Below are positions 1-64,000 of a DNA stretch of 64,000 bases, in pieces (the first letter of the stretch is position 1; every line of letters begins with the position of its first letter). The notes beneath the pieces were generated by a model, which was not told the DNA's origin, did no database searches, and was given only the letters and a program-made list of their open reading frames with translations. The position numbers were made by a program, and so were the translations under genes. The stretch spans positions 8,231 to 72,230 of the forward strand of contig CAZLGP010000238.1 of assembly GCA_964558905.1 (NCBI GenBank), given 5' to 3'. Source of the stretch: an uncultured Thermoanaerobaculia bacterium. Lineage in GTDB: Bacteria > Acidobacteriota > Thermoanaerobaculia > Gp7-AA8.

Positions 1-174
1 GGCGAGGAGCGGCGCGACGAGCTCCGGAAAGTACCGGTTCATCGGCTTCTCATCGCGACTCTGCAGCATCAGCTCATCGCCGTCGCGGAACACGAGCGTC
101 CGGAACCCATCCCACTTCGGCTCGAAGAGCCAGCCGTCGCCACTCGGCAGCGCATCCGCGGCGGCGGAGAGCAT
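1..174 (-). CDS. ATP-dependent DNA ligase, N-terminal fragment (gene runs off the window start)
   Basis: Hand translation of the minus strand from ATG at 174: MLSAAADALPSGDGWLFEPKWDGFRTLVFRDGDELMLQSRDEKPMNRYFPEL. EPKWDGFR fits the KxDG adenylation motif of ATP-dependent ligases. Too short to appear in the ORF track. Confidence 0.6.
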   Translation of the reverse strand, partial: MLSAAADALPSGDGWLFEPKWDGFRTLVFRDGDELMLQSRDEKPMNRYFPELVAPLLA

Positions 175-298
175 GGGGGCGAGGGGAGGAGGGAAGGGCA
201 GATGCATGGTGCCGCATCGTAATGCAGCTCCGCTCCCGCGAAGGTGCGCGATCCAATCTGGCTCTACCCGAAGATATTCGAAATTCGAGAGTCAAAAG

Positions 299-396
299 CC
301 GGGCGCGGGCGCGGGCTCGGGTTCGGGCCCGGGAAAAGCAGGCAAACCGCGGGTTTTCCGGGCCCGCGCCCGAGCCCGAGCCCGGCCTTTCGTCGC
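299..396. repeat. Imperfect palindrome built from tandem GC-rich hexamers
   Basis: Read directly: ccgggcgcgggcgcgggctcgggttcgggcccgggaaaa - 13 nt - ttttccgggcccgcgcccgagcccgagcccgg. Lies between the malic-enzyme stop (568) and the ligase start (174). Confidence 0.8.
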
Positions 397-567
397 ACTC
401 TGAGAGGCGAATCCTCAGAGCTCGGGTTCAAGAATCCAGCGCCCAGGGTTCCGCCCGGGGGACGCTCCCGCGCTCCGAACGCTCGAGCGGGTGCGGCGAA
501 GCGTTCCTCGGGCGACTGGCGTGCCCGAGGCTTGGCCAACCAGCGCAGCCGGCCGTGCCGGCCCGGC

Positions 568-2316
568 TCAGACCGTCGCGAACGCTCCTTCCCTCTCCAT
601 GGCGTGTGCCGATTCGTAGCGGATGGGCAGGTACTCCGGGAACCACATCGAGCGGCGGACGTTGTCTTCCAGGTTGATCAGCACGCTCGGGTCAGCGTGG
701 CCCTCGGCCACCGCGCGGCGGATGACCGCGCACGCAACGGCATGCGAGCAGTCGCGGATGCGCGACAGCCGCGGATACACGGCGCGTTGCTCGAGATCCT
801 CCGCCGTGACCGTCGACGCCAGCGCCTTGGCCGCGTCGAGGAACATCCCGTCGCTGATGTGCCGCGCCCGGGAGACGCACACGCCCAGCCCGACACCGGG
901 GAAGACGAAGGCGTTGTTGCACTGGCCGATGCGGTACGTGCGGCCGTCGAAGTCCACCGGATCGAACGGGCTGCCCGTCGCCACGATGGCGCGGCCGTCC
1001 GACCAGCGGATGGCGTCTTCCGCGGTGCACTCGCTCTTCGACGTCGGATTGGAAAGCGGGAAGATCAGAGGCCGCTCGTTGAAGCCGGCCATCATGCGCA
1101 CGACGTTCTCACTGAACGTTCCGGGAGTGGCGGAGACGCCGATGAGGATGGTCGGTTTCGCATTCGCGATCGTCTCTTCGAGGGTGATCCGGGAACGATC
1201 GCCGACTTTCCACGTCGCGGCCTCCTGCGGGTCGCGCGCGTACAGCGCCTTGAAATCCTCCAGGCCGCCCCGGTCGCTCGTGACCAGGCCCTTTGTGTCC
1301 ACCGTCCAGACGCGGCCGCGTGCTTCGTCGCGCGTCAGACCCTCTTCCATGAGCGCGGCCACGAAGAGGTCCGCGATCCCATGCGCAGATGCGCCCGCGC
1401 CGGCGAAGACGAGGCGCTGGTCCTTCATCGAATGCCCGGTCATGCGCATGGCCGAGTAGATGCCGGAGAGCACGACGGCGGCCGTGCCCTGGATGTCGTC
1501 GTTGAACGTCGGGAGGGAGTGACGGAAGCGCTCCAACTGCTTGATGGCGTTCCCCTTCAGGAAGTCTTCCCACTGCAGGAGGACGTGCGGGTAGACCTTG
1601 CGGACGGCGGCCACGAAGCGGTCGATGAAGTTCTGGTACTCCTCGCCGCGGATGCGTTTCTGCCGCAGTCCGAGATACAGCGGATCGTTCAGGCGCTCCT
1701 CGTTGTCCGTGCCGACGTCCAGGGTGATGGGCAGCGTGGAGTACGGCGCGATACCCGCGCAGAGCGTGTAGAGACAGAGCTTGCCGATGGGGATGCCCAT
1801 GCCGCCCGCGCCCTGATCGCCGAGGCCGAGGATGCGCTCGCCGTCGGTGACGACGATGACCGAGGGTGAGGTGTGGAAGTTCGCCAGGACTTTTTCGATG
1901 CGGTCGCGCTGATCGTAGCTGATGTAGAGGCCGCGACCCCGGCGGTAGATGTGCGAGTACTTCTGGCAGGCCTCGCCCACGACCGGCGTGTAGACGATGG
2001 GCATCATCTCGTCGATGCGCTCGTGGACCAGCCGGAAGAACAGCGTCTCGTTGCGATCCTGGAGGCTGATCAGGAAGACGAATTTCTCCAGATCGGTGGG
2101 CTTGGCCAGGAAGTTCTCGTAGAGGCGGTCGAGCTGCTGTTCGATCGTCGCTACGGCCGGCGGAAGGAGCCCGTGCAGATCGAGCTCGTCGCGCTCGCGG
2201 GCGGTGAACGAGGTTCCCTTGTTCGTGAACGGATCCAGGAGCAGGGCTTTGCCTTTGACGGGCGTGGCAATGTACCGCTGCCACGTGGCGGGATCGACTT
2301 TGATGGAGAAATTCAT
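568..2316 (-). CDS. maeA: NAD-dependent malic enzyme
   Basis: ORF 568..2556 trimmed to the ATG at 2316 (MNFSIKVDPATWQRY...). Full-length similarity to malic enzymes, e.g. FTNKGTSFTARERDELDLHGLLPP, DGERILGLGDQGAGGMGIPIGKL, FNDDIQGTAAV, VFAGAGASAHGIA. The 80 codons upstream of this ATG look non-coding. Confidence 0.92.
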   Translation of the reverse strand: MNFSIKVDPATWQRYIATPVKGKALLLDPFTNKGTSFTARERDELDLHGLLPPAVATIEQQLDRLYENFLAKPTDLEKFVFLISLQDRNETLFFRLVHERIDEMMPIVYTPVVGEACQKYSHIYRRGRGLYISYDQRDRIEKVLANFHTSPSVIVVTDGERILGLGDQGAGGMGIPIGKLCLYTLCAGIAPYSTLPITLDVGTDNEERLNDPLYLGLRQKRIRGEEYQNFIDRFVAAVRKVYPHVLLQWEDFLKGNAIKQLERFRHSLPTFNDDIQGTAAVVLSGIYSAMRMTGHSMKDQRLVFAGAGASAHGIADLFVAALMEEGLTRDEARGRVWTVDTKGLVTSDRGGLEDFKALYARDPQEAATWKVGDRSRITLEETIANAKPTILIGVSATPGTFSENVVRMMAGFNERPLIFPLSNPTSKSECTAEDAIRWSDGRAIVATGSPFDPVDFDGRTYRIGQCNNAFVFPGVGLGVCVSRARHISDGMFLDAAKALASTVTAEDLEQRAVYPRLSRIRDCSHAVACAVIRRAVAEGHADPSVLINLEDNVRRSMWFPEYLPIRYESAHAMEREGAFATV

Positions 2317-2556
2317 GACGCCTCCTCGGCAGGCCGGCACGGCCGGCAGCGCTGCCTGGCCAAGCCCTCGGGAAGGTCTGTCGCCCGAGGCGCGGTCTTC
2401 TGCCGCGCAGCAGCACGCACAGCTAACGACAGACGCCGCCCCGGGACGGGTGCGTGCCGGTTGAGCCGAGCGTGATGGACAGCACTGCGCGAAGGTGACG
2501 GGAGGCCGGCGCGCCTCCTCGTTCGTCCCCTCGGGCGCGTCCCGCGTGGCGGGCAA

Positions 2557-2740
2557 GAGGAAATAGCCCCCGGCTTCAGGCCGTGTTGCCCGAATGCCCG
2601 CGTAACGGGCGATAGGAGTAGCCCCCGGCTTCAGGGCGTGTTGTCCGAATGCCCGCGTAGCGGGCTATAGGGAGTAGCCCCCGGCTTCAGCCGGGGGACC
2701 CGGGCCTGGCATCCGATCAGCCCGCGTAGCGGGCGAAAGA
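2557..2740. repeat. Three tandem copies of a ~55-bp REP-like unit (CCCCCGGCTTCAG... hairpin plus GCCCGCGTAGCGGGC hairpin)
   Basis: Units start near 2557, 2613 and 2668. Each contains agcccccggcttcag and cccgcgta(a/g)cgggc. The same two hairpin modules recur at 25501-25550, 50055-50140 and 50625-50790. Confidence 0.85.
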
Positions 2741-2787
2741 GTTGTCGACGCGTCACACCGAAGGTGGGTGCCCGGTGTTGACTCCGG

Positions 2788-3207
2788 TCAAGCCTCAGTG
2801 ACGGCTTCCCGGTCGCGCCTCTTGCTTCGGACTCGGATGAAGTGCCGGCTGTAGGCATCTTCGAGTGGTGGCTCTCCCGATCTCGAAAACCGCAGCCGCG
2901 TCTTCGGTCCCTTTCCCCAACGATGGTAGACGGTGGTGGACGGCCGGAGGTTGAGATCATGGACGTGCATTCGCAGGATTCTCAGGACACGGTTGGCCGC
3001 CGAGAGATTGCACTGAATGACTCTCTCGAGACACGAGACGCGACCTCGCCGCCAGTCCTCGACGGCTTTCGTCGTGAGCAACTTCATCTCGATGAAGACC
3101 TCGATCGGAGCGACGACGTCGCCTCTCGAGAGGAGAGCGTCGACCGCACGGACGATCCTCGGATAGAACTTGTCGGTGCGGTAGTTTTCGAGAGTGACCT
3201 TCTTCAT
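2788..3207 (-). CDS. Hypothetical protein (139 aa), family not recognised
   Basis: Clean ORF starting MKKVTLENYRTDKFYPRIVRAVDALLSRGDVVAPIEV. A ~95-bp, ~88% identical, permuted fragment of its 5' end lies at 4205-4300 on the other strand, which argues that this is a real gene family. Confidence 0.5.
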   Translation of the reverse strand: MKKVTLENYRTDKFYPRIVRAVDALLSRGDVVAPIEVFIEMKLLTTKAVEDWRRGRVSCLERVIQCNLSAANRVLRILRMHVHDLNLRPSTTVYHRWGKGPKTRLRFSRSGEPPLEDAYSRHFIRVRSKRRDREAVTEA

Positions 3208-3214
3208 CTGAAAT

Positions 3215-3544
3215 TCACGTTGGTATGGTGACGTGGAGTACCTGACCAGGTGAGACGCTGCTAATCGCGTCCCTCAATGGCTTCAACGCGCGCTCGAGCA
3301 CTTGCAGTTGGAGGCGTGGAGTCACGATGACGACAACGCCGATTCCGAATGCGGTCAGCTTCTGCTGGTATTGCATCCGACGATCCGCGGTGAGCAACAC
3401 ATCAAAGTTGCCCTCGGCGCGTAGCAGCAGTTCGCCATTCTTGTAAGAGCCCCACCCTTCCTCTTGAACCGTTCGGACTTCGAATTCGGGAAGGTTACGC
3501 CGAAGCAAGCGCGGCAGGTTCTCGTCAAACAGGACTCGTCTCAC
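3215..3544 (-). CDS. DUF5615-type PIN-like toxin (Mut7-C-like RNase fold)
   Basis: MRRVLFDENLPRLLRRNLPEFEVRTV...DVLLTADRRMQYQQ is typical of DUF5615 proteins. GTG start overlaps the upstream DUF433 stop (GTGA). Confidence 0.75.
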   Translation of the reverse strand: MRRVLFDENLPRLLRRNLPEFEVRTVQEEGWGSYKNGELLLRAEGNFDVLLTADRRMQYQQKLTAFGIGVVVIVTPRLQLQVLERALKPLRDAISSVSPGQVLHVTIPT

Positions 3545-3756
3545 GCGATTTCTGCGAGCAGCGCTCGGCTGGCCTCTTCGAGAAATGCGAAGACCTGCTC
3601 CCGCGACACGCCCGGGTAGTTCTCCAGGAAGTCTTCGATCGTCTCACCGCCCTCGAGGAAATCGATGAGCGCATCCACCGGCACTCGTGTTCCTACGAAC
3701 ACCGGCGTGCCGCCGAGAATCTCCGGGTCGGAGTGTACGATCTGCTTCGGATCCAT
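3541..3756 (-). CDS. DUF433 antitoxin-like protein
   Basis: 71 aa. PEILGGTPVFVGTRVPVDALIDFLEGGETIEDFLENYPGVSREQV is the DUF433 signature. 4-nt overlap with the DUF5615 gene. Confidence 0.8.
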   Translation of the reverse strand: MDPKQIVHSDPEILGGTPVFVGTRVPVDALIDFLEGGETIEDFLENYPGVSREQVFAFLEEASRALLAEIA

Positions 3757-3893
3757 GACGATGAAGGATACCGCGCGGCCTGGTCGCAGCCAACGCCCGC
3801 CACGGCGAGAACCGAGGTGCCCTCGATGCCTTCTCCAAACTACCCGACCACAGCCTCATCACTTCTATGCGAAATGCCGCGTGATCTGCGACT

Positions 3894-4112
3894 TCACAGC
3901 TTGTCGAGATCAAGAGGCTCTGTCAACCCAGCGCGGTACTCTTGACGTGCTTCTTCAGCCATGCCAGCGAGCAAGTCCTGTGATCGCGCGAACAGTTCGC
4001 CCCACCGGCGTTCGGATTCGAGTTCGGCCAGCATGAAGCCGGCGAAGGCTTCCCGCTCCTCTTCAGGGAGTTTGGCCGTCTCAGCGATGACTTTCTCCAA
4101 AAACCTGCCCAT
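3894..4112 (-). CDS. Putative type II antitoxin / addiction-module component, orphan
   Basis: 72 aa, MGRFLEKVIAETAKLPEEEREAFAGFMLAELESERRWGELFARSQDLL. Resembles small antitoxins that pair with RelE/ParE-type toxins. No intact toxin ORF in the 138 bp downstream. Confidence 0.45.
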   Translation of the reverse strand: MGRFLEKVIAETAKLPEEEREAFAGFMLAELESERRWGELFARSQDLLAGMAEEARQEYRAGLTEPLDLDKL

Positions 4113-4204
4113 GAGGGTGCATTCTACTCGCGAGGGGGCTGGAGAAGAAACGGGAACCGAAACGTCCTGGCGATCTCGCGGGCTACACAGATGACTCGCC
4201 TCAC

Positions 4205-4300
4205 CGTGCGGTCGAGGCGCTCGTCTCGAAAGGCGACGTCGTCGCCCCGATCACTCTCGACAACTACCGCACCGACAAAGTTCTACCCGAGGATCGTCCC
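4205..4300 (+). pseudogene. Circularly permuted, frameshifted fragment of a paralogue of gene 2788..3207
   Basis: Plus-strand translation RAVEALVSKGDVVAPI|TLDNYRTDK(frameshift)FYPRIV. The intact gene reads TLENYRTDKFYPRIVRAVDALLSRGDVVAPI. One extra A causes the frameshift. Confidence 0.55.
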
Positions 4301-4312
4301 AGCCCGCGCGTC

Positions 4313-4900
4313 ACGAATCGGTGATGACCCTGGCGGCCGTGGCGGAAATCGGACCGCGACCTCGCGGAAATGGTCCACGACCGCGTCGAAATGGTCCGCG
4401 ACCTCGTCATTGCGATCAGTGACCTCACGGAAGAGGAGAGATTCTCGGACGCATGACGCCGCACGATCTCGAGAAAATGGTCGGGGATCCCACGTTTGTG
4501 ATTGGCGACCCCGAGCAATTGGTCTGTGACCCAACGGATTCGGTCGGCGACCGGATCCATTGGGTGGCACGACTGCCAGCGAGGGGTACCGCGATGGGAC
4601 ACGCCGGTGCTCGAAAGCAGGTGAAAATGGTCCACATACCTCGCGCGTGAGGTCGGGCAACCATTTCGATGCGGTCGCGAACCTTACGCGTGCGGTCGAC
4701 GACCATTTCGGCGCGGTGCCGGACCATTTTCGCGGAGCTCGAGCGAGGGCCCGCGCCGCGGCGCGGCAGCCACGCGCGCGGTGCGATCATCTCACGCGTG
4801 AGGTCGCAGACCGGATCGGTGCGGTCGGGGACCGGATCGCCGGCATGCTCGGACCGACCGCGTGCGATCGCCGTTCGGATCTCCGACGTCGGGGAAACGG
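4313..4900. repeat. Two inverted arrays of degenerate 21-bp repeats (about 10-11 units per arm)
   Basis: Left-arm units such as gaaatggtccacgaccgcgtc / gaaatggtccgcgacctcgtc start at 4345, 4367, 4388, 4409 ... 4557, keeping 21-bp phase. Right-arm units such as gaccatttcggcgcggtgccg start at 4659, 4680, 4701, 4722 ... 4852 and are the reverse complement. Near-palindromic centre at ~4625-4655. No long ORF spans the array. Confidence 0.8.
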
Positions 4901-4998
4901 AATGCCGGCGACGGACGACCGCGATCGTGTGGTCCCATGACCTCTTGACAGAACATCTGCCTTCGCGTTCAAAGGGCAACATACGAGGGGACACGAAA

Positions 4999-5259
4999 AT
5001 GAAGAAGATCGACGACTTTTCAAGCGGCACGCGCGGAGCGGTCGTTCCCGTCCCGCAAGGCAAGACGCGCATCACCATCCGGATCGATGACGACGTCCTC
5101 GATTGGTTTCGGGACCAGGTGAATGCCGCTGGTGGTGGAAACTATCAGACGATGATCAACAGCGCTCTCCGGGAGTTCATCGAGAATCGACGCGCGCCGC
5201 TCGAGAAGACGATTCGACGCGTGATTCGAGAGGAGCTTCGGAAGCGCGGCGCTGCGTGA
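4999..5259 (+). CDS. BrnA-type (ribbon-helix-helix) antitoxin, orphan
   Basis: 86 aa from the ATG at 4999. GKTRITIRIDDDVLDWFRDQVNAAGGGNYQTMINSALREFI is the BrnA antitoxin signature. A short upstream reading frame ends in ATGA overlap (...RVQRATYEGTRK*) and may be the last remnant of BrnT. Confidence 0.8.
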   Translation: MKKIDDFSSGTRGAVVPVPQGKTRITIRIDDDVLDWFRDQVNAAGGGNYQTMINSALREFIENRRAPLEKTIRRVIREELRKRGAA

Positions 5260-5329
5260 GACAGCTAGTCGCGACGGTCACCGCAGCTCTCTCCCTGGCG
5301 ACCATCTATCCGGATGCGCCGACGTTCTC

Positions 5330-5883
5330 GCTGTTCGACGCCGAATGATCTCGTGTGCGTCTGCGGGTCTCTTCGGTCAGCCCAACGCCTCGAACTGCGG
5401 TCGAAGGCGAAGACGGTGATGATCGCTGCGACGTGTCGCCACTCCGGTTGGACGCGTTCTGCGCTCGATTCCATTCCTCGGCGCCGTCCGTGTGGCGCAG
5501 ATGCTGGCCATCATGCGGACGCCACACCGCTTCCGAACGAAGCGGAATCTGTGGCCCTATGCCGGCCTGGCGGTGGTCAAGCACTCGAGCGCCGATCACG
5601 AATTCAAGGACGGCAAGTTGCAACGAACGAAGAAGCCACCGATGACACGGGCTTGAATCGGAACCACAACCCGATGCTGAAGGTGGTGTTCAAGGGAGCG
5701 GCGAATGCGGCCGCCTCGATGCCCGGGCCGTTGCGCGCCTTCTATGAGGCCTCGGTCGCACGAGGTGTCAAGGACGAACTGGCAAAGGTGACGCTGGCAC
5801 GCAAGATCGCGGCCGTGGCACTGCGCCTCTGGAAGCGTGGAGAGACGTTCGATGCGAAGAAACTGACGACGCAAGCGACATAG
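5330..5883 (+). pseudogene. IS110-family transposase, C-terminal remnant with several frameshifts
   Basis: Pieces in three frames: SIPFLGAVRVAQMLAIMRTPHRFRTKRNLWPYAGLAVVKHSSADHEFKDGK, then GLNRNHNPMLKVVFKGAANAAA...LRAFYEASVARGVKDELAKVTLARKIAAVALRLWKRGETF. The N-terminal DEDD catalytic domain is absent. Confidence 0.65.
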
Positions 5884-6339
5884 CGCTCGGGGAGACGACG
5901 ATCGGCGAGAGAGGGTAAGCCACTTCGCGGTCGACGTTGATCCGGGACGAAGGTTCGAGGGAGAGTCTCAGCAACGACGTTCCGCCCGACAGTCAGTAAA
6001 GTCGAGGCACACGCCTAACCACAGTCCCCCTCGGATGACCAGAAGAAGCGTCAGGCCACGCCCGGATGCAGAGAGCGCGAGTCTCGGATAGAACCATGCG
6101 ACACCACCAACGGTGATTGCCGGCGACGCTTGGAATCGTCTGTAGTGATGATCGACGGAGGCGATGGAGATGAGCTCGCGGCGCACGACTGTTCCGCCCA
6201 CCCTGGTGTCCTCACGATCGGCGCGAACCGGTTGCGGCGTGACGCCGTGACGCTGGCGACGATGCAGGCAGCTCGGCTGCCGGACCTGGGCCGGGCCGTG
6301 CCAGCTGCAGTCAAGAGTCAGGCCGCCCGTGCTCGCAGC

Positions 6340-6981
6340 TCATTGACCAGTTCCGCCAGACGGTCCTACGCGCGACCTTGGGTCTGGTGCCCAATTTTCC
6401 AGCTGAAGTTCGGTAATATCATCAGCGTTGAGAACATAAACCTTGGCATCGCGCGCGAATCGATCAACGAGGATATATCTTCCTTCGGTATAGGCGGCTA
6501 CCATTAGGCCTCGATACTGAGGAGCGAGCTGACCTGTTTCTAACTTGACACTAACAACGCGCGCACGTTGGGACGGGCCAATGAATGCTTGCGCCGTCCA
6601 ACTGACCAAAAGCACGGTTACGAACAACGTGAAAGCTATCGCGACAGCTAGCTGCCGACTCGTCAGCGTTCGTGCGAGATTGCGCCAAGCGAAGGGCTTT
6701 CCCCGCTGTCGCTCGATCGCGTGAGCAACCCAATCAAGCAAAAGCAATGGGAGTACAAACAGAAGAAGCCCCAAAGCCCCGCCGTCCATCAGGTATTCTT
6801 GTAACGGTAGCCGCGGGATCAACTCCTGCGGAACACCACGATAGAAGTATGTGGCCGAGTCGGCGGCAAATCTCCACGCGAACAGCAGCACCGACGCGAT
6901 CGCGAGGGCACCGGCCGAGTCGCTGACAATCTTGAACCGTGCAGGCGGTATCTCAGAGGCATTCGCGGGTGGCATCGCCAT
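6340..6981 (-). CDS. Hypothetical multi-pass membrane protein (start uncertain; ORF extends to 7245)
   Basis: Hydrophobic segments GALAIASVLLFAWRF, GGALGLLLFVLPLLLLDWV, LAVAIAFTLFVTVLLVSW. Visibly lower GC than the flanks. Start at MAMPPANASE (6981) chosen by eye. Confidence 0.5.
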   Translation of the reverse strand: MAMPPANASEIPPARFKIVSDSAGALAIASVLLFAWRFAADSATYFYRGVPQELIPRLPLQEYLMDGGALGLLLFVLPLLLLDWVAHAIERQRGKPFAWRNLARTLTSRQLAVAIAFTLFVTVLLVSWTAQAFIGPSQRARVVSVKLETGQLAPQYRGLMVAAYTEGRYILVDRFARDAKVYVLNADDITELQLENWAPDPRSRVGPSGGTGQ

Positions 6982-7472
6982 ACCGCAGGAGAGTCCGGAG
7001 CGCGCCCTTTCCCTACCCACCGTACCATTCTTTTCCGTCAGCAGCTTACGCACGCTTCGAAAACGTGTCACCTCCCTGGGAATCGATCTTGCCGACGTCT
7101 TCAGGCATTCTCTTACTATCGGTCGGCCCAAACTAACGTCTTTGGTGTAAGCTGCGGCGGGCTTCACGTGCCAGGAACGATGCGGCCGGCGTGACGCCGT
7201 GACGCTCGGTGATTCCGTAGCCGGCTCGGTCGGAGGGCCGGGCACCAGCCCGCCGACAGCTTCACACCTAAGTTAGGCGGCCACCTAGCCGCGCCGGCTA
7301 CAACAGGAAATAAACTGGTCGGTTATTTTGAGTTGTCGCGGCCAACTTTAGTGCGGGTGTTGCCGCCACTGCCTCGAAAGTGCCCTTCGTCTGTTTTCGG
7401 TAACTTACAGGAGCGGTCTCTTAGCAGCAGGCCGGGTGGAAGTACTTCACGCTGATTTCGGTTCCTCTCGGT

Positions 7473-8351
7473 ATGGCGAGGCCGAAGCTACAGCATCACC
7501 TCCCGAAAGCGTACCAGACGGGATTCTGCCACAAGGATCGGTTGTGGGTGTATGACCGCGTGACGGATCGTTTTCGACGCGACAGCCCTCGAAACGTAGG
7601 CGCCATCAAGGACGACTATACGTTTGATGTCGGGCAGGGTATCGATGCGCGGCTGGAGACAGGCCTGTCACGTGTTGATGGCGCCGCCGTGCCAGTGCTC
7701 GCAAAACTTCGAGCGCAGCGCTCAATCAGCGGCCAGGAACGACAAGCGTTCGCAGAGTACCTTGCGTACTTTGTGGTGAGGGTGCCCGGATTCACTAGGT
7801 GGCTGAACGAGGTTTATACGATCGAAGAGTGCGCCGACACCGACCCGGTTGCCGTCCAGGAGCTTGTTGACGCCACAAATGGTGACTTCTTCGATCCGCC
7901 CTGCGGCACCACTGCACGACTACAAACGTTCCTAACTGAGCATCGTGTCGGAAACGTACACCAAAACCATCGTCTCCACTTCCTCATCGAAACCGCGAAG
8001 ACGTTGCGTGTTGAATTTTACCGAATGGATTGGGTGATGGCTCGGCCACAGCCGTCGGCACAATTTGTCACATCCGATAACCCGTTGCTGTGGGGCTCGG
8101 AAGCGATCTCGTTCCCTGTCGCGCACGATGCTTGTTTACTAATGTTCCCGGGCGATGGCGCCACGGAGTGCTACTGGACGGCTCTGATGCGGCGTGATGT
8201 GGTCCACAGCACAAACGTGTCGACGGCTCGACACAGCGAACGGGTTGTAATCTCGCCCGACGAGAAGTACTTGCGGCGAATCGTTGAGGCGGCGGCAATC
8301 AAGGGCCGGCCTTCTCCTCCGTTGACTAGGATCGCGAATTCGTCCGCCTAA
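7473..8351 (+). CDS. DUF4238 domain protein
   Basis: 292 aa. The N-terminus HHLPKAYQTGFCHKDRLWVYDR matches the characteristic HH-x-P-x-x-Y-x-x-x-F start of DUF4238. Lower-GC islet. Confidence 0.7.
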   Translation: MARPKLQHHLPKAYQTGFCHKDRLWVYDRVTDRFRRDSPRNVGAIKDDYTFDVGQGIDARLETGLSRVDGAAVPVLAKLRAQRSISGQERQAFAEYLAYFVVRVPGFTRWLNEVYTIEECADTDPVAVQELVDATNGDFFDPPCGTTARLQTFLTEHRVGNVHQNHRLHFLIETAKTLRVEFYRMDWVMARPQPSAQFVTSDNPLLWGSEAISFPVAHDACLLMFPGDGATECYWTALMRRDVVHSTNVSTARHSERVVISPDEKYLRRIVEAAAIKGRPSPPLTRIANSSA

Positions 8352-8566
8352 CGTATCACGCCTTGAGGGGTTCCGCGGACGGTCATCCGTTGCTGGCACG
8401 CACGTGGATCGTGCAGGTACGCGGAGCCTCATAGAAACGTGCCACCGCGAAGATGTTAGTTCGTCGGCCTAATCCTTAGCGCTCAGCCGCCGAAACCGCA
8501 CGCGCTACTGTAGCACCCACGCTGCTGGTGAGGCGGTTTCGGTCGGCTGGAGCGCAGAGTTAGCCG

Positions 8567-10417
8567 TCACGCTTCGGCAAGGGCTGCTTGTTGACCTCTC
8601 GGTTTAAGTGATCCAAGTTTCGAGCCGAGCGATCGACGTATCGCAAAATCCAAGTGATACCGCGGCATGATGGCCGCCGTAAGCGCTTCCTCGGAAAGCG
8701 CCCGCCTGATGTCCTCTCCTGACCACTGGCTCGCCCCTTCGAGTGATTGAACACCCATCACTGCTTCGACGAGACTCTGTTCAAACCATTCCGTTACGAC
8801 CTCCTCAACCGTTGGGCGCGCTCCTGGCCCGTCGGAGTACAGCTTGCAGAAACGCTCAACCATGTCGTGGAAGACGCGAAAGTCTCCGTTGATCTGCAGA
8901 AGGTTCTGCTCTTTGAGATAGGTCGCGGCCCGATCGTCAAGAAATCCAGGCTGACGGGTGCCGTCTTGAACACGTACCCACATCACGGCGGGAAAGGGGT
9001 CAGCCTTTATTTTCAGAGCGGGATCGCCGGTTTGTGTTGCAAAAGCTGCGTAGACATTCCCAGCGCGACCACCGCTAGACCCGCCACCACCTTCACTGGG
9101 CTCGCGTGCTCCACTCCCATCTCGCGCCGTTCTTCCGCCCCGGCGGGGCACGTCATCGTCAACGAAGAACGATCCGGCTGGAGACGGCCGGTAGCGACTC
9201 AGTCGAAAGAGGTCTGCAATCTGCTTCAGACGCTCCCGAATGCTTTGGGCGTGGTCGCGGTTGACTCCTGCCGCTGCCGCTTCCTCGATGACGGCGCGCA
9301 CTTCGGGAGGAAGACTGTCGCGAAATTCAGAGGCCCAGTCCGCCCAAGGTAACGGATCGCTATTCAGCAGCAGCTGAGTGCGCGCGGTAGTGGGGCTCAG
9401 TTCGGTGCCGGTTCCAGGTTTCGGTTCGACGTAGATGACAACTCGGTTGTAGCCTAGGATTACCCCAAACTGCTGCAGGCGGGCAACTCCCGACCGGGAC
9501 GTCTCAATTTCATACAGTTCATCGCGATAAAGAGCAGCGACGTGGCCGCTCGAATTGATGAACCCTGAGTTTTGGCTTAGCGCGGATTCGTCTCTCAGCA
9601 CCCACCAGTGGGCTATGGCGTTTGAGAGGCTCACGTCCCCTTTCCCTGAGGCGTGATCGTCGAGATAGGCTTGCTGCCCAATAACGTTTCGGAGAAGGTT
9701 GCGGTCACCGTCGATACGGGGGTTCTCCCAACCTTCGCGTGCTTTAACTGTGACGCCGGCCGGGAATGTGAAGTAGCGCGTGTTCAGATACTTCGCGATC
9801 CACCTTGAAGGACTAGCCGTGCCAATCGGCGCCCGCATCGTGTGTTCATCGTCCGCGTTTCCAAGGAGAACCACCATCGTCCCGTGATCGCCAAGAATGT
9901 CGGGTTTCACTGAGTTTTCAATTGGGAGCCAATCGTTGAAAGTTCCGTCTGGAAGTTCGAACCGGCGGAGTCCGTACTGGCCGGTTCGAGGGTCGCGCCA
10001 GAGGTGGATCATGGCGCCTGCGCCACCGGTCCACGACAGGTACATGAGCCCCACATGGTTTCGCGTCGCCGCCGCAATCTTGGCGCCCACACCGAAGTTC
10101 CCGTCATGCGACTGAAGGGTGCTCGAGGAAGACAGTTGATTGATGTATTTCACCATCTCCGGCCCCGTCATCCCAATCCCGGTGTCAATGACGGCCAACT
10201 TGTAGATGCCGTCCCGTTCAAGGTCAAACTTCGTCCAGTCAACATCCCATCGGATCTCGCCGCGCGGGTCAGGCAGCTTGAGGATTGCTTCGATGCTGTT
10301 CTGCGTCAGCTCACGAACAAACTGAAGCGGAGCGCAATCCCGACCAAGGCGGTCGAGCATGAAGCCCATGTTGTCGATGGTGAGGGGAGATGTCTCGCGG
10401 GAAAGCTGTTTCGACAT
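8567..10417 (-). CDS. GHKL (Bergerat-fold) ATPase, MORC/HATPase_c_3-like, 616 aa
   Basis: ORF trimmed to the ATG at 10417, with AAGGAG 7-12 nt upstream. N-box FVRELTQNSIEA, G1 box AVIDTGIGM, G2 box GNFGVGAK. The long C-terminal region has no domain I recognise. Confidence 0.8.
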   Translation of the reverse strand: MSKQLSRETSPLTIDNMGFMLDRLGRDCAPLQFVRELTQNSIEAILKLPDPRGEIRWDVDWTKFDLERDGIYKLAVIDTGIGMTGPEMVKYINQLSSSSTLQSHDGNFGVGAKIAAATRNHVGLMYLSWTGGAGAMIHLWRDPRTGQYGLRRFELPDGTFNDWLPIENSVKPDILGDHGTMVVLLGNADDEHTMRAPIGTASPSRWIAKYLNTRYFTFPAGVTVKAREGWENPRIDGDRNLLRNVIGQQAYLDDHASGKGDVSLSNAIAHWWVLRDESALSQNSGFINSSGHVAALYRDELYEIETSRSGVARLQQFGVILGYNRVVIYVEPKPGTGTELSPTTARTQLLLNSDPLPWADWASEFRDSLPPEVRAVIEEAAAAGVNRDHAQSIRERLKQIADLFRLSRYRPSPAGSFFVDDDVPRRGGRTARDGSGAREPSEGGGGSSGGRAGNVYAAFATQTGDPALKIKADPFPAVMWVRVQDGTRQPGFLDDRAATYLKEQNLLQINGDFRVFHDMVERFCKLYSDGPGARPTVEEVVTEWFEQSLVEAVMGVQSLEGASQWSGEDIRRALSEEALTAAIMPRYHLDFAIRRSLGSKLGSLKPRGQQAALAEA

Positions 10418-11163
10418 GGTCAACTCCTTGTGAGAGGTAGGATTGCGACCTCTCGCTTGAAGGTGGAGCCGTGATGAAGCAGCAAAATGGGAGGCGACGC
10501 GCCTGCGACTAGCTGCAGCAACACTGCACCGGGTTGTGCGAATTGTACACCGGCTTCGCTTCGACACTCGCGACGCCCAACTTGATTTCGGTCGGCCCTG
10601 GACCGCGTTTCCGCAGCGTAGCACGGCCCAGGGCCATCAAGACGCCGGCGGTCATGCGACTCATGGCAGGTCCAGGGCTCGGTACGCCGCGGGCGCCGCA
10701 GGGTCATGGACGTGCGCCGAGACTCCATCGGTGGTCGTCGCCTCTACGCGTGGTGGAGCACCGCCGCGTGAGTTGTTAGATAAGGCGTTATGCGACGTTG
10801 CCAGGAGAGGTGCGGATAACGCGTGATGCAACGGCCTTCGGCGGCGGGCACTCCGGCGCTCGAGTGAGACTGGAATCCTCGCGTCGCGAGGACATTGGTC
10901 CGCGCGATGTGAGGTTCAGTGCCGGAGATCACCGGAGAGCACCGGAGATCATAAGGTCCCGCACCCCCTCCCTCCGCATCTGAGGCACTGCCCGGAGTCG
11001 TGGTCGCTTCTTCGGGGATCGGCGACTGCTTGTCAACCCCTCGTTTGACCGTGTCCTGAGGCGGACCAAGCCGGCGGTGCGGGCCAGGCGGCTGTGGCGG
11101 CGCCGGACTCGTAGGTCCGGCGCCGTGCATCTCAGCGGAAAGTAGTGGTCTCCTGGCGAGCCG

Positions 11164-11334
11164 TCATAGCGTCCCGAGGGCATGCAGCACTTCTTGAAAA
11201 CGCCTCCCGGAGCCGCAGGGGCAGGGGTCGTTGCGGCCGAGCTTTTCGAGCAGCTCTTTGTCGCCGTGGACGATCCGGATGCCGCGCTTCACGCGGGTTT
11301 CGGACGGATAGCCTTTCCGGCGTTTGCTGCTCAC
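11164..11334 (-). CDS. Small SEC-C motif protein, probably frameshifted at the motif
   Basis: (V)[56 protein letters not shown] 1-nt shift after GSGRR would read [13 protein letters not shown], completing the canonical CPCGSGxxFKKCC motif. Confidence 0.45.
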
Positions 11335-11448
11335 TTCAAAAGCAGAGATCCTCGTGGTTCTTACGCATGATGTGCCTCCTTGCCCATTGTGGGCGCGAGA
11401 GGATCGCACACATCGCCCCGCGCGCACCACCACCACCTCCATCGTGAT

Positions 11449-11535
11449 GCGGAAGGACGCAGGTCGGATGCAGGTCGGAATGATGAGTATGGGTGATGAG
11501 TGCGAGGGGGCGATCCCACTCATCACTCATCACTC
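11449..11535. repeat. Hairpin of tandem GATGAGT-type heptamers
   Basis: gaatgatgagtatgggtgatgagtgcgagggggcgatcccactcatcactcatcactctcat; the arms are reverse complements. Confidence 0.75.
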
Positions 11536-11628
11536 TCATGCCTTCCCGCTGGAGCGCGGCCGCCGGACAATCGTAAACGCGGCGCGGTGCTCCTCCCTCG
11601 TCCTCCAGGCGAGTGATAGCATCCGTTC

Positions 11629-11859
11629 ATGCCAGTCGCGGCAGACAGAGATGAGCTCCGAGCATGGATCGCGGGTCACGAGATCGCGAACGGGCGGCAA
11701 CGCGATCGGGTGGCGGCGATGAGTGCTGATGAGAAGCTTCGCCAGATCAGCCGGCTGATGGCCTCTGCGAGCCTGTTCGACATGTCGCGTCGCGCCGCGG
11801 GCGATCGTGCTGTGATCGAGCTGTGGCAACGGTTGCGGGCGCGCTGGCCGAGAGCCTAA
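11629..11859 (+). CDS. Hypothetical small protein, coupled to the downstream nucleotidyltransferase (possible antitoxin-like partner)
   Basis: 76-aa ORF. Its stop overlaps the next start (TAATG). Confidence 0.5.
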   Translation: MPVAADRDELRAWIAGHEIANGRQRDRVAAMSADEKLRQISRLMASASLFDMSRRAAGDRAVIELWQRLRARWPRA

Positions 11860-12428
11860 TGACGGCACAGGACGAACACCTGCGCGAGACTCTCGCCGAT
11901 CTCATGCGGTGGATCTCGGCGGAGCGACTCGAGGCAACGGTGATTGGGGGCATTGCCGCCGGCCTGCATGGACAACCACGGCTCACGGAGGACGTTGACG
12001 CCGTCGTTCTCGGCGCAGATGCGGAAGGGCTTGTCGCATCGGGGAAGCTGTATGGGTTCGAGCCACGCATTGCGGACGCTCTGGAGTTCTCGCGGCGCAC
12101 GCGCGTTCTACTGCTGCGACATCGATCCGGTGTGGATCTCGACGTGTCGTTGGGTGCCCTGCCCTTCGAGAAGGAAGTGATCGAGCGGGCCAGAGTGATC
12201 GATGCGGGAGGTCTCCAGATCAGCGTGGCTGCTCCGGAGGACATCATCATCATGAAGGCACTGGCGCGGCGTCCTCAGGATATCGCGGACATCGCCGGAA
12301 TCATCGAAGTTCAAACCGACCTCGATGTCGACCGGATTCGTCGCTGGGTGCGCGAGTTTTCCGCCATCCTCGAAATGCCGGAGATTCTCGACGATCTGGA
12401 GTTGTTGTTGCGCCGCAGAAGTCTCTGA
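11858..12428 (+). CDS. Nucleotidyltransferase-fold protein (MNT / DUF6036-like)
   Basis: ATG at 11858 (MTAQDEHLRE...). VIGGIAAGLHGQPRLTEDVDAVV is the GG-x(n)-D-x-D minimal nucleotidyltransferase motif. Confidence 0.7.
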
Positions 12429-12460
12429 CTGGTCGAGCGAATGGCCATCAACGTCGTCAC
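12299..12460 (+). repeat. Direct repeat copy 1 (functional 3' end of the nucleotidyltransferase gene)
   Basis: ~162 bp, roughly 90% identical by eye to 13289-13451. Confidence 0.85.
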
Positions 12461-12479
12461 GCGTACCTCCTCCCCCCAC

Positions 12480-12516
12480 GGAGCCCTACCCAGCACTCAG
12501 CACCCAGCACTCAGCA
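12480..12516. repeat. Tandem heptamer tract (CAGCACT/CAGCACC), same family as 25338-25398 and 51761-51849
   Basis: cccagcactcagcacccagcactcagcactcc, between convergent genes. Confidence 0.75.
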
Positions 12517-12522
12517 CTCCCG

Positions 12523-13305
12523 TCACCGCCCCTGCAGCTTGCGCAGCGCGGCCTGCTTGAGCTGCATGTTCGTCCCTCCGCGGGCGATGGCCCGCACCTC
12601 GGAGTCGGGGAGGGTGGGGAGGATGCGCAGGGCGAAGGCGGGCGGGGTCTTGGGGTTGTGGACGAGACCGGTGCGGACGTCAAGGCTCGACATCCACTGG
12701 GTCGCCTTCATGATCACCTCGGCGATCTGGTAGGTGAGGAACGACGACTTCGCCAGTCGCGCGACCTCGTCCACGGTGAGTCTGGGGTTGCGCAGCAGGG
12801 AGAGGAGCACGCGGGGGTCGTTGTCCTGGAGGAGGAGCGCGCGCTCGGCGCGGTCGGCTTTCACGGCCAGGAGGATCTTCTCCATTTGCGAGAGCGTGCG
12901 CATGCGATCCCAGGCGTTCCCGGGCTTCTCGTCGACGGCCGCCTCGTCGATGGCCACGGGCTTCGTCATGAGGCGCGCGAGCCGCTCGCCGGCGTCGCCG
13001 TCGATCGCGAGAGCGAGTCCGTCGGCGAGGGTGCCGACTACGGTCGCCTTGGTGTACGCCTCTCCTCCCCACGGTCCGCGCAGCGTCACGAGCAGCGTCG
13101 TGTGCAACGGGACGCTCTCCGTCGTCGGAAGGCGGAGTGCGCCGAGGGAGAGGTTGGCGGCGTGCTCGGCGCGGAGCTCGTCTTCGCTCTCGAGCTCCGC
13201 GGTGAAGGCGGCGGTTCCGGTGCGCTCGACCTTCACTCGGGCGTCACCCGATCGGCGATTCGCATCGGCGCATCGTAGCTGAAGGACGGAATCATCGACG
13301 TTCAA
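12523..13305 (-). CDS. PilZ-like N-terminal domain protein with C-terminal helical-repeat region (start uncertain; ORF open to 13440)
   Basis: Near-canonical PilZ motifs ANRRSGDAR and NLSLGA. C-terminal repeats LLLQDNDPRVLLSLLRNPRLTVDEVARLAK ... GLVHNPKTPPAFALRILPTL. The first in-frame canonical ATG (13440) lies inside the antisense of the duplicated NTase fragment; a TTG at 13305 is an alternative. Confidence 0.6.
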   Translation of the reverse strand: MNVDDSVLQLRCADANRRSGDARVKVERTGTAAFTAELESEDELRAEHAANLSLGALRLPTTESVPLHTTLLVTLRGPWGGEAYTKATVVGTLADGLALAIDGDAGERLARLMTKPVAIDEAAVDEKPGNAWDRMRTLSQMEKILLAVKADRAERALLLQDNDPRVLLSLLRNPRLTVDEVARLAKSSFLTYQIAEVIMKATQWMSSLDVRTGLVHNPKTPPAFALRILPTLPDSEVRAIARGGTNMQLKQAALRKLQGR

Positions 13306-13451
13306 ACCGATCTCGATATCGACCGGATTCGTCGCTGGGTGCGCGAGTTTTCCGCCATCCTCGAATGCCGGAGATTCTCGACGAACTGGAGTTGTTGTTA
13401 CGCCGCAGAAGACTCTCACTTTTCGGCGAACGGCCATCAACTCGTCGTCAC
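13289..13451 (+). pseudogene. Direct repeat copy 2: duplicated, frameshifted 3' end of the nucleotidyltransferase gene
   Basis: Aligns to 12299-12460. A 1-nt deletion (cctcgaaatgccgg becomes cctcgaatgccgg) breaks the frame. No upstream gene body. Confidence 0.8.
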
Positions 13452-13621
13452 ACCATCACTCATCACCGTAGGGCGAGTCCTACGGAAGGTTGCGGCAGAC
13501 GCCGACGGCGTCCATCTGTCCGCCGGAGTACCGTTCGATTTGCAGAGAATCTTAAGGAGTTAGGTCTAGTCCCATCGAAGGGGTGTGGCTTCGCCAGCCT
13601 TCATCGCCGGCCAGACCAATC

Positions 13622-14098
13622 ATGTCAGTCGCGGATCGAGACGCCATGTCGACGCTGGTCGTTTTCGAAGTGGAAGGGCTGCGCCTCGCGCTTCCGCTGG
13701 ATCAGGTGTTGCGGGTCGTGCGGAGCGTGGAGATCACGCCCTTGCCGGCCGGCCCCGAGATCGTGCGCGGTGTGATCAACCTGCATGGAGAGGTTGTTGC
13801 GGTGATCGACGCGCGGCTCCGTTTCCGCCTGCCACAACGGCCCCTGTCGATCCACGACCAATTCGTCATCGCCCGCGCCAGGGAGAGGATCCTGGCGCTC
13901 ATCGTCGATTCGGTCGACGGCATTCGTGAGTGCCCACCCGAGGATGGAGCGAAGGGGGATGCGATCGTGCCGGGTCTCGAATATGTCTCCGGCGTGGTCC
14001 GGCTCGGCGACGGGCTGGTCGTGATCCACGACCTCGACACCTTTCTATCACTGGCGGAGGGGCGCGATCTCGACCGCGCGCTGGCGCAGCATGGGTAG
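13622..14098 (+). CDS. cheW: CheW-like coupling protein
   Basis: LVVFEVEGLRLALPLDQVLRVV...GVINLHGEVVAVIDARLRF...LIVDSVDGI...VIHDLD is a typical CheW domain. Confidence 0.9.
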   Translation: MSVADRDAMSTLVVFEVEGLRLALPLDQVLRVVRSVEITPLPAGPEIVRGVINLHGEVVAVIDARLRFRLPQRPLSIHDQFVIARARERILALIVDSVDGIRECPPEDGAKGDAIVPGLEYVSGVVRLGDGLVVIHDLDTFLSLAEGRDLDRALAQHG

Positions 14099-15674
14099 GA
14101 CTGCGCCGCTGTCGCTCCCGAGCCAGTGCGTCTCCGCGGTCGGCAAGCTGGTGAGCGCGACGATGGGCCTGCACTTTCCAGCCGAGCGAGCGGCAGACCT
14201 GGAGCGTGCGCTCACTGGTGCCGCACGCGATGCCGGTTGCAGTACCGTCGTCTACGCGAACGCCTTGCTCCGCGAAGCCCGCATCGGTGGCGCAGAAGCG
14301 CGTCGGCTGCTCGAGGCGCTGGCCGGTCACATCACCGTCGGCGAGACCTACTTCTTTCGCGAGCCCTCCGCGCTTGCGGTCTTCGAAGGCGAGATTCTTC
14401 CCGAGCTGATTCGCGCGCGCAGCGCGGATCGGCGCATCCGCATCTGGAGCGCGGGCTGCTGCACCGGCGAGGAGCCGTATACGATCGCGATGATTCTCGA
14501 CCGGCTTCTCGGGGACGCCGACGACTGGAACATCAGCATTCTCGCCACTGACATCACCCCCCGGTTCCTTCACAAGGCCGTCGATGGCGTGTACGGAGAG
14601 TGGTCCTTTCGCGGGATGCCACCGGAAGCGCGCGCGCGGTGGTTCCGGAAGAGAGCGGACGGCCGCTGGCAACTGCGCGAGAGCATTCGCAGAAAGGTCA
14701 CCTTTTCCTGTTTGAATCTCGCCGCGGACTCCTACCCGTCACTGCTCAGCGGCACGAACGCGATGGACGTCGTGTTCTGCCGCAACGTCTTCATCTACCT
14801 CGCGCCGGCGCAATCGAAGGAAGTGGCGCGGAAGCTCCATGACTCGCTCGTCGACGGTGGCTGGTTGATCGTCGGCGTGGCCGAAGCGTCGCCGGAGATT
14901 TTCGCACCGTTCTGCGCGGTGCCGACGACGGGCGGAACGCTGTATCGGAAGGGCGAGCATCGCGGCGACCGTGCTTGCCAGGTGTCGGGGAGTCTGCGCG
15001 GTAGAACGTCAGGCGCGTTGCGCCGCCCGAAGCCGCGACCCTCGAGTGCATCCGTGAAGTCCCGTGAGGCGGAGCAACCAGCGCTGCCGGCCGTGCCGGC
15101 TGGCGTCCATCCCCCGACCGGCCCGAAGCCGGTCGCGGCGTCTCCAGGAACGCGCACCCCCGCTGGCCTGCTCCGACCTTCGCCCGGAAGGCGAAAACAG
15201 CGAGCTGCCGCGGCGCAACCGGCGGATCGTGCCGCGCGCAGTCACGAGTTGCTGGCGTCCGCCCGGCGCTCCGCGAGCGAGGGGAAGCTACGCGATGCGG
15301 CGGAGTGGTGTGGGCGCGCCGTCGAGGCCGACAAGATGAACCCAGCGACCTACTATCTTCTCTCCGCGATTCAGAGCGAGCTGGGGGAGCAGGATGCGGC
15401 CGGCCGTTCGCTGAGTCGCGCCCTCTACGTGGACGACGGATTCGTTCTCGCGCATTTCGGCCTGGCGAACCTCGATCTCGCGCGAGGACGAAGGACCTCG
15501 GCGAAACGCCACCTCACCAACGCGCTCGTCGCACTCCGCGGGCATGCGAACGAGGAGATCCTCCCGGAATCCGACGGACTGACCATGGGGCGCCTGAAGG
15601 AGATCGTCACCACGCTCCTCGCCGCCATCGCGTCTAACCATCCGCGGGCAATTGACGAGGGCGCAGGCGAATGA
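14091..15674 (+). CDS. cheR: CheR-type MCP methyltransferase with C-terminal TPR region (WspC-like)
   Basis: ETYFFREPSALAVF, IRIWSAGCCTGEEPYTIAMIL, VFCRNVFIYL. C-terminal helical repeats NPATYYLLSAIQSELGEQDAA. 8-nt overlap with cheW. Confidence 0.9.
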   Translation: MGRTAPLSLPSQCVSAVGKLVSATMGLHFPAERAADLERALTGAARDAGCSTVVYANALLREARIGGAEARRLLEALAGHITVGETYFFREPSALAVFEGEILPELIRARSADRRIRIWSAGCCTGEEPYTIAMILDRLLGDADDWNISILATDITPRFLHKAVDGVYGEWSFRGMPPEARARWFRKRADGRWQLRESIRRKVTFSCLNLAADSYPSLLSGTNAMDVVFCRNVFIYLAPAQSKEVARKLHDSLVDGGWLIVGVAEASPEIFAPFCAVPTTGGTLYRKGEHRGDRACQVSGSLRGRTSGALRRPKPRPSSASVKSREAEQPALPAVPAGVHPPTGPKPVAASPGTRTPAGLLRPSPGRRKQRAAAAQPADRAARSHELLASARRSASEGKLRDAAEWCGRAVEADKMNPATYYLLSAIQSELGEQDAAGRSLSRALYVDDGFVLAHFGLANLDLARGRRTSAKRHLTNALVALRGHANEEILPESDGLTMGRLKEIVTTLLAAIASNHPRAIDEGAGE

Positions 15675-16279
15675 CGGTGGAGCGCAAGGGGCCGATCGAC
15701 TGGCGCAGCGTCAGGGAAACCGTGGCGCGAATGGGCGCAGCGTCCGAGGCTACGTGGATACCGGCAGTCGCGGAGACGAAACGCATTCTGAGACGGCGCG
15801 CGGCCCTCCTGGCAGTGGCTGAGGAAGGGGAAGCTTCGGGCCCGACGATCGCGGTCGTCGCCTTCACCCTGGCCAGCGAGTGTTACTGCATCGAGGCGTC
15901 TTACGTCCGGGAGGTCCGGTCCCTGACCGAGTTGACGTCTCTACCGGGCACTCCTCCCTTCGTTCTCGGAATCGTGAACCTGCGAGGAGAAATCGTCTCG
16001 GTGGTCGACATCGGCAGTTTCTTCGACCTGCCTCGCTCCGGGTTGACCGACAGGACGAAGATTCTCGTGCTCAGCTCTGCGGAGATGGTGTTCGCCATCG
16101 CTGCAGATGCCTTGCCTGGGACGTGGCAACTGCGCACGTCGGAGATCCAACCCGTTCCTTCCACCTTCACCGGCGTGCGTGAGAAGTACCTGCTCGGCAT
16201 CACCGGCGAGCGCCTCATCGTCCTCGACGGCGCGCGCCTGCTTCATGACGAATCCATCGTCGTCCGGCAGGACCTCTAG
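15671..16279 (+). CDS. cheW: CheW-like coupling protein (second copy)
   Basis: ATGA overlap with cheR. VAFTLASECYCIEASYVREV...GIVNLRGEIVSVVDIGSFF. Confidence 0.88.
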   Translation: MTVERKGPIDWRSVRETVARMGAASEATWIPAVAETKRILRRRAALLAVAEEGEASGPTIAVVAFTLASECYCIEASYVREVRSLTELTSLPGTPPFVLGIVNLRGEIVSVVDIGSFFDLPRSGLTDRTKILVLSSAEMVFAIAADALPGTWQLRTSEIQPVPSTFTGVREKYLLGITGERLIVLDGARLLHDESIVVRQDL

Positions 16280-16292
16280 AAGGAGGCTATGA

Positions 16293-17744
16293 ATGACCAT
16301 TGGCAGAAAGATCATCGCGGGCTATGCGAGCGTGCTGGTGCTGCTCCTGGTCGTGGCGGCCGTCGGGGTCAACTCTCTTGGCACGATGCAGTCGGCCTAT
16401 ACCGAGTTTCTGGACGTCGACATCCGCGCGGTGATCAGCGCCCAGCGGCTCGCCAATGAAGTGGCGGAACAGGTTGGGTATTACCGGGGGTTGGTGGTCT
16501 ATGCCGACCAGCGCGAGCGGATGGAGAACGAGCTGCGGGCGAGCCACAGGCGGTTCGAGACCCTGCTCGAGGACGTGAGACAGACCTCCCGAACGGAGGA
16601 AGCCTCCCGTCTGATCGGAGAGATCGCGGATCTGCATTTGCGGCTGGAGGCGGGACAGGAAAAGGGAGCGCGCCTCGTTCAGCAGGGGAGACGCGAGGAG
16701 GCGGTTGCACTCGGGGAAGAGATGCTTCCACTCACGCGATCGGCGCGGCAGAAGGTCGATCAGTACATCGAGCGCCAGCAGCACCGTCTGCAAGGCGCTC
16801 GCGCGGACGTCACCAGCGGACTCGATCGCACGCTCCTCCAGCTCCTGGCGATCTCGTCGATCACGGTCGTGCTGAGCGTCGTGCTGGCGTGGATCCTCTC
16901 TCGTGCGATCACCCTTCAGCTGCGCGAGACGATCGCGCAGCTCTCCGCGTCCTCGGCGGAGATCCTCGCCACCACCAGTCAGCTGGCCGCGGGTGCCGCC
17001 CAAACCTCCGCGTCGGTCACTGAGACCACGGCCACGGTCGAAGAGGTCAAGCAGACCGCCCAGCTCTCGAGTCAGAAGGCGCGGTACGTCTCCGAGAGCG
17101 CACAGAAGGTCGCCGCCGTCTCCGACACCGGAAGAGACAGCGTCGAAGGGACGATCGACGGTATGCACCGCATTCAGGGACAGATGGAGACGATCGCCGA
17201 GACGATCGTTCGCCTGTCGGAGCAGAGCCAGTCGATCGGCGAGATCATCGCGACGGTGAGCGATCTCGCCGAACAGTCGAATCTTCTCGCCGTCAACGCC
17301 GCGATCGAGGCCGCGCGCGCCGGCGAGCAGGGACGCGGTTTCGCCGTGGTTGCTCGAGAAGTCCGCAGTCTCGCTGACCAGTCGAAGCAGGCCACGACGC
17401 AGGTGCGCTCGATCCTCGGCGAGATCCAGAAGGCCACGACTGCCGCGGTTCTCGCCACCGAGCAGGGACACAAAGCGGTCGAGACGGGCATGACGCAGTC
17501 GGCCTCCGCGGGTGACTCGATCCGCATGCTCGCCGACAGCATCAGCGAAGCCGCGCAGGCTGCGACGCAGATCGCCGCATCCAGCCAGGAGCAGATGGTG
17601 GGGATGGATCAGGTCGCGCTGGCGATGGAGAACATCAAGCGGGCCAGCCTCCAGAGCGTCGCCGGTACGCGTCAGGCGGAGTCGGCCGCGCAGAACCTTC
17701 ACGAGCTCGGTCGCCGCCTCAACGCGATGATCGAGCCGGCGTAG
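16293..17744 (+). CDS. Methyl-accepting chemotaxis protein (2 TM, four-helix-bundle sensor, no obvious HAMP)
   Basis: AGGAGG upstream. Signalling hairpin [46 protein letters not shown]. Confidence 0.92.
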
Positions 17745-17760
17745 CCGCCGGGGACGGGCG

Positions 17761-20040
17761 ATGGGCAGCGACAGAGAAGATTTTTCGAGGAAGCTCCTGG
17801 CCACCTTCCGCGGCGAAGCGAAAGAGCACATCGAGGCGATGTCGTCCGGCCTGCTCGCCCTCGAGCACCTCACCGGGAGGGAGCGAGCCCAGGTACTGGA
17901 GACGATCTTCCGCGAGGCGCACAGTCTCAAAGGGGCGGCCCGCGCGGTGAACCTGCTCGATCTCGAGGGACTCTGCCACTCTCTCGAGGATCTGTTCGCG
18001 GGGATGACGCGGGATCGATTCGCGGTGACAGCCGGTCTCTTCGACCTCTTTCACGAAGTGCTCGACGTCCTCCGCCAGCTCGCGCGCGCGGAGCCGAAGG
18101 CGCCCCCCGATCCCCGTGTACCTCTGCTGAACCGCCGGATGGCGGACACGCTGAGCGGGGCGAAACAGGAAGCACCCCCGGCGTCTTTGTCTCCGCCTCC
18201 GCGCGCGCATCCGGCTTCCGAACCGCAGCCCACCGATCCCCAGGACCCGAGGCCCGCGCGATTGCACGAAGAAGCGACCGTTCGAATCCGAACATCGAAG
18301 CTCGACTCGATCCTGCGCGAGACCGAGGAGCTCCTCGGCCCGCGTCTTGCGGCAGCTCAACGCGTGATCGAATTGCGAGAAACGCGAGCGACGCTCAGCG
18401 CCTGGCGGAAGCGCAGATCCGCGGTCGAACCCTTTCGAAAGGTCGTGGAGCGATCGATCGCGGACTCTTCAGCGGCCGGGGTACGACTGCTGCCACGACA
18501 GATTTCGAAAGTCCTCGAGTACGTCGAAGAGCAGGATCAGCTCCTGCGCACCGTCGAATCGCGCCTCGCCACGATCGAGTCCGTGGCCCAAGCGGACCAG
18601 AGGCTTCTCCTGCACATCACCGATTGTCTCTTCGGCGACGTGAAGGAAACCTGCATGTTGCCGTTCTCGACGCTGCTCCAGGGGCTGCCGCGCGTCGTGC
18701 GTGATCTCGCGCGCGAGCGGGGGAAGAACGTCGAGCTCGTGGTGCGCGGAGCGGAGATCGAGATCGATCGGCGGATTCTCGAGGAGATGAACGCGCCCAT
18801 GATCCACCTGGTGCGGAACAGCGTCGACCACGGCGTGGAGATCCCATCGGTACGCCAGGAAAAGGGCAAGACCGCGGTGGCGAGGCTCACGGTGGACGTC
18901 TCGCACAAGAATGGCGGGGTCGAGATCGTGGTCGCCGACGATGGTGCGGGTGTCGACACCGCGAAAGTCAAGAGCATGGCGGAGAAGCTCGGAATCTCTC
19001 CCCCTGACCGCGAGACGTGGAGTGATCAGGAGTCGATCTCGCTGATCTTTCACTCCGGCTTCTCGACGAATCCGATCATTACCGGTACGTCGGGACGCGG
19101 GCTGGGGCTCGCCATCGTGCGCGAGAAAGTCGACCGGCTTGCCGGCTCGGTCGAGATCGAGTCGGTTCCGGACAGGGGCACTCGGGTGATCATGCGCCTG
19201 CCGCTGACGTTGGCTACGTCTCGCGGCGTCGTCGTCTCGTCGGGAGGCCGCCCGTTCATCATCCCCTCGGGGGGAATCGAACGAGTGACCAGAGTCGCAA
19301 CCTCCGAGGTACGCACGGTGGAGAATCGCGAGACGATCAGCGTCGACGGCCGGCCCGTTCCGCTGGTGGCGCTGGCGGATGTTCTCGAACTCCCGCGCCG
19401 GGACGAGCCCGAGGGCGCCCGGATTCCGGTGATCGTGCTCGGAGCGGCCACCGGTGCGATTGCGTTCCATGTCGACGAGGTTCTTGCCGAGCAGGAAATC
19501 CTGATCAAAGGTCTGGGTCCGCAGCTTCAGCGCGTGCGGAACGTCGCCGGCGTCACGGTGGTCGGCAGCGGGGAGATCGTGCCGGTCCTGAGCGTGTCCG
19601 ACCTGATGCGCTCCGCGGTCCACGTCGGAACCCCGACGCCGCACCTTGCCCGTCCCGAGGGAGGGCGGAAGGAGCGCAAGTCGATTCTCCTCGCGGAGGA
19701 CTCGATCACTTCACGGATGCTGCTCAAGAACATCCTCGAGACGGCCGGTTACGCCGTCAGCGTCGCATCCGACGGGCTCGACGCATGGACCACTCTGAGG
19801 ACGGGAACGTTCGATCTGATCGTTTCGGACGTCGAGATGCCGCGCATGGATGGATTTTCCTTGACCGAGAAAGTGCGGGGGGACCCGTCGCGGTCCGATC
19901 TGCCGGTCGTGCTCGTCACGGCTCTCGAATCCCGCGAGCACCGCGAGCGGGGAGTGGATGCCGGTGCGAACGCCTACATCGTGAAGAGCAGTTTCGATCA
20001 GAGCGATCTTCTCGAAGCGGTACGGCGTCTGATTGGATAG
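17761..20040 (+). CDS. cheA: CheA histidine kinase fused to a C-terminal receiver domain
   Basis: Hpt (FREAHSLKGAARAV), HATPase (LVRNSVDHGVE, DDGAGVD, GRGLGLAIV), CheW-like domain, then REC (ILLAEDSITSRMLL...DLIVSDVEMPRMDG). Confidence 0.93.
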   Translation: MGSDREDFSRKLLATFRGEAKEHIEAMSSGLLALEHLTGRERAQVLETIFREAHSLKGAARAVNLLDLEGLCHSLEDLFAGMTRDRFAVTAGLFDLFHEVLDVLRQLARAEPKAPPDPRVPLLNRRMADTLSGAKQEAPPASLSPPPRAHPASEPQPTDPQDPRPARLHEEATVRIRTSKLDSILRETEELLGPRLAAAQRVIELRETRATLSAWRKRRSAVEPFRKVVERSIADSSAAGVRLLPRQISKVLEYVEEQDQLLRTVESRLATIESVAQADQRLLLHITDCLFGDVKETCMLPFSTLLQGLPRVVRDLARERGKNVELVVRGAEIEIDRRILEEMNAPMIHLVRNSVDHGVEIPSVRQEKGKTAVARLTVDVSHKNGGVEIVVADDGAGVDTAKVKSMAEKLGISPPDRETWSDQESISLIFHSGFSTNPIITGTSGRGLGLAIVREKVDRLAGSVEIESVPDRGTRVIMRLPLTLATSRGVVVSSGGRPFIIPSGGIERVTRVATSEVRTVENRETISVDGRPVPLVALADVLELPRRDEPEGARIPVIVLGAATGAIAFHVDEVLAEQEILIKGLGPQLQRVRNVAGVTVVGSGEIVPVLSVSDLMRSAVHVGTPTPHLARPEGGRKERKSILLAEDSITSRMLLKNILETAGYAVSVASDGLDAWTTLRTGTFDLIVSDVEMPRMDGFSLTEKVRGDPSRSDLPVVLVTALESREHRERGVDAGANAYIVKSSFDQSDLLEAVRRLIG

Positions 20041-20115
20041 GAAACATATGAGCGTGCGGCAGGAGAGCGCTTTTCGTCAGTTCCCGCGGTCCGGCAGTCG
20101 CGGGAGGCGCTTCGC

Positions 20116-21159
20116 TTGATCCGTGTGCTCATCGTCGAAGACTCCCCGGTCGTGCGGGAATTCCTCGTCCACGTATTGACCGCGGATCCCTCGATCGAGA
20201 TCGCCGGCGTGGCGACGAATGGTGAGGAGGCGCTCGAGGCGGTCGCGCGTCTGCGGCCCGACGTGATCACGATGGACGTGCACATGCCCAGGCTCGATGG
20301 ACTCGAGGCCACGCGTCGCATCATGGAGACCACTCCGACGCCGGTGGTCATCGTGAGCGGAACCGCGAATCCACGCGAGGTCAGCGAGACGTTTGCGGCG
20401 ATCGAAGCCGGGGCCCTTGCCGTTCTCTCCCGACCCGCCGGGATCGGTCATCCCGATCACGATGCGAATGCGCGCGAGCTCGTTCAGACCGTCAAGTTGA
20501 TGGCGGAAGTTCGTGTCGTGCGGCGCTGGCCGAAGGTCGCGCGCGACGCGCCGGCGAGGGCGCCGGAACTGACGGTGGAGACGGTCGTGAAGCGGGAGGT
20601 CGTGGTCCTCGGAGCTTCGACGGGTGGCCCGCCCGTTTTGCAGACGATTCTCTCGGCGCTGCCCGCTCCTTTTCCGCTGCCGGTTCTGATCGTCCAGCAC
20701 ATGGCGGCCGGATTCACGGAAGGATTTGCCGGCTGGCTCGCGCAGTCGTCCGGGATGCCGGTTCATGTCGCCGTTCATGGGGAGAAGGTCGCCGGCGGCC
20801 ATGCCTACGTCGCGCCCGACGCGCGACAGATGAAAGTCGATCCCAGCGGCCGGATCGTTCTGACGGACGACCCCATGGAGAACGGGGTCAGGCCTTCGGT
20901 CTCCTATCTCTTCCGCGCCGTCGCCGGCATCTACGGCGCGAGTGCCGTTGCCGGACTGCTGACCGGAATGGGACGCGACGGAGCGGAGGAATTGAAGCTG
21001 CTCAGGGACAAGGGCGCCCTGACCTTCGCTCAGGACCAGAAGACCTGTGTCGTCCATGGCATGCCGGGAGAGGCGGTGAAGCTCGACGCTGCCCGCTACG
21101 TGTTGACGCCCGACCAGGTTGCGTCGTTGTTGACGAGCATTTCCAACACAGGAAGGTGA
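20116..21159 (+). CDS. cheB: CheB protein-glutamate methylesterase (REC + esterase)
   Basis: TTG start. IRVLIVEDSPVVREFL...DVITMDVHMPRLDG; esterase VVVLGASTGGP, LIVQHM, GMGRDGA. Confidence 0.92.
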   Translation: MIRVLIVEDSPVVREFLVHVLTADPSIEIAGVATNGEEALEAVARLRPDVITMDVHMPRLDGLEATRRIMETTPTPVVIVSGTANPREVSETFAAIEAGALAVLSRPAGIGHPDHDANARELVQTVKLMAEVRVVRRWPKVARDAPARAPELTVETVVKREVVVLGASTGGPPVLQTILSALPAPFPLPVLIVQHMAAGFTEGFAGWLAQSSGMPVHVAVHGEKVAGGHAYVAPDARQMKVDPSGRIVLTDDPMENGVRPSVSYLFRAVAGIYGASAVAGLLTGMGRDGAEELKLLRDKGALTFAQDQKTCVVHGMPGEAVKLDAARYVLTPDQVASLLTSISNTGR

Positions 21160-21163
21160 GATC

Positions 21164-24100
21164 TTGGCCTCCGACCCCGTGAACGTTCTCATCGCTGAAG
21201 ACAGCCCGACGCAGGCGGCACGGCTCTCGTTCCTCCTGGAGCAGAACGGCTACTCGGTGACGCAAGCGGGCAACGGACGCGAGGCCCTCGAATTGCTCGA
21301 GAAGTCGACGCCGGCTCTGGTCATCTCCGACGTGATGATGCCGGAGCTCGACGGCTTCGGCCTCTGCCGCGCGATCCGGGACGACCCCCGCTGGCGGTTG
21401 ATCCCGTTCATGCTCGTGACCACTCTCACCGATACGATGGACGTCATCCGCGGACTCGAGTGCGGCGCGGACAACTTCATCCGCAAACCGTACGAGGAGA
21501 AGTACCTTCTCTCGCGGATCCACTACCTTCTGATGAACCGGAGCCTCCGCGGGGAGCAGCGGATGCAGATGGGAGTGGAGATCACTCTCGGCGACCAGCG
21601 ACACTTCATCACCTCCGAGCGTCAGCAGATCCTCGACCTTCTCATCTCTACCTATGAGCAGGCGGTTCAGATCAACGAGGACCTCAAGCACCGCGAGCAG
21701 GACATCGGCCACGCCAACCGCGTCCTGAATGGGCTGTATGGAATCGCGGAAGGTCTGAATCACGCCCGGACCGAAAAGGATGTGCTGGAGACGGCCCTGG
21801 AGCGCGCGCTGATGCTGCCCGGTGTGCGTGCAGGATGGATTTATCTTCGCGACGGCGATTCGTTCCGGCTGGCGGCGGCCCGCGGTCTCCCCGCCGCGCT
21901 CCGGAATGAGGGGGCAATGGAAGGCGACTGTCACTGCAGGCGGATCTGCGCCACCGGCGAGCTGCAGTTCGTGCTCAACATCCACACCTGTGAACGGCTG
22001 AGCGGCGTCTCCGGCGACACGGAGGGCCTCTGCTGTCACGCGAGCATTCCGCTCTGGCTCGACCAGCAGACGTTCGGCGTGATGAACCTCGTCGGTGCTT
22101 CGGATGGACTCTTCGACGAGGAACAGCTCGCGGTCCTCCACAACGTAGGCAACCAGGTCGCCGTGGCGATCGACCGGACGCGGCTTCGCGAAGGTCTCGA
22201 GGATCTGGTCGAGAAGCGGACCGTCCAGCTGGAGACAGAGATCGGGCAGCGGAGACGGAGCGAGGAGTCGCTGCATCGAAGCGAGGCTCTGCTCCAGATC
22301 GCGAGCCGCGTCGGTCGCCTCGGCGCGTGGGCCGTCGACCTCCCTGACCTCGCGGTCACATGGTCGAAGGAAATGCGCGCAATCCACGAGATTCCGGACG
22401 AGTCCGGGCCGACCTTCGAGGAGATCTTCCGGTTCTACGATCCGGAAGATCTGCCGAGAGTCGAGGGCGTGTTCCGCACCGCCATGCGCGACGGCGAACC
22501 CTTCGACATCGAGGCTGAGATCACGACCAGGAAAGGCCGCCGGATCTGGGTACACGCCATGGGCGAAGGGGAGAGGGATGCCACCGGAGCCGTCACGCGC
22601 GTACACGGCGCCCTTCAGGACATCTCCGATCGGATCGAGGAGATCACCGACCGAAAGAACGCCGAGCGACGGATGCTCGAGAGCGAGGAGCGATATCGCC
22701 TGCTGTTCGATCGGAATCCGCATCCGACCTGGGTTTACGACGCGGAGACGCTCGCCTTCCTGGCGGTGAACGAGTCGGCTGTGCAGCAATACGGCTTTTC
22801 GCGGGAAGAGTTCCTCTCGATGACGCTGCTCGACATCCGGCCGCCCGACGAGATCCCGAGGCTCCTCCAGAACCTGAACGAAGAGCCGGAGACCGCTCAG
22901 CCCCGGACCTTTGGCGTATTCCATCACCGGAAGAAGGACGGAGCCGTCATCGAGGTGGAGGTCTCGAGCAGCGAGATCACGTTTTCGGGCCGCAAGGCCG
23001 GACTGGTGCTGGCGATGGATGTCACGGAGCGGCGTCAGCTCGAACAGCAGTTTCTCCGCGCACAGCGGATGGAGAGCATCGGTACGCTCGCGGGAGGCAT
23101 CGCCCACGATCTGAACAACCTCCTGATGCCGATCATGATGGGGGTGTCGCTCCTCCAGCGATACGCGCCCGACCCGAGGAGCGACCGCACGATCGAGAAC
23201 ATCGAGCGGAGCGCCCGCCGTGCAACGGAGCTCGTGAAACAGGTTCTCTCGTTCGCGCGAGGGATCCAGGGCTCGCGCGTCTCGGTCCACATGCTCGACG
23301 TCGTCCGGGAAGTGGAGGCGATCTGCGAGGGTACCTTTCCCAAGAACCTGCGCATGGAGGTCGACGTGCCCGCCGATCTCTGGTCGATCGAAGCCGACCC
23401 GACCCAGCTGAATCAGGTCCTGCTGAATTTCCTCGTGAATGCGCGCGACGCGATGCCCGACGGAGGATGCATCAACGTAACGGTACGCAACACCGAGATC
23501 GACGAGCACTATGCACGCATGCACAGCGGAGCCGCGGCCGGCCAATACGTCATGCTGGAGATCGCCGACGAGGGAACGGGCATGCCCCAGGAGATCGTCG
23601 ATCGCATCTTCGAGCCGTTCTTCACCACCAAAGAGGTCGGACGCGGCACGGGCCTCGGCTTATCGACGGTTGCGGCGATCGTCCGGAGTCACGGGGGCTT
23701 CGTGAACGTCTACAGCGAGGTTGGGAAGGGGAGTGTCTTCAGGATCCATTTCCCGTCGCGTGAAAAGCGCGAGACCCGGGAGGTCGAGCCGGCCGTGGAG
23801 GAGTTGGTGCGCGGTCACGGCGAGACCATTCTGGTCGTCGACGACGAGAGGGCGGTCGTGGCCATCACGCAAGCGACGCTCGAAGCCTTCGGGTACAACG
23901 TCCTCGTTGCCGAGGACGGCGCTCAGGCCATTGGCCTCTTCGCGCTTCATCGATCGACCATCGCTGTCGTCGTCACCGACATGATGATGCCGGTGATGGA
24001 TGGTCCTGTGCTGATCGCGGCCCTGCGCCGGATCGAGCCGAACGTCCGGATCATCGCTTCGAGCGGCCTCCACGACGAAGGGAAGACCGCTCGCGCACGC

Positions 24101-24190
24101 CAGAGCGGCGTTCGGCACTTCCTCGAGAAACCGTATTCGGCCGCGGTTCTGCTGCGGACGCTGTCGAAGATCCTGTGCGGAGAGGAGTGA
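21164..24190 (+). CDS. Hybrid sensor histidine kinase: REC-GAF-PAS-PAS-HisKA-HATPase-REC
   Basis: N-terminal REC ([14 protein letters not shown]...[10 protein letters not shown]). H-box [17 protein letters not shown]-box [11 protein letters not shown]-boxes DEGTGM / GTGLGLS. C-terminal REC ([11 protein letters not shown]...[10 protein letters not shown]). Starts 5 nt after cheB. Confidence 0.9.
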
Positions 24191-24220
24191 GGGCCCGGAG
24201 AACCCATCACTCATCGCCGC

Positions 24221-24388
24221 TCACGACTTCTTTCGCGGCGGCGGTAGCCGGCGGGCGTCGAGCAGCGCCCGCCGCAGGAGGAACTCGATCTGGCCGTTGA
24301 GGCTCCGCAGCTCGTCGTCGGCCCATCGCTGCAGAGCCTCGTGTACGGCAGGGTCGAGGCGGAGAAGAAACGCTTTCCGGTCGGACAT
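24221..24388 (-). CDS. Arc/MetJ-type ribbon-helix-helix protein (55 aa), not in the ORF track
   Basis: Hand translation: MSDRKAFLLRLDPAVHEALQRWADDELRSLNGQIEFLLRRALLDARRLPPPRKKS*. GGAAGG upstream. 19 nt downstream of the SPFH gene. Confidence 0.7.
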   Translation of the reverse strand: MSDRKAFLLRLDPAVHEALQRWADDELRSLNGQIEFLLRRALLDARRLPPPRKKS

Positions 24389-24406
24389 GGGAAACCTTCC
24401 GGAGGG

Positions 24407-25276
24407 CTAGTGATACAGCGATCCCGTGTTCACGACCGGTTGCGTGTGACGGTCGCTGCAGAGCACGACCAGGAGGTTGCTGACCATGGCCGCGCGCCGC
24501 TCGTCGTCGAGCGTCACCACGGCTTTGGCGGACAGCATGTCCAGCGCCATCTCCACCATGCCCACCGCCCCCTCGACGATCTTCTGCCGCGCCGCGACGA
24601 CGGCCGAGGCCTGCTGGCGCTGGAGCATGGCCGCGGCGATCTCGGGCGAATAGGCGAGGTGGCTGATGCGGGCCTCGATCACCTCCACGCCCGCCTCGGC
24701 CAGGCGGTCCTGGATCTCGACCTTGAGCTTCTCCGAAATTTCCGCCGTGTGCCCGACCAGGCAGCGCTCGTCGTCCTGATAGCTGTCGTACGCATATCCG
24801 GTGGCGAGATTGCGGAGGGCGGACTCGCTCTGCACGTGGACGAAATTTTCATAGTTGTCGACGCGGAACACCGCCTCGGCCGTGTCGACGACCGCCCAGA
24901 CCACGATCGAGCCGATCTCGATCGGATTCCCGCGGATGTCGTTGACCTTCAGCTTCCCGGTCTCGAAGTTCCGGACGCGGACGGAGACTTTCCGTTTCGT
25001 ATAGAAGGGATTGGCCCACCGCAGCCCCGCGTCGCGGGCCGTACCGACGTACGCGCCGAACAGCTGCAGCACGCGGGCCTCGTTCGGATCGACCATGAAG
25101 AACCCGAACAGCGACACGACCAGGCAGAGAGCCACCAGGCCGGCCGCGACGGCAGGCCAGGGCATCCTGTTGGCCACCAGCCAGATGGTCGCCGCGACGG
25201 CGCCCAGCAACAGCAGGGGCAGGAGCACGAGGAGCGGAATCCCGTTCATGGGGTGCCGGGGAAGTTCTTTGAGCAT
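24407..25276 (-). CDS. SPFH/band-7 family membrane protein
   Basis: ATG at 25276 preceded by GGAGG. TM segment then [18 protein letters not shown]...[15 protein letters not shown]...ALRNLA...[12 protein letters not shown]. Confidence 0.88.
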
Positions 25277-25337
25277 GATCGCCTCCAATGCGTTGAGTGA
25301 GATCAATATGATATCACTTTGCGATCATGTCAAGGGG

Positions 25338-25398
25338 GGGGCGTGGGTGCTGGGTGCTGGGTGCTGAGTGCCTTGAGTCCTGAGTCCTGAGTCCTGAG
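25338..25398. repeat. Tandem heptamers GTGCTGG/GTGCTGA/GTCCTGA
   Basis: gggtgctgggtgctgggtgctgagtgccttgagtcctgagtcctgagtcctgagc. Confidence 0.8.
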
Positions 25399-25500
25399 CG
25401 ACGCCGCCTAGGAGCCTCTCCGGAGGTTGGGCTAGCCCCGCGCTCTGCGGAAAGAAGAATAGTCGCGGCCGCAGTTCCTGTGCGCCTCGCGAGCCCCGGG

Positions 25501-25550
25501 GTTACGCCCGTAGCGGGTAAGAGGAAATAGCCCCCGGCTTCAGCCGCCTG
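25501..25550. repeat. REP-like unit (family of 2557-2740)
   Basis: gttacgcccgtagcgggtaagaggaaatagcccccggcttcagccg. Confidence 0.8.
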
Positions 25551-25761
25551 TCGATGGACGGATACCTGAGAGAGAAAGGCGACTCGCCCGACAAGCAGCT
25601 TCGGTTCCTCGCCGGCAAGGCGATGGAGGCTCTGAAAGGACGAGCGTCCGCAAAAGACGTGGCCGAGGCGTTGCGCGAGAAGCTGAGCACGGGAGTGTCC
25701 GCATGAGAGCCGCCGTCCTGTTCAATCGATGTTCAATCTTCGATTCCGAGGAGCGGGCCCG

Positions 25762-27192
25762 ATGACCTCGATCCCGATCAGTGAAAGGACGGACCGTTTT
25801 CAGGGTTACCGCGGCAGCGCGAAGGGCGCCTTCGAGAGGTACGGCTTCGGCGTCTGGAGCGAGGTCGAGATCGTGAACGACCGCGGCTCGTCATTCGTCG
25901 GCGTCGTGCTCCCGCGAAGCGAGAACGCCGACGACCAGCACATCGTCGTGAAGCTCTTCAACGGCTACAACGTCGGCATCCGTGCGGATCGCATCGCCTC
26001 CGCGCGCGAGCTCGGCTACCGCAAGGCCGTCTATAAGATCCCCGAGAAGGAGTTCCCGTACGATCCGAAGAAAAAGAACGTCACCCTCCTCGGCACCGGC
26101 GGCACGATCGCAAGCCGCCTCGACTACCGGACCGGCGCGGTCATCCCCGCCTTCACCCCGGGGGAGCTCTACGGCGCCGTTCCCGAGCTGGCCGACATCG
26201 CGAACCTGACGACGAAGAAACTCTTCGGCGTCTTCAGCGAGAACATGGGGCCCGAGGAGTACAAGACGCTCGCCGTCGCGATCGGCGAGGAGATCGAGAA
26301 GGGATGCGACGGCATCGTCGTCGGCCACGGCACCGACACGATGGCGCACACGGCCGCGATCCTCAGCTTCATGGTCCAGAACAGCCCCGTGCCGATCGTC
26401 GTCGTCGGAAGCCAGCGCTCCTCCGATCGCCCGTCGTCGGATGCCGCGCTCAACCTGATGAATGCCGTCCGGACGGCCGCCGAGTGCGACATCGCCGAGG
26501 TGATGATCTGCATGTTCGGGCCGACGTCGGACAACTACGACCTGCTGCATCGCGGCACGCGCTGCCGGAAGATGCACTCGAGCTACCGGAGCACCTTCCG
26601 TACGATCGGCGCGACGCCGCTCGCGACGGTCAGCCGCTACCCGAGCTCCGAGGACGGCAGCCACTTCAAGTACCTGACGAGCGACATCGTCCGCCGCGAC
26701 AAGAGCCGCAAGCCGGTCATCACCCCGGTCTTCGAAGAGAAGGTGACGATCCAGTACTACTACCCGAACTTCAATCCCGACATCATCGACGGCCTCTCGG
26801 CGCTCGGATATCGGGGGATGGTGATCGCCGGCACGGGACTGGGCCACGTCAACAAGCCCCTTTACCCCGCGATCCGGCGCGCGATCGAGAAAGGGATGAC
26901 GGTGGTGATGACCGTGCAGACGCTCTGGGGCTTCGTTCAGATGTACGTCTACGACACCGGCCGCGACCTCCTCGACCTCGGCATCATCCCGATGGACAAC
27001 ATGCTCCCCGAGACCGCCTACGTGAAGCTCGGCTGGGTCCTCGGGCAGACCGACGATCCGAAGAAGATCCGCGAGATGATGACCACCCCGATCAACCACG
27101 AGATCACCCCCCGCGAGCCGCACAACGGCTACCTCATCCTCCAGGGCGGGTTGCCCGAGGTCGAGGCCTTCGTGCAGAAGCACTGGAAGTAG
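25762..27192 (+). CDS. gatD: GatD-like protein (archaeal-type Glu-tRNA(Gln) amidotransferase subunit D / asparaginase family)
   Basis: N-terminal GatD-specific domain (VEIVNDRGSSFVGVVLPRSENADDQHIVVKLFNGYNVGIRADRI) followed by the asparaginase core (VTLLGTGGTIAS, VVGHGTDTMAHTA, VVVGSQRS). GAGGAG upstream of the ATG at 25762. Confidence 0.8.
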   Translation: MTSIPISERTDRFQGYRGSAKGAFERYGFGVWSEVEIVNDRGSSFVGVVLPRSENADDQHIVVKLFNGYNVGIRADRIASARELGYRKAVYKIPEKEFPYDPKKKNVTLLGTGGTIASRLDYRTGAVIPAFTPGELYGAVPELADIANLTTKKLFGVFSENMGPEEYKTLAVAIGEEIEKGCDGIVVGHGTDTMAHTAAILSFMVQNSPVPIVVVGSQRSSDRPSSDAALNLMNAVRTAAECDIAEVMICMFGPTSDNYDLLHRGTRCRKMHSSYRSTFRTIGATPLATVSRYPSSEDGSHFKYLTSDIVRRDKSRKPVITPVFEEKVTIQYYYPNFNPDIIDGLSALGYRGMVIAGTGLGHVNKPLYPAIRRAIEKGMTVVMTVQTLWGFVQMYVYDTGRDLLDLGIIPMDNMLPETAYVKLGWVLGQTDDPKKIREMMTTPINHEITPREPHNGYLILQGGLPEVEAFVQKHWK

Positions 27193-27223
27193 GAGGGGAG
27201 GGGGTGCATCATCGGAGTCCACC

Positions 27224-27415
27224 ATGAGAACCACGATCAATCTCGATGAGGAGCTCATCGAAAAGGCGCGGCGGCTGACGGGGACGCGAGGGCGAACGAC
27301 GTTGATCCACGAGGGGCTGCGTGCGCTGATCGCGCGCGAAAGCGCGAGGCGCCTGGCGCGTCTCGGCGGTAGCGATCCGAAAGCGGCAGCGCCGCGCCGG
27401 CGCCGACCCGCGTGA
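27224..27415 (+). CDS. VapB-type antitoxin (DUF2191-like), orphan
   Basis: MRTTINLDEELIEKARRLTGTRGRTTLIHEGLRALIARESARRLARLGG. No intact PIN-domain ORF follows. Confidence 0.7.
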   Translation: MRTTINLDEELIEKARRLTGTRGRTTLIHEGLRALIARESARRLARLGGSDPKAAAPRRRRPA

Positions 27416-27489
27416 TCCTGGAGATCCATCACGGGCGCTGCTCCGCAGAAGGCGCGACCCGGTCTTTCTGGCTGAACGTTTGACGGGGG

Positions 27490-27745
27490 ACCCCGGGCGT
27501 GGATTCGACGAGCGCAATCTCCGGTACATGCGGGCGTTCACCTCGCATTCCCGATTCGGAACGCGCTGCGTGCCGAATCGCCAGGCCTTGGAAAACGGAA
27601 CGCAGCGCGTTCCGTTTTCGAAATCGTCACGCGGCGCGCGACGAATCGGCCGGCCTGCGGGCGGAGCTTTCGTGGACCGATCTGTCGCTTGAGGGCACCC
27701 TCGCTCTTCTGAAGGCCGAAAATTATACGCAGAGTCGAAATACTC
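27490..27745 (+). pseudogene. Possible relic of a DUF1016/YhcG-like nuclease N-terminus
   Basis: GRGFDERNLRYMRAF... and, after a frameshift, ELSWTDLSLEGTLALLKAE resemble the conserved GFSxRNLxxMRxF and LSWSHYxxLL blocks. Weak, recalled from memory only. Confidence 0.3.
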
Positions 27746-27754
27746 TGCGTATAA
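27723..27754 (-). terminator. Perfect 13-bp stem hairpin downstream of the DUF1501 gene
   Basis: ttatacgcagagt-cgaaat-actctgcgtataa. On the minus strand it is followed by ATTTTC. 30 nt after the stop at 27785. Confidence 0.4.
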
Positions 27755-27784
27755 CACCAGGTCACGGCGAGAGGCCGCGGGACC

Positions 27785-29044
27785 TCACCCCACCGCCCTT
27801 CGCCTCCTCTTCGCCGCCGTTTCGAGGAAACCGAGGTTTTCGTAATGGCCGCCGAGGACGGGCATGGGGTCGTTGCCGTACCAGTCGCGGATCAGGGTCG
27901 CGTAGACGGCGCGGAAGTCGACGGTCGTCGGGAGATCGCCGTCTTCGAGGTTCGCGAGGTCCCACGGTCCTCCGTAGACTTCGCCTCCTTTGACGGCGTT
28001 GCCGAGGAGGAGGACCGTTCCGGCTTTGCCGTGGTCGGTGCCGAGGCTGGCGTTTTCCTGGACGCGGCGGCCGAACTCGGACCAGGCCATGACGACGACG
28101 CGGTCGGAAAGGCCGCGCGCATCGAGGTCGGCCTGGAATGCGGCGAGGGACCCGGCGACGTCGGTGAGGAGCTGGGTATGCTCGCCCGACTGCGCGCTGT
28201 GCGTGTCGAAGCCGCCGTGGTTGATCCACACCGCGTGCGTGCCGATGTCGCCGGCGATCACCTGCGCCGCGAGGCGGAACGCGGCGCCCAACGCTCCCTC
28301 GGGGTAGCCGGCCGTGACCGACGGGGGAGGGATGGTCTTGACGAGATCGATCGCGGCGAACGTCTCGGAGCCCTGCTCGCGAATCATCTCCAGCTCCTCC
28401 GTGGAGCGCTCTCCGCTCCAGATCGCGCGCATCGCCGCAGTCCAGGCGTCGCGATCGGCGCGCGCGTCGGTCTGGATGTCGAACGTGCCGTTCGCAGGAA
28501 TCGTCGCCGCCAGGACGCTCTCCGCCTCGAGGGCGAGGGAGCTCGTGTTGCCGACGGCGATCGTCGTCAAAGGCGAGTCGATGTGCGGCAGATAGAGGTC
28601 GGCGTAGCGGCCGAGCCAACCTCGTCCTCCGCCGGTCATGCCCCCGCCGTGATGGTCGTCGGCGGCGGATGCAGTCATCCAGACGTCGCGGCAGTGAAAG
28701 TGCGAACGGTCGAGCGTCGGGAATCCGACGCCGTTGAGCAGCGCGAGCTTGCGCGAGGCGTAGAACGGCTCCAGCGGCGCGAGCGCCGGATGCAGCGCGT
28801 TGCGGTCGTCGAGGTGCACGAGGCTCGCGTCCGGAATGGCCAGGGTCGGACGCAGCGTGCGGTAACGGCTGTCCGCGTACGGCACGACGGTGTTGATGGC
28901 ATCGTTGCCACCGTTGAGAAAGAGGACGACCAACACCTTGTCTCCCGACCCGCTCCCGGGTGTCGCGAAGACCGTGGGCGAGAAAAACGACAGGGTCGTG
29001 CCCGCGGCGGTCAGGCGGAGGAAATCGCGTCTCGTGGTCTTCAT
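27785..29044 (-). CDS. DUF1501 (sulfatase-like) protein with Tat signal
   Basis: Trimmed to MKTTRRDFLRLTAAGTTL (twin-arginine signal). Family blocks LNGGNDAINTVVPY, GFDTHS, EFGRR, DHG. Confidence 0.88.
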   Translation of the reverse strand: MKTTRRDFLRLTAAGTTLSFFSPTVFATPGSGSGDKVLVVLFLNGGNDAINTVVPYADSRYRTLRPTLAIPDASLVHLDDRNALHPALAPLEPFYASRKLALLNGVGFPTLDRSHFHCRDVWMTASAADDHHGGGMTGGGRGWLGRYADLYLPHIDSPLTTIAVGNTSSLALEAESVLAATIPANGTFDIQTDARADRDAWTAAMRAIWSGERSTEELEMIREQGSETFAAIDLVKTIPPPSVTAGYPEGALGAAFRLAAQVIAGDIGTHAVWINHGGFDTHSAQSGEHTQLLTDVAGSLAAFQADLDARGLSDRVVVMAWSEFGRRVQENASLGTDHGKAGTVLLLGNAVKGGEVYGGPWDLANLEDGDLPTTVDFRAVYATLIRDWYGNDPMPVLGGHYENLGFLETAAKRRRRAVG

Positions 29045-29054
29045 CGCTTTGTCC

Positions 29055-30359
29055 TCAATACTTCTGCCACTCGGGCAGGGAGATGACCATCTGCGCGAGT
29101 CCGCGCATGCGCCAGGTGAGGGTGGATCCGGACGGCAGCGCACCGCCGGGGGCAACGTAGCCCTCGAGCGCCAAACGCGTCGCCGCGGGCACGTCGAGCG
29201 GGCCGAGGCGGTCGAGGTAGACGTCCACGAGCTCCGCGGCCGTCGACCACGACGATCCTTCGAGGAATCGCGCGGGATCGAACCAGTTCAGGAGCGGCGC
29301 TCCGAAGTTCATTCGGGTCAGCAACGACGCGGAGTTGATCCACTGCATCCCGCCGTCCCAACCCGCGACGTCCGGCGGATTGAACAGCGTCTGTCCCTCG
29401 GCCGCCATCGCCGTGCCGGCGACGCGCGCGGCGCGGTCGTCGTCGATGGCGAGCTGCCGCAGCGCGGTGATCGCATGGTCGGCCGGCGACTTCACCTTCG
29501 ACCACATCACGTGCTCCGTGTACATCTCCTCGGAAGTGAGGATCGCTCTCACGAGCGGCCTCAGCTCGGTGCCGGCATCGCGGTACACGTTCGCGAACTG
29601 TTCCAGGACGCTCTCCTCGGCGTGCTCGTGGACGAAGAAGAAGTAGAGCTTCTCCGCGAGGAAGCGCGCGTGCGCCACTTCGCTGCAGGCCATGCGCACG
29701 ATGTCGTCGCCGTCCCAGTCTCCGGTGCTGCCGAGGAAGGTCTTCTGGGAATGGTCGTGAAGGCGGTCGACGAAAATGAAGCGGCGGGTGTTGCGGGAGA
29801 TCGTCCAGCCGGTGAAGGCCTTCGCGGCGGAGGCGACGTCCTCCTCGCTGTAGTTGCCGTGGCCGAGGAGGAAGAGCTCGAGGAGCTCGCGGCCGAAGTT
29901 CTCGTTGGGATGGTCCTTGACGTTGGTGAAGTTGTCGAGCCAGATGAGCATCGCCGTGTCGCGGGCGATGTCGGTGGTGAGAGTGGTGAAGTTGCCGAGG
30001 GCGTGGCTGCGGAGGAGCTGGTTCTGCTCGAGCATGGGCTCGGGCTGGCCGACCTTGCTGATCGCGGTGGCGAAGTGGTCGTGGAGAAAGAGCGTCATCC
30101 GCTCCTCGAGGGGACGCGCGCTCCAGGCGAGCCGGATCGCCCACCAGCGCAGAATCCCGCCGACCTTCGTGAGGTCGAGATCGGTCTGACGGGAGAGGCG
30201 CGCGTCGAGGGCATCGTTGGGGACAGTGAGGTCGAGAAGTCGGTCGACCGTTGCCTCGAGTCCTTCATCGAGCGCCCGTTCGATGTCGAACGGTGTCGCG
30301 CCGAACGCCGCCCGGCGATAGAGGTGTGCTGCACGCGCCCGATCCCATGTGATCGCCAT
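29055..30359 (-). CDS. DUF1800 protein
   Basis: MAITWDRARAAHLYRRAAFGATP...MTLFLHDHFATA...NENFGRELLELFLLG. Classic DUF1800-DUF1501 gene pair. Confidence 0.88.
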   Translation of the reverse strand: MAITWDRARAAHLYRRAAFGATPFDIERALDEGLEATVDRLLDLTVPNDALDARLSRQTDLDLTKVGGILRWWAIRLAWSARPLEERMTLFLHDHFATAISKVGQPEPMLEQNQLLRSHALGNFTTLTTDIARDTAMLIWLDNFTNVKDHPNENFGRELLELFLLGHGNYSEEDVASAAKAFTGWTISRNTRRFIFVDRLHDHSQKTFLGSTGDWDGDDIVRMACSEVAHARFLAEKLYFFFVHEHAEESVLEQFANVYRDAGTELRPLVRAILTSEEMYTEHVMWSKVKSPADHAITALRQLAIDDDRAARVAGTAMAAEGQTLFNPPDVAGWDGGMQWINSASLLTRMNFGAPLLNWFDPARFLEGSSWSTAAELVDVYLDRLGPLDVPAATRLALEGYVAPGGALPSGSTLTWRMRGLAQMVISLPEWQKY

Positions 30360-30458
30360 GTGTCACTCCGTTTCGTTTGCGATTGGACGGGGGTAGTCGC
30401 TGAACGTTTACGCCGGGCCTGTGGAGTGCGGCAACGGCCTAGCCGTTGCTTCCATGAG

Positions 30459-30549
30459 GGTGTCATCCTGAGCCGCGAAGACGGCGAAGGACCTTCTCCG
30501 TTGCGTGCTGGAAGGTCCTTCGCTGTCTACGCACCTCAGGATGACACCT
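30459..30549. repeat. Inverted pair of the GTCATCCTGAGCCGCGAAGACGGCGAAGGA repeat family
   Basis: ggtgtcatcctgagccgcgaagacggcgaaggacc ... ggtccttcgctgtctacgcacctcaggatgacacc. Single copies at 48141-48178 and 58029-58070. Confidence 0.85.
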
Positions 30550-30568
30550 CTTTTTGCCGCGCGGATTC

Positions 30569-31006
30569 CTAGTGCCGGTGGAAGGTCTTCGCGACGAGCT
30601 TCCAGCCGTCGTCGAAGCGGTACAGCGAGATGTAGTCGGTGAAGATGTGCTTACCGTCGCGGAAGAGATCGACTTTGGCGACGGCGGCGTTGCCGGAGCG
30701 GTCGAGGACCGTGATGTCGCCTCGGATCTCCGGCTTCGCAGCGTTGGCGGCGCGTGCCTTCGAGGCCGTGAGGCGCTCGATCCACGCGTCCCTCGTCGTC
30801 TGCGTGACGCCTTTGTCCGACCGCACGAACATGACGAAGGAGTCGTGCATCCCGGCGCGCATCTTGTCGACATCGCCTTCGATGTGCACGCCGTGGACGT
30901 AGGCCTGGTCCACCACCGCGACGATGGCGGCATGTTCAGAGTCATCCGCCAGCGCCACGGCGGAGACTGTGCAGACGAGCAGCACGAGCAACAGGGTTTT
31001 CTTCAT
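30569..31006 (-). CDS. Secreted NTF2-fold (SnoaL / lumazine-binding-like) protein
   Basis: Trimmed to MKKTLLLVLLVCTVSAVALA (signal peptide). IVAVVDQAYVHGVHIEGD...ISLYRFDDGWKLVAK is typical of the NTF2-like fold. Confidence 0.7.
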   Translation of the reverse strand: MKKTLLLVLLVCTVSAVALADDSEHAAIVAVVDQAYVHGVHIEGDVDKMRAGMHDSFVMFVRSDKGVTQTTRDAWIERLTASKARAANAAKPEIRGDITVLDRSGNAAVAKVDLFRDGKHIFTDYISLYRFDDGWKLVAKTFHRH

Positions 31007-31276
31007 CGGTTTCCTCCGGGACAAGCATACGAGACTGAGTGCGTCAGGTTCATGTGAGGTGGCCCTGGCATCGACGAGCTGCGCCAACTCCGCGTCGAGA
31101 CGGCGGAGCTCTCCTTTCAGACGCCGCAACGTCGAAGGTCGGTTCTTGGGAGATACGATCCTGGGCGATGCGGCAAGCGGCCGCTCCCCTTCGCCATTCC
31201 GTCACTGGAATGCATGCGTTCTATCGTGGCGTCGAGATGGAAGGGGGGCTACACTCCCTCGCCGAAAAGAGAAACG

Positions 31277-31519
31277 ATGAAAAACCTGAGCCTCGTTGGC
31301 GTACTCCTTCTGGGTCTCGCCCTGGCTCCGAGTGCTGGCAGTCAGTATTACTATGGCTGTCAGGGTTACTCGAACTCGCGTGTTGTCCATTGGAGCAGCT
31401 GTGGTTGCTACACCTGCGGGTACACCGGGTCGGGCTGCACCGTTTGTTTCGATGAGAGCAGCGGTGAGACTTGCTACACGGACGCCCAGTATTGCGGGCC
31501 GCTCCGTGACACGCCGTGA
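31277..31519 (+). CDS. Small secreted Cys/Tyr-rich peptide (80 aa precursor, 8 Cys)
   Basis: MKNLSLVGVLLLGLALAPSAGS | QYYYGCQGYSNSRVVHWSSCGCYTCGYTGSGCTVCFDESSGETCYTDAQYCGPLRDTP. Stop overlaps the next start (GTGA). Confidence 0.6.
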   Translation: MKNLSLVGVLLLGLALAPSAGSQYYYGCQGYSNSRVVHWSSCGCYTCGYTGSGCTVCFDESSGETCYTDAQYCGPLRDTP

Positions 31520-32544
31520 AACCGCTGGTTTTCCTCATCGCCGTTCTCCTTGCGGGAACCGCCGGCGCGCAACATCAAGTCCGCGTCATTTCGGACCGGG
31601 TGCTGCAGGGTGATGCCGCCAGGGCGCTGGACGTCCGTTGGGCGTCCGACGACTCGGTCTACATTTCCTCCTTTTTCGCGGGCGTTCTTCAGGTGAATAC
31701 GGCCTCGGGAAAGGTCGCACCGGCCGCGTTTGTCCAGCCGGGAAAGAAGTGTCCGAGTTGTTCGCGCCTCGGCGTGTCTGAGCGCTACGTGGTGACAGCG
31801 TTTCCGGTCTACCAGATGACGTGGAAGGAGTGGCACCGGCCCCAGATCCACAACTACGTCTTCGACGCGGTGGTCGATCTCGACGTCAAGGGCGATCGTC
31901 TATTGATGCTTGGATCGCGGACCGAAGGAGGCCGGTGGGCTCCGGACGGCGCAATCGCCTGGACCGGTTCTCTCGACAAACAACTGAAAGATCTCCGGCC
32001 GATCCTCTTCTCCAGACAGGGGCCGAAAGCGGAAACGATCTCGCGCTGTGGATTCCTCGAGCCGGGTGCGGTTCGATTCTCGAGCGACGGATCGTTCGTC
32101 GTCGTCCCCGGAGTGGAGCCGGACGTCTATCTTTACGATCGAACCGGCAAGCTCGTGCACACATGGCAGACATCGAGCCTCGGCTTCGTCGATCGTTGCG
32201 ATCTCACCGAGGCGCAGGTGCACGCGTTGTCCGCGGACCCGGAGCAGCGCGCGCGGTGGCGTGCGGCCCGGGTCATGGTCGACGACGTCCTCCCCACCGC
32301 GGCCGGCCCGGCTCTCCTGCTGCACGAGTTTCGCTCCGGCGTCGCGCGCTGGACGATGGTCGTCCTGCAACGAAACGGGCCTCCACGAAGAATCGTGTTG
32401 CCGTTCTCGATCCAGTCCGACGTTGCATCGCTGCGGGCGGACATTCGCGGAAACCGGATCGCATTTCTGATTCGAACCTTCGGGCAATGGCGTCCGAAGG
32501 CAACCCCGGCGGCGGCGCGCCTGATCGTCGCGGATCTCCGGTGA
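31516..32544 (+). CDS. Secreted hypothetical protein (342 aa)
   Basis: Signal peptide MKPLVFLIAVLLAGTAGAQ. Beta-rich sequence. CPSC motif. GTGA overlaps at both ends. Confidence 0.65.
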   Translation: MKPLVFLIAVLLAGTAGAQHQVRVISDRVLQGDAARALDVRWASDDSVYISSFFAGVLQVNTASGKVAPAAFVQPGKKCPSCSRLGVSERYVVTAFPVYQMTWKEWHRPQIHNYVFDAVVDLDVKGDRLLMLGSRTEGGRWAPDGAIAWTGSLDKQLKDLRPILFSRQGPKAETISRCGFLEPGAVRFSSDGSFVVVPGVEPDVYLYDRTGKLVHTWQTSSLGFVDRCDLTEAQVHALSADPEQRARWRAARVMVDDVLPTAAGPALLLHEFRSGVARWTMVVLQRNGPPRRIVLPFSIQSDVASLRADIRGNRIAFLIRTFGQWRPKATPAAARLIVADLR

Positions 32545-35500
32545 TCCCGCGCGGCCCGTGGTGGGCAGTCGTGGTGTTTGCCCTCGCCGCCGGCCGCGTA
32601 TTCTCTTCCGACAGCCCCGTGAGCGTCGTCGCCTGCCGCGATGACAACGGTTGTGTCGCATCGGCTGAAGCGGTGGAGCACGCGGACTTCGTCTGGATCT
32701 GGTCGGACGCCGCTCCGCCGACTCGTGTCCTTGCTGCCGAGGCGAAGACGATCCTCGCGAAGGGACCGGTATCGGACATCGTTGGCACCATCAACGTCCT
32801 GCGGCGAGGCGATGCAGCCATCAAGATCATCGCCGCGCCCGTTCGGATGTGGGCGGAAGTGCCGGAACCCCTTCTGCCGCGGTTCGACGTCCCGAAGAGC
32901 GGCATCGTCAGGATTCCTCGGGCGCGTAGCGTGCCGTGGCGTGCGCGTATCGCTGGTCGGGAATCGGGGAGCTGGTGGACGCCACTCGAGAACGGTGCAA
33001 CGTCGATCGTGCTCGTGCCGGGGATGACGCGTCGAATCCGCGTCACCGACGAGAAGAGAGCTCCGCTCGGCTCGGCCGGCGTGACCGTGATGGTCGCGCG
33101 CTCCGGAGCGTCGCGGTTGCTGGCCGCGCAATACCGCACCGATGGCGGCGGATGGTTCGAGATCGAGGGGCTGCCGGATCAAGACCTTCTGACGATGATC
33201 GTCACGGGAAAGGATCGTGCGCCGGCTGCACTCACGGATCGCTTTCCACAGTTTCCCGAGGCGATCGAGTTGCGTCGCGGCCTGAATGTGACGGCGCGAT
33301 TCGTCGACGACCGAGACGAGCCGATCGGCGGCGTGCGCGTGCGGGCGGAGGCGTGGCTTGGCTCGAGCGGAGCGGTCGTGGCACGCGAAACGGCGAGCGC
33401 TCCGGACGGTTCATGGACGATCGAAAGGCTGCCCGCCGACGTGCGTGCCGTCATCGTCGCAACACGCGAAGGCCTCGCGCCAATGCGTACGGATCTCGTC
33501 GTCGAGAAATCCATCGACCTCGGCAGGATCGTTCTCGAATCCGGGGTCGTCCTGCCCGTACGGGTCATCGATGCCGCGGACCGGCGCCCGGTCGAAGGCG
33601 CGCGGGTCGTCGCGAAGCCGGACCGTGAGACGGAGACGGATGCGAAAGGTGGGGCACGGCTGATCGACGTCTCCCCATCGTCGGGACTCGAGATCTCCGC
33701 GACGGCAGACGGGTACCTGCCCACGTCGCTGCAGATGTCACCGCCGTTTGGCGCGCTGGTGGAGCTCGAGCTGACTCGCGCATTCATCGTCGAAGGTCGT
33801 TTCGAGGACGCGACAGGCCAGGCAATCTCTGGTGCGATGGCGCGCATCATCGAGAACAATTCCTTTCGAGAAATGCCGCTTGATGAGGCGGCGTTCCGCA
33901 TCCCCCTTCCACCCGAGCGGCGCGTGTCGTTGGAGCTCTCATCCCCCACGTCACGCATTGTCCGGTTCGACGTCGAGGGGATGCCTGGTGAGACGCGTGA
34001 CCTCGGGGTGATTCATCCCGATGAGGGCTTTGTCGTTCGCGGCAGAGTCGCGACGGCCGAGGGGACGGCGGTTGCCGCCGCATCCGTGTGGATTCCGCGC
34101 GTCTCCGCCGCGGGACCGCTTGTCGAATGGGCCACGGGCAACGTCTTGCGTACGCAGACGGATGCCGCGGGAGTCTTCGCCCTCCGTGGTGTCGGACCGG
34201 AGCCGGTGCTGTTGCGCATCGATGCACCCAGTTTTGCCCGAGCGTTCCGTCCGCTCTCGTTTGACGAAGCCGGCATCGACCTCGAGCTCGGCGACATCAT
34301 CGTCATGCGTGGGGCGACCGTGTCGGTCACCGGCAGGACCGAATGGACCGACGCGATTGCGCGGGTCATCTTCCGGCCGGAGACCGGCGAGGTCGACATG
34401 CTGAGTGCGCCGATGCGGGATGGCGCCGCTACGATTCGCAACGTGCCGGAGGGCCGCGCGGTGATCTCCGTACTGCGCGGCCATTCGACAGTCTGCCGGA
34501 AGGATGTGGATCTCTCCGAACGAGAGGAGCCGTTCACCGTCGACTGTTCCGCGGGCTCGGTGCACGTCCGCGGAACCGTCCTCGTCGGAGAGCGGCCCGC
34601 GGCTGGTGGCACGCTGCTGTGGACTTCACCATCCGATGGAGTTGCTGGAGGCCTTATTCTGAACCGCACATCGCGGCTTGGAGCGTCGTCCCAGCGGCCG
34701 TTTGGAGCGACTTCGGATGTGGTGGTGAACGTCTCCGCAAGGGGAGAGTTCGAGTCTGACGATCTCTGGCCGGGGAAATGGATCGTTCGCTGGACGTCCG
34801 CGGCCGGGGGAGTGAGTGAGCCGCGCGAGATCGGCATCGCCGAGCGACCGGCCGAGACGATCGTCCTCCGCTATGAGGAAGCGATCGTACGTGGCATCGT
34901 CGTCGACGAGCGGTCGCAGCCCGTCCGGCATGCGTCGGTCCGCCAGTTGAACGGAAGCGCTTCGGCGCTCACCGCGGACGATGGCACGTTCGCGATCGTT
35001 GGTCTTCCACCCGGAACACACCGCTTCCGCGCTGAGGAAAAAGCGCTCAGAAGCGACACGGCGGTCGTGGAGGTCGAGGCCGGACGGCACCCGGATAAGT
35101 TGCGGCTGATCGTTCGCAGGGACGGCGCCGACAGCGTGATCGTGAACGTCCATTCCAGAGCCGGAGTCCCGGCAACTGGTGCGCTGGTGTTCGTGGAGAC
35201 GAGCACGGGCGAATTACGGATCGTGACCACCACCGTGGATGGGCGTGTCGCCGTATCGTTCGACGACGGCCTGCCGGCGGCGATGCGGTGCGCCGCCATT
35301 CACGACGGCGCATGGGTCTTCGACGAGTGGCATTCGTCGGAATTCATGCGCGACGGACTCATGCTCGCTGTCGGTGAAACGGGATCGCTGGCAGTCCTGA
35401 GCGAAGAGCACGAAGGGATGCTCGACATTCGCGCACCGAACGGCTGGAACCTGACCATGCTGCTGATGCGAATCGGATCGGTGCCCGTGCTCAGGCGCGA

Positions 35501-35618
35501 TGCACCGCTGCAACTCGCCGGCCTGCCGCCGGGCGACTACGACGTGAGCATCAGCTCCGTCACTCGACGCGCCGCGATACGCCGCGGCGAGACGACGACC
35601 GTGACGATGCGTCGCTGA
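32541..35618 (+). CDS. Large carboxypeptidase-regulatory-like (CarboxypepD_reg) repeat protein, ~1025 aa
   Basis: The GTG at 32541 overlaps the previous stop. N-terminal hydrophobic WWAVVVFALAAG. Many repeats of the type G(R/T)V..(D/E)..G.P(I/V).GA.V. The 240 codons the ORF track adds upstream overlap gene 31516..32544 in another frame and were rejected. Confidence 0.7.
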   Translation: MIPRGPWWAVVVFALAAGRVFSSDSPVSVVACRDDNGCVASAEAVEHADFVWIWSDAAPPTRVLAAEAKTILAKGPVSDIVGTINVLRRGDAAIKIIAAPVRMWAEVPEPLLPRFDVPKSGIVRIPRARSVPWRARIAGRESGSWWTPLENGATSIVLVPGMTRRIRVTDEKRAPLGSAGVTVMVARSGASRLLAAQYRTDGGGWFEIEGLPDQDLLTMIVTGKDRAPAALTDRFPQFPEAIELRRGLNVTARFVDDRDEPIGGVRVRAEAWLGSSGAVVARETASAPDGSWTIERLPADVRAVIVATREGLAPMRTDLVVEKSIDLGRIVLESGVVLPVRVIDAADRRPVEGARVVAKPDRETETDAKGGARLIDVSPSSGLEISATADGYLPTSLQMSPPFGALVELELTRAFIVEGRFEDATGQAISGAMARIIENNSFREMPLDEAAFRIPLPPERRVSLELSSPTSRIVRFDVEGMPGETRDLGVIHPDEGFVVRGRVATAEGTAVAAASVWIPRVSAAGPLVEWATGNVLRTQTDAAGVFALRGVGPEPVLLRIDAPSFARAFRPLSFDEAGIDLELGDIIVMRGATVSVTGRTEWTDAIARVIFRPETGEVDMLSAPMRDGAATIRNVPEGRAVISVLRGHSTVCRKDVDLSEREEPFTVDCSAGSVHVRGTVLVGERPAAGGTLLWTSPSDGVAGGLILNRTSRLGASSQRPFGATSDVVVNVSARGEFESDDLWPGKWIVRWTSAAGGVSEPREIGIAERPAETIVLRYEEAIVRGIVVDERSQPVRHASVRQLNGSASALTADDGTFAIVGLPPGTHRFRAEEKALRSDTAVVEVEAGRHPDKLRLIVRRDGADSVIVNVHSRAGVPATGALVFVETSTGELRIVTTTVDGRVAVSFDDGLPAAMRCAAIHDGAWVFDEWHSSEFMRDGLMLAVGETGSLAVLSEEHEGMLDIRAPNGWNLTMLLMRIGSVPVLRRDAPLQLAGLPPGDYDVSISSVTRRAAIRRGETTTVTMRR

Positions 35619-35643
35619 CCGGCCGCCGTGACAACGCGCCCCC

Positions 35644-37362
35644 TCACCCCCGCCGCTTCCGTGCCCTTGCCCGCGCCGGATGGAACACTTCCAGGAACTT
35701 GTCCTCCGCTTCCAGCGTGCCGACGAGGAACATTTTCCCTCCGTCCGGCATCACGAAGTCGAGTCCGGGATTCATCTCGCGCAGTCCGCCATGGTCGACG
35801 GAGATGACGGTACAGCCGGTGCGCGTGCGTATCCTCGATTCGCCGAGGCTGCGGCCGGCGATCGAGGAGGGGATCGGCGCGGGGAAGACGCTGAGTCCTT
35901 CGGCTAGCAGCAGATACTCGCCGCCGCGCAGGAGGTTGAAGACGGTGTTGGCGCCCATCGACGCGTAGGAGAGCACGAGGTCCGCACCCGCGCGGGAGAG
36001 CGTCTTCACGTTGCGGTCGAGGTTACTGCGGGCCAGGATCTGCCAGGCCTTGTGCAGCTTGCGGAAGAAGATGGTCAGGGCGACGTTCGTGTCGTCGTCG
36101 TGCGTGGTGACCATCACGGTGGTCGCCTCGCGCACGCCCGCCTTCTTCAGAACATCCAGCTGCGTTGCGTCGCCGATGACGGCCTCGGGGTGCCCGGCCA
36201 CGCGCTCGGCGATCTTCTCGATGATCGTGGTCTGGATCCCGAGCTCCTTGAGCGCGTCGCTGGCGGCACGTCCGACCCGGCCGCCGCCGATGATGAGCAC
36301 GCGTGGGGTCGGCCCTTCGACGTTGGAGAATGCGGCGTTGTAGAGGTCGATCTGCTCGCGCGTTCCGGCCAGCACGAAGATCGTGTCGGGCTCGATCATC
36401 GTGTCGCGATCGACGATCTCGAGCTGGCCGTGATTCCAGACGCCGATGACGCCGACGCCTGTGCGGTTGCGCAGTCCGCTCTGGCCGATGGTCTGTCCCG
36501 GCAGCGACGTGCCGTACGCGGAGGCCTCGGCGATGAGCAGGCCGTCGAGATTGCCGATGACGCGCGCGTCGGAATCGCGAATGCTGACGCGGCGCGCCAG
36601 CGCAGTGCCCATCATCTCCTCCTGGCGCAGCACCATCGTGGCGCCGGCCAGCTCGAGGACGTCGCGCGTGGAGTCCGATGAGGCGGTGGCGACGATGGGG
36701 ACGGTCTCGGACAACTCGCGCGCGGTGAACGTTGCGTTGGTGTTGATGACGTCCGTGCGCGTGGTCACCAGCATCGTGGCCTGGTCGAGACGCATCCGGC
36801 GGTAGGTCTCCGGATCATCGAGATCTCCCACCGCGACGAGCACGCCCCGCTCCTCGAAGTCGAGGGCTTCCACGAGCGTGGGACAGAGGACGACGTACGG
36901 GTGGCCGTACTTTTCCAGCATCGGAATCAGCGCCGTGGCCAGCGGGCCGTAGTTCGTGAGGATCACGTGGCCGCGCGTGGACTTCGGCAGAGACCGAGGC
37001 GCCTTGGCCGCGGTCTGCGCGCGCATCCAGGGAGCATAGAAGAACTCGATGAAGGTGAACGGGAGCAGCACGAGCATGAACGCCACGCCGGATGTGAGCA
37101 CGACCACGGAGAAGAAGCGGCCGAGGTCGTCTTTGAAGGTGATGTCGCCGAAGCCGAGCGTCGTCATCACGGTGAGGGTCCAGTACAACCCGGTCATCCA
37201 CGAGTGATGCTGCCCCTCGCGCTCCATGATCACGTGAAAGAGCAGGCTGTAGACGACGATGAGGCCGAGGAGGACGAGCAGGAGCGTGCCCAGCGAGCGG
37301 AGGTTCTTGCGACTGGTCCGGCTCTCCAGCACAGTGGTCATGACCGCGATCAGCGATTTCAT
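35644..37362 (-). CDS. Potassium channel with two RCK/TrkA domains
   Basis: Trimmed to MKSLIAV. Selectivity filter TTLGFGD. RCK Rossmann motifs VILTNYGP and LIIGGGRVGRA. Confidence 0.88.
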   Translation of the reverse strand: MKSLIAVMTTVLESRTSRKNLRSLGTLLLVLLGLIVVYSLLFHVIMEREGQHHSWMTGLYWTLTVMTTLGFGDITFKDDLGRFFSVVVLTSGVAFMLVLLPFTFIEFFYAPWMRAQTAAKAPRSLPKSTRGHVILTNYGPLATALIPMLEKYGHPYVVLCPTLVEALDFEERGVLVAVGDLDDPETYRRMRLDQATMLVTTRTDVINTNATFTARELSETVPIVATASSDSTRDVLELAGATMVLRQEEMMGTALARRVSIRDSDARVIGNLDGLLIAEASAYGTSLPGQTIGQSGLRNRTGVGVIGVWNHGQLEIVDRDTMIEPDTIFVLAGTREQIDLYNAAFSNVEGPTPRVLIIGGGRVGRAASDALKELGIQTTIIEKIAERVAGHPEAVIGDATQLDVLKKAGVREATTVMVTTHDDDTNVALTIFFRKLHKAWQILARSNLDRNVKTLSRAGADLVLSYASMGANTVFNLLRGGEYLLLAEGLSVFPAPIPSSIAGRSLGESRIRTRTGCTVISVDHGGLREMNPGLDFVMPDGGKMFLVGTLEAEDKFLEVFHPARARARKRRG

Positions 37363-37550
37363 CGCGCGCGATTCTGCCGCGTTTTTGCGTTCTGTGCGAC
37401 TCACGATCATCCAGGGGCAGCCGGCAGCGCCCGATCGATCCGCGACTTCGGTGATTGTGGCGAGCTGCCGTCCGGCGGCGTGGAGCTGCCGCGTCATCGG
37501 CGCCGAGGGACCAGTGGGTGTCTTCGAGCACAGATCGCGAGTCGCTACGT

Positions 37551-37597
37551 CTTCGAGGGAAGGAGTCTCAAAGTCTCAAAGTCTCAAAGTCTCAAAG
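37551..37597. repeat. Tandem octamer (AGTCTCAA) x4
   Basis: ggagtctcaaagtctcaaagtctcaaagtctcaaaggg. Confidence 0.85.
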
Positions 37598-37846
37598 GGT
37601 GCCGCACGCTCGTCGCGACGACCTGACGACTTCACGACTCGACGAGCCCGGCGGCAGTTCGGGGTGATTTGCGGCGGCGGGACCCTCCGCCATGATACCG
37701 GACCGCCGGCGTCCCGCCTTCGCCGCGCTCGCGCTGCACACTCTTCGCGAGCTCCGCGGCGGCGAGACGCCGCCGCATCAGCCGCCGAGACGGCGGCAGT
37801 CCGAAAGAGTCTGCCGCCCTGCTGGGTTCTATGGCGGCGCGGACGC

Positions 37847-38422
37847 TCACCACACGGCTTTCTCGTGGCACGAGAAGCACGACGGTGCGGCTTTGCCTCC
37901 CTTGAGATCCTTGCCGTGGCACGCGCCGCAGCGCTGTGTGGGGTTCTCCGTGTTGGCCGGGTGCAGCGCGCCTTCGCGGTTCACCGAGTGCGTCTTCGGC
38001 ACTTTTGTCGACGAAGTCCGCGTCGCCGTTTTCGTTGCCGGTGCCGCGGCGGGAGCGGTGGTAGCCGTCGCCGGGGCCGTGACGGGGCTCTTGGCCGGCT
38101 CGGCTGCGGGCGGTGCCTGCGTCGTCGTGGCGGGGGGCGTCGTGGTCGGTTTCGCCGCGGGCTGCGTGGCGGGCTTCGTTTGCGGCGCCGCCGTCACCGG
38201 TGGCTGAGTCGTCACCGTCGCGGTCGTGGCGGTGGTCTGCGTCACCACGGTTGACGTGATTTGCGTTTCGGGAACGGGCTCGATGGTGCCCTCCGTCGTC
38301 GCCGGCGCGAACGTCGCGACCGTCTCCGCGGCCACGGTCGATTGGTCGACTTTCGACTCCGAACCGCACCCGGCGAACAGAGCGACCAGAAGAATTCCAA
38401 GGACTACCAGGGATGAGCGCAT
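37847..38422 (-). CDS. Lipoprotein with T/P/A-rich linker and two C-terminal CXXCH motifs (putative di-haem c-type cytochrome)
   Basis: AGGAGG 7 nt before the ATG at 38422. Lipobox LFAGC. ~110 aa of low-complexity T/P/A. C-terminus RCGACHGKDLKGGKAAPSCFSCHEKAVW. Confidence 0.7.
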   Translation of the reverse strand: MRSSLVVLGILLVALFAGCGSESKVDQSTVAAETVATFAPATTEGTIEPVPETQITSTVVTQTTATTATVTTQPPVTAAPQTKPATQPAAKPTTTPPATTTQAPPAAEPAKSPVTAPATATTAPAAAPATKTATRTSSTKVPKTHSVNREGALHPANTENPTQRCGACHGKDLKGGKAAPSCFSCHEKAVW

Positions 38423-38521
38423 ATGCACCTCCTGAGAACAAACAGTCTGCAATAACGCACAGCCCGACGCATGAGCGGCGATCACACGACGCTGTTTGTC
38501 TCCGTGTGATTAAGATGGGCC

Positions 38522-39607
38522 ATGCAACTGGGTATCGTGGGACTCCCATTCTCCGGCAAGTCGACACTCTTTCAGGCAGTGACGAAGACACACCTCGACC
38601 GCGCCGCGGCCGGGAAGACCGATGCGCACCTCGGCATCGCCAAGGTCCCGGACGAGCGGCTCGATCGCTGCGCCGCCCTCTTCAAGCCGAAGAGCACCGT
38701 CCATGCCACCATCGAGTTCGTCGACGTCGCGGGACTGCAGAAGGGCGCCAGCGGAACGACTCAGTTCACCACCGGCTTCCTCTCGGCGGTGAAGACGAAC
38801 GACGCTCTCATCCAGGTCGTGCGGATGTTCGAGGACGACGCCGTGCCGCATCCCGACGGCAGCATCGACCCCCTGCGCGACGTGGCCACGTTCGAGACGG
38901 AGTTCATCCTCGCGGACATGACCATCCTCGAGTCGCGCATCGAGAAGATCCACAAACAGCTCGGCCGCATGCAGGACGATCAGATGAAGCGGGAGCTGCC
39001 CGTCCTCGAGAAATGCCTCGCCCTGTTGCACGAGGAGAAGCCGCTGCGCAACGAGGATCTCTCGAAAGACGAGCTGCACATCCTCAAAACGTATCAGCTG
39101 CTCTCGCTCAAGCCGATGCTGATCGCCTTGTCCTTCGACGAGTCGCAGCAGTCGATCGTCGAGGAGACGGTCACCGGCGTCTCTTCGGCGAAGGCCGCGC
39201 TGCGCACGCGTGTGGTGGCGTTCTTCGGCAAGATCGACATGGAGATGTCGGAGCTCTCCGGCGACGACGCGCGCATGTTCATGGAGGAGTACGGCATCCG
39301 CGAATCGGCGCTCGACACGCTGATCCGCGAGGCCTACGCGCTCCTGGGGCTGCAGTCGTTCCTCACCGTCGGCGAAGACGAATGCCGGGCCTGGACGATC
39401 AGGACGGGGATGACCGCGCAGGAAGCCGCGGGTGTGGTCCACTCGGACTTCGTGCAGAAGTTCATCCGCGCCGAGGTCGTGCACTACGACGACTTCATCG
39501 CCGCGGGCGGCTCGTTCGCGAAGGCGAAGGAGTCAGGGCACTGGAGGCTGGAAGGGAAGGCATATGTGGTGCGGGACGGGGACATTCTGAACATCCGGCA
39601 TGGGTGA
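38522..39607 (+). CDS. ychF: Redox-regulated ATPase YchF (Obg-like)
   Basis: MQLGIVGLPFSGKSTLFQAVT, FVDVAGL. C-terminal TGS-like RAWTIRTGMTAQEAAGVVHSDF...VVRDGDILNIRH. Confidence 0.9.
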   Translation: MQLGIVGLPFSGKSTLFQAVTKTHLDRAAAGKTDAHLGIAKVPDERLDRCAALFKPKSTVHATIEFVDVAGLQKGASGTTQFTTGFLSAVKTNDALIQVVRMFEDDAVPHPDGSIDPLRDVATFETEFILADMTILESRIEKIHKQLGRMQDDQMKRELPVLEKCLALLHEEKPLRNEDLSKDELHILKTYQLLSLKPMLIALSFDESQQSIVEETVTGVSSAKAALRTRVVAFFGKIDMEMSELSGDDARMFMEEYGIRESALDTLIREAYALLGLQSFLTVGEDECRAWTIRTGMTAQEAAGVVHSDFVQKFIRAEVVHYDDFIAAGGSFAKAKESGHWRLEGKAYVVRDGDILNIRHG

Positions 39608-39613
39608 AGGGGG

Positions 39614-39856
39614 AGGATAGGACCGATAGGACGGATAGGACCGATAGGACGGATAGGACGGATAGGACGGATAGGGAGGACGGGGCCCTACTGCGCTCCT
39701 GGTCATTGCAGGGCGCGGTCGTCAGTGCGATTTCAGTAATCTACCCACCGTCCCATTCGTCCCATCCGTCCCATCCGTCCCATCCGTCCCATTCGTCCCA
39801 TCCGTCCCATTCGTCCCATCCGTCCCATTCCTTCCATCCGTCCCATCCGTCCTATC
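39614..39856. repeat. Large imperfect hairpin made of tandem 9-mers: (GGATAGGAC)x7 ... 66-nt spacer ... (GTCCCATCC)x12
   Basis: Read directly. The arms are complementary at 8 of 9 positions per unit. Fills the whole gap between the convergent ychF and the XRE-cupin gene. Confidence 0.9.
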
Positions 39857-39863
39857 GCCCCCC

Positions 39864-40448
39864 TCACACCGTCACCACCACCGCCGTGCACTTGTTCCTG
39901 CCCGCTCTTCGATACGAGTGCGGCACCGAGGCGTCGAAGTAGATCGAGTCGCCTTCCTCGAGCTCGTGCTCGTGGCGGCCGATGGTCATCGCCAGGCGCC
40001 CGGTGAGAACGTGGAGGAGCTCCACGCCCTCGTGGACGTGAGGGGCGGACTCGCCGGCGGGAACGGGTTGGAAATCGGCGAGGTACGCGTTGAGCTTGCG
40101 CTCGCTGGCGGTGAAGTCGAGGCTCTCGAAGTAGTAGGAGACGGCTCCGCCATCCGGCTGGTTGGGGAAGCGCTGCCTCTCCCCGCGGCGGACGATCGAC
40201 GCCACCTGCCGCTTCGACTCGTCCCGGAAGAAGTAGTCGAGACCCACGCCGAAGACCATCGCGATGCGGAGCAGGGTGGGGAGCGGCGGGTAGATGTTGG
40301 ACCGCTCGATCTTCGACAGCAGCGCCGCCGAGAGGCCGGTGTGCCGCCCCAGCTCCACGAGGGCCATCTTCTTCCTGAGACGCAGCGCCCGGACCTTGTC
40401 CCCGATCTCGTAGCTGCGCAGTCCCTCTTCGAGCGTCGACGAAAGCAT
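39864..40448 (-). CDS. XRE-family transcriptional regulator with C-terminal cupin domain
   Basis: HTH: IGDKVRALRLRKKMALVELGRHTGLSAALLSKIER. Cupin: HVHEGVELLHVLTGRL...GDSIYFDASVPHSY. Confidence 0.88.
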   Translation of the reverse strand: MLSSTLEEGLRSYEIGDKVRALRLRKKMALVELGRHTGLSAALLSKIERSNIYPPLPTLLRIAMVFGVGLDYFFRDESKRQVASIVRRGERQRFPNQPDGGAVSYYFESLDFTASERKLNAYLADFQPVPAGESAPHVHEGVELLHVLTGRLAMTIGRHEHELEEGDSIYFDASVPHSYRRAGRNKCTAVVVTV

Positions 40449-40612
40449 CGGTTTCTCCCTGAAGCGTCATCTCGTTTTCCTCCCATGAAACGGCCGCGGT
40501 GCGGGATGTTCACCAGAGGAAAACGACTTTGAGAAGTGTAATGATATTCAAATGCATTGTCACTATCTTCAACACATCGTCAGCAGCAAGGGACGAAAAA
40601 AGGAGATTCAAG

Positions 40613-40840
40613 ATGAACACGAACATGAGAATCATGGATGTCGTCGCCGCGATTCTGCTCGTCGTCGGGGGTCTCAACTGGGGGCTGGTCGGCTTCGCGA
40701 ATTTCGATCTGGTCGCCGCGGTCTGTGGGGCGGGCACGGTCTATGCCCGCATCATCTACGCGCTGGTGGGGCTGTCGGCGGTGTATCAGGTCGTTACGCT
40801 CAACGCGATCCAGCGCCGCTGGGGCGTGGCGAGCGCTTGA
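40613..40840 (+). CDS. DUF378 small membrane protein
   Basis: AGGAG 8 nt upstream of the ATG at 40613. VAAILLVVGGLNWGLVGFANFDLVAA...IIYALVGLSAVY is the DUF378 signature. Confidence 0.85.
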   Translation: MNTNMRIMDVVAAILLVVGGLNWGLVGFANFDLVAAVCGAGTVYARIIYALVGLSAVYQVVTLNAIQRRWGVASA

Positions 40841-40845
40841 ACGGA

Positions 40846-42261
40846 ATGCGCATTCTCGTCACAGGGGCAACCGGGTACGTCGGCGGACGGCTGATTCCGC
40901 GGCTTCTCGCCGCGGGACACGAGGTCCGCGTGCTCGTCCGCGACGCGTCGCGCGTCGCCGGCCGCCCCTGGTTGCCGCAGGTCGAAGTGGCCGTCGGGGA
41001 TCTGCTCGAGCGCGACTCGCTCGCCCGCGCACTCGAGGGAATGGATCAGGCTTATTACCTCGTGCACTCGATGCTGGAGGCGGGGTTCGAGGAGATGGAT
41101 CGCCGCGCCGCCGCCACCTTCGTCGACGCCGCACCCGCCACGCTCCGCAAGGTGATCTACCTCGGCGGCCTGCTGCCTCGGGGAGAGCAGCGCTCGATGC
41201 ATCTGCGCAGCCGCGCCGAGGTCGGAGCGATCCTCGCGCGATCACTCCCGGTGCTCGAGCTCCGCGCGGGGCCGATCATCGGCTCCGGGTCGGCGTCGTT
41301 CGAGATGGTGCGCTATCTCACCGAGCGTCTTCCGGCGATGGTCGCGCCGCGATGGATCGACAATCAGGTGCAGCCGATCGGAATCGAGGACGTGCTCGGA
41401 TATCTCGTCGCCGCCGTATCCCTCGATGCGACCGGTGTCCTCGAGATCGGCGGGGACGCGCTCACGTTTCGCCAGATGATGCAGACCTACGCGAGCATCC
41501 GCGGTCTGCGCCGCATCATCGTTCCGGTGCCCGTGCTGGCCCCGCGCGTGGCCGGACTGTGGGTGGGCCTGGTGACGCCGATCCCGAACCGTCTCGCCGT
41601 GCCGCTGATCGAAGGGATCGTGGAACCGGTCCTCGCCGACACGACGCGCGCGCGCGAACTGCTCCCGGAGATCGAGCCCGCGCCGTATCGCGACTCGGTC
41701 ACGGCGGCGCTGGAACGGGCGGGGGAGGCGGAGACGCGGTGGAGCGGCGCGCTGCACCGGTCGAAGGACGTGGAGCTCATCGACCGCGAGGGCGCGATCC
41801 ACGAGGTGCGCACGGTGGCCATCGACGCTCCGCCTCATCGCGTCTTCGAGGCCTTCACTTCCCTCGGCGGATTGCGCGGCTGGCGCGTCTGGAACGCCGC
41901 GTGGTGGCTGCGCGGACTCGTCGATCGCATGGCGGGTGGCCCGGGGTTGCGCCGTGGCCGCAGGCATCCCCAACAGTTGTTGGCCGGCGAGGCGCTCGAC
42001 TTCTGGCGCGTGGAGTCGATCGAGCACGACCGCATGCTCCGTCTTCGCGCGGAGATGAGAGTGCCCGGCGCCGCATGGCTGCAGTGGGAAGTCGAAGCGG
42101 AAGGAGCCGGATCGCGGCTCGTGCAGACGGCCGTGTTCGTTCCGAAGGGCTTGTGGGGCGCTCTCTACTGGTACGCGCTCTATCCTCTCCACGCGCGGAT
42201 CTTCAGCGACCTCGCGCGCGCCATCGCCCGCGATGCGGGCCGGCACGGCCGGCAGCGCTGA
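40846..42261 (+). CDS. NAD(P)-binding SDR-family protein with C-terminal DUF2867-like domain
   Basis: MRILVTGATGYVGGRLIPRLLAAGHEVRVLVRD (Rossmann motif). The ORF-track start at 40552 overlaps DUF378 and was rejected. Confidence 0.85.
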   Translation: MRILVTGATGYVGGRLIPRLLAAGHEVRVLVRDASRVAGRPWLPQVEVAVGDLLERDSLARALEGMDQAYYLVHSMLEAGFEEMDRRAAATFVDAAPATLRKVIYLGGLLPRGEQRSMHLRSRAEVGAILARSLPVLELRAGPIIGSGSASFEMVRYLTERLPAMVAPRWIDNQVQPIGIEDVLGYLVAAVSLDATGVLEIGGDALTFRQMMQTYASIRGLRRIIVPVPVLAPRVAGLWVGLVTPIPNRLAVPLIEGIVEPVLADTTRARELLPEIEPAPYRDSVTAALERAGEAETRWSGALHRSKDVELIDREGAIHEVRTVAIDAPPHRVFEAFTSLGGLRGWRVWNAAWWLRGLVDRMAGGPGLRRGRRHPQQLLAGEALDFWRVESIEHDRMLRLRAEMRVPGAAWLQWEVEAEGAGSRLVQTAVFVPKGLWGALYWYALYPLHARIFSDLARAIARDAGRHGRQR

Positions 42262-42445
42262 TTGCTCCGCCTTGCGGCACGCCACCGAACCCACCCGCGA
42301 AGAGCGCGGGGCGAAATTGTGCGGCGCGCCGCGCCACGTGCCGTGCCCTACGCATGCCCTTCTCGCGACTGCGGCGATGGAGATCCTCGAAGCCTTTTCC
42401 GAACGTGCGGATGTCGATGTAGAAGACCGTCGTGTACGGCACGAC
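42203..42445 (-). pseudogene. Possible relic of an HdrA-like FAD oxidoreductase
   Basis: VVPYTTVFYIDIRTFGKGFEDLHRRSREKGM resembles the HdrA block V-x-V-F-Y-M-D-I-R-x-F-G-K-G-Y-E-E-F. Only ~60 aa; the tail overlaps the SDR gene end. The upstream frame is interrupted by TGA and lacks the expected Cys motifs. Confidence 0.3.
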
Positions 42446-42828
42446 TCGTGCTCACGTGATCGTGTGTCGCGCCACACGGACGTGGCGGACGGCGAAGCCG
42501 AGGGTAATTGCATGTTGATCGTTCGAACGCCTGTCACTACCGCCGACCGCATGGGTGCCACGGACACGAACTGCACCCGTATCGCCAGCATCGACCTGCT
42601 CGACTGCCTCGGTTACCGCGGCTGCGGCCGCGAAGAGCACAGCGGCGAGAATGCGCCCGTCGAACCCGAGGATCTGCGCTGGGAGCTGGCGGACAACCGC
42701 GCGGGTCAACCGTCGCGGGACCACTGAAGCCTGAATCCTCTTCCCTGCGCTCCGCGCGCTCCCGCGCGCACGAACCTACGTGATGCCCGCCATTTCCCGG
42801 CGTGCATTGCCCGCCCTACGTTGAGAGC

Positions 42829-43170
42829 ATGATCGAACGTGAGATTTCCGCTGTAGACCGCGATCGATTTCTGGCGACGTTCAGCAGGCTTCACGGAGGG
42901 GCGTTCGTGACGGTCCGCATCGATGCGCGCGAAGAAGTTCATGACGTCCCGCTTCGTGGCATCTGCTGCGACGGCGACGATCTGGTTGTTTCTTTTACGG
43001 GGCACACCGATCACGCCCACCGCGTGCTGCATGTCATCGACGTCCGGCTCGAGCAGACGGACGAGGGGGCCGACGCGGCGCTCGAGCTCACCTCCGAGAA
43101 TCGGACGCATACGGAGGTACGCCTGCGTTGGCCGATGCAGGCAGACCTGCTGGACCCCGCGGTGGAGTAG
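42829..43170 (+). CDS. Hypothetical protein, possibly DUF5335-like
   Basis: MIEREISAVDRDRFLATFSRLHGGAFVTVRIDAREEVHDVPLRGICCDGDDLVVSF...HVIDVRLEQTDEG. ORF also open from 42802. Confidence 0.5.
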   Translation: MIEREISAVDRDRFLATFSRLHGGAFVTVRIDAREEVHDVPLRGICCDGDDLVVSFTGHTDHAHRVLHVIDVRLEQTDEGADAALELTSENRTHTEVRLRWPMQADLLDPAVE

Positions 43171-43237
43171 GGACATCGTCGATCTCCACGTCACGTGACC
43201 GGCATCGGACTGCCGATCGCCGGCCGTGCCGGCCCGG

Positions 43238-44221
43238 CTACGCGTCGCGGTAGCCGACCATGCGGCCGGTCGCGTCGTCCCACAGGTTTGCGCGGAAGCA
43301 CGCCACGACGTCGCGCGGCTTCAGCGTCGTCACGCCGGGATGCTGGAGCTCGGGGATGGCGGCCATCGCCTGCGGAAGCCGGTAAAAGGGGATGAGCGAG
43401 TTGAGATGGTGGACGTGGTGGAAGCCGATGTTCCCGGTGAACCACCGGAGCACGGGCCCGAGCCGCAGGTAGCTGGACGAGACCAGCGCCGCGCGCCAGC
43501 TCGTCCACTCGGCCTCCGGAAGGATGCGCATTCCGGGGAAGCTGTGTTGCGCGTAAAACAGATACCCGCCCAGGGCGGCGGCCAACGTCATCGGCAGCAG
43601 GAGTCCGAAAAAGGCCGCGTCCAATCCCGCGAAGATCCATAGCGCCGCCACCGCCGAGCCGTGTGCCAGGAGCGACAGCGCCGAATCCCAGTAGCGCGAC
43701 GGGCGTCGCAGCAGGGACAGCAGCGTGACGCTGAAGAAGAAGATGGTCAGGTACGCGAAGAGGATCGTTGCAGGGTGGCGAGTCACGCGATAGGCCAACC
43801 GTTGGGTGCGCGAGCTGCTCCGCCACATCTCCGTCGTCATGAGCGGAAACGCCCCGACGTTCGCGCCGTCGATGAGTCCGACGTTCGCGTGGTGAAAGTT
43901 GTGGCTGTCGCGCCAGGAGCGCGGGGGTGTGAGATTCACCGCGGCGTAGCTGTAGAAGATCGCGCGCGCCAGTCGTGAGCCGGGCAGGATCGCCCCATGC
44001 ATGAAGTCGTGATAGAGAATGAACGTACGCACGAGCAACAGCGCGCCGAGAATCGAGGCCGCGAGACGCACCGGCCACCACGGAGCCAGCACCGCTCCCG
44101 CGAGAACGCACAGGAGCATCCCGAATGTCGAAGCGACGTGCCCCCAGCTCCGCGCCGCCGACTGCACCGCGAAAGGCCGTGTCGCCTGATGCAGATCCCG
44201 ATCCGCGCGCTCGACCATCAT
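43238..44221 (-). CDS. Membrane fatty-acid desaturase family protein
   Basis: Trimmed to MMVERADRD. Histidine boxes HDFMH, HNFHH, HHVHH. Confidence 0.88.
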   Translation of the reverse strand: MMVERADRDLHQATRPFAVQSAARSWGHVASTFGMLLCVLAGAVLAPWWPVRLAASILGALLLVRTFILYHDFMHGAILPGSRLARAIFYSYAAVNLTPPRSWRDSHNFHHANVGLIDGANVGAFPLMTTEMWRSSSRTQRLAYRVTRHPATILFAYLTIFFFSVTLLSLLRRPSRYWDSALSLLAHGSAVAALWIFAGLDAAFFGLLLPMTLAAALGGYLFYAQHSFPGMRILPEAEWTSWRAALVSSSYLRLGPVLRWFTGNIGFHHVHHLNSLIPFYRLPQAMAAIPELQHPGVTTLKPRDVVACFRANLWDDATGRMVGYRDA

Positions 44222-44414
44222 GTCTGCTCCCCGCCGCGATCCTAAGACCGGCTCGGGACCGTTCCTGTGACGAACGATTCCGTCGATTGTGTGGCCCTGT
44301 CGCGCTGTGCAAAAGGCGGCCCAGCAGCGCGTCTCACCCCCGGGACGCCGGTGGTCCGGGGGAAAGCGGAGGCCGCCGGGTCCTTCTCGAATGCGCGCCA
44401 CGGTTTCGCGTTCG

Positions 44415-46925
44415 TCAACGCGCCAGCGGGCTTTCAGACGCTCTGCCTTGCCGCCGCGCTGCAAATTTCTGCACCTCCACGATGGCGATCGGGAGCAGCG
44501 TGCAGAGCGCCATCAGGATCAGATCGCGCGGCGCCAGTGACGTGACGCCGAGGAGTCGCGCGAGAGGCTGGAACAGGAGCGCGAACCCGTGCAGCAGGAT
44601 CACTGTTCCGACCGCGGCCCAGACGTGCAGGTTCGAGAACAGCCCTGTGAACGCCGAGGCGACGCGCGAGCGGCAGTTGAACGTATGGCCGAGCTGGACC
44701 GCGACGAGCGCGGTGAGCGCGATCGTCCGCGCATGCGCGCCCGGACCGTAAGCACGGAGAGCCCACACGTATGCGCCGAGCGCGATCGCCGCGAGCATCG
44801 CGCCCTGCCACGCGACGCGGATGAGGAACGAGCGCGACAGGATGTCGCCGCCCCGCGGCTGTTCGTGCATCCGTCGCGGATCCGACGGCTCCAGAGCGAG
44901 ACCGAACGCCGGGAAGATATCGGTGGCCACGTTCAGCCAGAGGATCTGCAGCGGCAGCAGCGGCAGCGGCAGGCCGGCCACGATCGCGGTGAAGACGAGG
45001 AGCACCTCCCCGATGTTGTGGGAGAACAGGAGGTGCACGAACTTCGTGATGTTCGCGTAGATCGTCCGCCCTTCCTCGATCGCCGCGACGATCGTGCCGA
45101 GGTTGTCATCGGTGAGGATCAAATCGGCGGTCTGCTTTGCCGCGTCCGTGCCGGTCCTGCCCATGGCCACGCCGATGTCCGCGCGACGGAGCGCGGGGGC
45201 GTCGTTCACGCCGTCGCCGGTCACGGCCACGACTTCGCCGGCGTCGCGCAGCTCTTCGACGATGCGCAGCTTGTCCTCGGCCGTGACGCGCGCATAGACG
45301 TCGCGCCCGATGACCGGCGGCTCATCGCCCGTCAGCCGCAGCTCGCGCGCGATCGCACGAGCCGTCTCCACCTGATCGCCGGTCAGCATCACCACGCGGA
45401 TGCCGGCCTCCCGCGCCCGGGCGATGGCCTCCGCGGCCGCCGGACGCGGAGGATCGGCCAGCGCGGCGAAGCCGAGAAACGTGTAGCCGTTCGACAGGTC
45501 GGCGTCGTCGCTGGCGCGCGCGAACGCGAGGACGCGCAGGCCGCGCGACGCGAGTCTCTCGTTGCGGCGGATGAGCTCCGCCTTCCGGGTCTCACTCACA
45601 TCGCTGCACATCTCCAGGACGACCGACGGCGCGCCTTTGAGCGCGACGAGCTTCCCGCCCTCGGGCGCTTCGTGCACGGTGATCATGTGCCTGCGCGCCG
45701 GATCAAACGGGACCTCGAAGACTTTGCGATGGCTCTGCCTGAGCTGCGCGACGTCGATGCCCGCGTCCATCGCGGCGACGACGAGCGCGACCTCGGTCGG
45801 ATCTCCGACGGGCGAGCCCTGATCGATCACCGCGTCGTTGCACAGCGCGCCGATGCGGAGCAGCTCGAGCGAATCCTCCGCGTCGATGTCCCGGACGGTG
45901 AGCTTGTTCATCGTCAGCGTGCCGGTCTTGTCGGTGCAGATCACGGTCGTGCTGCCGAGAGCCTCGACCGCGGGGAGCTTGCGCACGATGGCGTTACGCC
46001 TCGCCATGCGCAGCACGCCGACCGAGAGGATGAGCGTCGTCACCGCCGGCAGTCCCTCGGGCACGGCCGCGACGGCGAGACTGATCCCGACTTTCACCAT
46101 GTCCCACAGCGGATCGCCGCGTAGGATGCCGGCGGCCGTGACGACGGCACCAATCGCGAGGACGACGCGGACGAGCGTTCGTCCGAGAGCGGCGAGTTTC
46201 TGCTCCAGCGGCGTCGCCTCGATCACGACGTCGCGCACGAGCCGTCCGATCTTTCCCAGCTCCGTCGCGTCGGCGGTCGCCGTGACGATCGCGGTCGCGC
46301 GTCCGGACGCCGCGATCGTGCCGAGGAAGAGCATCGACGTTCGTTCCGCGAGAGCCGTGTCCTGGGGCACGCTCTCCGCGGACTTGGAGACCGGCACGCT
46401 CTCGCCGGTGAGCGCCGCCTCCTCGGCCTGCAGCGCCATCGACTCGAGTACGCGTGCGTCCGCGGGGACGTGTGCACCGGGATCGAGGAGGATCACGTCG
46501 CCCGGCACGAGCTCCTCGGCGTCGAGGATCGACTGTACGCCCTCGCGCAGCACGCGCGCGGTCGTCCGCACCTGAATGCGGAGGCTCTCCAGCGCGCGCT
46601 CGGACCGCCACTCGATCGCGAAGCCGACCGCGGCGTTGATGAGCAGCACACCGAGGATGGCCATCCCCTCGGCGGCGTCGCGCGTGGCGAACGAGATCGC
46701 GGCCGCGACCGCGAGCAGCACCACGATGATGCTGCGGAACTGGCGGACGGCGATCGACCAGAGCGAGCGCCCCGCCTCGCGGACGACGATGTTCGGCCCG
46801 AACGTTTCGCGGCGCGCGCTCGCCTCTTCGTGCGAGAGGCCGCGGGTGACGTCGACATCGAGCTCGCGCGCGATGTCCTCGGCCGGACGCGCATGCGGTG
46901 CATCGGGGATGCGTGCGACGGTCAT
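44415..46925 (-). CDS. Cation-transporting P-type ATPase (type II, Ca2+/Mg2+-like)
   Basis: TGES, ICTDKTGTLT, MLTGD, VTGDGVNDAPAL. 836 aa. Confidence 0.93.
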   Translation of the reverse strand: MTVARIPDAPHARPAEDIARELDVDVTRGLSHEEASARRETFGPNIVVREAGRSLWSIAVRQFRSIIVVLLAVAAAISFATRDAAEGMAILGVLLINAAVGFAIEWRSERALESLRIQVRTTARVLREGVQSILDAEELVPGDVILLDPGAHVPADARVLESMALQAEEAALTGESVPVSKSAESVPQDTALAERTSMLFLGTIAASGRATAIVTATADATELGKIGRLVRDVVIEATPLEQKLAALGRTLVRVVLAIGAVVTAAGILRGDPLWDMVKVGISLAVAAVPEGLPAVTTLILSVGVLRMARRNAIVRKLPAVEALGSTTVICTDKTGTLTMNKLTVRDIDAEDSLELLRIGALCNDAVIDQGSPVGDPTEVALVVAAMDAGIDVAQLRQSHRKVFEVPFDPARRHMITVHEAPEGGKLVALKGAPSVVLEMCSDVSETRKAELIRRNERLASRGLRVLAFARASDDADLSNGYTFLGFAALADPPRPAAAEAIARAREAGIRVVMLTGDQVETARAIARELRLTGDEPPVIGRDVYARVTAEDKLRIVEELRDAGEVVAVTGDGVNDAPALRRADIGVAMGRTGTDAAKQTADLILTDDNLGTIVAAIEEGRTIYANITKFVHLLFSHNIGEVLLVFTAIVAGLPLPLLPLQILWLNVATDIFPAFGLALEPSDPRRMHEQPRGGDILSRSFLIRVAWQGAMLAAIALGAYVWALRAYGPGAHARTIALTALVAVQLGHTFNCRSRVASAFTGLFSNLHVWAAVGTVILLHGFALLFQPLARLLGVTSLAPRDLILMALCTLLPIAIVEVQKFAARRQGRASESPLAR

Positions 46926-47003
46926 GTTTACAACTTAGCGCCGGAGCAGATTGGCGTCGCGCGCGTCGTCACCTTCCGACGTGATCTCACGATTCGTTTC
47001 CCT

Positions 47004-47933
47004 TTAGTACTGCTCGACCTTGTCGACGACGTTCTGGAGCGACTCGCCGGCGCGGAAGCGCTTCAGGTTCTCGGTGAAGAACTGCATCGCACGGACGTGG
47101 CCGTCCGTCGTGTGATCGGCGGTATGGGGAGAGATCAGGACGTTGTCGAGCTCCCAGAGCGGGTGTGCGGCGGGGAGCGGCTCGACCTCGAAGACATCGA
47201 GCGCGGCGCCGCGAATGCGACGGCTCCGGAGCGCGTCGACGAGCGCTTCCTCGTCGACCGTCGCGCCGCGGCCGAGGTTGATCAGCACCGCGGTTGGCTT
47301 CATCGCCGCGATCCTTTCGCGCGACAGGAGCCGGTACGTGCCGGGGGTGAGCGGCGTGCAGAGGAGCACGAAGTCGGACTGGGCGATCACCTCGTCGATC
47401 GTCGACTCGCCGAGCTCCTGGCGGCGGCGGACGGGCAGGACGCGCATGCCCAGGGCGGCGGCGCGCCGCCCGGCGGCCTCGCCGACGCCGCCATAGCCGA
47501 TGATCCCGACGGTCCGCTCTTCCAGCCGCTCGACCGTGAACGGCTCCCATCGCCGCTGGTCCTGGTTCCGGATCATCCGGCGCAGGTCTTTCGCGAACCA
47601 GAGCATCGCCGCGATCGCGAACTCTCCGAGCGCGTCGGCATAGAGGCCGCGGGAGTTCGTGACGACGACGTCCGTGCGCCGCAGCAGATCGAATGGAAGA
47701 AAATCCACGCCCGCGGCGAGCGTGTGGATCCAGCGGACGCCGCCGAACTCGCGCCAGAGATCCGTGAGGAGCGAGCCGTAGCGCGGCGCGATCAGGACGG
47801 CGTCTGCACGCGCGGCGTCGGCGCGGAGCGACTCGGCATCCGTGCCGATCGACACCGCGACGTCGGGCGCGTCCCGCCGCAGGAGCTCCAGCGGTGCAAA
47901 GTCGGACGGTGCGATGACGAGGAGGCGCGTCAT
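47004..47933 (-). CDS. D-isomer-specific 2-hydroxyacid dehydrogenase
   Basis: Trimmed to MTRLLVIAP. VGIIGYGGVGEAAGRRAAALGMRV, LINLGRG, SPHTA. Confidence 0.88.
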   Translation of the reverse strand: MTRLLVIAPSDFAPLELLRRDAPDVAVSIGTDAESLRADAARADAVLIAPRYGSLLTDLWREFGGVRWIHTLAAGVDFLPFDLLRRTDVVVTNSRGLYADALGEFAIAAMLWFAKDLRRMIRNQDQRRWEPFTVERLEERTVGIIGYGGVGEAAGRRAAALGMRVLPVRRRQELGESTIDEVIAQSDFVLLCTPLTPGTYRLLSRERIAAMKPTAVLINLGRGATVDEEALVDALRSRRIRGAALDVFEVEPLPAAHPLWELDNVLISPHTADHTTDGHVRAMQFFTENLKRFRAGESLQNVVDKVEQY

Positions 47934-48140
47934 GACCGCCCGCCGAACACCGTGCGTCGAGGACGAAGATCCGGCCCGCGACCAGCGCGAACCCGACGAA
48001 TCGCGAAGTAGATGGACGTCGAGCTCCGTCTCCACCGAGAGTCGCGCTCGAATCGAACGATTTCCCAGGTCTTCCTCATCGAGCCACCATTGCGAAAGAA
48101 AGGCGTTTCGCGTGGAGCGACGCTAGCCGTTTTCGAGGAA

Positions 48141-48178
48141 CGTGTCATCCTGAGCCGCGGAGACGGCGAAGGATGACA
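48141..48178. repeat. Single copy of the GTCATCCTGAGCCGCG(A/G)AGACGGCGAAGGA repeat, self-folding
   Basis: gtgtcatcctgagccgcggagacggcgaaggatgacac (9-bp terminal stem). Confidence 0.85.
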
Positions 48179-48192
48179 CCGGTCGCAGACTC

Positions 48193-48450
48193 CTAATTGG
48201 TGGCGTAGAACGCTTCGTTGATGGCGATGAACTGATGCTTGTCGGCCGGGACCTCATCGAGAGGGAAGATCGCGTCGGACGTGCAGACCGGAATGCACGC
48301 GCCGCAGTCGATGCACTCGACCGGATCGACGTAGATCTGCGTGGCGGCGTCGAACGTCGCCTCGTCGCTCCGGGGATGAATCGCGTCGGTCGGACAGGCG
48401 TCGACGCACAACGCGTCCTTGATGCAGTTGTCGGTGATTGCGTAGGCCAC
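48193..48450 (-). CDS. Ferredoxin (3Fe-4S/4Fe-4S, 7Fe-type)
   Basis: CIKDALCVDACP and CIDCGACIPVCTSDA cluster motifs. 85 aa. Confidence 0.88.
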   Translation of the reverse strand: MAYAITDNCIKDALCVDACPTDAIHPRSDEATFDAATQIYVDPVECIDCGACIPVCTSDAIFPLDEVPADKHQFIAINEAFYATN

Positions 48451-48585
48451 GATGACTCCTCGTCGGTAGATTTCGGAGTGGATGCTAGCGGCCGATCGGA
48501 GCGCGCCGTGTCGAAGGAATCACGGATGGATATGACGCACGTCACGCGCCGCGTGGAGAAGGTCCCCGTCGCACCCCGCTGCTGC

Positions 48586-48640
48586 CGGCTGAGGAGAAGG
48601 GAAAAAGAGAAAAGGGAAAAGAAGAGAGTCTGCGAAGGCT
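48586..48640. repeat. Purine-rich simple repeat (AGAGAAAAGG-type), family of 60317-60420
   Basis: ggagaagggaaaaagagaaaagggaaaagaagagag. Confidence 0.7.
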
Positions 48641-48645
48641 TACCT

Positions 48646-49941
48646 TCAACTCTTCCCCTTTGACCGCATCCCCAGTCCAAACCAGAACGGCACGCCCGCC
48701 GCGAGGATGGCCAGGCCGATGAGGCTGTTCTTCGGCTCCTTCACGAACGTGCCGATGACCACGAGCCAGCAGGCGGCGACGAAGATCGCGGTCGAGACCG
48801 GATGCAGCGGAGTGCGGAATCCGGCTGACGGCAATCGCCGGCGGAACACGAAGAGCGAAAGGCCGGTCAGACCGAAGAAGATGAAGTCGACCGAGACGAC
48901 GTAGCTGAGGATCTGCTCGTACGTCCCCGACAGGGCGATGACGATGGCGACGGCGCCCTGCAGCACGATCGCCAGGACCGGCACGCGCGTCCTCGGATGC
49001 ACCTTCCCCACGGCTTTGAAGAACACGCCGTCCTCGGCCATCGCGTAGTAGACGCGCGGCGCGGTGAGCATTCCCTGGCTGAGGAACCCGAGGGTGGAGA
49101 CGGCAATGCCGGCCGCGATCAACGTCGCTCCGCGCTCGCCCATCACCGCGCGCATCAACGTCGAAGCAGGCGTGGTCGTCTCCGCGAGGCCGTCAGGTCC
49201 GAGGACGCGAAGGCAGACGAAGTTGACGGCGAGGTAGACGGCGATCACTCCGGCGACGCCGGCGAGCAGTCCGACGGCGAGATCGCGGCGTGGCTGTTTC
49301 AGCTCGCCGGACATGAAGCTCGCGGTCTGCCATCCGCCGTACGCGAACATGACCGGCGTCATCGCCGCGAGAATCGCCATCAGCGGAGCCGGACTCACCG
49401 CCGCGCGCGCGGCCGGTGCGCTGCCGCCCAGCGCTGCGCCGGCGACGATCAGCATCGCGATGGCCGCGAGCTTCAGCAGCATCAGCAGCGTCTGCGTGTT
49501 CGTCCCGCTCCGGACGCCGAAGCAGTTGATGATCGTGAGGATCGCCAGCGTGCCGGCGGCGAGAAACCACTCCGGCATCGCGACGCCGGTGAGCTCGAGC
49601 GTGTAGCGCGCGAACGTGACCGCGACGGCCGCCATCCCGCCGCTCTGCACGACGAGCAGCAGGGCCCAGCCGTAGAGAAACGCCACCGAGGGATGCCACG
49701 CGTCGCGCAGATACGCGTACTGTCCGCCGACCTCGGGGCGCAACGCGGCGAGCTCGGAATAGATGAACGCACCGATGAGGGCGATCGCGCCGCCTGCCGC
49801 CCAGACGCCGAGGATCAGCGCGGGCGTGTGCACCTGCCGCGCGACGACGTATGGGTTGATGAAGATCCCCGATCCGATGATGCCGCCCATGACGAGCATC
49901 GTCGCGTCGAACGCGTTGAGCCGGCGTGCGAGGGTGGCCAC
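48646..49941 (-). CDS. APC-family amino-acid permease
   Basis: GTG start. MLVMGGIIGSGIF, 12 predicted hydrophobic spans, 431 aa. Confidence 0.9.
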   Translation of the reverse strand: MATLARRLNAFDATMLVMGGIIGSGIFINPYVVARQVHTPALILGVWAAGGAIALIGAFIYSELAALRPEVGGQYAYLRDAWHPSVAFLYGWALLLVVQSGGMAAVAVTFARYTLELTGVAMPEWFLAAGTLAILTIINCFGVRSGTNTQTLLMLLKLAAIAMLIVAGAALGGSAPAARAAVSPAPLMAILAAMTPVMFAYGGWQTASFMSGELKQPRRDLAVGLLAGVAGVIAVYLAVNFVCLRVLGPDGLAETTTPASTLMRAVMGERGATLIAAGIAVSTLGFLSQGMLTAPRVYYAMAEDGVFFKAVGKVHPRTRVPVLAIVLQGAVAIVIALSGTYEQILSYVVSVDFIFFGLTGLSLFVFRRRLPSAGFRTPLHPVSTAIFVAACWLVVIGTFVKEPKNSLIGLAILAAGVPFWFGLGMRSKGKS

Positions 49942-49974
49942 GTTGGGACAGGATACGCGCGGCGGCGAGCGAGC

Positions 49975-50140
49975 GGAGCGCCGGCTTCCAGCCGGCCGCT
50001 ACGCCGGCATCCTGCCGGCCGGACTGGGGACGCTGGGGCCGGCTGGAAGCCGGCGCCCGCGTAGCGGGCATGAGGAAATAGCCCCCGGCTTTCAGCCGGG
50101 GGTGGCGCGCGGTATCCTTGGTCAGCCCGCGTAGCGGGCG
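49975..50140. repeat. Cluster of REP-like palindromic units
   Basis: gccggcttccagccggc, ccggctggaagccggc, cccgcgtagcgggc (x2), agcccccggctttcagccggggg. Confidence 0.8.
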
Positions 50141-50278
50141 CTGGAGTTTGGCCCTTTGCAAGCCTCTGAATTCCGAAGAGAAGGCGTCGAATCCGCCTGA
50201 CGGTGAATTTCAAGCACATCGTGTTGCGATCCATTCGTTCCGCGAAGTGGGAAAAATTGTCGGCCATGTGCGGCCGGA

Positions 50279-50568
50279 CCTTGTGCCGCGGAGCGGCAGC
50301 CAGACGGTAGCCGGGGGTGCGAGCGCACAGCGCGCAACCCCCGGTAGGGCAGGATGGATCCTGTGCCGCGTCAGCGGCACCGGAGTGCGAGCTCAACCTA
50401 CGCGATGCGGGGCCCGCAACCTTAATACCGAGAGTGCGTTTCGACGTGATCCCGACATCCGGTGCCGCTGACGCGGCACCCTCCCTTGCATTCCTTTCCG
50501 GGGGTCGCTCGCTGAGCGCTCGCACCCCCGGCTACGGTCTGGCTGCCGCTCCGCGGCACAGGATAAGG
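50279..50568. repeat. Inverted pair of a ~105-bp element separated by ~77 bp (MITE-like or structured element)
   Basis: Left arm ccttgtgccgcggagcggcagccagacggtagccgggggtgcgagcgc...gtgccgcgtcagcggcaccgg. The reverse complement of the right arm aligns along its whole length, with a divergent middle third. Confidence 0.8.
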
Positions 50569-50624
50569 CCGCTTCAAGTCGGCGTAGACCGTACGGCGCA
50601 GAGCTCAGCAGGGCCAAACTCCAG

Positions 50625-50870
50625 AGCCCGCGTAGCGGGCGAAAGAGTCGTTCTGTCGCCCGCTACGCGGGCTGGACTCTAACGGTCGCAATTCCCCCGG
50701 CTGAAGCCGGGGGCTAGTCCCAGCCCGCTACGCGGGCATTGGGCAACAGGCCCTTCAGCCGGGGCTATTTCCTTTTGCCCACTACGCGGCTCCGAATCAC
50801 GCGCTGCGTGCGAATGTCCAAACTCCAGGCCGGCTGGAAGCCGGCGTAGCGGCCGCCAGGATGGCGGCGC
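50625..50870. repeat. Cluster of REP-like palindromic units in both orientations
   Basis: cccgcgtagcgggc, gcccgctacgcggg (x2), cccccggctgaagccggggg, ccggctggaagccggc. Confidence 0.8.
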
Positions 50871-50880
50871 TCCGCGCGTT

Positions 50881-51744
50881 TCATGTGAGCCTCGTCCACA
50901 CGATCAGCGCGTTCACGCCGATCGCGATGCCCGGCACGATCAGCGCGCGCAACGCCGCCAGCGGGCGTCCTTCGAGCTCGCCGTGGAGATCGAACCTTGG
51001 GCGCGACGGGGCCTCGTCGATCACGTAGGCCTTCGACGGATCATCCGGATCGTAGAGCAGCGCCTCGGTGGGCTCGTCCTCGAGGCGCGTGGTGTCGACG
51101 GCGCGCGCGCAGCATTCGCGCCGCTGTCCGTGGCGATCGTGGAACTCGAAGACGACTTCCCACACGGGCTGATCGTTGATGGTGATGTTCGTCGGCCTCC
51201 GGTCGATCGCTCTCCCTTTCGCCAGGATGCCCTCGCGCAGGAGGTGATTGCGCTTCCGCCCGGCGAGCGTGGACGGGATGAGGAAGCCCAGACCGACCGC
51301 CGGGAAGATGGCGACGAGGAGCGCGGCCGGCCCGAACGTCGCCCTGCGCATCCCGGCGATGCGCGAGCGATGGGGGCTGTTCTCGTCGTACTCGATCGTG
51401 ACTCTCTCACCCTGCGCCGGCGATGCGCCGGTCGTATACGACTTGCCCTGGAACCACTCCCCGGCGACCGAGTACTCGTAGTGATTCGCGGTCACCGCCT
51501 GGTCGTTCTCCGAGGCGCCGGTGCTCTCGACACGGGTGACGTGGCCGGTCGCGCGGCCGGTGACGTCGCGGAACGTCACGAAGGAATAGTCCGCGTTCAT
51601 CCCGAAGACCAGGAAGAAGATCATGCCGAAGCCGAATACGCCCCAGCCGATCTGCGCCCAACCGTTGAAGAAGTTGACCATGCGCAGCGAGATCGGGACG
51701 CGGCGCGGCGGCGCCGAGAAACGCAATGGGTTGTGCATGGGCAC
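50881..51744 (-). CDS. DUF3592-like membrane protein
   Basis: Two N-terminal region TM spans plus one central and one C-terminal TM span flanking beta-rich domains (GHVTRVESTGASENDQAVTANHYEYSVAGEWFQGKSY). 287 aa. Confidence 0.6.
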   Translation of the reverse strand: MPMHNPLRFSAPPRRVPISLRMVNFFNGWAQIGWGVFGFGMIFFLVFGMNADYSFVTFRDVTGRATGHVTRVESTGASENDQAVTANHYEYSVAGEWFQGKSYTTGASPAQGERVTIEYDENSPHRSRIAGMRRATFGPAALLVAIFPAVGLGFLIPSTLAGRKRNHLLREGILAKGRAIDRRPTNITINDQPVWEVVFEFHDRHGQRRECCARAVDTTRLEDEPTEALLYDPDDPSKAYVIDEAPSRPRFDLHGELEGRPLAALRALIVPGIAIGVNALIVWTRLT

Positions 51745-51760
51745 TAGGATAACGGGAGTT

Positions 51761-51849
51761 CTGAGTGTTGAGTCCTGAGTCCTGAGTGCTGAGTGCTGAG
51801 TGCTGAGTGCTGGGTGCTGAGGACTCAGGACTCAGAACTCAGGACTCGG
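51761..51849. repeat. Hairpin of tandem heptamers (CTGAGTG/CTGAGTC vs GACTCAG)
   Basis: ctgagtgttgagtcctgagtcctgagtgctgagtgctgagtgctgagtgctgggtgctgag|gactcaggactcagaactcaggactcgg, in a divergent promoter region. Confidence 0.85.
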
Positions 51850-51884
51850 CCCGGCGCTCATCGTACAATACGGCCCGATCCGCA

Positions 51885-52520
51885 ATGTGGAAGAAGCTAC
51901 TACTCGCTCTCGCGGCGCTGCTCGTGGTCGGCGCCGGCGTGATGGTCGCGAAGATCGGGCCGCGCAACGTCATCGGCATGATCCTCTACGACCAGCGGCG
52001 TGAAGGCGACCTGAAGGTCGGCGATCGCGCGCCGGACGCGCTGCTCGTCTCGTTGGACGGGAAGACGCGGCCACCGCTCCTCGAGGCGGACGCGAACAAG
52101 CCGACCGTGTTGATCTTCGGCAGCTTCACGTGACCTCCGTTCCGGCGGTCGGTCGACCGTCTCCGGAAAATGCACGAGCAGTACGGGGACCGCGTCCGCT
52201 TCCAAACCGTCTACATCCGGGAGGCGCATCCGCTCGACGAGTGGCAGATGGACTCGAACGAGAAAGAGGACGTGTGCTACCGCCAACCGAAGACGATGGC
52301 GGAGCGCCTCGTGATCGCGAATGATTTCGTGAAGCGCTTCCAGTACCCGATCCCGCTCGCGGTCGACGCGATGGACGATCCGGTGGAGAAGGTCTACGCC
52401 GGCTGGCCGGAGCGCTTCTACATCATCGATCCGGGCGGCACGATCGTCTACAAGGGTGAGCCCGGGCCGTTCGGCTTCCACCCCGAGGAGGTGGAGGCGT
52501 GGCTGAGGACGAACGTGTGA
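51885..52520 (+). CDS. Iodothyronine-deiodinase-like thioredoxin-fold selenoprotein (in-frame TGA = Sec at 52131..52133)
   Basis: Track ORFs 51807..52133 and 52170..52520 are in the same frame. Read-through gives VLIFGSFT-U-PPFRRSVDRLRKMHEQYGDRVRFQTVYIREAHPLDEW, matching the deiodinase active site FGS-x-T-U-P-(S/P)-F ... VYI-x-EAH-x-x-D-x-W. N-terminal TM/signal MWKKLLLALAALLVVGAGV. Confidence 0.8.
52140..52168 (+). promoter_or_regulatory. Candidate bacterial SECIS hairpin
   Basis: Starts 7 nt after the UGA: uuccgg-cgguc-GGUC-gaccg-ucu-ccggaa (6-bp + 5-bp stems, G/U-containing apical loop). Confidence 0.55.
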
Positions 52521-52563
52521 TGCATGGTTGCTTTTTTGCTCGTGTCCTCGTCCTATACGCGAC

Positions 52564-55500
52564 ATGCGCAAGATCCTCGTGCTCCTGCTGCTCTCCCTCA
52601 CCGCCGCGGCACCGCAGGATTCCTACCAGCGTCTGAAGGCCGATGCCGAGCGCGAGTACTCCGAGAAATCGTTCCGCCGCGCTCACCAGCTCTACGAACA
52701 GGCCGCGAAGCTGACCCTTCCTGAAGACGAGCGGCGGTGGGTCGACCTTCGTCTGGCGGACACGGCGTGGCGCGCCGATGCGGCATCGCCGAATGAAGAT
52801 CCCACCGAGAGGAACGCTGCTCGCGAGGCGCTGCTGCAGTTCGTCGGGAAGTGGACGCACGACCGGCTCTGGGCCGAGGCCAACGAATCGCTCGGCGACC
52901 TCTACGCACAGCATCCTTGGGAGCGGAACGCCGGCGCCGCGCAGCCCTACTACCTTGCCGCGCTCGACTGGTGGGCCGGCAGCAGCGATCTCGCCGTCGC
53001 GCGCCGCCGCTATCTCGACATCGTCTGGAAGCTGACGGCCGAGGGCGTCCGCTGGAACGTGCCGCGGGAAGTGCTCGTGAACGCCGTCGCCATCGCGGAG
53101 ACCCCAAAGGATCGCGTGCGCGCGCGGTGGTTCCTTGCGCAGAGGATTGCGATGGAACGGACGGACGCGAGCGATGAGCGCGCCTTCGAGCTCCTCGATG
53201 AGATCCTCGCCATCGGAAAGACGAGCGATCTGTACGACGACGCGCTCCACTTCTACGCTTCGACGCTCGCCCAGCGCGGCGACTTCGCGAAGGCGCTCGA
53301 GATCTATCGTCGCATCGTCGCGGAGCTCCCCGCCGGCACCTCGCGCTTCGCCGAACAGGCCCGGCGTGCGATCGCCGAGATCCTCGAGCCCTCGGTGGGC
53401 GTACACGTGGGCGGCACGTTCCTCCCCGAGTCCGAGCAGGAAGTCTTCCTCACCTGGCGCAACGTGAAGAGCGTCCGCCTGGCGCTCGTCAGCGTCGACC
53501 TCACGAAGGACGCCCGCTACGACGAGCGCGGGCAGTGGACGAACCTCATTGCCACCGAGGGGCGGCCGGTGGTGCGGCAGTGGACGTTCGACACGAACGA
53601 CACCGGCGAGCACAAGCCGGGCAGCGACCGCCTCCGTCTGGAGCCGCGCCTCCCGCTCGGCGCGTACGTTCTGACCGCATCCGCCGAGGGGAAGAGCGCG
53701 CGCACGCTGGTCCTCGTGACCGACGCGCACATCCTGGTGCACGCGGGCGCGTCGCAGACGAACATCTTCGTCTCGGACGTGATCACCGGCGAGCCGATCG
53801 CGAACGCTCGTGTGCACGTCTGGCGGCGCGTCGGGAACGACCGCTTCGTCGAGCGCAACGCGCAGACGAACGCGGAAGGACTGGCGCGCGTCGAGGACGG
53901 ACAGAGGAGCGGAATGACGCTCGTCACCGTCGCGAGCGGCTCGCGTCAGGCGTATCACCAGTTCCACGACTACTCCTACGGCCGGCGCACGGAGGATCAG
54001 GCATCGTGGCGCATCTACGCGTTCACCGATCGTCCCGCGTACCGTCCGGGCGAGACCGTGCAGTGGAAGATGCTGGCGCGAATCCGCCAGAACGATGACT
54101 GGGTGACGCCGCACGGCGAGTCGCTCGACTACGAGATCGTCGACCCGCGCGGACAGAAAGTCGCCTCGGGTGTCGCGAAGCTGAGTGCCTTCGGCAGTTT
54201 CTGGTCCGAGCTCGCTCTCACCGATGCCATGCCCCTCGGCGTCTATCACGTCAATTTCAAATCGAAAGACCAGCATCGCGGCGCGGCGCAGCTCTTCCGC
54301 CTCGAGGAGTACAAGCTCCCCGAATTTCTGGTGAAGGTGTCGACGCCGGAAGGAACGCTGTACCGCACCGGCGACACCATCGAGGCGACCATCGACGCGA
54401 CGTACTACTTCGGCGGGCCGGTCGCGAACGCGACGGTCGAGGTGGTCGTCCACCAGTCGCCCTTCTATCGCTACTGGACACCGTGGCGCGAGTACTCCTG
54501 GTACTACGACCCTCACCCGACGTCGTATGGCGGAACGATCGTCAAACGCGAGACCCTGCAGACCGACGGCAACGGGCGCGCGGTCGTGCGCATCGATACG
54601 CCGCAGGATTCGGGCGACATGAGCTATCGCATCGAGGCGCGCGTGGTCGACGCGTCGCGCCGCGAGGTGCGGGGTGAAGGAAGCGTGCGCGTGATGCGGC
54701 AGCGGTATTCGGTGATCGCGCATCCCGAGCACCGTGTGCATCGCCCGGGCGACAGCGTTTCGGTCGACTTCAAGGCGATGGACGCGAACGACAAGCCGGT
54801 GCAGGCGACGGGGACGGTAACCGTGTTGCGGCGGCGCAACGATCGCGAGATCAGGCCCGTCTCCGGGCGGATCGGAACGCCGCGCCCGCGCGTGGATGAC
54901 GAGGGAATCCTCACTACGAAGGTCACGACCGACGCCGAGGGGGAGGCGACATTCACGTTCACGCCGAAGTCGGTTGGCTATTACGTGATCCGTTGGACGA
55001 GCACGGACGGGCCGCGCGCGCGCGACGTCATCACCGCGGAAACGGCGGTATGGGTCAGCGAGCGTGCGACGACGGAGCTCGGTTACCGCGCCGGCAGCCT
55101 GGACATCGTCGTCGACAAGGAGACGATGCGGACCGGCGAGACGGCGAACGTGATGATCGTCGCCCCGAACAGCGGCCGCTGGGTGCTCTTCAGCTCGAGC
55201 GGCGACGACCTCTTCGACACGCGGGTGCTGCGGATGGACGGCACGGTGAAGCTCGTGCAGATCCCTCTGACGGAGAAGCACATCCCGAACTTCTTCGTCA
55301 CCGCGTCGTCGGTGTTCGACGTCAGCGTCTCCACCGATACGGAACAGATCGTCGTGCCGCCGGTCGAGCGCTTCATCGACGTCGAAGTAGAGACCGATCG
55401 CGAGGCCTACGAGCCACGGCAGGAGGGGACGGTCACGATCACGACCCGCGATGTGGATGGCAAGCCGGTCGCGGCGGAGGTCGGGTTGTCGGTCTCCGAC

Positions 55501-58026
55501 GAAGCGGTGACGGCGATCCAGAGCGACATGGCGGGCGACCCGCGACAGTTTTTCTATGGCGACAAGCGCGGCAACGTCGTTCGCGTCAGCGCGGGGCTGC
55601 AGACGCAGCGCTATCTGAAGGTCGAGGAGCAGGAGGAAGAGAGGAAGAAGGAGCGCGACGAGATGGCTGTCGCGAAGCAGAGCGGCGTGGCGGGCGGTGT
55701 GGTCCGCGCGCGCGCGGAAGGCTTCGCAATGGACGCGGCGCAGATGGCGCCTCCGCCGCCTCCCGCCCCGGTTTCGGCGCCGGCTGCGGTCGCGGAGTCC
55801 ATCACCGTCACGGGCGGCGAGGCCGCGAACGCGATCGAAGTCCAGGTGCGCAGCGACTTCCGCTCGACCGCCCTGTGGGTGCCGGACGTCGTCACCGATG
55901 CGAGCGGCACGGCGACGGTGAAGGTGAAGTACCCCGAGGCGCTGACGACGTGGCGGGCAACCGCGCGCGCGGCGAGCGCGGGGGCGCAGTTCGGCATGTC
56001 CTCTTCGACCACCCGGACGTCGATGCCGCTGCTCGTGCGGCTCCAGGGGCCGCGGTTCTTCGTCGCCGGCGACCGTGTCGTGATCTCGGCAGTGATGAAC
56101 AACAACACCGACGAGGCTCTGACGGTGACGCCGTCACTCGAGGTCGAAGGACTCTCCCTGCAGACGCGCACGCACGCGGCGGTGACTGTGCCCGCGCGTG
56201 GCGAAGCGCGAGCGGACTGGACGGTCATCGCCGAGAAGGCGGGTCCCGCGAAACTGCGTGTGACCGCGCGCTCGTCGCAGTACGGCGACGCGATGGAGAA
56301 GACCTTCGCCGTCTACGAGCACGGCATCGACAAGCTGATCGCGCGCTCCGGCAAGATGCGTGGCAACGAAGCGCTGATCCGCCTCGAGCTCCCCCGCGAG
56401 CGCCGCGCCACCGATCTCACCGTGCAGATCGCGCCGACGCTCGCCACGACCATGCTCGACGCGCTGCCGTATCTCATCGAGTTCCCGTACGGCTGCACCG
56501 AGCAGACGATGTCCCGCTTCCTCCCCGCGGTCGTCGTGGCCCGCACGATCGAGAAGCTCGGCCTCGGCCGGGCCCGCATCGCCGGGAAGGACCTCGACGC
56601 GGTGACGAAGGCCGGCATTGCGCGGCTGTACGACATGCAGCACGGCGACGGCGGCTGGGGCTGGTGGAAGGACGGCGACAGCGACCCGTTCATGACCGCG
56701 TACGTCGTGTGGGGCTTCGCCATCGCTCGCGACGCGGGGCTGAACATCGACGCCGGGCGCGTCGACCGCGCGGCGGAATGGCTCGAACGCAATCTCGTAC
56801 AGCGCGAAGGTGCCCATCACGATCAGACGTGGATCCTCCACGCGCTGTCCGCGTGGCGGAAGGCGCCGGGCGCGAATGCGCGCAAGGCATTCGACGACGT
56901 CTGGAAGAATCGCGAGAAGCTGAGCGCGTACTCGCGCGCGCTGCTCGCCCTGACCGCGCATCGCTGGGGCGACGCGGAGCGCGCGCGCGTCCTGATCCGC
57001 AATCTTGAGGACGGCGTGCGCATCGACAGGACGCCCGATCAGTCGGTATTGCTGAAGGGCGAAACGACGGCCTCGTCCAGGGGCCAGACAACGTCGGAGA
57101 CCATGCAGACCGCGTACTGGGGCGCGCGCGGCTTCTGGTGGCGCTGGCACGAGGGGCCGGTCGAGACGACGGCCTTCGCCCTGCAGGCGCTCGTCACCAT
57201 CGATCCCGAGAATCGCCTCGTCGAGCCGGTGATGAACTGGCTGGTGAAGAATCGCCGCGGGCGGCAGTGGAACAACACGCGCGACACGGCCATCGCGCTC
57301 TTGGCGATCAACGACTACCTCGAGCGCAGCGGCGAGCTCGCGGGTGACATCGCGTATGAGTTGTCGGTGAACGGGCGAGTCATCGCCACGAAGGCGTTGA
57401 CCGCGAAGGAAGTGCTCGACGCGCCGAGCCGCTTCGCCGTCGATCCTGGTGTGCTCACGGACACCACGCAGGAGATTCTCATCCGTCGCACGCGCGGAAA
57501 GGGGCCGATCTACTTTTCGGCCGAGGCGCGGTTCGTGTCGCTCGAGGAGCCGGTGAAGGCCGCCGGCAACGAGATCTTCGTCCGCCGCGAGTACTTCCGC
57601 CTGGCGCCGCGCCCGACGCTGCTCAAGGGCGTGCAGTACGACCGCCTCCCGCTGCGCGACCAGGAGTCGGTGAAGAGCGGCGAGCGGGTGGAGGTGGTCG
57701 TCACGATCGACTCGAAGAACGACTACAGCTATCTCGTGTTCGAGGATCTGAAGCCCGCCGGCTTCGAAGCCATAGAGCTGCAGAGCGGACTGCCGCTCTA
57801 TGCCCAGTCGCCGACGAAGGGCTCGGTCTGGGTCTATCAGGAGCTGCGCGATCGCAAGGTGGCGATGTTCGTCGATCAACTGCCGCAGGGCATCTGGGAG
57901 ATCCGCTACACGCTGCGCGCGGAAGTGCCCGGATCGTTCCACGCGCTGCCGCTGCTCGGCCAGGCGATGTACGTGCCGGACGTGCGGGCCAACGGGGACG
58001 AGGTGAGGGTACGGGTGGAGGACTGA
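52564..58026 (+). CDS. Bacterial alpha-2-macroglobulin family protein with intact thioester motif
   Basis: ATG at 52564 with signal peptide MRKILVLLLLSLTAAAP. N-terminal TPR-like region, MG domains, thioester FPYGCTEQTMSRF. ~1820 aa. Confidence 0.9.
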   Translation: MRKILVLLLLSLTAAAPQDSYQRLKADAEREYSEKSFRRAHQLYEQAAKLTLPEDERRWVDLRLADTAWRADAASPNEDPTERNAAREALLQFVGKWTHDRLWAEANESLGDLYAQHPWERNAGAAQPYYLAALDWWAGSSDLAVARRRYLDIVWKLTAEGVRWNVPREVLVNAVAIAETPKDRVRARWFLAQRIAMERTDASDERAFELLDEILAIGKTSDLYDDALHFYASTLAQRGDFAKALEIYRRIVAELPAGTSRFAEQARRAIAEILEPSVGVHVGGTFLPESEQEVFLTWRNVKSVRLALVSVDLTKDARYDERGQWTNLIATEGRPVVRQWTFDTNDTGEHKPGSDRLRLEPRLPLGAYVLTASAEGKSARTLVLVTDAHILVHAGASQTNIFVSDVITGEPIANARVHVWRRVGNDRFVERNAQTNAEGLARVEDGQRSGMTLVTVASGSRQAYHQFHDYSYGRRTEDQASWRIYAFTDRPAYRPGETVQWKMLARIRQNDDWVTPHGESLDYEIVDPRGQKVASGVAKLSAFGSFWSELALTDAMPLGVYHVNFKSKDQHRGAAQLFRLEEYKLPEFLVKVSTPEGTLYRTGDTIEATIDATYYFGGPVANATVEVVVHQSPFYRYWTPWREYSWYYDPHPTSYGGTIVKRETLQTDGNGRAVVRIDTPQDSGDMSYRIEARVVDASRREVRGEGSVRVMRQRYSVIAHPEHRVHRPGDSVSVDFKAMDANDKPVQATGTVTVLRRRNDREIRPVSGRIGTPRPRVDDEGILTTKVTTDAEGEATFTFTPKSVGYYVIRWTSTDGPRARDVITAETAVWVSERATTELGYRAGSLDIVVDKETMRTGETANVMIVAPNSGRWVLFSSSGDDLFDTRVLRMDGTVKLVQIPLTEKHIPNFFVTASSVFDVSVSTDTEQIVVPPVERFIDVEVETDREAYEPRQEGTVTITTRDVDGKPVAAEVGLSVSDEAVTAIQSDMAGDPRQFFYGDKRGNVVRVSAGLQTQRYLKVEEQEEERKKERDEMAVAKQSGVAGGVVRARAEGFAMDAAQMAPPPPPAPVSAPAAVAESITVTGGEAANAIEVQVRSDFRSTALWVPDVVTDASGTATVKVKYPEALTTWRATARAASAGAQFGMSSSTTRTSMPLLVRLQGPRFFVAGDRVVISAVMNNNTDEALTVTPSLEVEGLSLQTRTHAAVTVPARGEARADWTVIAEKAGPAKLRVTARSSQYGDAMEKTFAVYEHGIDKLIARSGKMRGNEALIRLELPRERRATDLTVQIAPTLATTMLDALPYLIEFPYGCTEQTMSRFLPAVVVARTIEKLGLGRARIAGKDLDAVTKAGIARLYDMQHGDGGWGWWKDGDSDPFMTAYVVWGFAIARDAGLNIDAGRVDRAAEWLERNLVQREGAHHDQTWILHALSAWRKAPGANARKAFDDVWKNREKLSAYSRALLALTAHRWGDAERARVLIRNLEDGVRIDRTPDQSVLLKGETTASSRGQTTSETMQTAYWGARGFWWRWHEGPVETTAFALQALVTIDPENRLVEPVMNWLVKNRRGRQWNNTRDTAIALLAINDYLERSGELAGDIAYELSVNGRVIATKALTAKEVLDAPSRFAVDPGVLTDTTQEILIRRTRGKGPIYFSAEARFVSLEEPVKAAGNEIFVRREYFRLAPRPTLLKGVQYDRLPLRDQESVKSGERVEVVVTIDSKNDYSYLVFEDLKPAGFEAIELQSGLPLYAQSPTKGSVWVYQELRDRKVAMFVDQLPQGIWEIRYTLRAEVPGSFHALPLLGQAMYVPDVRANGDEVRVRVED

Positions 58027-58028
58027 CG

Positions 58029-58070
58029 GTCACCAATCCTGAGCCGCGAAGACGGCGAAGGATCAACGGA
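58029..58070. repeat. Single copy of the ...CCTGAGCCGCGAAGACGGCGAAGGA... repeat
   Basis: gtcaccaatcctgagccgcgaagacggcgaaggatcaacgg. Confidence 0.8.
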
Positions 58071-58166
58071 GCCCTCACGATGAACCCGCTTGTGGGTAGG
58101 GTCGTGGCGGGGGCGCCATTGACCCTTCGTCGCTTCACTCCTCAGGGTTGACGGTTGGGTTGACGG

Positions 58167-58829
58167 TCAGGATGACAGGTCCGCGCGCCGCTCGAGGACG
58201 ACCATCGTTATGTCGTCGGTCGTCTCCAGCGCGTCCACGAGCTTGCGCGCCGAGGTCGTGTTCGCGAGCAGCTTCTTCAATCCCGCCACCCCCAGCTCCC
58301 CGTCCCCCACCACGGCCTCGGTCACGCCGTCGCTGTACAGCACGAGCGCGTCTCCTTCCGAAAGCCAGGTCGTCGACGTGCTCCATGAAGCCGAGGGCAG
58401 CACGCCGAGGATCGGGCCGGTGGACGCGACCTCTTCGATGGCGCCGGAGCGGCGAACGATCAGAGGCGGCGGATGTCCCGCGTTGGTCAGGGTGAGTTTG
58501 CCGTCGTCGCGCAGCCAGCCGATCACCGCGGTGGCGAAGCGATTGCTCGGGAGAAGCGGCGCAAGGAACTCGTGCAGGCGCTGAGTCGTGCGCGCGGGGT
58601 CGCATTCCGTCGACGCGCAGGACGCGATGCGGTGCTCGAGCTCCTCCTGGATCATGGCCATGACGATCGCGGCGGGCAGACCCTTGCCGGCGACGTCGCC
58701 GAGGGCGATCCAGAGTCGGTCGTCGTGGCGATGCGCGAAGTAGAAGTCGCCGGTGAAGGTGCGCGCGGCGCGGGAGACCGCCTGGATGTCAATCGTGGAG
58801 CTCACGACGCGATCGCGAACGGCTGGCAT
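58167..58829 (-). CDS. PP2C/SpoIIE-family serine phosphatase (stand-alone catalytic domain)
   Basis: ATG at 58829 (MPAVRDRVV). GDFYFAHRHDDRLWIALGDVAGKGLPAAIVMA ... TLTNAGHPPPLI ... LVLYSDGVTE. The ORF-track extension to 59567 overlaps the anti-sigma gene in another frame. Confidence 0.85.
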   Translation of the reverse strand: MPAVRDRVVSSTIDIQAVSRAARTFTGDFYFAHRHDDRLWIALGDVAGKGLPAAIVMAMIQEELEHRIASCASTECDPARTTQRLHEFLAPLLPSNRFATAVIGWLRDDGKLTLTNAGHPPPLIVRRSGAIEEVASTGPILGVLPSASWSTSTTWLSEGDALVLYSDGVTEAVVGDGELGVAGLKKLLANTTSARKLVDALETTDDITMVVLERRADLSS

Positions 58830-59671
58830 CGACGACAGGGCCGGTATCCTTTCTGCACCGCTTCCTCGGCCGCGCGAAAAGGGACACGATTTTCTTCGCG
58901 GATCCTCCTCGCGTCGCGGCAGGTGGGGAAGCAGACGATCTTCGTGGTCTTCGATCCGATGTAGCGGACGCCCTTCCGCCCGAGGTTCTCCAGAGCCTCG
59001 ACGTCGACGCCTTCGCGGCGGAGCATCTCCCGCTTCAGTGCCGGCCCGAAGGCGTATTGGCCGACGCCTCCGGTCGAGGGGACGACGCGGTGGCAGGGGA
59101 CGACGAACGGGATGGTGTTCTTCGCGCAGACGCTCCCGACCGCGCGCACGGCCCTGGGCCGGCCGACCTGGCGGGCGACCCATTCGTACGTGCGCACCTC
59201 GCCGCGCGGGATGCGCGTGAGCATGCCGAGGACGTCCCGCTCGAGGTCGGAGATCTCGTCGGTCCAGTCGACGCGCGGCTTGTCCACGCCCTCTCCTTGC
59301 AGCGCGGCGTGTACCTGTTTGCGGAGCGCCTCGGGAAGCGTTCCCGCCTTCAGCGTGCAGCCGCAACGCGCGGTGTACGCGGCATGGAATTCCTCGAACG
59401 TGCCCCGATGGATCATCCGGATGCCGCGTCCGGAGAAGGCGACCCATACGTCGTCGACCTGTTCGTAAGAATCGGCGAGGACGTCCCTGCACGAGCGCGG
59501 CGGCGCGGTCGCCAGCGACTTGATGCTGCGCGCGAGGTCGTCGACGTCGGCGACGGAGGCATCGCACGAGGGGCAGCTGCGGAGGTGCTCCTTGACCGCA
59601 CCGCGCTCCTCGGCCTGCAACTCGCCGGTGCGCAGGGCGTCGACACGGGTCAGCACGGATCTACACTGCAT
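58802..59671 (-). CDS. Fusion protein: zf-HC2 anti-sigma N-terminus + O6-alkylguanine-DNA alkyltransferase (MGMT) + Ada-type zinc finger
   Basis: MQCRSVLTRVDALRTGELQAEERGAVKEHLRSCPSC (HxxxCxxC). MGMT core IPRGEVRTYEWVARQVGRPRAVRAVGSVCAKNTIPFVVPCHRVV. C-terminus YIGSKTTKIVCFPTCRDARRIREENRVPFRAAEEAVQKGYRPCRRCQP. No TM segment. A TTG at 59677 is an alternative start. Confidence 0.8.
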   Translation of the reverse strand: MQCRSVLTRVDALRTGELQAEERGAVKEHLRSCPSCDASVADVDDLARSIKSLATAPPRSCRDVLADSYEQVDDVWVAFSGRGIRMIHRGTFEEFHAAYTARCGCTLKAGTLPEALRKQVHAALQGEGVDKPRVDWTDEISDLERDVLGMLTRIPRGEVRTYEWVARQVGRPRAVRAVGSVCAKNTIPFVVPCHRVVPSTGGVGQYAFGPALKREMLRREGVDVEALENLGRKGVRYIGSKTTKIVCFPTCRDARRIREENRVPFRAAEEAVQKGYRPCRRCQPFAIAS

Positions 59672-60281
59672 GGGCAACCCCCTTCTTTTCGAGAGCGTCC
59701 CGCAGCATCTTGAGGCTGCGGAACACTTTTCCGCGGAGCGACGACTCGGTCGCGCCGACGGTTCTCGCGATGTCCGCGTACGACATGTCCTCCATGAATC
59801 TGAGAACGATCAGTTCGCGCGCCTCGACAGGCAGCCCGGCCATGGCGTCGCGTAGGAGTTGGGCATCCTGCTGGCGCTCGAGGTCGGTCGAGCCTTGCTC
59901 GCGCACGAACGGCCCGAGGCGCCCGTCGTCGAAGGTGTCGAGCGGCTGCTCGAGCGCACGGGTCTTCGAGCGGCGCTTGTTGAGACAGAGGTTGCGCACC
60001 ATTTTGAAGAGCCACGGCCGCAGTGCGAGCGCGGCGCAGCGCGCCTCGTCGTACTGCCGGGTCAGCGCGCGGTGGGCGCGCAGCATCGCGTCCTGCACGA
60101 CTTCCTGCGCGTCGAACGCGTTCTGCAGGATGCCGTGAGCGTAGCCGTAGAGCGCGGGCTCGAAGCGGTCGATGAGCCGCTCGAGCGCACCCGGCTCGCC
60201 GCGATGGACCGAAACCGCGAGGTTCTCCTCGGAGACGTCCCGGAGAGCGACGGCGCTGCCGCCGGTCCATGAGTTCTTCAT
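59661..60281 (-). CDS. ECF (group IV) RNA polymerase sigma factor
   Basis: Trimmed to MKNSWTGG (ATG 60281). Region 2 FEPALYGYAHGILQNAFDAQEVVQDAMLRAHRAL. Region 4 ARELIVLRFMEDMSYADIARTVGATESSLRGKVFRSL. Confidence 0.9.
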   Translation of the reverse strand: MKNSWTGGSAVALRDVSEENLAVSVHRGEPGALERLIDRFEPALYGYAHGILQNAFDAQEVVQDAMLRAHRALTRQYDEARCAALALRPWLFKMVRNLCLNKRRSKTRALEQPLDTFDDGRLGPFVREQGSTDLERQQDAQLLRDAMAGLPVEARELIVLRFMEDMSYADIARTVGATESSLRGKVFRSLKMLRDALEKKGVAHAV

Positions 60282-60316
60282 GCTCACTCCAACACGGGCT
60301 ATCGCACTTTCGTTCG

Positions 60317-60420
60317 GGAGAAAGAGAAAAGGTAAAAGGTAAAAGAGAAAGGAGGCCGCCGTCTCGTTGCGCTGCGCTCGGTCCACTTTTCTCTTTTCTC
60401 TTTGACCTTTTCTCCTTTCG
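60317..60420. repeat. Hairpin of purine-rich simple repeats (GAGAAAAGG / CCTTTTCTC)
   Basis: ggagaaagagaaaaggtaaaaggtaaaagagaaaggagg ... cacttttctcttttctctttgaccttttctcctttcg, in the divergent sigma / ABC-F promoter region. Confidence 0.85.
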
Positions 60421-60448
60421 CCTGAATCGCTTATCGTTCAGGGCTTCG

Positions 60449-62317
60449 ATGCCCGAAGTCTTGCTCACTGCAGAATCGCTCACAAAATCCTACGGTTCCC
60501 GCCCGCTGTTCGAGAACCTCTCCTTCACCGTCTCCGACGGCGATCACATCGGGCTCGTCGGTCCGAACGGGTCGGGGAAGTCGACGCTGCTGAAGATCCT
60601 GGCGGGGACGGAGGATCCCGACTCGGGGACGCGCGCGCTGCGGAAGGGTCTGAGGATCGGTTATGTGCCTCAGGATGCGGTGTTTGCGCCGGGCAAGTCC
60701 GTCGAGGAGGTCCTCCTCGAGGCGCTGCACGACGCGGTCGCGCTCGACGACCACGAGAAGCATGGCCGCGTGGCGGTGGCCCTCGGTAAGGCCGGGTTTC
60801 CGGATCGCGAGCAGCAGACCGACGTGCTGTCGGGCGGCTGGCGTAAGCGTCTCGCGATCGCACGCGAGCTCGTGCGCGAGCCGGACGTTCTGCTCCTCGA
60901 TGAGCCGACGAATCACCTCGACGTCGAGGGCATCGTCTGGCTCGAGGGACTGCTGCGCAGCGAGCCTGAGGCATTCATCGTCGTCAGCCACGACCGCTAT
61001 TTCCTCGAGAATGTCACGAAGCGGATGCTCGAGCTGAACCGCGCCTACCCCGGCGGCCTGCTCCAGAGCGACGGGACGTACAGCGACCTCCTGGAACGGC
61101 GCGACGAGGTGCTGCGTAACGAGGCCGCGTATCAGGAGACCCTGGCGAATCTCGTCCGCCGCGAGATGGAGTGGCTCCGCCGCGGTCCGAAGGCGCGCAC
61201 GACGAAGGCGAAGGCGCGCATCCAGAACGCGGAGCGCCTGATCGACGACCTCGCCGACAGCCGCGATCGGGCGCAGTCGTTCAGCGCGGAGATCGAGTTC
61301 AACGCGTCGCAAAGGAAGACGAAACGACTCTGGTTCGGGCGCGGTCTCGCGAAGTCAGTTGGCGGTTGGCAGTTGGCGGTTGACGGGGAGCCGCCGCCCG
61401 CCCCCGATCTCTCCCGCCAACCGCCAACCGCCAACCGCCAACTCTTCAAAGACCTCGACATCCTCCTCACCCCCGGCTCCCGCCTCGGCGTTCTCGGGCC
61501 GAACGGCTCGGGCAAGACGACGCTGTTGCGCGTCATCGTGGGCGAGCTCGAGCCGGACGCGGGGACGATCGAGAAAGCCGACGGGCTGCGCATCGTCTAC
61601 TTCGAACAGAACCGCCAGTCGCTCGATCCGAGTGTGACGCTCAAGCGCGCGCTTGCGCCCGAGGGGGACAGCGTCGTGTACGGCGGCCGCGCGATTCACG
61701 TCGCGGGATGGGCGAAGCGCTTTCTGTTCCGGCCCGAGCAACTCGAGACCTCGGTGTCGCGACTGTCGGGAGGGGAGAAGGCGCGCATCGTCCTCGCGCG
61801 GCTCATGCTCCAGCCCGCGGACCTGCTGGTGATGGACGAGCCGACGAACGACCTCGACATCCCGACGCTCGACGTCCTCGAGGAATCCCTCATGGAGTTC
61901 CCGGGGGCACTCGTCCTCGTCACGCACGACCGCTATCTGCTCGACCGTGTCTCGACGCGCGTGCTCGCGTTGGACGGAAAGGGCGGCGCGGAGTATTTCG
62001 CCGATTTCTCGCAGGCGCTTCAGAGGTCAGAAGGCAGAGGGCAGAGGGCAGAAGCTCCTCCGCCCACGGGCGGTAGCCTGCCGGCAACGCAGAAGCCGAA
62101 ACGGCTCGGCTACCTGGAGCAGCGCGAGCTCGATGCGATGGAGGCCAACGTTCTCGCGGCAGAGGAGCGGCTGGAGGAGGCGAAGAGACGTGCGGAAGAT
62201 CCCGCCATCTCCTCCGACGCGAACGCATTACAGCAGCGCTACGCGGAGCTCAGTGGGGCGCAGGCGGAGGTGGATCGCCTTTACGCGCGGTGGGCGGAGT
62301 TGGAGGCGAAGGTGTAA
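60449..62317 (+). CDS. ABC-F family ATPase (Uup-like, C-terminal coiled coil)
   Basis: ATG at 60449. Two NBDs (GLVGPNGSGKSTLLKIL / LSGGWRKRLAIA; GVLGPNGSGKTTLLRV / LSGGEKARIVLA). C-terminal coiled coil. Confidence 0.9.
   Translation: MPEVLLTAESLTKSYGSRPLFENLSFTVSDGDHIGLVGPNGSGKSTLLKILAGTEDPDSGTRALRKGLRIGYVPQDAVFAPGKSVEEVLLEALHDAVALDDHEKHGRVAVALGKAGFPDREQQTDVLSGGWRKRLAIARELVREPDVLLLDEPTNHLDVEGIVWLEGLLRSEPEAFIVVSHDRYFLENVTKRMLELNRAYPGGLLQSDGTYSDLLERRDEVLRNEAAYQETLANLVRREMEWLRRGPKARTTKAKARIQNAERLIDDLADSRDRAQSFSAEIEFNASQRKTKRLWFGRGLAKSVGGWQLAVDGEPPPAPDLSRQPPTANRQLFKDLDILLTPGSRLGVLGPNGSGKTTLLRVIVGELEPDAGTIEKADGLRIVYFEQNRQSLDPSVTLKRALAPEGDSVVYGGRAIHVAGWAKRFLFRPEQLETSVSRLSGGEKARIVLARLMLQPADLLVMDEPTNDLDIPTLDVLEESLMEFPGALVLVTHDRYLLDRVSTRVLALDGKGGAEYFADFSQALQRSEGRGQRAEAPPPTGGSLPATQKPKRLGYLEQRELDAMEANVLAAEERLEEAKRRAEDPAISSDANALQQRYAELSGAQAEVDRLYARWAELEAKV
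61355..61443. repeat. Hairpin of tandem GGCGGTT / AACCGCC heptamers embedded in-frame in the ABC-F gene
   Basis: cagttggcggttggcagttggcggttgacgg ... cgccaaccgccaaccgccaaccgccaactc. Encodes VGGWQLAVDGEPPPAPDLSRQPPTAN between LAKS and RQLFKDL. Confidence 0.85.
62021..62054. repeat. Simple tandem repeat (GGCAGAG) inside the ABC-F coding sequence
   Basis: cagaggtcagaaggcagagggcagagggcagaag, encoding QRSEGRGQRAEA. Confidence 0.7.
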
Positions 62318-62594
62318 GTGCTACCCGGATGTCGCCTAAATGCATTCTGCCCCCTAAAGATGTATACCGTACGATACACCTGACGTTTCTCCTCGGCCAG
62401 GCGGAACGCGTCAAATGGGGGATCTGACCACGGACGGGCCATGCTCTCGCGGGCTCGGCGTAGCGCTTTTTCTTTCTCGGCCCGGCCCGCTCGAGACGGC
62501 GCAGGCGGAGGTGAATCGCCACTACGCGTGGGGCGCGGAGTTGCAGGAAAAGCTGTAGTCAGGAGCTCCTCGGCGCCGCGTACAATGCGCCGCC

Positions 62595-62963
62595 ATGACC
62601 AACAACCGTGTCAAATTCATTCGGCATGGAAATACCGAGATCCTGCGCATCGACTGGACCGACGCGATGGCCGAGGACATCCTCGCGGCCATGGAAGTAG
62701 CGAAGCGATCGATCGCCTCACGCCCACCGCGGTCCGTGAGGACGTTGACCCTCGTGTCGGGTGCGCGACTGGATCGGAGGGTAACGCAAGTCCTCAAGGA
62801 CTATGTCGCGCACAATAAGCCGTATGTGCTGGCCGGAGCGGTGGTGGGATTGAACGACCTGAAGACCGTGGTGTTCAACTTCGTCAATCGGGCCACCGGC
62901 CGCTCGCTGCGGGCCATGGGATCGGCAGAGGAGGCCATGGCCTGGCTGGCCGCGGCGGAATGA
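62595..62963 (+). CDS. STAS/SpoIIAA-like small protein (DUF3478-like)
   Basis: 122-aa ORF MTNNRVKFIRHGNTEILRIDWTDAM...VLAGAVVGLNDLKTVVFNFVNRATGRSLRAMGSAEEAMAWL. Family assignment from memory of similar stand-alone STAS-like proteins. Confidence 0.5.
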   Translation: MTNNRVKFIRHGNTEILRIDWTDAMAEDILAAMEVAKRSIASRPPRSVRTLTLVSGARLDRRVTQVLKDYVAHNKPYVLAGAVVGLNDLKTVVFNFVNRATGRSLRAMGSAEEAMAWLAAAE

Positions 62964-63170
62964 ACCTTCGTGGGTGCTTCTACGGAAGCTGGGAGAGGCC
63001 GAGCTTCTGTGCCATCAGCGAGTGGGTGCGACCCCGCACGGACGTCCCCTCCAGCGGCACGGTCGAGGGGAACGGCCTCGGGGGCTCTGCGCCGCCCGAA
63101 GCCGTGAACCCTCGAGATCATCCCTGAACGTGCCGTAAGGCGGAGCGACCAGCGCCGCCGGCCGTGCCGG

Positions 63171-64000
63171 CTATGGGCGGCGGCGCGCGGCGACGCGCTG
63201 CTGCTGCGGTGGCGCGTGCGCGGGCCGCGGCTGACGTGCCGGCCGCGAATGAAAAGCTGGTGCGTGGCTCTCGGAGTAGTCGAAGCCTTCCACGCGCTTC
63301 CGCGCGATGGTCTTCTTCGTCATTCTCTCCAGGTCCCGCACGTACGGCTCGTCGTCGGGCGTGACGAAGCTGATGGCGTCGCCGATCGCGTCCGCGCGGC
63401 CGGTGCGGCCGATGCGGTGTACGTAGTCCTCGGCGTGCATCGGGAAGTCGAAGTTGACGACGTGGGAGATGCCTTCGACGTCGATGCCGCGGGAGGCGAT
63501 GTCGGTGGCGACGAGCACGCGGGCGCGGCCGCTCTTGAAGGCGTCCAGCGCGGCGACGCGCTGGCTCTGGGAACGGTTCGAGTGCAGCGCCGCGGCGTTG
63601 ACGTTGTGGGCCTTGAGCTTGCGCACGATCTTGTCCGCGCCGTGCTTCGTGCGCGAGAAGATGAGCACGGAGTCGAGCGACTCGTCGCGCAGCAGGTGCG
63701 CGAGGAGATCGATCTTGCGGCTCTTCGGCACGGGATAGAGGAACTGGGTGACGGAGTCGGCGGGATTGGCGCGCCGGCCGATCTCCACGGTCTCGGGCGC
63801 GCGCAGAAACTCACTGGTGATCTTCTCGATGTCGCTCGAGAGCGTCGCGGAGAAGAGCAGCGTTTGGCGCTGTTTCGGCAGCGCGCTCACGACGCGGCGG
63901 ATCTGCGGGAGGAAGCCCATATCGAGCATGCGGTCGGCCTCGTCGAGGACGGCGATCTCGACGTCCTTCAGCGAAACGTGACCGGAGCTCATGAGGTCGA
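63171..64000 (-). CDS. DEAD-box ATP-dependent RNA helicase (RhlE-like), C-terminal two-thirds; 5' end beyond the window
   Basis: VLDEADRMLDMGF (DEAD box), LFSAT, ALHSNRSQSQR, VATDIASRGIDV, HRIGRTGRA. Basic C-terminal tail. Confidence 0.9.
   Translation of the reverse strand, partial: DLMSSGHVSLKDVEIAVLDEADRMLDMGFLPQIRRVVSALPKQRQTLLFSATLSSDIEKITSEFLRAPETVEIGRRANPADSVTQFLYPVPKSRKIDLLAHLLRDESLDSVLIFSRTKHGADKIVRKLKAHNVNAAALHSNRSQSQRVAALDAFKSGRARVLVATDIASRGIDVEGISHVVNFDFPMHAEDYVHRIGRTGRADAIGDAISFVTPDDEPYVRDLERMTKKTIARKRVEGFDYSESHAPAFHSRPARQPRPAHAPPQQQRVAARRRP

Follow-up and report, generated by a model that had tools for sequence, protein, structure and literature searches.

Between positions 4343 and 4897 of the window, by which we mean the whole stretch of 64,000 nucleotides analysed here, two arrays of 21-bp repeats face each other, and the question is whether such a structure is the remnant of genes, a binding site for the product of a neighbouring gene, a part of a mobile element or something of its own kind. 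Genomes of soil Acidobacteriota are full of inverted tandem-repeat hairpins, and the element described here is a rare version of them in that its unit is long and rich in information and its copies, present in two species, are clearly homologous. We put at roughly 0.55 the probability that it belongs, as one copy, to a small family of dispersed foldback arrays that is non-coding, restricted to the lineage and represents a long-unit variant of the inverted tandem-repeat architecture. Judging from the layout of the units, such an array would probably be recognised by a protein that is encoded elsewhere.

The element is 555 bases long and has a GC content of 0.65, which equals that of the window. 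About 16 of its approximately 26 unit-lengths can still be recognised as the consensus unit (Table 1), and its borders are defined as the positions where similarity to a paralogue on contig C175 begins and ends in the alignment. The left arm points to the right and the right arm to the left, and the two meet head to head at 4645/4646. The initial annotation had described two inverted arms of 21-bp repeats with a nearly palindromic junction, and both descriptions were confirmed. Identity at lag 21 amounts to 0.48 in 4345-4577 and 0.47 in 4659-4875, compared to the best value over all lags in each of 500 shuffles, which had a mean of 0.33 (highest 0.40) for the first and of 0.37 (highest 0.44) for the second segment. 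The repeat-finder check suggested at that time likewise gave a 21-bp periodicity, with TRF reporting period 21 at 4345-4408, 4660-4729 and 4798-4839. Inverted pairing of 4345-4408 with 4668-4731 extends over 64 nt with 70% complementarity and contains a 41-nt core at 83%, and at the junction 4625-4645 and 4646-4666 form a dyad with 21-nt arms, a spacer of 0 nt and 71% complementarity. Some details had to be revised. Unit coordinates and consensus were essentially right, but the left arm reaches 4645 and not 4577; the period of 21 stands, but the phasing is not strict and slips by 1-2 nt in places; and 4430-4474 and 4560-4620 no longer hold recognisable units. A Logan contig from SRR10083322 contains the array locus of the window with identical length.

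Table 1. Coordinates of the array element in the window and of its copies in the same genome (copies are numbered along their own contigs).
Feature	Position	Strand or orientation	Description
Whole element	4343-4897	.	two arms converging at 4645/4646, together about 26 unit-lengths (21/22 bp each)
Left arm	4343-4645	+	units ">" with consensus AAATGGTCCGCGACCTCACG; mismatch and weight-matrix scans, TRF period 21, lag-21 autocorrelation
Left-arm unit cores	starts 4347, 4368, 4389, 4410, 4475, 4517, 4538, 4625
Right arm	4646-4897	+	units are the reverse complement, CGTGAGGTCGCGGACCATTT; TRF, lag-21 autocorrelation, inverted-repeat and unit scans
Right-arm unit cores	starts 4646, 4668, 4689, 4710, 4797, 4818, 4861
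Central head-to-head unit pair	4625-4666	.	42-bp imperfect palindrome, AAATGGTCCACATACCTCGCG / CGTGAGGTCGGGCAACCATTT
Degenerate stretch in left arm	4430-4474	.	no unit match, yet conserved in the C175 paralogue (pairwise alignment)
Further degenerate stretches	4560-4620 and 4731-4790		as 4430-4474: unit-likeness lost, conserved in the C175 paralogue
Paralogue on C175	5262-5793	reverse relative to window	74% identity over window 4343-4897
Array copy on C227	5480-6100
Array copy on C211	70330-71040

The initial annotation had also proposed to search the rest of the genome and its relatives for the unit, and such searches by BLAST, nhmmer and weight matrix did reveal arrays elsewhere, next to unrelated genes. 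The host assembly (G000; 7.4 Mb in 322 contigs, 96.6% complete, with the window on contig C238) contains four arrays by BLAST and nhmmer, namely that of the window and those on C175, C227 and C211. In a genome-wide weight-matrix scan, phased clusters of the unit appeared at exactly these four loci and nowhere else in the genome, and the window array is therefore far beyond chance. At least eight more copies were found on a 5-Mb contig of G029, an uncultured Acidobacteriota MAG of the same genus, four of which are young and 81-90% identical to one another, and a single copy in G027, also of this genus. Every copy in the three genomes has the layout ">>>> <<<<", and the elements of the family are 0.55-0.7 kb long with about 10 tandem 21/22-bp units per arm. 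Eight copies on the G029 contig (C3) lie on the plus strand at 1.85, 2.05, 2.50, 2.97 and 3.09 Mb and on the minus strand at 3.26, 4.22 and 4.52 Mb, two of the latter being one segmental duplicate. Their orientation (+++++---) switches once along the chromosome, where sampling of the GC skew was noisy.

Altogether, arrays occur in 6-8 of 35 genomes of the genus and are absent from the two closest relatives of the host (G013 and G028). Subfamilies have no more in common than unit and layout; the end sequences unique to young G029 copies are subfamily-specific and were not found in the host genome. Other genomes of the genus contain one-directional 21-bp arrays (42-bp in G007), in which the GTC-N3-GAC core is kept and the spacers are different. 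Arrays of types other than that in G000, G029 and G027 were seen in G007, G011, G023, G024 and G033. In a sample of 400 genomes of the phylum the unit was matched at background level only, and a search of all GTDB species returned only the G029 MAG and one short run (about three units) from a Thermoanaerobaculia MAG. Matches in JGI metagenomes were at chance level, plasmids and phages gave no match to the unit, and in the literature on the motif and on bacterial foldback elements we found no specific precedent. We conclude that these non-coding foldback arrays form a real family, which had not been described before.

Other tandem arrays of related period were seen during these searches. A second 21-bp unit family, GAACCACGAGGTCTCGCGCAT, with a GAGGTC core in common, is present in the host genome at C94:5650-5770 and C70:18857-18993; the C94 array is located downstream of a p172-like gene, as is an array in G023. 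The G007 array (C28:239030-239420; 6030-6420 of locus L071) consists of about nine copies of a 42-bp unit, all in one direction, and this unit is made of two 21-bp halves, GGGTTGTGGACCCAATTCATC and GGGTCATCGACCCTGTGATTC. A genome from a different family of the phylum (G109:C69:42238-42374) carries seven copies of a near-perfect 21-bp tandem repeat, GGTCTCTGACCGCTCCCTCAC.

A period of 21 bp is also one of seven codons, and the units, when read outward, are translated into R-E-V-A-D-H-F-like heptads. On these grounds a decayed pair of divergent genes for heptad-repeat proteins had been suggested, and there are actinobacterial proteins (Longispora locus) that use similar DNA for REVxDQx repeats. 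However, the right arms of C227 and C211 are built of 22-bp units, and among the differences between the four young G029 copies are five 1-nt indels in addition to unit-sized ones. Substitutions in these copies are distributed over the putative codon positions at 0.14, 0.13 and 0.17, and a profile of 139 units shows a conserved block of ten contiguous positions and no three-base rhythm. The initial annotation had stated that no long ORF crosses the arrays, and this is the case: the heptad frame in the window drifts from frame to frame, and an intact ORF was found in none of at least 13 array copies from three species. Intact heptad-repeat proteins, for which a search had been proposed, were not found either, since an ORF across an array had no homologue among 5.8 billion protein clusters. 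Because of the 22-bp units, the 1-nt indels, the frame drift and the lack of codon periodicity and of homologues we rejected the gene or pseudogene reading, to which we give next to no probability. The array element is non-coding.

Conservation is instead seen at the level of the DNA. The conserved core of the unit is GGTC-N3-GAC followed by CTCACG, and the spacer drifts: among the young G029 copies core positions vary by 0-8% and spacer positions by 20-43%. Since the copies are dispersed, this difference between core and spacers indicates constraint at the DNA level. The array of the window was retained relative to that on C175 (74% identity), whereas the intergenic DNA between the array and the DUF433 gene shared by both loci is unalignable. 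Together with the persistence of the unit across species, these observations point to selection or conversion working on the DNA itself. Arms gain or lose whole units between copies, and each core is located next to a short A-tract. The spacing within the core differs between the arms of C227 and C211 (GGTC-N3-GACC versus N4), which makes it a poor fit to a strict dimer site.

The same data bear on the reading that the element is functionless, VNTR-like tandem DNA that grew in both directions from a palindromic seed and was kept alike only by unequal exchange. Unit-sized indels between copies would be expected from such a process, one arm consists throughout of amplified copies of a mutated 22-bp unit, and tandem arrays are made on a huge scale in this genome. 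However, the core is kept relative to the spacer among dispersed copies, which is beyond the reach of local slippage, and species and subfamilies agree in unit and layout while differing in flanks and end sequences. We therefore regard this explanation as quite unlikely.

The extent of tandem array formation in the host is considerable. TRF identified about 2200 arrays with short units (1374 of period 7, 505 of period 8 and 366 of period 9), and at least 544 inverted pairs of these (354, 150 and 40 for 7, 8 and 9 bp, respectively) have the potential to form hairpins. Examples of 7-9-bp tandem arrays in the window are found at 300-384 and 51756-51847. We did not detect heptamer substructure in the 21-bp unit, as identity at lag 7 and lag 14 (0.21-0.26) was at background, and there is thus no support for a descent of the unit from the 7-9-bp arrays. 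True higher-order repeats of three heptamers do occur elsewhere in the genome (C54).

Inverted arms could also suggest a gene for a long hairpin or another structured RNA. Single-strand folding is more stable than that of shuffled sequences (z-scores of -3.9 for the window, -8.8 for C227 and -8.2 for G029), and the ends of the G029 subfamily are polar and asymmetric. However, neither a consensus fold nor a specific hairpin received covariation support (covariation term +1.26), and the few double changes were at chance level. Left units were not complementary to right units in a register-specific manner (permutation p 0.1-0.99), indicating that the arms share a consensus and not a maintained register. 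Promoter-like and terminator-like sites were not found in the array, and no Rfam 15 family matched within the element. The only Rfam hit was a weak, sub-threshold match to Acido-Lenti-1 (22.9 bits) outside of it, in a REP-like repeat at 2667-2697. This repeat belongs to a region of the window (2560-2740) with three REP-like repeats of about 59 bp, GTAGCCCCCGGCTTCAG...GCCCGCGTAGCGGGC. An RNA gene is accordingly a very remote prospect in our view.

A further suggestion had been that the array is an iteron- or centromere-like binding array for the adjacent ribbon-helix-helix (RHH) protein BrnA. The window copy lies between a 72-aa gene and a DUF433-DUF5615 gene pair on the minus strand and an orphan brnA on the plus strand, and the only Pfam matches among the neighbours are DUF5615, DUF433 and BrnA. 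The brnA gene (4999-5259) has no brnT partner, and downstream of it remnants of an IS110-family transposase were noted at 5314-5883 (weak Transposase_20 match, Logan gene calls). The C175 copy has a paralogous DUF433-DUF5615 pair on one side and on the other a different antitoxin-type gene, with a TIGR02574 match below the curated cut-off, followed by a toxin-like gene that appears ParE-like by eye. The array on C227 (within C227:3259-8949) is found between a gene for a RecD2-type helicase and a RAMP gene of a type III CRISPR-Cas system, and that on C211 beside a conserved L,D-transpeptidase gene, where a variable insert of 2.5 kb, containing an integrase remnant, has its edge. In G029 the arrays adjoin genes for a kinase, CheB, a secreted protein, HicB (L067) and XRE proteins (L099, L100), among others. 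Genes flanking the arrays are mostly convergent on them.

A role as operator, centromere or iteron array for the genes next to it (the BrnA-like RHH protein gene to the right, DUF433/DUF5615 with the 72-aa gene to the left) would fit the position between divergently transcribed toxin-antitoxin-type genes here and at C175, the HicB and XRE genes beside other arrays, and the occurrence in G024 of a different 21-bp array between the same XRE/p177-like gene pair. The period of 21/22 bp also agrees with the phased 17-22-bp repeats, spaced by about two helical turns, that are typical for iterons. Nevertheless, the unit stands by unrelated regulators and mostly by none, and window and C175 represent one duplicated ancestral arrangement and hence count as a single event. 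The brnA gene occurs once in this genome, beside one of four arrays, and is next to none of the arrays in G029 and G027. A single brnA contrasts with the four arrays of the host and the eight or more of a congener, whose neighbours are unrelated; the array is therefore not tied to BrnA, and we rejected a BrnA-specific operator. The only promoter-like sequences near brnA, -35/-10-like hexamers upstream of it (4946-4974, by eye and below the scan threshold), lie outside the array, so that the array neither accompanies the regulator from locus to locus nor overlaps its promoter.

Hallmarks of a replication or partition site were likewise missing. The window neighborhood contains no rep or par genes, and thus neither an initiator gene (Rep) nor an operon of partition NTPase (ParA/ParM) and adaptor as in parC/ParR systems; the neighbours of the other copies are unrelated. 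No DnaA box (TTATCCACA) was found within 1 mismatch in 3700-5400, the 40-mer with the lowest GC content of this region (42.5%, at 4981) is outside the array, and neither an AT-rich unwinding region nor parS is present at the window array. Taken together with the lack of plasmid or phage matches, we consider an array for the adjacent genes highly unlikely in this specific form. A generic phased protein-binding array is conceivable, and since several copies are beside small DNA-binding genes (BrnA, DUF433, HicB, XRE) the arrays may have a regulatory role.

Candidate partner genes were evaluated individually, and in tests of the gene 2788-3207 homologue, XRE, p177 and HicB none was found to co-occur with the arrays. 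XRE and HicB are absent from the host genome, and a homologue of p177 is present there without an array. The unit had been reported to resemble the 5' end of gene 2788-3207, but the similarity comes down to a 12-nt match at background level, and homologues of this gene exist only in G000, G029 and G008, in G029 far from any array. Functionally, the array is thus not specifically linked with either brnA or gene 2788-3207. At 4204-4299 the window does contain a permuted fragment of this gene: its 5' end is represented by two halves of 49 bp each, at 90-94% identity, with half B preceding half A. The fragment abuts the array and lies outside the element. In G024 (C8:166940-167140; 2440-2640 of locus L134) the space that separates a divergent XRE gene from a p177-like gene is occupied by nine 21-bp units, each with the 15-bp palindrome GACACGATCGGTGTC, and a homologous gene pair flanks two arrays of the main type in G029 (L099, L100). 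The G024 array may serve a mobile element as a control region with multiple operators.

Dispersal over unrelated contexts raises the question of mobility, and the initial annotation had considered joined ends of a mobile element. We retained this as a rival explanation, that of a non-autonomous foldback or MITE-like element whose units are sites for a transposase or recombinase and whose two ends are joined without cargo. The arrays are multi-copy, their distribution in the genus is patchy, with closest relatives lacking the element, and the copies reside in variable or accessory DNA. Furthermore, a site size of 21-22 bp and inverted ends resemble the ends of Tn7/Mu-type transposons. The expected traces of transposition were not found, however: border alignments of 4-8 G029 copies, the young ones having well-defined borders, revealed neither terminal inverted repeats nor target-site duplications, and a genome-wide scan of the 96.6% complete assembly revealed neither single arms on either side of a cargo nor a parent element in which such end repeats enclose a transposase. 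The end sequences are subfamily-specific, and the flank common to copies is of variable length; it is a REP element in one pair and a multi-kb segment containing an XRE gene in another, which suggests spread by segmental duplication or recombination. Empty-site comparisons at C211 and L063 showed relatives that differ by multi-kb variable inserts and not by clean insertion of an array. A transposon-end origin of the arrays is possible, but as an explanation of the element in its present form we consider it unlikely.

We return to the foldback array recognised by a protein encoded elsewhere. It would act, if at all, as DNA rather than as a gene. Its two arms may pair into a long imperfect hairpin or cruciform, and since 21 bp correspond to two helical turns, the conserved cores would all be exposed on the same side of the duplex, as one would expect if such a protein bound cooperatively. 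Copies would have spread with variable amounts of flank into accessory regions such as toxin-antitoxin clusters, a CRISPR locus and the surroundings of an integrase remnant. The partner tests yielded no candidate for the binding protein, but the 21-bp unit with its conserved core can be used as bait for it, and the copy history of the array is traceable, unlike that of 7-bp microsatellite arms. A binding protein, if found, may shed light on the origin or the role of this whole class of repeats; if none is found, the array is an ordinary selfish or neutral repeat. A more speculative idea, which we treat as a long shot, is that the arrays are a counterpart of eukaryotic foldback elements, the first in prokaryotes, and consist of gene-less mobile DNA whose arms of about 10 candidate sites would attract an enzyme encoded elsewhere, which either mobilises the element or is sponged by it in defence and accessory islands.

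Several known systems share features with the array. Plasmid iterons (P1 incC/incA, F, the 22-bp iterons of R6K, RK2) and those of the lambda origin are 17-22-bp tandem repeats spaced by about two helical turns, some with internal dyad symmetry, and their arrays occur in both orientations. The units described here are similarly tandem and similarly spaced, but the array has no initiator gene, DnaA box or AT-rich unwinding region, and it is chromosomal, has 4-8 copies and was matched by neither plasmids nor phages. Partition centromeres to which RHH adaptors bind (R1 parC/ParR, pSK41 parC, TP228 parH/ParG, the omega heptads) resemble it in having phased repeats in two blocks around a centre, and an RHH-type gene adjoins the window array; unlike in these systems there is no partition NTPase, and BrnA belongs to an antitoxin family and is absent at all other copies. 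Tn7/Mu-type transposons carry multiple sites of about 22 bp in inverted left and right ends, and the arms of eukaryotic Foldback (FB) elements are inverted and made of tandem subrepeats. Inverted arms of repeated units of about 22 bp are thus common to the array and these elements, but the array is without terminal inverted repeats, target duplications and a transposase partner, and its approximately 10 sites per end are, to our knowledge, far more than Tn7/Mu-type elements carry. REP, BIME and REPIN sequences are, like the arrays, dispersed, lineage-specific palindromic repeats in intergenic DNA, mostly downstream of or between convergent genes. REP units are, however, single hairpins of 20-40 bp in alternating orientation, whereas the arms of the array are long and one-directional.

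Another comparison is with the intergenic DNA of Xanthomonas, in which Rehm et al. (2015, PMC4692102) described convergent pairs of heptamer tandem repeats (GGGAATC). Like these and the 7-9-bp pairs of the host, the element at 4343-4897 consists of two close convergent tandem arrays in non-coding, intergenic DNA with the potential to form a stem-loop. It differs from heptamer hairpins, which have units of 6-9 nt and mutually complementary arms, in that its unit of 21/22 bp is about three times longer, its arms are not complementary in register and the element as a whole measures about 600 bp. Furthermore, its copies are homologous over their whole length across loci and species, which sets them apart from locus-specific expansions.

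Follow-up and report, generated by a model that had tools for sequence, protein, structure and literature searches.

A stand-alone GHKL ATPase gene with a predicted structured RNA leader in a lower-GC accessory islet

The window, the whole 64 kb stretch of DNA that was analysed, carries a lower-GC islet in which genes for a membrane protein, a DUF4238 protein and a GHKL ATPase are adjacent. The first-pass annotation described them as a candidate defence module and, alternatively, as possible independent cargo. Which of the two descriptions holds, and what might the ATPase gene do? The GC content of positions 6230–10430 is 58.7%, versus 65.4% for the whole 64 kb, and the 4.2-kb windows of lowest GC begin at 6301 and 6401 (58.3%; mean 65.4%, sd 2.2 over the 64 kb scanned). 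GC3 is 0.57–0.66 in the three genes (membrane gene 0.565, DUF4238 gene 0.655, ATPase gene 0.634), compared with 0.79–0.87 in the malic enzyme, CheW, CheR and downstream ORFs. The dip, ~ 2.75–10.5 kb, is broader than the ~ 6.3–10.4 kb proposed earlier, and is enclosed by a wider accessory stretch of ~ 2.6–13.4 kb bounded by the malic enzyme gene (568–2556, minus strand) and CheW/CheR (13583–15674, plus strand). Because GC and GC3 are both low relative to the backbone, the composition supports the earlier view that the tract belongs to an accessory islet gained by horizontal transfer. The main features are as follows.

2750–10500, no strand: lower-GC accessory tract, 59.9% GC (GC profile, Pfam, GC3)
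3215–3756, minus strand: pair of DUF5615 (PIN-like, 3215–3544) and DUF433 (3541–3756) genes (Pfam)
5444–5853, plus strand: IS110-family transposase relic, C-terminal half (Transposase_20), frameshifted (tblastn)
6340–6981, minus strand: membrane protein, 213 aa, three hydrophobic segments and a soluble C-terminal part
7473–8351, plus strand: DUF4238 protein, 292 aa (Pfam DUF4238, E 2.4e-22, nearly full length)
8567–10417, minus strand: ATPase ORF, 616 aa

The DUF433/DUF5615 pair and the IS110 relic bear out the TA/IS-rich setting noted previously. The relic comprises two segments in different frames with 37–41% identity to the query, the transposase of locus L096. The DUF433/DUF5615 pair is context and lies outside the ATPase unit; a BrnA-like ORF (4669–5259) and a nucleotidyltransferase of the DUF6036/AbiEii type (11823–12428) are also present. 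The three hydrophobic segments uphold the membrane-protein call; this protein has five real homologues (58–71% identity), belongs to a rare orphan family and is independent cargo. The DUF4238 call likewise stands on its Pfam score; the public gene call uses a later start (267 aa). With just two homologues at E < 1e-5 in a word search, this product is a highly divergent DUF4238 member that stands alone. One DUF4238 protein has been validated as an anti-T7 system encoded by a single gene (Rousset et al. 2022, PMC9122126). The protein of the window resembles this system (Rst_DUF4238, PADLOC DUF4238-Pers) in being solitary in an island; however, it matches the PADLOC model over its N-terminal third only (E 9.9e-6) and has only the two detectable homologues.

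A single uncharacterised defence system composed of the three proteins would accord with the adjacency of their genes in one low-GC islet among TA genes, with the anti-T7 activity of a DUF4238 protein, and with the occurrence of GHKL domains in defence proteins such as VcSduA (PMC12137116). However, each gene is a transcription unit of its own (the orientations are divergent and convergent), and the arrangement recurs solely in the same organism. When 90 ATPase loci with flanks of up to 10 kb on each side were searched by tblastn with the DUF4238 and membrane proteins, the sole match was locus L001 (same organism, 100% identity), and both partners were absent from the 89 other ATPase loci. The nearest DUF4238-homologue loci (L094, L095) and the membrane-protein-homologue loci (L096–L099) lack a GHKL gene as well as every other partner. 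Since the genes do not co-occur in any of these loci from other genomes, the three-gene module is unsupported; we consider it highly improbable and rejected it. The locus comparisons indicate instead that the islet holds unrelated single-gene passengers, independent of one another, in line with the alternative already entertained. L001, the only place where the arrangement is repeated, is a second assembly of the same organism.

The predicted structure, alignments and fold searches divide the ATPase into four regions.

9818–10417, minus strand: Bergerat (GHKL) ATP-binding domain, residues 1–200, motifs I–IV invariant (Pfam, alignment, fold search)
9203–9817, minus strand: alpha/beta transducer (S5-like) plus helices, residues ~ 201–405 (Foldseek, invariant columns)
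9035–9202, minus strand: two short strands, then a disordered Gly/Arg-rich linker, residues ~ 406–461 (pLDDT, alignment)
8570–9034, minus strand: conserved C-terminal domain, residues 462–616 (predicted structure)

The HATPase_c match (E 7.3e-5) is below the Pfam cut-off. Nonetheless, the four GHKL motifs (E36/N40, D78xGxG82, G109xG111 and G179-T180) are invariant in 60 homologues and the fold search agrees, confirming the original motif assignment. The modelled folds firmly place the N-terminal part among GHKL proteins: Hsp90 matches with an E value of 5.7e-11, and GyrB/ParE, MORC2-4, SMCHD1, MutL and TopoVI-B all match at ≤ 1e-7. Foldseek alignments to N-terminal fragments of GyrB, MORC and MutL span 400–480 columns. 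In the transducer, the strand GVILGYNRVVIYV carries the nearly invariant R325, and R346 is invariant. Residues 422–461 of the linker have pLDDT below 50 and include the conserved motifs RRGG(K/R) and GG(R/K)AG. Modelled by itself, the C-terminal domain forms 3 strands and 6 helices with pLDDT of ~ 85–94. It has no structural match (best E 0.83 in the PDB and 0.086 in BFVD), and the nuclease or DNA-binding fold sought in this region was found in neither database. PADLOC, NCBIfam and PHROG gave no match for the ATPase, and it has no recognisable effector domain.

The label MORC-like, given to the ATPase at first, fits only loosely: the fold does match MORC2-4, but the other GHKL families match about equally well, and the MORC motif GhXhhpXXRhl (PMC2292703) is not met exactly by the ATPase sequence GVILGYNRVVI, in which the Arg is one residue early. 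The paraMORC and prokaryotic MORC proteins are GHKL+S5 ATPases (Iyer, Abhiman & Aravind 2008, PMC2292703). As in the ATPase, an N-terminal GHKL domain that retains all ATP-binding motifs precedes an S5-like transducer with a conserved basic residue, the C-terminal extension is specific to the family, and the distribution is sporadic and laterally mobile. Some paraMORC3 proteins are stand-alone, as is the ATPase. In contrast to these families, the ATPase has no SFII helicase, methylase or endonuclease neighbour and no RE-fold, TIR or HxH C-terminal domain, and it has a dedicated structured RNA leader, none being described for paraMORC/MORC families.

The ATPase family is large and crosses phyla. 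A word search gave more than 2162 matches, the best 120 of which are 526–664 aa long (nearly all 590–625) and at least 58% identical. Clustered at 50% identity, the family has at least 858 representatives with E ≤ 1e-30 and 1783 with E ≤ 1e-10; among the best 150, those of full length (~ 600 aa) align over their entire sequence, whereas any shorter representatives are fragments. At ≥ 49% identity the family occurs in at least 12 phyla (Acidobacteriota, Actinomycetota, Planctomycetota, Verrucomicrobiota, Nitrospirota, Pseudomonadota, Cyanobacteria, Chloroflexota, Bacteroidota, Gemmatimonadota, Elusimicrobiota and Eisenbacteria), and in at least 180 species genomes of 185,579. This rare, patchy spread across phyla at such identity argues for horizontal transfer. 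The gene always stands alone, with no conserved neighbour across the 89 other loci.

Because the distribution is patchy, horizontally transferred and island-associated, the role of the ATPase may lie in conflict or stress, for example single-gene phage defence. A more specific proposal, possible though we doubt it, is a stand-alone anti-phage protein of the abortive-infection type, like solitary paraMORC3 or the GHKL-Shedu proteins, with the leader keeping a toxic protein low. Besides the rarity and cross-phylum spread, the location in low-GC islands fits this proposal, and solitary GHKL proteins with a defence function are known. [quoted passage not shown] Some ATPase neighbours are integrases, transposases, TA genes, CBASS cyclases, AriA/GajA-like ATPases and nSTAND+SIR2 genes, and distant plasmid relatives adjoin UvrD-helicase, ATP-binding and caspase-family genes. 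However, the ATPase lacks DUF4263 or another PD-(D/E)xK domain (no Pfam, PADLOC or nuclease-fold match), as well as TIR or any other effector. The association with defence genes is weak, the 150 nearest ORFs including only 3 AriA/GajA/PtuA-like ATPases, 2 CBASS cyclases and 2 LmuB-like proteins alongside many housekeeping genes. No copy of the gene occurs in GenBank phages and hardly any in plasmids, and a mean column identity of 69% is unusually high for fast-evolving defence genes.

Upstream of the ATPase start, a covariance model matched a structured leader, which the first-pass annotation had missed. Its parts and the adjoining promoter element, all on the minus strand, are listed here.

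10406–10520: structured 5' leader RNA, ~ 115 nt, including the ATG at 10415–10417
10479–10516: module 1, with P1 5' strand 10508–10516 and P1 3' strand 10479–10488
10505–10507, 10492–10504 and 10489–10491: inner parts of module 1, CGC, P1a hairpin and CCC
10455–10478: pyrimidine-containing linker
10432–10454: module 2, with P2 5' strand 10448–10454 and P2 3' strand 10432–10438
10439–10447: module 2 loop, CGCAAUCCU
10424–10429: Shine-Dalgarno AAGGAG
10542–10547: -10-like hexamer TACAAT, 22 nt upstream of the leader match

A stem-[CGC/CCY loop] module occurs twice in the leader: in each copy a CGC/CC(U/C) loop, holding a single internal G-C pair, interrupts or caps a helix, and module 2 sits 2–15 nt upstream of the Shine-Dalgarno. 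The leader is kept in ~ 73 ATPase loci, whereas ~ 7–10 loci with intact upstream DNA have no detectable leader. Covariance model R1 yielded exactly one match per locus in 69 of 85 sources (1.48 Mb, both strands), every match being immediately 5' of an ATPase start on the same strand and 35 lying outside the seed; model R2 added four leaders, including one on an independent Caballeronia replicon. Paired cells amount to 87.5%, versus 63.6% in shuffles and 36–49% in slid controls; double-sided changes number 266 versus 87 in shuffles, and all 15 pairs show compensatory change, although these counts on alignment A6 lean towards the model, a bias mitigated for example by RNAalifold, which recovered the same helices and loop G-C pairs from an unfitted MAFFT alignment. 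In the RNAalifold alignment the loop pairs are G-C in 33 of 34 sequences. Leader pairs include 96 G.U versus 27 A.C, and the loop nucleotides C, G and CC are kept in 63–69 of 69 sequences. At the level of comparative sequence analysis, the existence, covariation and strand of the leader and its exclusive linkage to the ATPase gene are well established. The leader is an undescribed structure, with no match in sequence or structure among Rfam 15 families.

A positioned -10 box is firmly indicated by the alignments: 52 of the 69 loci carry TANNNT 17–32 nt upstream, versus 14 of 69 in a control window. TACAAT is the probable promoter of the cassette; a strict scan found no full sigma-70 promoter in the window. 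Homology with the nearest ATPase loci begins at 10535, and the start codon is ATG or GTG in 69/69 loci.

The account that we favour, and hold to be rather probable, is an islet of unrelated passengers in which the ATPase is a clamp protein encoded by a self-contained cassette with leader-controlled translation. The cassette would consist of its own promoter, a 5' UTR of ~ 118 nt, the Shine-Dalgarno and the ORF. Its product has the predicted architecture of dimeric ATP-gated clamps (MutL, Hsp90, GyrB, MORC): a GHKL domain is followed by a transducer bearing a conserved basic finger, and a flexible Gly/Arg-rich linker then leads to the C-terminal domain, which is taken as a dimerisation or substrate domain. 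Assuming dimerisation and RNA binding, in the version preferred here the homodimer would bind the two like leader modules and repress its own translation; alternatively, a small ligand would bind the leader.

The similarity to Hsp90 raises an accessory HtpG-like chaperone or stress protein, with the leader as an RNA thermometer or stress-responsive structure. Full-length Hsp90 proteins are the best fold matches, the length and the N-terminal-linker-middle-C-terminal layout are HtpG-like, and the G1/G2 boxes DTGIGMT and GNFGVGAK are similar to those of Hsp90. However, the best NCBIfam matches, HtpG and an HSP90-family model, score 18–21 bits against cut-offs of 371–455, and the C-terminal domain alone has no match to that of Hsp90. 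Hsp90/HtpG genes are core genes, whereas the ATPase gene is accessory and rare; an RNA thermometer can work without invariant unpaired nucleotides, and the Shine-Dalgarno lies outside P2. We regard the chaperone as quite improbable.

Autogenous repression through a duplicated element has a precedent in the E. coli thrS operator, an autoregulatory mRNA operator with duplicated hairpins. By analogy, thrS-type operators and tandem-domain riboswitches share with the leader two like stem-loops just upstream of the Shine-Dalgarno, conserved unpaired nucleotides and covarying stems; the leader differs in having no Rfam 15 counterpart. A riboswitch appears unlikely; in this reading the two CGC/CCY modules would serve, cooperatively or in tandem, as binding sites for a small molecule or ion and would switch pairing between the linker pyrimidine tract and the Shine-Dalgarno, such that the ATPase is expressed on a metabolite or signal nucleotide. 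The strictly conserved nucleotides are unpaired and the stems vary freely, and the like modules recall the tandem glycine, guanidine-II and NAD+-I designs. However, the motif precedes only this gene family in the ~ 1.9 Mb searched, whereas riboswitches usually control several, and the gene function suggests no ligand. Many leaders have a CUUC/CCUU tract able to pair with an upstream GAAG/AAGG or with the Shine-Dalgarno; however, sequestration by the linker is just modestly stronger than in shuffles (-7.3 versus -5.8 kcal/mol; 48 of 69 loci).

The lower-GC islet delimited by the first-pass annotation at 6230-10430 has a GC content of 58.7%, compared with 65.4% for the whole window. The lowest 4.2-kb windows start at 6301 and 6401 (58.3%; all windows mean 65.4%, sd 2.2), and in the sliding profile the depression begins at ~2.75 kb and ends at ~10.5 kb. 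The three genes of the islet are also separated from the backbone by their GC3, which is 0.565 for the membrane gene, 0.655 for the DUF4238 gene and 0.634 for the ATPase gene, against 0.79-0.87 for the malic enzyme, CheW, CheR and the next large ORFs. The proposal of a compositionally distinct islet is thus upheld, as are the earlier calls of a DUF5615/DUF433 pair and an IS110 relic. The surrounding accessory stretch is bounded by the malic enzyme gene and CheW/CheR, and ARAGORN detected no tRNA gene in positions 1-20000. None of the three islet proteins carries a name in the source. The features are as follows.

568-2556, minus strand: malic enzyme gene
3215-3544: DUF5615, paired with DUF433 at 3541-3756
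4669-5259: BrnA-like ORF
5444-5853, plus strand: frameshifted IS110 transposase relic
6340-6981, minus strand: membrane protein gene
7473-8351, plus strand: DUF4238 gene
8567-10417, minus strand: 616-aa ATPase gene
10406-10520, minus strand: two-module leader RNA upstream of the ATPase
11164-11526: SEC-C-motif ORF
11823-12428: DUF6036/AbiEii-type nucleotidyltransferase
13583-15674, plus strand: CheW/CheR

The membrane, DUF4238 and ATPase genes had been proposed to form a defence module. A 4.4-kb Logan contig also encodes the exact ATPase protein beside the same DUF4238 gene, but it comes from the same organism, with 100% DNA identity over 6811-11224. On the long contigs carrying ATPase homologues at 59-80% identity the neighbours all differ, and include integrase fragments, PhdYeFM, housekeeping enzymes and nSTAND with SIR2. 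A one-genome-per-species scan added 80 further ATPase loci, bringing the total to 90, and comparison of the DUF4238 and membrane proteins with all of these by tblastn gave a sole match, the locus from the same organism as the window. No recurrent partner of the ATPase emerged from all-against-all clustering of the ORFs within 6 kb on each side at 84 loci. Pfam analysis of the 150 nearest ORFs identified 4 integrases, 3 AAA_15/21 ATPases, 2 SMODS, 3 transposases and 2 DUF3800 proteins together with many housekeeping families, and PADLOC assigned 3 AriA/GajA/PtuA-like ATPases, 2 CBASS cyclases and 2 LmuB-like proteins in the same set. Just two DUF4238 relatives could be detected (50% and 38% identity); these adjoin CopG, HTH and FRG genes, and the relatives of the membrane protein adjoin IS110, HicAB, ParE, TIR_2 and IS21 genes. 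The trio did not co-occur at any of these loci from other genomes, the very finding that the first-pass annotation had named as refuting its proposal, and the three-gene defence module is therefore not supported. The trio is a chance neighbourhood in which each gene is independent cargo.

One of the comparison loci (L009:14064-17761 and L010) places the ATPase 4 kb from a pair of nSTAND1 NTPase and SIR2_2 genes, an Avs/SIR2-like defence arrangement. It exemplifies the minority of ATPase loci that lie inside clear defence islands.

The DUF4238 assignment of 7473-8351 is confirmed by a full-length Pfam match above threshold (PF14022, 80.1 bits against a cut-off of 27, E 2.4e-22, profile positions 2-279 of 281). 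The PADLOC model DUF4238-Pers, of 309 positions, matches residues 7-108 only (23.2 bits, E 9.9e-6), and the one PHROG match is likewise restricted to the first ~100 residues. A single DUF4238 protein from a P2 hotspot shields E. coli from T7 (Rousset et al. 2022, PMC9122126). Thus, the gene in the window is a plausible stand-alone defence gene, very divergent and matched only in part by the system model.

The membrane protein yielded no family match and no PADLOC-DB v2.0.0 match at E<=0.1. It contains three hydrophobic segments and has five homologues at 58-71% identity; the gene is therefore real but rare. The IS110 relic lies ~500 bp from it, and an intact IS110 also adjoins the homologous membrane gene at L096 (302-2920) and L097, two of the comparison loci, with a 170-aa ORF in between. 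It is therefore possible that the membrane gene moves together with IS110 elements. The convergent spacer between the DUF4238 and ATPase genes (8352-8566) contains a long-range inverted repeat, CCGAAACCGCC ... GGCGGTTTCGG, that may serve both genes as a shared bidirectional terminator; it is without a T-tract and was not reported by the terminator scan.

The ATPase represents an undescribed family of a known kind of protein, the GHKL plus transducer ATPases. The residues of GHKL motifs I-IV (E36/N40, D78/G80/G82, G109/G111 and G179/T180) are invariant in 60 homologues. The Pfam HATPase_c profile matches at E 7.3e-5, below its cut-off, and by sequence the closest PDB entry is TopoVI-B, at E 0.9. 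The AlphaFold2 model (mean pLDDT 72) matches Hsp90 (E 5.7e-11), GyrB/ParE, MORC2/3/4, SMCHD1, the MutL N-terminal domain and TopoVI-B in Foldseek, all at probability 1.00. Together the motifs and fold matches place the protein in the GHKL (Bergerat-fold) superfamily, as the first-pass annotation had recognized. The fold alignments span 400-600 columns, and those to the GyrB 43-kDa, ParE, MORC2-4 and MutL N-terminal fragments comprise 400-480 columns, corresponding to the GHKL and transducer domains. A GHL-type transducer domain is present, with alignments that exceed the GHKL domain, a nearly invariant R325 and an invariant R346. Residues 422-461 form a disordered (pLDDT <50) Gly/Arg-rich linker with conserved RRGG(K/R) and GG(R/K)AG motifs. 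The C-terminal domain, modelled alone, comprises three strands and six helices (pLDDT ~85-94). Neither the PDB (best E 0.83) nor BFVD (best E 0.086) contains a match to it, and therefore the predicted fold includes no nuclease, TIR or known DNA-binding domain; the search for a C-terminal nuclease or DNA-binding fold by structure prediction against these two databases found none. Weak IrrE/PprI-like matches (probability <=0.35) were discarded because the domain lacks an HExxH motif.

MORC-like is a loose description of the protein, which has the GHKL plus S5 architecture and misses the MORC motif by one residue. MORC proteins proper carry the S5-domain signature GhXhhpXXRhl (Iyer 2008, PMC2292703), whereas the ATPase reads G318-V-I-L-G-Y-N-R325-V-V-I, with the arginine at position 8 rather than 9. 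The same architecture is shared with the paraMORCs (Iyer et al. 2008, PMC2292703); however, the ATPase is without their operon partners and without the C-terminal domains of paraMORC3, paraMORC4 and paraMORC5. The conserved SFII helicase/methylase/endonuclease neighbourhood of the restriction-modification-type MORC/paraMORC systems was not found at the 84 loci or by Pfam among the 150 nearest ORFs. In contrast to paraMORC3 and GHKL-Shedu (VcSduA), the ATPase has no C-terminal PD-(D/E)xK (RE-fold/DUF4263) nuclease and no corresponding Pfam or PADLOC match. It also differs from Hsp90/HtpG: its whole-protein equivalog score with NF003555 is 20.8 bits against a cut-off of 371, and the C-terminal domain alone fails to retrieve Hsp90.

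A word-based search returned more than 2162 relatives of the ATPase; the best 120 of these, very few of which have a name, share at least 58% identity and measure 526-664 aa, with nearly all in the range 590-625. When 1.84 billion cluster representatives were searched with a profile, 858 matched at E<=1e-30 and 1783 at E<=1e-10; among the best 150, the full-length representatives are ~600 aa and match end to end, and the shorter ones are fragments. Mean column identity over 60 aligned homologues is 69%. The scan of species genomes relied on two peptide patterns, so its count is a minimum: at least 180 of the 185,579 genomes carry the gene, from at least 12 phyla and at >=49% identity. Cultured hosts are Pseudomonas migulae HY-2, where the gene lies at about 5,216,740-5,218,548 of NZ_CP171224.1, as well as Couchioplanes caeruleus JCM 3246 and Caballeronia sp. 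M1242. A phage or plasmid origin was rejected: GenBank phages contain no match, 72,556 plasmid records a single full-length one, on a 1.3-Mb Caballeronia replicon, and IMG/VR three distant relatives only, none with the leader. A transposon-like unit was likewise rejected, the search for terminal repeats around the gene having found only short chance repeats. The ATPase has no match in PADLOC-DB v2.0.0 at E<=0.1, and PADLOC, PHROGs and NCBIfam returned nothing usable for it. The literature search found nothing specific on the family or on the leader motif.

DNA similarity to the nearest loci (73-74% identity) is limited to 8554-10535, that is, the ORF and ~118 nt upstream, and no 3' flank or terminator is conserved between ATPase loci. 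Alignment of the upstream regions reveals conserved blocks amid otherwise unalignable DNA. Inspection of 80 loci and simple stem searches resolved these blocks into a single module that is present twice. In module 2, a stem of 6-11 bp that is free in sequence (for example GAGAGGU/ACCUCUC, GGAAAAGC/GCUUUUCC, UUAAAGU/ACUUUAA and GUGCAAU/AUUGCGC) encloses the loop CG(C/U)-N2-6-CC(U/C), and module 1 consists, in order, of an outer stem, CGC, a variable inner hairpin, CC(U/C) and the return strand. A first-round covariance model, seeded with 34 sequences, was run on both strands of 85 sources (1.48 Mb); 69 of these gave a match, exactly one each, and 35 of the matches are outside the seed. All matches are on the coding strand and immediately precede the ATPase start. 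The second-round model added four matches, including the independent Caballeronia replicon, and was without a match in the rest of the 64-kb window, the unrelated loci and the distant relatives from viruses. The leader, with a positioned -10 box, thus recurs at ~73 related loci, for example L027:1237-1353, L002:7898-8012 and L100:5872-5985.

In the 69-sequence alignment, 87.5% of the cells are paired, compared with 63.6% in shuffles and 36-49% in slid controls. There are 266 double-sided changes, as opposed to 87 after shuffling; a covariation score of 0.69 compares with 0.26, and compensatory change is seen at all 15 pairs. RNAalifold, applied to an unfitted MAFFT alignment, predicted the same three helices (P1, P1a and P2), with compensatory change in 14 of 15 predicted pairs, and a lone G-C pair inside each CGC/CCY loop, conserved as G-C in 33 of 34 sequences. 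Among the unpaired nucleotides, C, G and CC persist in 63-69 of the 69 sequences. G.U pairs outnumber A.C pairs by 96 to 27, and the structure therefore forms on the sense strand, i.e., in the transcript. Rfam 15 has no leader match at E<=1 in 6000-11000 of the window or at E<=10 in 1000-1500 of L027. The leader is an undescribed cis-acting RNA that accompanies the ATPase.

Other identities for the leader were considered. An integron attC or another single-stranded DNA recombination site was rejected because the leader precedes the ORF with constant spacing to the Shine-Dalgarno (SD) sequence and ATG, because it follows its own -10 box, because it lacks the attC core boxes, and because the G.U/A.C ratio fits a sense-strand RNA. 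A type III toxin-antitoxin RNA repeat was rejected since no terminator separates the modules from the ORF and there are only two modules. A resemblance of module 2 to a tRNA T-arm was dismissed, as the register in which the stem covaries leaves a loop of 9 nt and ARAGORN detected no tRNA in positions 1-20000.

A TANNNT hexamer occurs 17-32 nt upstream of the leader at 52 of 69 loci, compared with 14 of 69 in the control window and an average of 24 in shuffles; in the window it is TACAAT at 10542-10547. A strict sigma-70 scan of the window returned no full promoter, and the promoter is proposed because TANNNT is enriched at this position across loci. The aligned start codon is ATG or GTG in all 69 sequences, and the conservation of start codon and SD at these loci supports the 616-aa start at 10417 over a 685-aa ORF. 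The comparisons show that the ATPase gene travels as a cassette of putative promoter, structured 5' UTR, SD and ORF that needs no neighbour. The open frame at 8567-10624 (minus strand) continues for 69 codons beyond the real start, to 685 aa from a GTG; this extension overlaps the leader RNA and promoter, so a longest-ORF gene caller would mis-annotate the start.

The leader suggests translational control of the ATPase. Many leaders have a CUUC/CCUU tract just 5' of P2 that is able to pair with the SD, and often an upstream GAAG/AAGG as a potential competitor for this tract. The linker-SD duplex has an energy of -7.3 kcal/mol, compared with -5.8 for shuffled linkers, and outperforms the shuffled linkers at 48 of 69 loci; on average the SD is paired with a probability of 0.68. 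These values argue modestly for SD sequestration by the leader tract. The thrS operator likewise has two like modules, recognised there by a homodimer. The leader might similarly be recognised, through its two modules, by a homodimer of its own product, which would amount to autogenous control. A metabolite riboswitch is the less favoured alternative, because two like modules suit a homodimer and because the motif is exclusive to the ATPase gene in ~1.9 Mb of sequence. By its fold, the ATPase would be an ATP-gated dimeric clamp of the MutL/Hsp90/MORC kind, with the C-terminal domain as a dimerisation or substrate module and a Gly/Arg-rich linker that might contact nucleic acid.

The least secure step concerns the cellular role. 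A conflict or stress function is suggested by a distribution that is patchy, horizontally transferred and island-associated, by the defence- or mobile-element-linked genes among some neighbours, and by the UvrD-helicase, ATP-binding and caspase-family genes beside distant plasmid relatives. Caution is called for because the ATPase has no effector domain, no PADLOC model and an unusually high conservation. We offer tentatively, and with some doubt, the reading that the leader represents a new class of cis-regulatory RNA (a tandem CGC/CCY-pocket riboswitch or own-product operator) controlling an equally new class of GHKL clamp ATPase, solitary and horizontally mobile, which acts on RNA or as an effector-less immune or stress sensor and is conserved across at least 12 phyla.

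With the module lost, there remains a large, unusually conserved and almost wholly unnamed family of at least 858 50%-identity clusters, with a MutL/Hsp90/MORC engine, a C-terminal domain that matches nothing and no partner genes. Linked to this family is a structured RNA that has textbook covariation and is absent from Rfam. It is this RNA-protein pairing, not the trio, that makes the locus noteworthy. An orphan RNA motif linked to a single uncharacterised enzyme is a rare entry point, and the leader provides a direct handle on what the ATPase senses or binds. A defence or stress clamp without an effector domain would, if true, widen the repertoire of prokaryotic GHKL functions, which are also of interest as kin of eukaryotic MORC and SMCHD1.

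An IMG/VR contig of 228,619 bases classified as viral (L091) encodes a full-length relative of the ATPase at 10001-11806, with 37% identity and no leader detectable by the second-round model. At L014 (10001-12109) and L082 (10001-12345) the tblastn match spans 2.1-2.3 kb compared with the usual ~1.8 kb, which suggests that these genes carry an insertion or disruption. Distant relatives, with 24-26% identity to the ATPase over residues 1-331, are located in apparent operons on Agrobacterium tumefaciens pAtK224b (L102:5004-10066) and an Acidisoma plasmid (L101:4980-9050). The former is accompanied by a second ATP-binding protein and a UvrD-helicase-domain protein, with a caspase-family gene nearby, and the latter by a large TPR protein. 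Such operons may represent multi-gene conflict systems that employ a related GHKL module.

Follow-up and report, generated by a model that had tools for sequence, protein, structure and literature searches.

Does a single in-frame TGA end a short membrane peptide in this uncultured Thermoanaerobaculia bacterium, or is it read as selenocysteine (Sec) at the active site of an enzyme? The two open reading frames concerned, 51807..52133 and 52170..52520 of the 64,000-nucleotide stretch of DNA that was analysed (the window), share a plus-strand frame and are parted by the TGA at 52131-52133, as the initial annotation of this DNA had pointed out; that codon is the sole stop between an ATG at 51885 and the TGA at 52518-52520. 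The translation around it runs …VLIFGSFT-TGA-PPFRRSVDRLRKMHEQYG…, and the GC content at third codon positions is of the coding type on both of its sides (0.83 and 0.90). A six-frame scan of the window for coding-like pairs joined by a TGA returned the 52131-52133 site alone. Reading through it yields a product of 211 amino acids, the features of which are collected in Table 1. We put at roughly 0.9 the probability that 51885-52520 is one intact gene, encoding an N-terminally anchored, thioredoxin-fold protein of the iodothyronine deiodinase family in which the UGA is recoded as Sec83. That figure applies to what the gene is and to its recoding with Sec; it does not extend to the substrate.

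Table 1. Features of the deiodinase-like gene and its transcript (positions in the window)
Feature	Position	Strand	Basis or remark
Deiodinase-like selenoprotein, complete coding sequence	51885..52520	+	211 codons including Sec83, then stop TGA 52518-52520
Basic N-terminus and hydrophobic segment WKKLLLALAALLVVGAGVMVAK, predicted single membrane anchor/signal-anchor	51888..51953	+	Sequence; orthologue pattern; AF2 model of P0001
UGA codon 83, very probably read as selenocysteine, motif FGSFT-U-PPF	52131..52133	+	TGA in 81/81; Cys in homologues; 4tr3/9h48 alignment
11-nt spacer, UGA to conserved hairpin	52134..52144	+	No indels in 81 sequences
Conserved core of the predicted SECIS: stem 52145-52150 with 52155-52160, apical GGUC loop 52151-52154	52145..52160	+	RNAalifold and covariation
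Y110-I-R-E113-A-H115-P-L-D-E-W120, deiodinase-specific insertion edge	52212..52244	+	Invariant in orthologues; aligns to Dio2/Dio3
Cys131 (V-C-Y), candidate resolving cysteine	52275..52277	+	Invariant in 81/81 Sec-type orthologues

The assignment to the deiodinase family is clear. With the TGA replaced by Cys, the protein matches Pfam PF00837 (T4_deiodinase; gathering threshold 27 bits) at 120.9 bits (E 6.9e-35) over model positions 68-235 of 237, while the further Pfam matches, to AhpC-TSA, Thioredoxin_8 and Redoxin, are weak (17-24 bits). The solved cores of Dio2 (9h48; E 3e-20) and Dio3 (4tr3; E 6e-20) are matched as well, and the TGA falls on the Sec column, which bears out the active-site alignment that was originally proposed: FGSFT-TGA-PPF lines up with fgsatCppf and fgsctCppf of 9h48 and 4tr3, in which Cys occupies the Sec position, and the edge of the insertion lines up with YI(D/E)EAHPSDGW of Dio2 and Dio3. 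S80, T82, Y110, E113, H115 and W120, all aligned to deiodinase residues, are invariant in 81 orthologues; proton-relay roles of the Ser, Thr, Tyr, Glu and His in deiodinases have been described (PMC11592359). The best NCBIfam match is to NF038285 (deiodinase_rel), at 192.5 bits over model positions 177-338, which constitute the catalytic domain. The cut-off of that 347-position model (250 bits) is not reached, and its N-terminal 176 positions are missing from the match; among the representatives, the long Cys-type relatives that carry FGNFTCGPF form a separate subgroup. Structure was modelled on a 55%-identical Cys-containing homologue, P0001, in place of the window protein. A search with that AF2 model (pLDDT 86.7) gave Dio3 (4tr3, E 3e-14) and Dio2 (9h48, E 7e-13) as top matches, with TM 0.75-0.77 and 30-33% identity, followed by a second tier of ResA, DsbE, TlpA and peroxiredoxin (AhpE, LsfA) folds at 12-21% identity.

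Outside the catalytic core, two features of the protein merit comment. The N-terminus opens with MWKK and continues with some 19 hydrophobic residues, a similar basic-then-hydrophobic pattern is found in orthologues, and residues 2-25 are helical in the P0001 model. A cleavable signal peptide (V-M-V-A, cut before K) was considered and rejected: the motif is not kept among orthologues, so that an uncleaved membrane anchor is judged from sequence to be the more likely alternative. Cys131 is the only other cysteine of the protein, 48 residues downstream of Sec83; in P0003, P0004, P0021 and P0056, which are distant Cys forms, the corresponding column holds V or L. It is a candidate for the resolving cysteine in the reaction considered below.

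The conservation of the TGA itself was followed through 80 orthologous loci from different species, mostly Thermoanaerobaculia metagenome-assembled genomes (MAGs), at 60-86% identity; with the window, the set comes to 81 sequences. TGA occupies the Sec column in 80/80 of these loci (81/81 with the window), inside the catalytic FGSxT-U-PPF motif, and conservation at the protein level extends along both of its flanks. Where these 81 genes really end, the stop codon varies (TGA in 52, TAG in 26 and TAA in 3), and the chance of encountering TGA every time in that column would be (52/81)^81, or ~3e-16, if the sequences were independent. Cys takes its place in more distant homologues (P0001, P0003, P0004, P0021 and P0056, with FG(S/G)FT-C-PPF), encoded by TGC in P0001 and by TGT in P0004. 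TGA or Cys at this position is what the initial annotation had suggested looking for among orthologues.

The hairpin that follows the UGA is conserved with it. For the 81 sequences, RNAalifold yields a helix that coincides exactly with the 6-bp core stem, to which the window adds the pair G52144-C52161, making 7 bp (52144-52150 with 52155-52161). Paired cells account for 94.9% of the core stem, as against 25-64% in slid controls; compensatory changes occur at three of the six stem pairs, double-change cells number 32 where 7.9 are expected, and the covariation score was reached by none of 500 shuffles. The loop is GGUC in 80/81 sequences and its codons are frozen, Val being GTC in 80/81 (vs 65% elsewhere) and Ser being TCG in 72/73 (vs 36% elsewhere). 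Some of the compensatory stem substitutions alter amino acids, and Ser/Ala87 co-varies with Asp/Glu/Gly/Ala89 because their codons pair in the hairpin. The two-tier hairpin that had originally been drawn, starting 7 nt after the UGA, consists of an outer UCCGG/CCGGA and an inner CGGUC/GACCG stem, and this is indeed the centroid fold of the 40-nt piece 52131-52170. Its upper stem and GGUC loop recur, with covariation, in the related sequences, but its lower tier is particular to this one, and the start of the conserved 6-bp hairpin has to be moved to 11 nt after the UGA. Calculated folding energies are -15.6 kcal/mol for the 40-nt piece and -11.6 kcal/mol for 52141-52165 (25 nt). In this GC-rich DNA, single-sequence folding energy is not better than that of shuffles (z -0.8 to -1.4), and the significance of the hairpin therefore rests on the comparative data.

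A 2026 review (PMC13188914) quotes four criteria for bacterial SECIS elements: a loop of 3-9 nt on an upper stem of 4-16 bp; a G at loop position 1 or 2, as a rule with G or U after it; 16-37 nt between UGA and loop; and a minimum free energy no higher than -7.5 kcal/mol. The values found here, a 4-nt loop on a 6-bp stem (7 in the window), GGUC, 17 nt (52134-52150, indel-free in 81 sequences) and -11.6 kcal/mol, lie within all four. Searches of Rfam gave no match at the gathering score for the whole window and none at E <= 10 for 52080-52260. The hairpin is kept in P0001, a recently converted Cys form (TGC), in which it is a relic; in P0004 (TGT), a distant Cys form, it is absent. The comparative data establish the structure as one held by compensatory substitution and make it a very probable bacterial SECIS, with SelB as its putative ligand.

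In the established bacterial pathway, and by extension here, SelB·GTP·Sec-tRNA(Sec) would bind the GGUC loop while the ribosome sits at the UGA, and Sec would be delivered at that codon in place of termination by release factor 2. The capacity of this genome to decode Sec is assumed: tblastn with E. coli SelA, SelB and SelD (NC_000913.3) as queries found nothing at E <= 1e-3 in the window and the 80 loci, and ARAGORN found no tRNA-Sec in the 64-kb window or in the loci (which extend to about 20 kb at most). A search for a second selenoprotein gene, which would have been independent proof of Sec use, found no further TGA-joined coding pair in the window; ten candidate TGA-joined pairs in the 80 loci were discarded as merely adjacent genes that share a frame. 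A gene with its UGA read as Sec comes out of gene calling in two pieces; in the present case a standard caller would give 82 aa of N-terminus and, from a new start at Met97, a separate product of 116 aa. Fragmentation of this kind had been anticipated from the window sequence, and it is what the public record holds: in more than 100 clusters, close homologues appear as C-terminal fragments of 116-140 aa that start at the equivalent Met.

What the protein does is a separate question, to which only a tentative answer can be given. In the mechanism that we favour, the retained network of Ser80/Thr82 and Tyr110/Glu113/His115 would activate the selenolate of Sec83, which would take an electrophilic atom from the substrate, generating a selenenyl intermediate. 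The invariant Cys131, which is placed in a flexible, deiodinase-specific loop, would resolve that intermediate to a selenenylsulfide, and a thiol reductant would then regenerate the enzyme. Our preferred guess, made by analogy with the deiodinases and with distinctly less than even confidence, is that the abstracted atom would be the halogen of a halogenated aromatic compound. On the alignment, a thyronine amino acid can be dismissed as the substrate, since the Arg that clamps the thyronine carboxylate and the distal relay His are both replaced by Pro (Dio3 Arg275 aligns to Pro193, and Dio2 His182 to the invariant Pro135). No thyronine-related genes lie nearby. The Sec-type clade has a wide distribution among soil Thermoanaerobaculia and other Acidobacteriota. 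The more specific proposal that it constitutes a selenium-dependent reductive dehalogenase of natural halogenated phenolics, and that thyroid-hormone deiodination chemistry has its prokaryotic ancestor here, we consider unlikely; if true, it would provide soil bacteria with a cobalamin-independent route of aryl-halide dehalogenation.

The alternative that survives best, with a chance not far short of even, is that this is a redox enzyme which reduces peroxides, or disulfides in proteins, at the membrane: it would be a peroxiredoxin-like peroxidase that depends on Sec, or else a thiol-disulfide oxidoreductase of the ResA/TlpA/CcmG type, anchored in the membrane. The weak AhpC-TSA, Thioredoxin_8 and Redoxin matches point in that direction, as do the ResA, DsbE, TlpA-like and 1-Cys peroxiredoxin structures that come after Dio2 and Dio3 as structural neighbours, the N-terminal anchor, which is similar to those of ResA and TlpA, and the missing thyronine-clamping Arg. 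Deiodinases have themselves been described as peroxiredoxin-like (PMC11592359), and a generic redox role has been proposed for the bacterial family on the grounds that bacteria are not expected to contain thyroid hormones (PMC1088965). However, the YIxEAHPxDEW insertion edge, which is invariant here, does not occur in the ResA and peroxiredoxin families, and the deiodinase match stands far above the peroxiredoxin and thioredoxin matches (120.9 vs 17-24 bits; 30-33% vs 12-21% identity). Moreover, the active site offers U-P-P-F instead of a CxxC or UxxC motif, and none of the likely redox-partner genes (CcdA or DsbD, AhpF, TrxB) is a conserved neighbour.

The surroundings of the gene are variable and uninformative on mechanism. 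A DUF3592 membrane protein is encoded divergently upstream in 36/81 sequences, the window included; DUF2127 is found in 25 of the 81 and a formamidase-like protein in 25; no recurrent redox-partner or halogen-related neighbour gene emerged from the 80 loci. The thioester alpha-2-macroglobulin (A2M) gene that had been placed 44 nt downstream is present, and its product bears a CTEQ thioester motif and A2M domains; the gap is 43 nt (stop at 52520, ATG at 52564), a trivial correction. Of the 15 closest loci, 9 show this adjacency, and of the 65 others none does; since it is limited to the closest relatives, it carries no functional weight. With A2M downstream in only 9/80 loci, a meaningful linkage was rejected.

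Returning to the UGA, it is very improbable that it is recoded to something other than Sec, be it Cys, by way of a tRNA(Sec)-like tRNA(Cys) and SelB, or Trp or another amino acid, by way of a suppressor or a reassigned code. Devices of both kinds are known (selC* tRNA(Cys) and suppressor allo-tRNAs, the latter notably in Acidobacteria; PMC5389517), but the former has been reported in Firmicutes, Thermodesulfobacteria, Nitrospirae and Proteobacteria, not in Acidobacteria (PMC5389517). The code is not reassigned, since TGA is the ordinary stop of 52/81 of the same genes. One JGI record (P0006) does have the same TGA translated as Trp, but this is an artefact of a TGA=Trp table that also read through an upstream TGA. 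Against a non-Sec reading there is also the location of the codon, at the Sec position of the animal enzymes, and the cataloguing of the family as a selenoprotein (PMC1088965, PMC13188914). Least credible of all is a genuine stop, with the locus a pseudogene or a pair of genes, one for a membrane peptide of 82 aa and the other for a protein of 116 aa that begins at Met97: the C-terminal fragments in public gene calls (the exact 116-aa ORF is recorded as a called gene) and the sel genes not seen in the window and the 80 loci would suit it, but a pseudogene lesion is not expected at the same codon and column in 81 sequences of 60-86% identity, purifying selection operates on both sides of the TGA, a genuine stop would vary between TGA, TAG and TAA, like those at the ends of these genes, the split would sever the thioredoxin fold between beta1 and alpha1, precisely at the catalytic residue, and the residue equivalent to Met97 is not always Met (e.g. 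it is Leu or Ile in several loci).

The reading of 51885-52520 as one Sec-containing gene leaves the principles of selenoprotein synthesis unchanged; its consequences are of other kinds. For annotation, the same splitting error recurs at large scale, some of the resulting fragments being labelled 'type I thyroxine 5'-deiodinase', and one homologue, P0006, has been rescued from fragmentation solely by the wrong genetic code. For RNA biology, the locus offers what appears to be a clean natural case of a SECIS constraining protein evolution, and its SECIS is unusually near the E. coli fdhF prototype, many bacterial SECIS elements resembling neither each other nor those of E. coli (PMC13188914). 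For biochemistry, there is now a large and defined set of sequences, with an invariant second Cys and natural Cys variants, for assays of dehalogenase or peroxidase activity, which is of value because the substrate of the family has been unknown for twenty years.

How does the protein compare with the systems closest to it? With ResA, TlpA, DsbE, AhpE and LsfA it shares the thioredoxin fold, a helix alpha1 whose N-terminus carries the nucleophile, and an N-terminal anchor; these proteins are without the deiodinase insertion, and have a CxxC or peroxiredoxin-type active site in place of T-U-P-P-F. The likeness to vertebrate Dio1, Dio2 and Dio3 goes further: the thioredoxin fold with the deiodinase insertion, FGSxT-Sec-PPF, the proposed Ser/Thr/Tyr/Glu/His relay and Trp, a single N-terminal hydrophobic anchor and about 30-33% identity over the catalytic core are common to all. 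In contrast, the vertebrate SECIS is a kink-turn in the 3'-UTR, whereas here it is a short hairpin within the coding sequence, 11 nt past the UGA. Cys239 of Dio3 corresponds to Ile156, and it is the unrelated Cys131 that is invariant. To our knowledge, thyroid hormone is not to be expected in soil bacteria. As for the RNA, the E. coli fdhF SECIS (read from NC_000913.3) has the same 11-nt spacer and GGUC tetraloop, and an upper stem of ~6 bp, and likewise lies within the coding sequence. It differs in having a bulged U in its 5' arm, the lack of which here makes the loop start 17 nt after the UGA rather than 18, and no conserved lower stem runs back to the UGA in the present case.

The closest relatives are the bacterial deiodinase-like selenoproteins of the Sargasso Sea selenoproteome, described by Zhang, Fomenko and Gladyshev in 2005 (PMC1088965) and listed under PF00837 in the 2026 review (PMC13188914). 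They have in common with this gene the PF00837 domain, a catalytic in-frame UGA, a downstream SECIS of bacterial type with G in a small apical loop, and Cys-containing homologues. The representative motif in the catalogue is 'UxxC' (PMC13188914), whereas the present clade shares U-P-P-F with animal deiodinases, and the members described in 2005 came from marine metagenomes, whereas those examined here are from MAGs of Thermoanaerobaculia and other Acidobacteriota. The gene is a new member of that family.

The gene is a single reading frame whose sole internal stop, the TGA at 52131-52133 (Sec83), splits it, as was confirmed from the initial annotation, into two ORFs in the same frame (51807..52133 and 52170..52520). 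Their third-position GC (0.83 and 0.90, respectively) is high, as it is in the real genes of this 65% GC window, and a six-frame scan of the window for TGA-joined pairs of coding-like stretches returned this site alone. With the TGA of the 211-residue product read as Cys, close homologues at 68-90% identity form more than 100 clusters in a search of 5.8 billion proteins, every one of these clusters (within P0002-P0120) a fragment of 116-140 residues starting at the equivalent of Met97. Gene callers that end the gene at this TGA leave just such a pattern, a fragmentation that had been anticipated; the fragments represent the C-terminal half of orthologues that contain Sec and were severed at the UGA, and some are labelled 'type I thyroxine 5'-deiodinase', 'Iodothyronine deiodinase' or 'hypothetical protein'.

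Scanning a single genome for each species gave 80 orthologous loci, mostly from Thermoanaerobaculia and other Acidobacteriota MAGs, whose tblastn alignments run across the TGA at 60-86% identity, with strong protein conservation on both sides of it. The column at which orthologues were to be examined for Cys or TGA holds TGA in all 80 loci and in the window, and Cys in a handful of full-length relatives of ~50% identity. The genuine stop codons of these 81 genes vary (52 TGA, 26 TAG, 3 TAA), so an ordinary stop would not remain TGA throughout; by our own arithmetic, which ignores shared ancestry, the chance of its doing so is (52/81)^81, or ~3e-16. One JGI protein (P0006; L085 3-893) has 'W' at the Sec column, which we reject as a real Trp: the codon there is again the TGA, and the gene call used a TGA=Trp table that also reads through an upstream TGA to give an artificially long protein of 296 aa.

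The 45 nt from the TGA onward align in the 81 sequences with no gaps, and RNAalifold finds in them a single helix (columns 15-20 with 25-30) closed by a GGUC loop. On this structure 94.9% of cells are paired (slid controls: 25-64%), and compensatory double changes occur at three of the six pairs (two go from G:C to C:G, one from U:A to G:C), with 32 double-changed cells observed against 7.9 expected; none of 500 shuffles attains these values. Some of the compensation in the hairpin alters the protein: Ser87 (UCG) to Ala (GCG) accompanies Glu89 (GAG) to Ala (GCG); at Arg86, the choice between the synonymous codons CGC and CGG follows whether residue 89 is Glu or Asp. Synonymous choice is frozen in the loop, where the Val codon is GTC in 80 of 81 sequences (65% elsewhere in the same genes) and the Ser codon TCG in 72 of 73 (36% elsewhere). 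The published bSECIS model has a loop of 3-9 nt with G in its first two positions, a stem of 4-16 bp, 16-37 nt from UGA to loop and an MFE of -7.5 kcal/mol or lower (PMC13188914); the window hairpin agrees on all four counts, with 17 nt from UGA to loop and an MFE of -11.6 kcal/mol. Folded as a single sequence it does no better than shuffled GC-rich sequence, and an Rfam search gave no family matching it. Two Cys forms serve as natural controls for the link between UGA and hairpin. P0001 (L086 29-664), the closest of the full-length Cys homologues, has a TGC codon and retains an intact GGUC hairpin, best read as a fossil SECIS, apparently left when Sec was recently converted to Cys; in P0004 (TGT), a more distant form, the peptide is a different one, RRNTGD, and the hairpin is absent.

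All this supports the selenoprotein interpretation of the initial annotation, with two corrections. The first concerns the hairpin, which had been drawn in two tiers: the upper stem and its loop stand, with covariation, but the lower tier (UCCGG/CCGGA) is an alternative fold of the window sequence that is not conserved across the 81. The second, taken up below, concerns linkage to the alpha-2-macroglobulin (A2M) gene.

Recoding would follow the established bacterial pathway, in which SelB with Sec-tRNA(Sec) binds the GGUC loop at the apex of the hairpin, a short way in front of the ribosome, and decodes the UGA. The 64-kb window contains no tRNA genes, and neither it nor the 80 flanking regions hold a tRNA-Sec, a recognisable SelA, SelB or SelD, or a second selenoprotein gene; the signature of a conserved UGA with its SECIS leads us to infer that the machinery is present in the host genome. 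Sec use is on record for some Acidobacteria (three families, four selenoproteins in 2006; PMC1794560), and the literature offered nothing specific on Thermoanaerobaculia.

Features of the window
Feature	Position	Strand	Remarks
Selenoprotein gene	51885-52520	+	ATG 51885; terminal TGA 52518-52520
Conserved SECIS helix	52145-52150 paired to 52155-52160	+	loop GGUC 52151-52154; RNAalifold
Bacterial A2M, ~1,820 aa	52564-58026	+	ATG 52564; signal peptide, MG, bait-region and TED domains, CTEQ thioester
DUF3592 membrane protein	50881-51744	-	divergent from selenoprotein gene
DUF4238 protein	7473-8351	+	in low-GC stretch
685-aa protein	8567-10624	-	weak HATPase_c match; in low-GC stretch
301-aa ORF	6340-7245	-	no Pfam match; in low-GC stretch

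The A2M gene with its thioester does lie directly downstream, as had been stated, but the linkage is not meaningful: it recurs at only 9 of the 80 loci, each of which belongs to the 15 closest relatives. The next gene after the A2M gene encodes a zf-HC2/Ada/MGMT-domain protein in convergent orientation. Bacterial A2M genes are often reported beside a penicillin-binding-protein partner. The most persistent neighbour is the divergent DUF3592 gene (36 of the 81 sequences), followed by DUF2127 and a formamidase-like protein (25 each); none of the three suggests a pathway.

Several other features of the window deserve mention. Immediately upstream of the selenoprotein gene, the divergent intergenic region (51756-51847) is made up of tandem heptamers, GAGTGCT about nine times and then the near-complementary AGGACTC four times, which fold into a single extended hairpin (-78 kcal/mol, z -7.4). 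Arrays of the same heptamer, CTGAGTS, occupy two more intergenic sites of the window (12488-12514 and 25357-25399; 17 matches against 0.19 expected) and occur in two related loci, L001 and L012 (4628-4696), and in a Logan contig bearing the window's own ORF (L083 5-44); these arrays could represent a family of repeats, a mobile element or an element with a regulatory role. Some 10 kb (2600-12500) of lower GC (0.59-0.63 against ~0.66) with few long ORFs may be a horizontally acquired island. Between the amino-acid permease and DUF3592 genes, ~900 bases (49950-50880) contain many overlapping ORFs on both strands, none with the third-position GC pattern of the window's real genes, and no Rfam match.

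The protein is deiodinase-like, as proposed, with the TGA at the Sec position. Against Pfam T4_deiodinase (cut-off 27) it scores 120.9 bits, with a match that takes in almost all of the catalytic domain, and against thioredoxin and peroxiredoxin families only 17-24 bits; the match to NCBIfam deiodinase_rel is limited to the C-terminal half of that model (192.5 bits, below its cut-off of 250). Among solved catalytic cores it finds mouse Dio2 (9h48, E 3e-20) and Dio3 (4tr3, E 6e-20), with the TGA exactly at the Sec-to-Cys position of their FGS(A/C)T-C-PPF. The AlphaFold model of P0001, which is 55% identical to the window product (pLDDT 86.7), has Dio3 and Dio2 as its top PDB matches (TM 0.75-0.77, 30-33% identity), ahead of ResA, TlpA and DsbE proteins and 1-Cys peroxiredoxins (12-21% identity).

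The deiodinase catalytic apparatus is retained: Ser80, Thr82, Sec83, Tyr110, Glu113, His115 and Trp120, the counterparts of the Dio2/Dio3 proton-relay network (PMC11592359), are invariant in the 81 orthologues. So is Cys131, in the flexible Dio-specific loop, which is missing from distant Cys forms and confined in the wider family to the nearest subgroups. The best reading of these residues is a putative Sec-based reductase, in which the substrate would give up an electrophilic atom to the selenolate, Cys131 would resolve the selenenyl intermediate and a thiol system would recycle the enzyme. As to substrate, we lean tentatively (probability about 0.35) towards reductive dehalogenation of a halogenated aromatic other than a thyronine. 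Peroxidase and disulfide-reductase roles, taken together, are about as likely, and nothing in the sequence context decides between these roles and a dehalogenase.

In 2005 bacterial deiodinase-like proteins with Sec or Cys, and with bacterial SECIS elements, were reported in a study of the Sargasso Sea metagenome, whose authors thought a different redox role probable (PMC1088965), and the family is included in a 2026 review of prokaryotic selenoproteins (PMC13188914); the initial annotation was right that such proteins are known. Searching without a profile gives 2,972 clusters (50% identity; E <= 1e-3), of which 909 have E <= 1e-10, and many of the best 150 of the 2,972 are cut short at the same place. 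Given the 2005 description and the 2026 review, the window gene is a correctly identified member of a selenoprotein family already known, or at the most stands for a well-populated clade of it from soil, and is not a new kind of system. Its interest lies in the scale of mis-annotation, in amino-acid covariation driven by RNA, in an animal-like U-P-P-F motif combined with an invariant distal Cys, and in a SECIS resembling that of fdhF. Like deiodinases, the protein has an N-terminal hydrophobic anchor; unlike the animal enzymes, it has Pro135 for the distal relay His and Pro193 for the Arg that clamps the thyronine carboxylate, and Ile156 at the position of Dio3 Cys239. The E. coli fdhF SECIS (UGA, an 11-nt spacer and GGUUGCA-GGUC-UGCACC, read from NC_000913.3) shares its spacer length and tetraloop with the window hairpin, from which it differs in carrying a bulged U.
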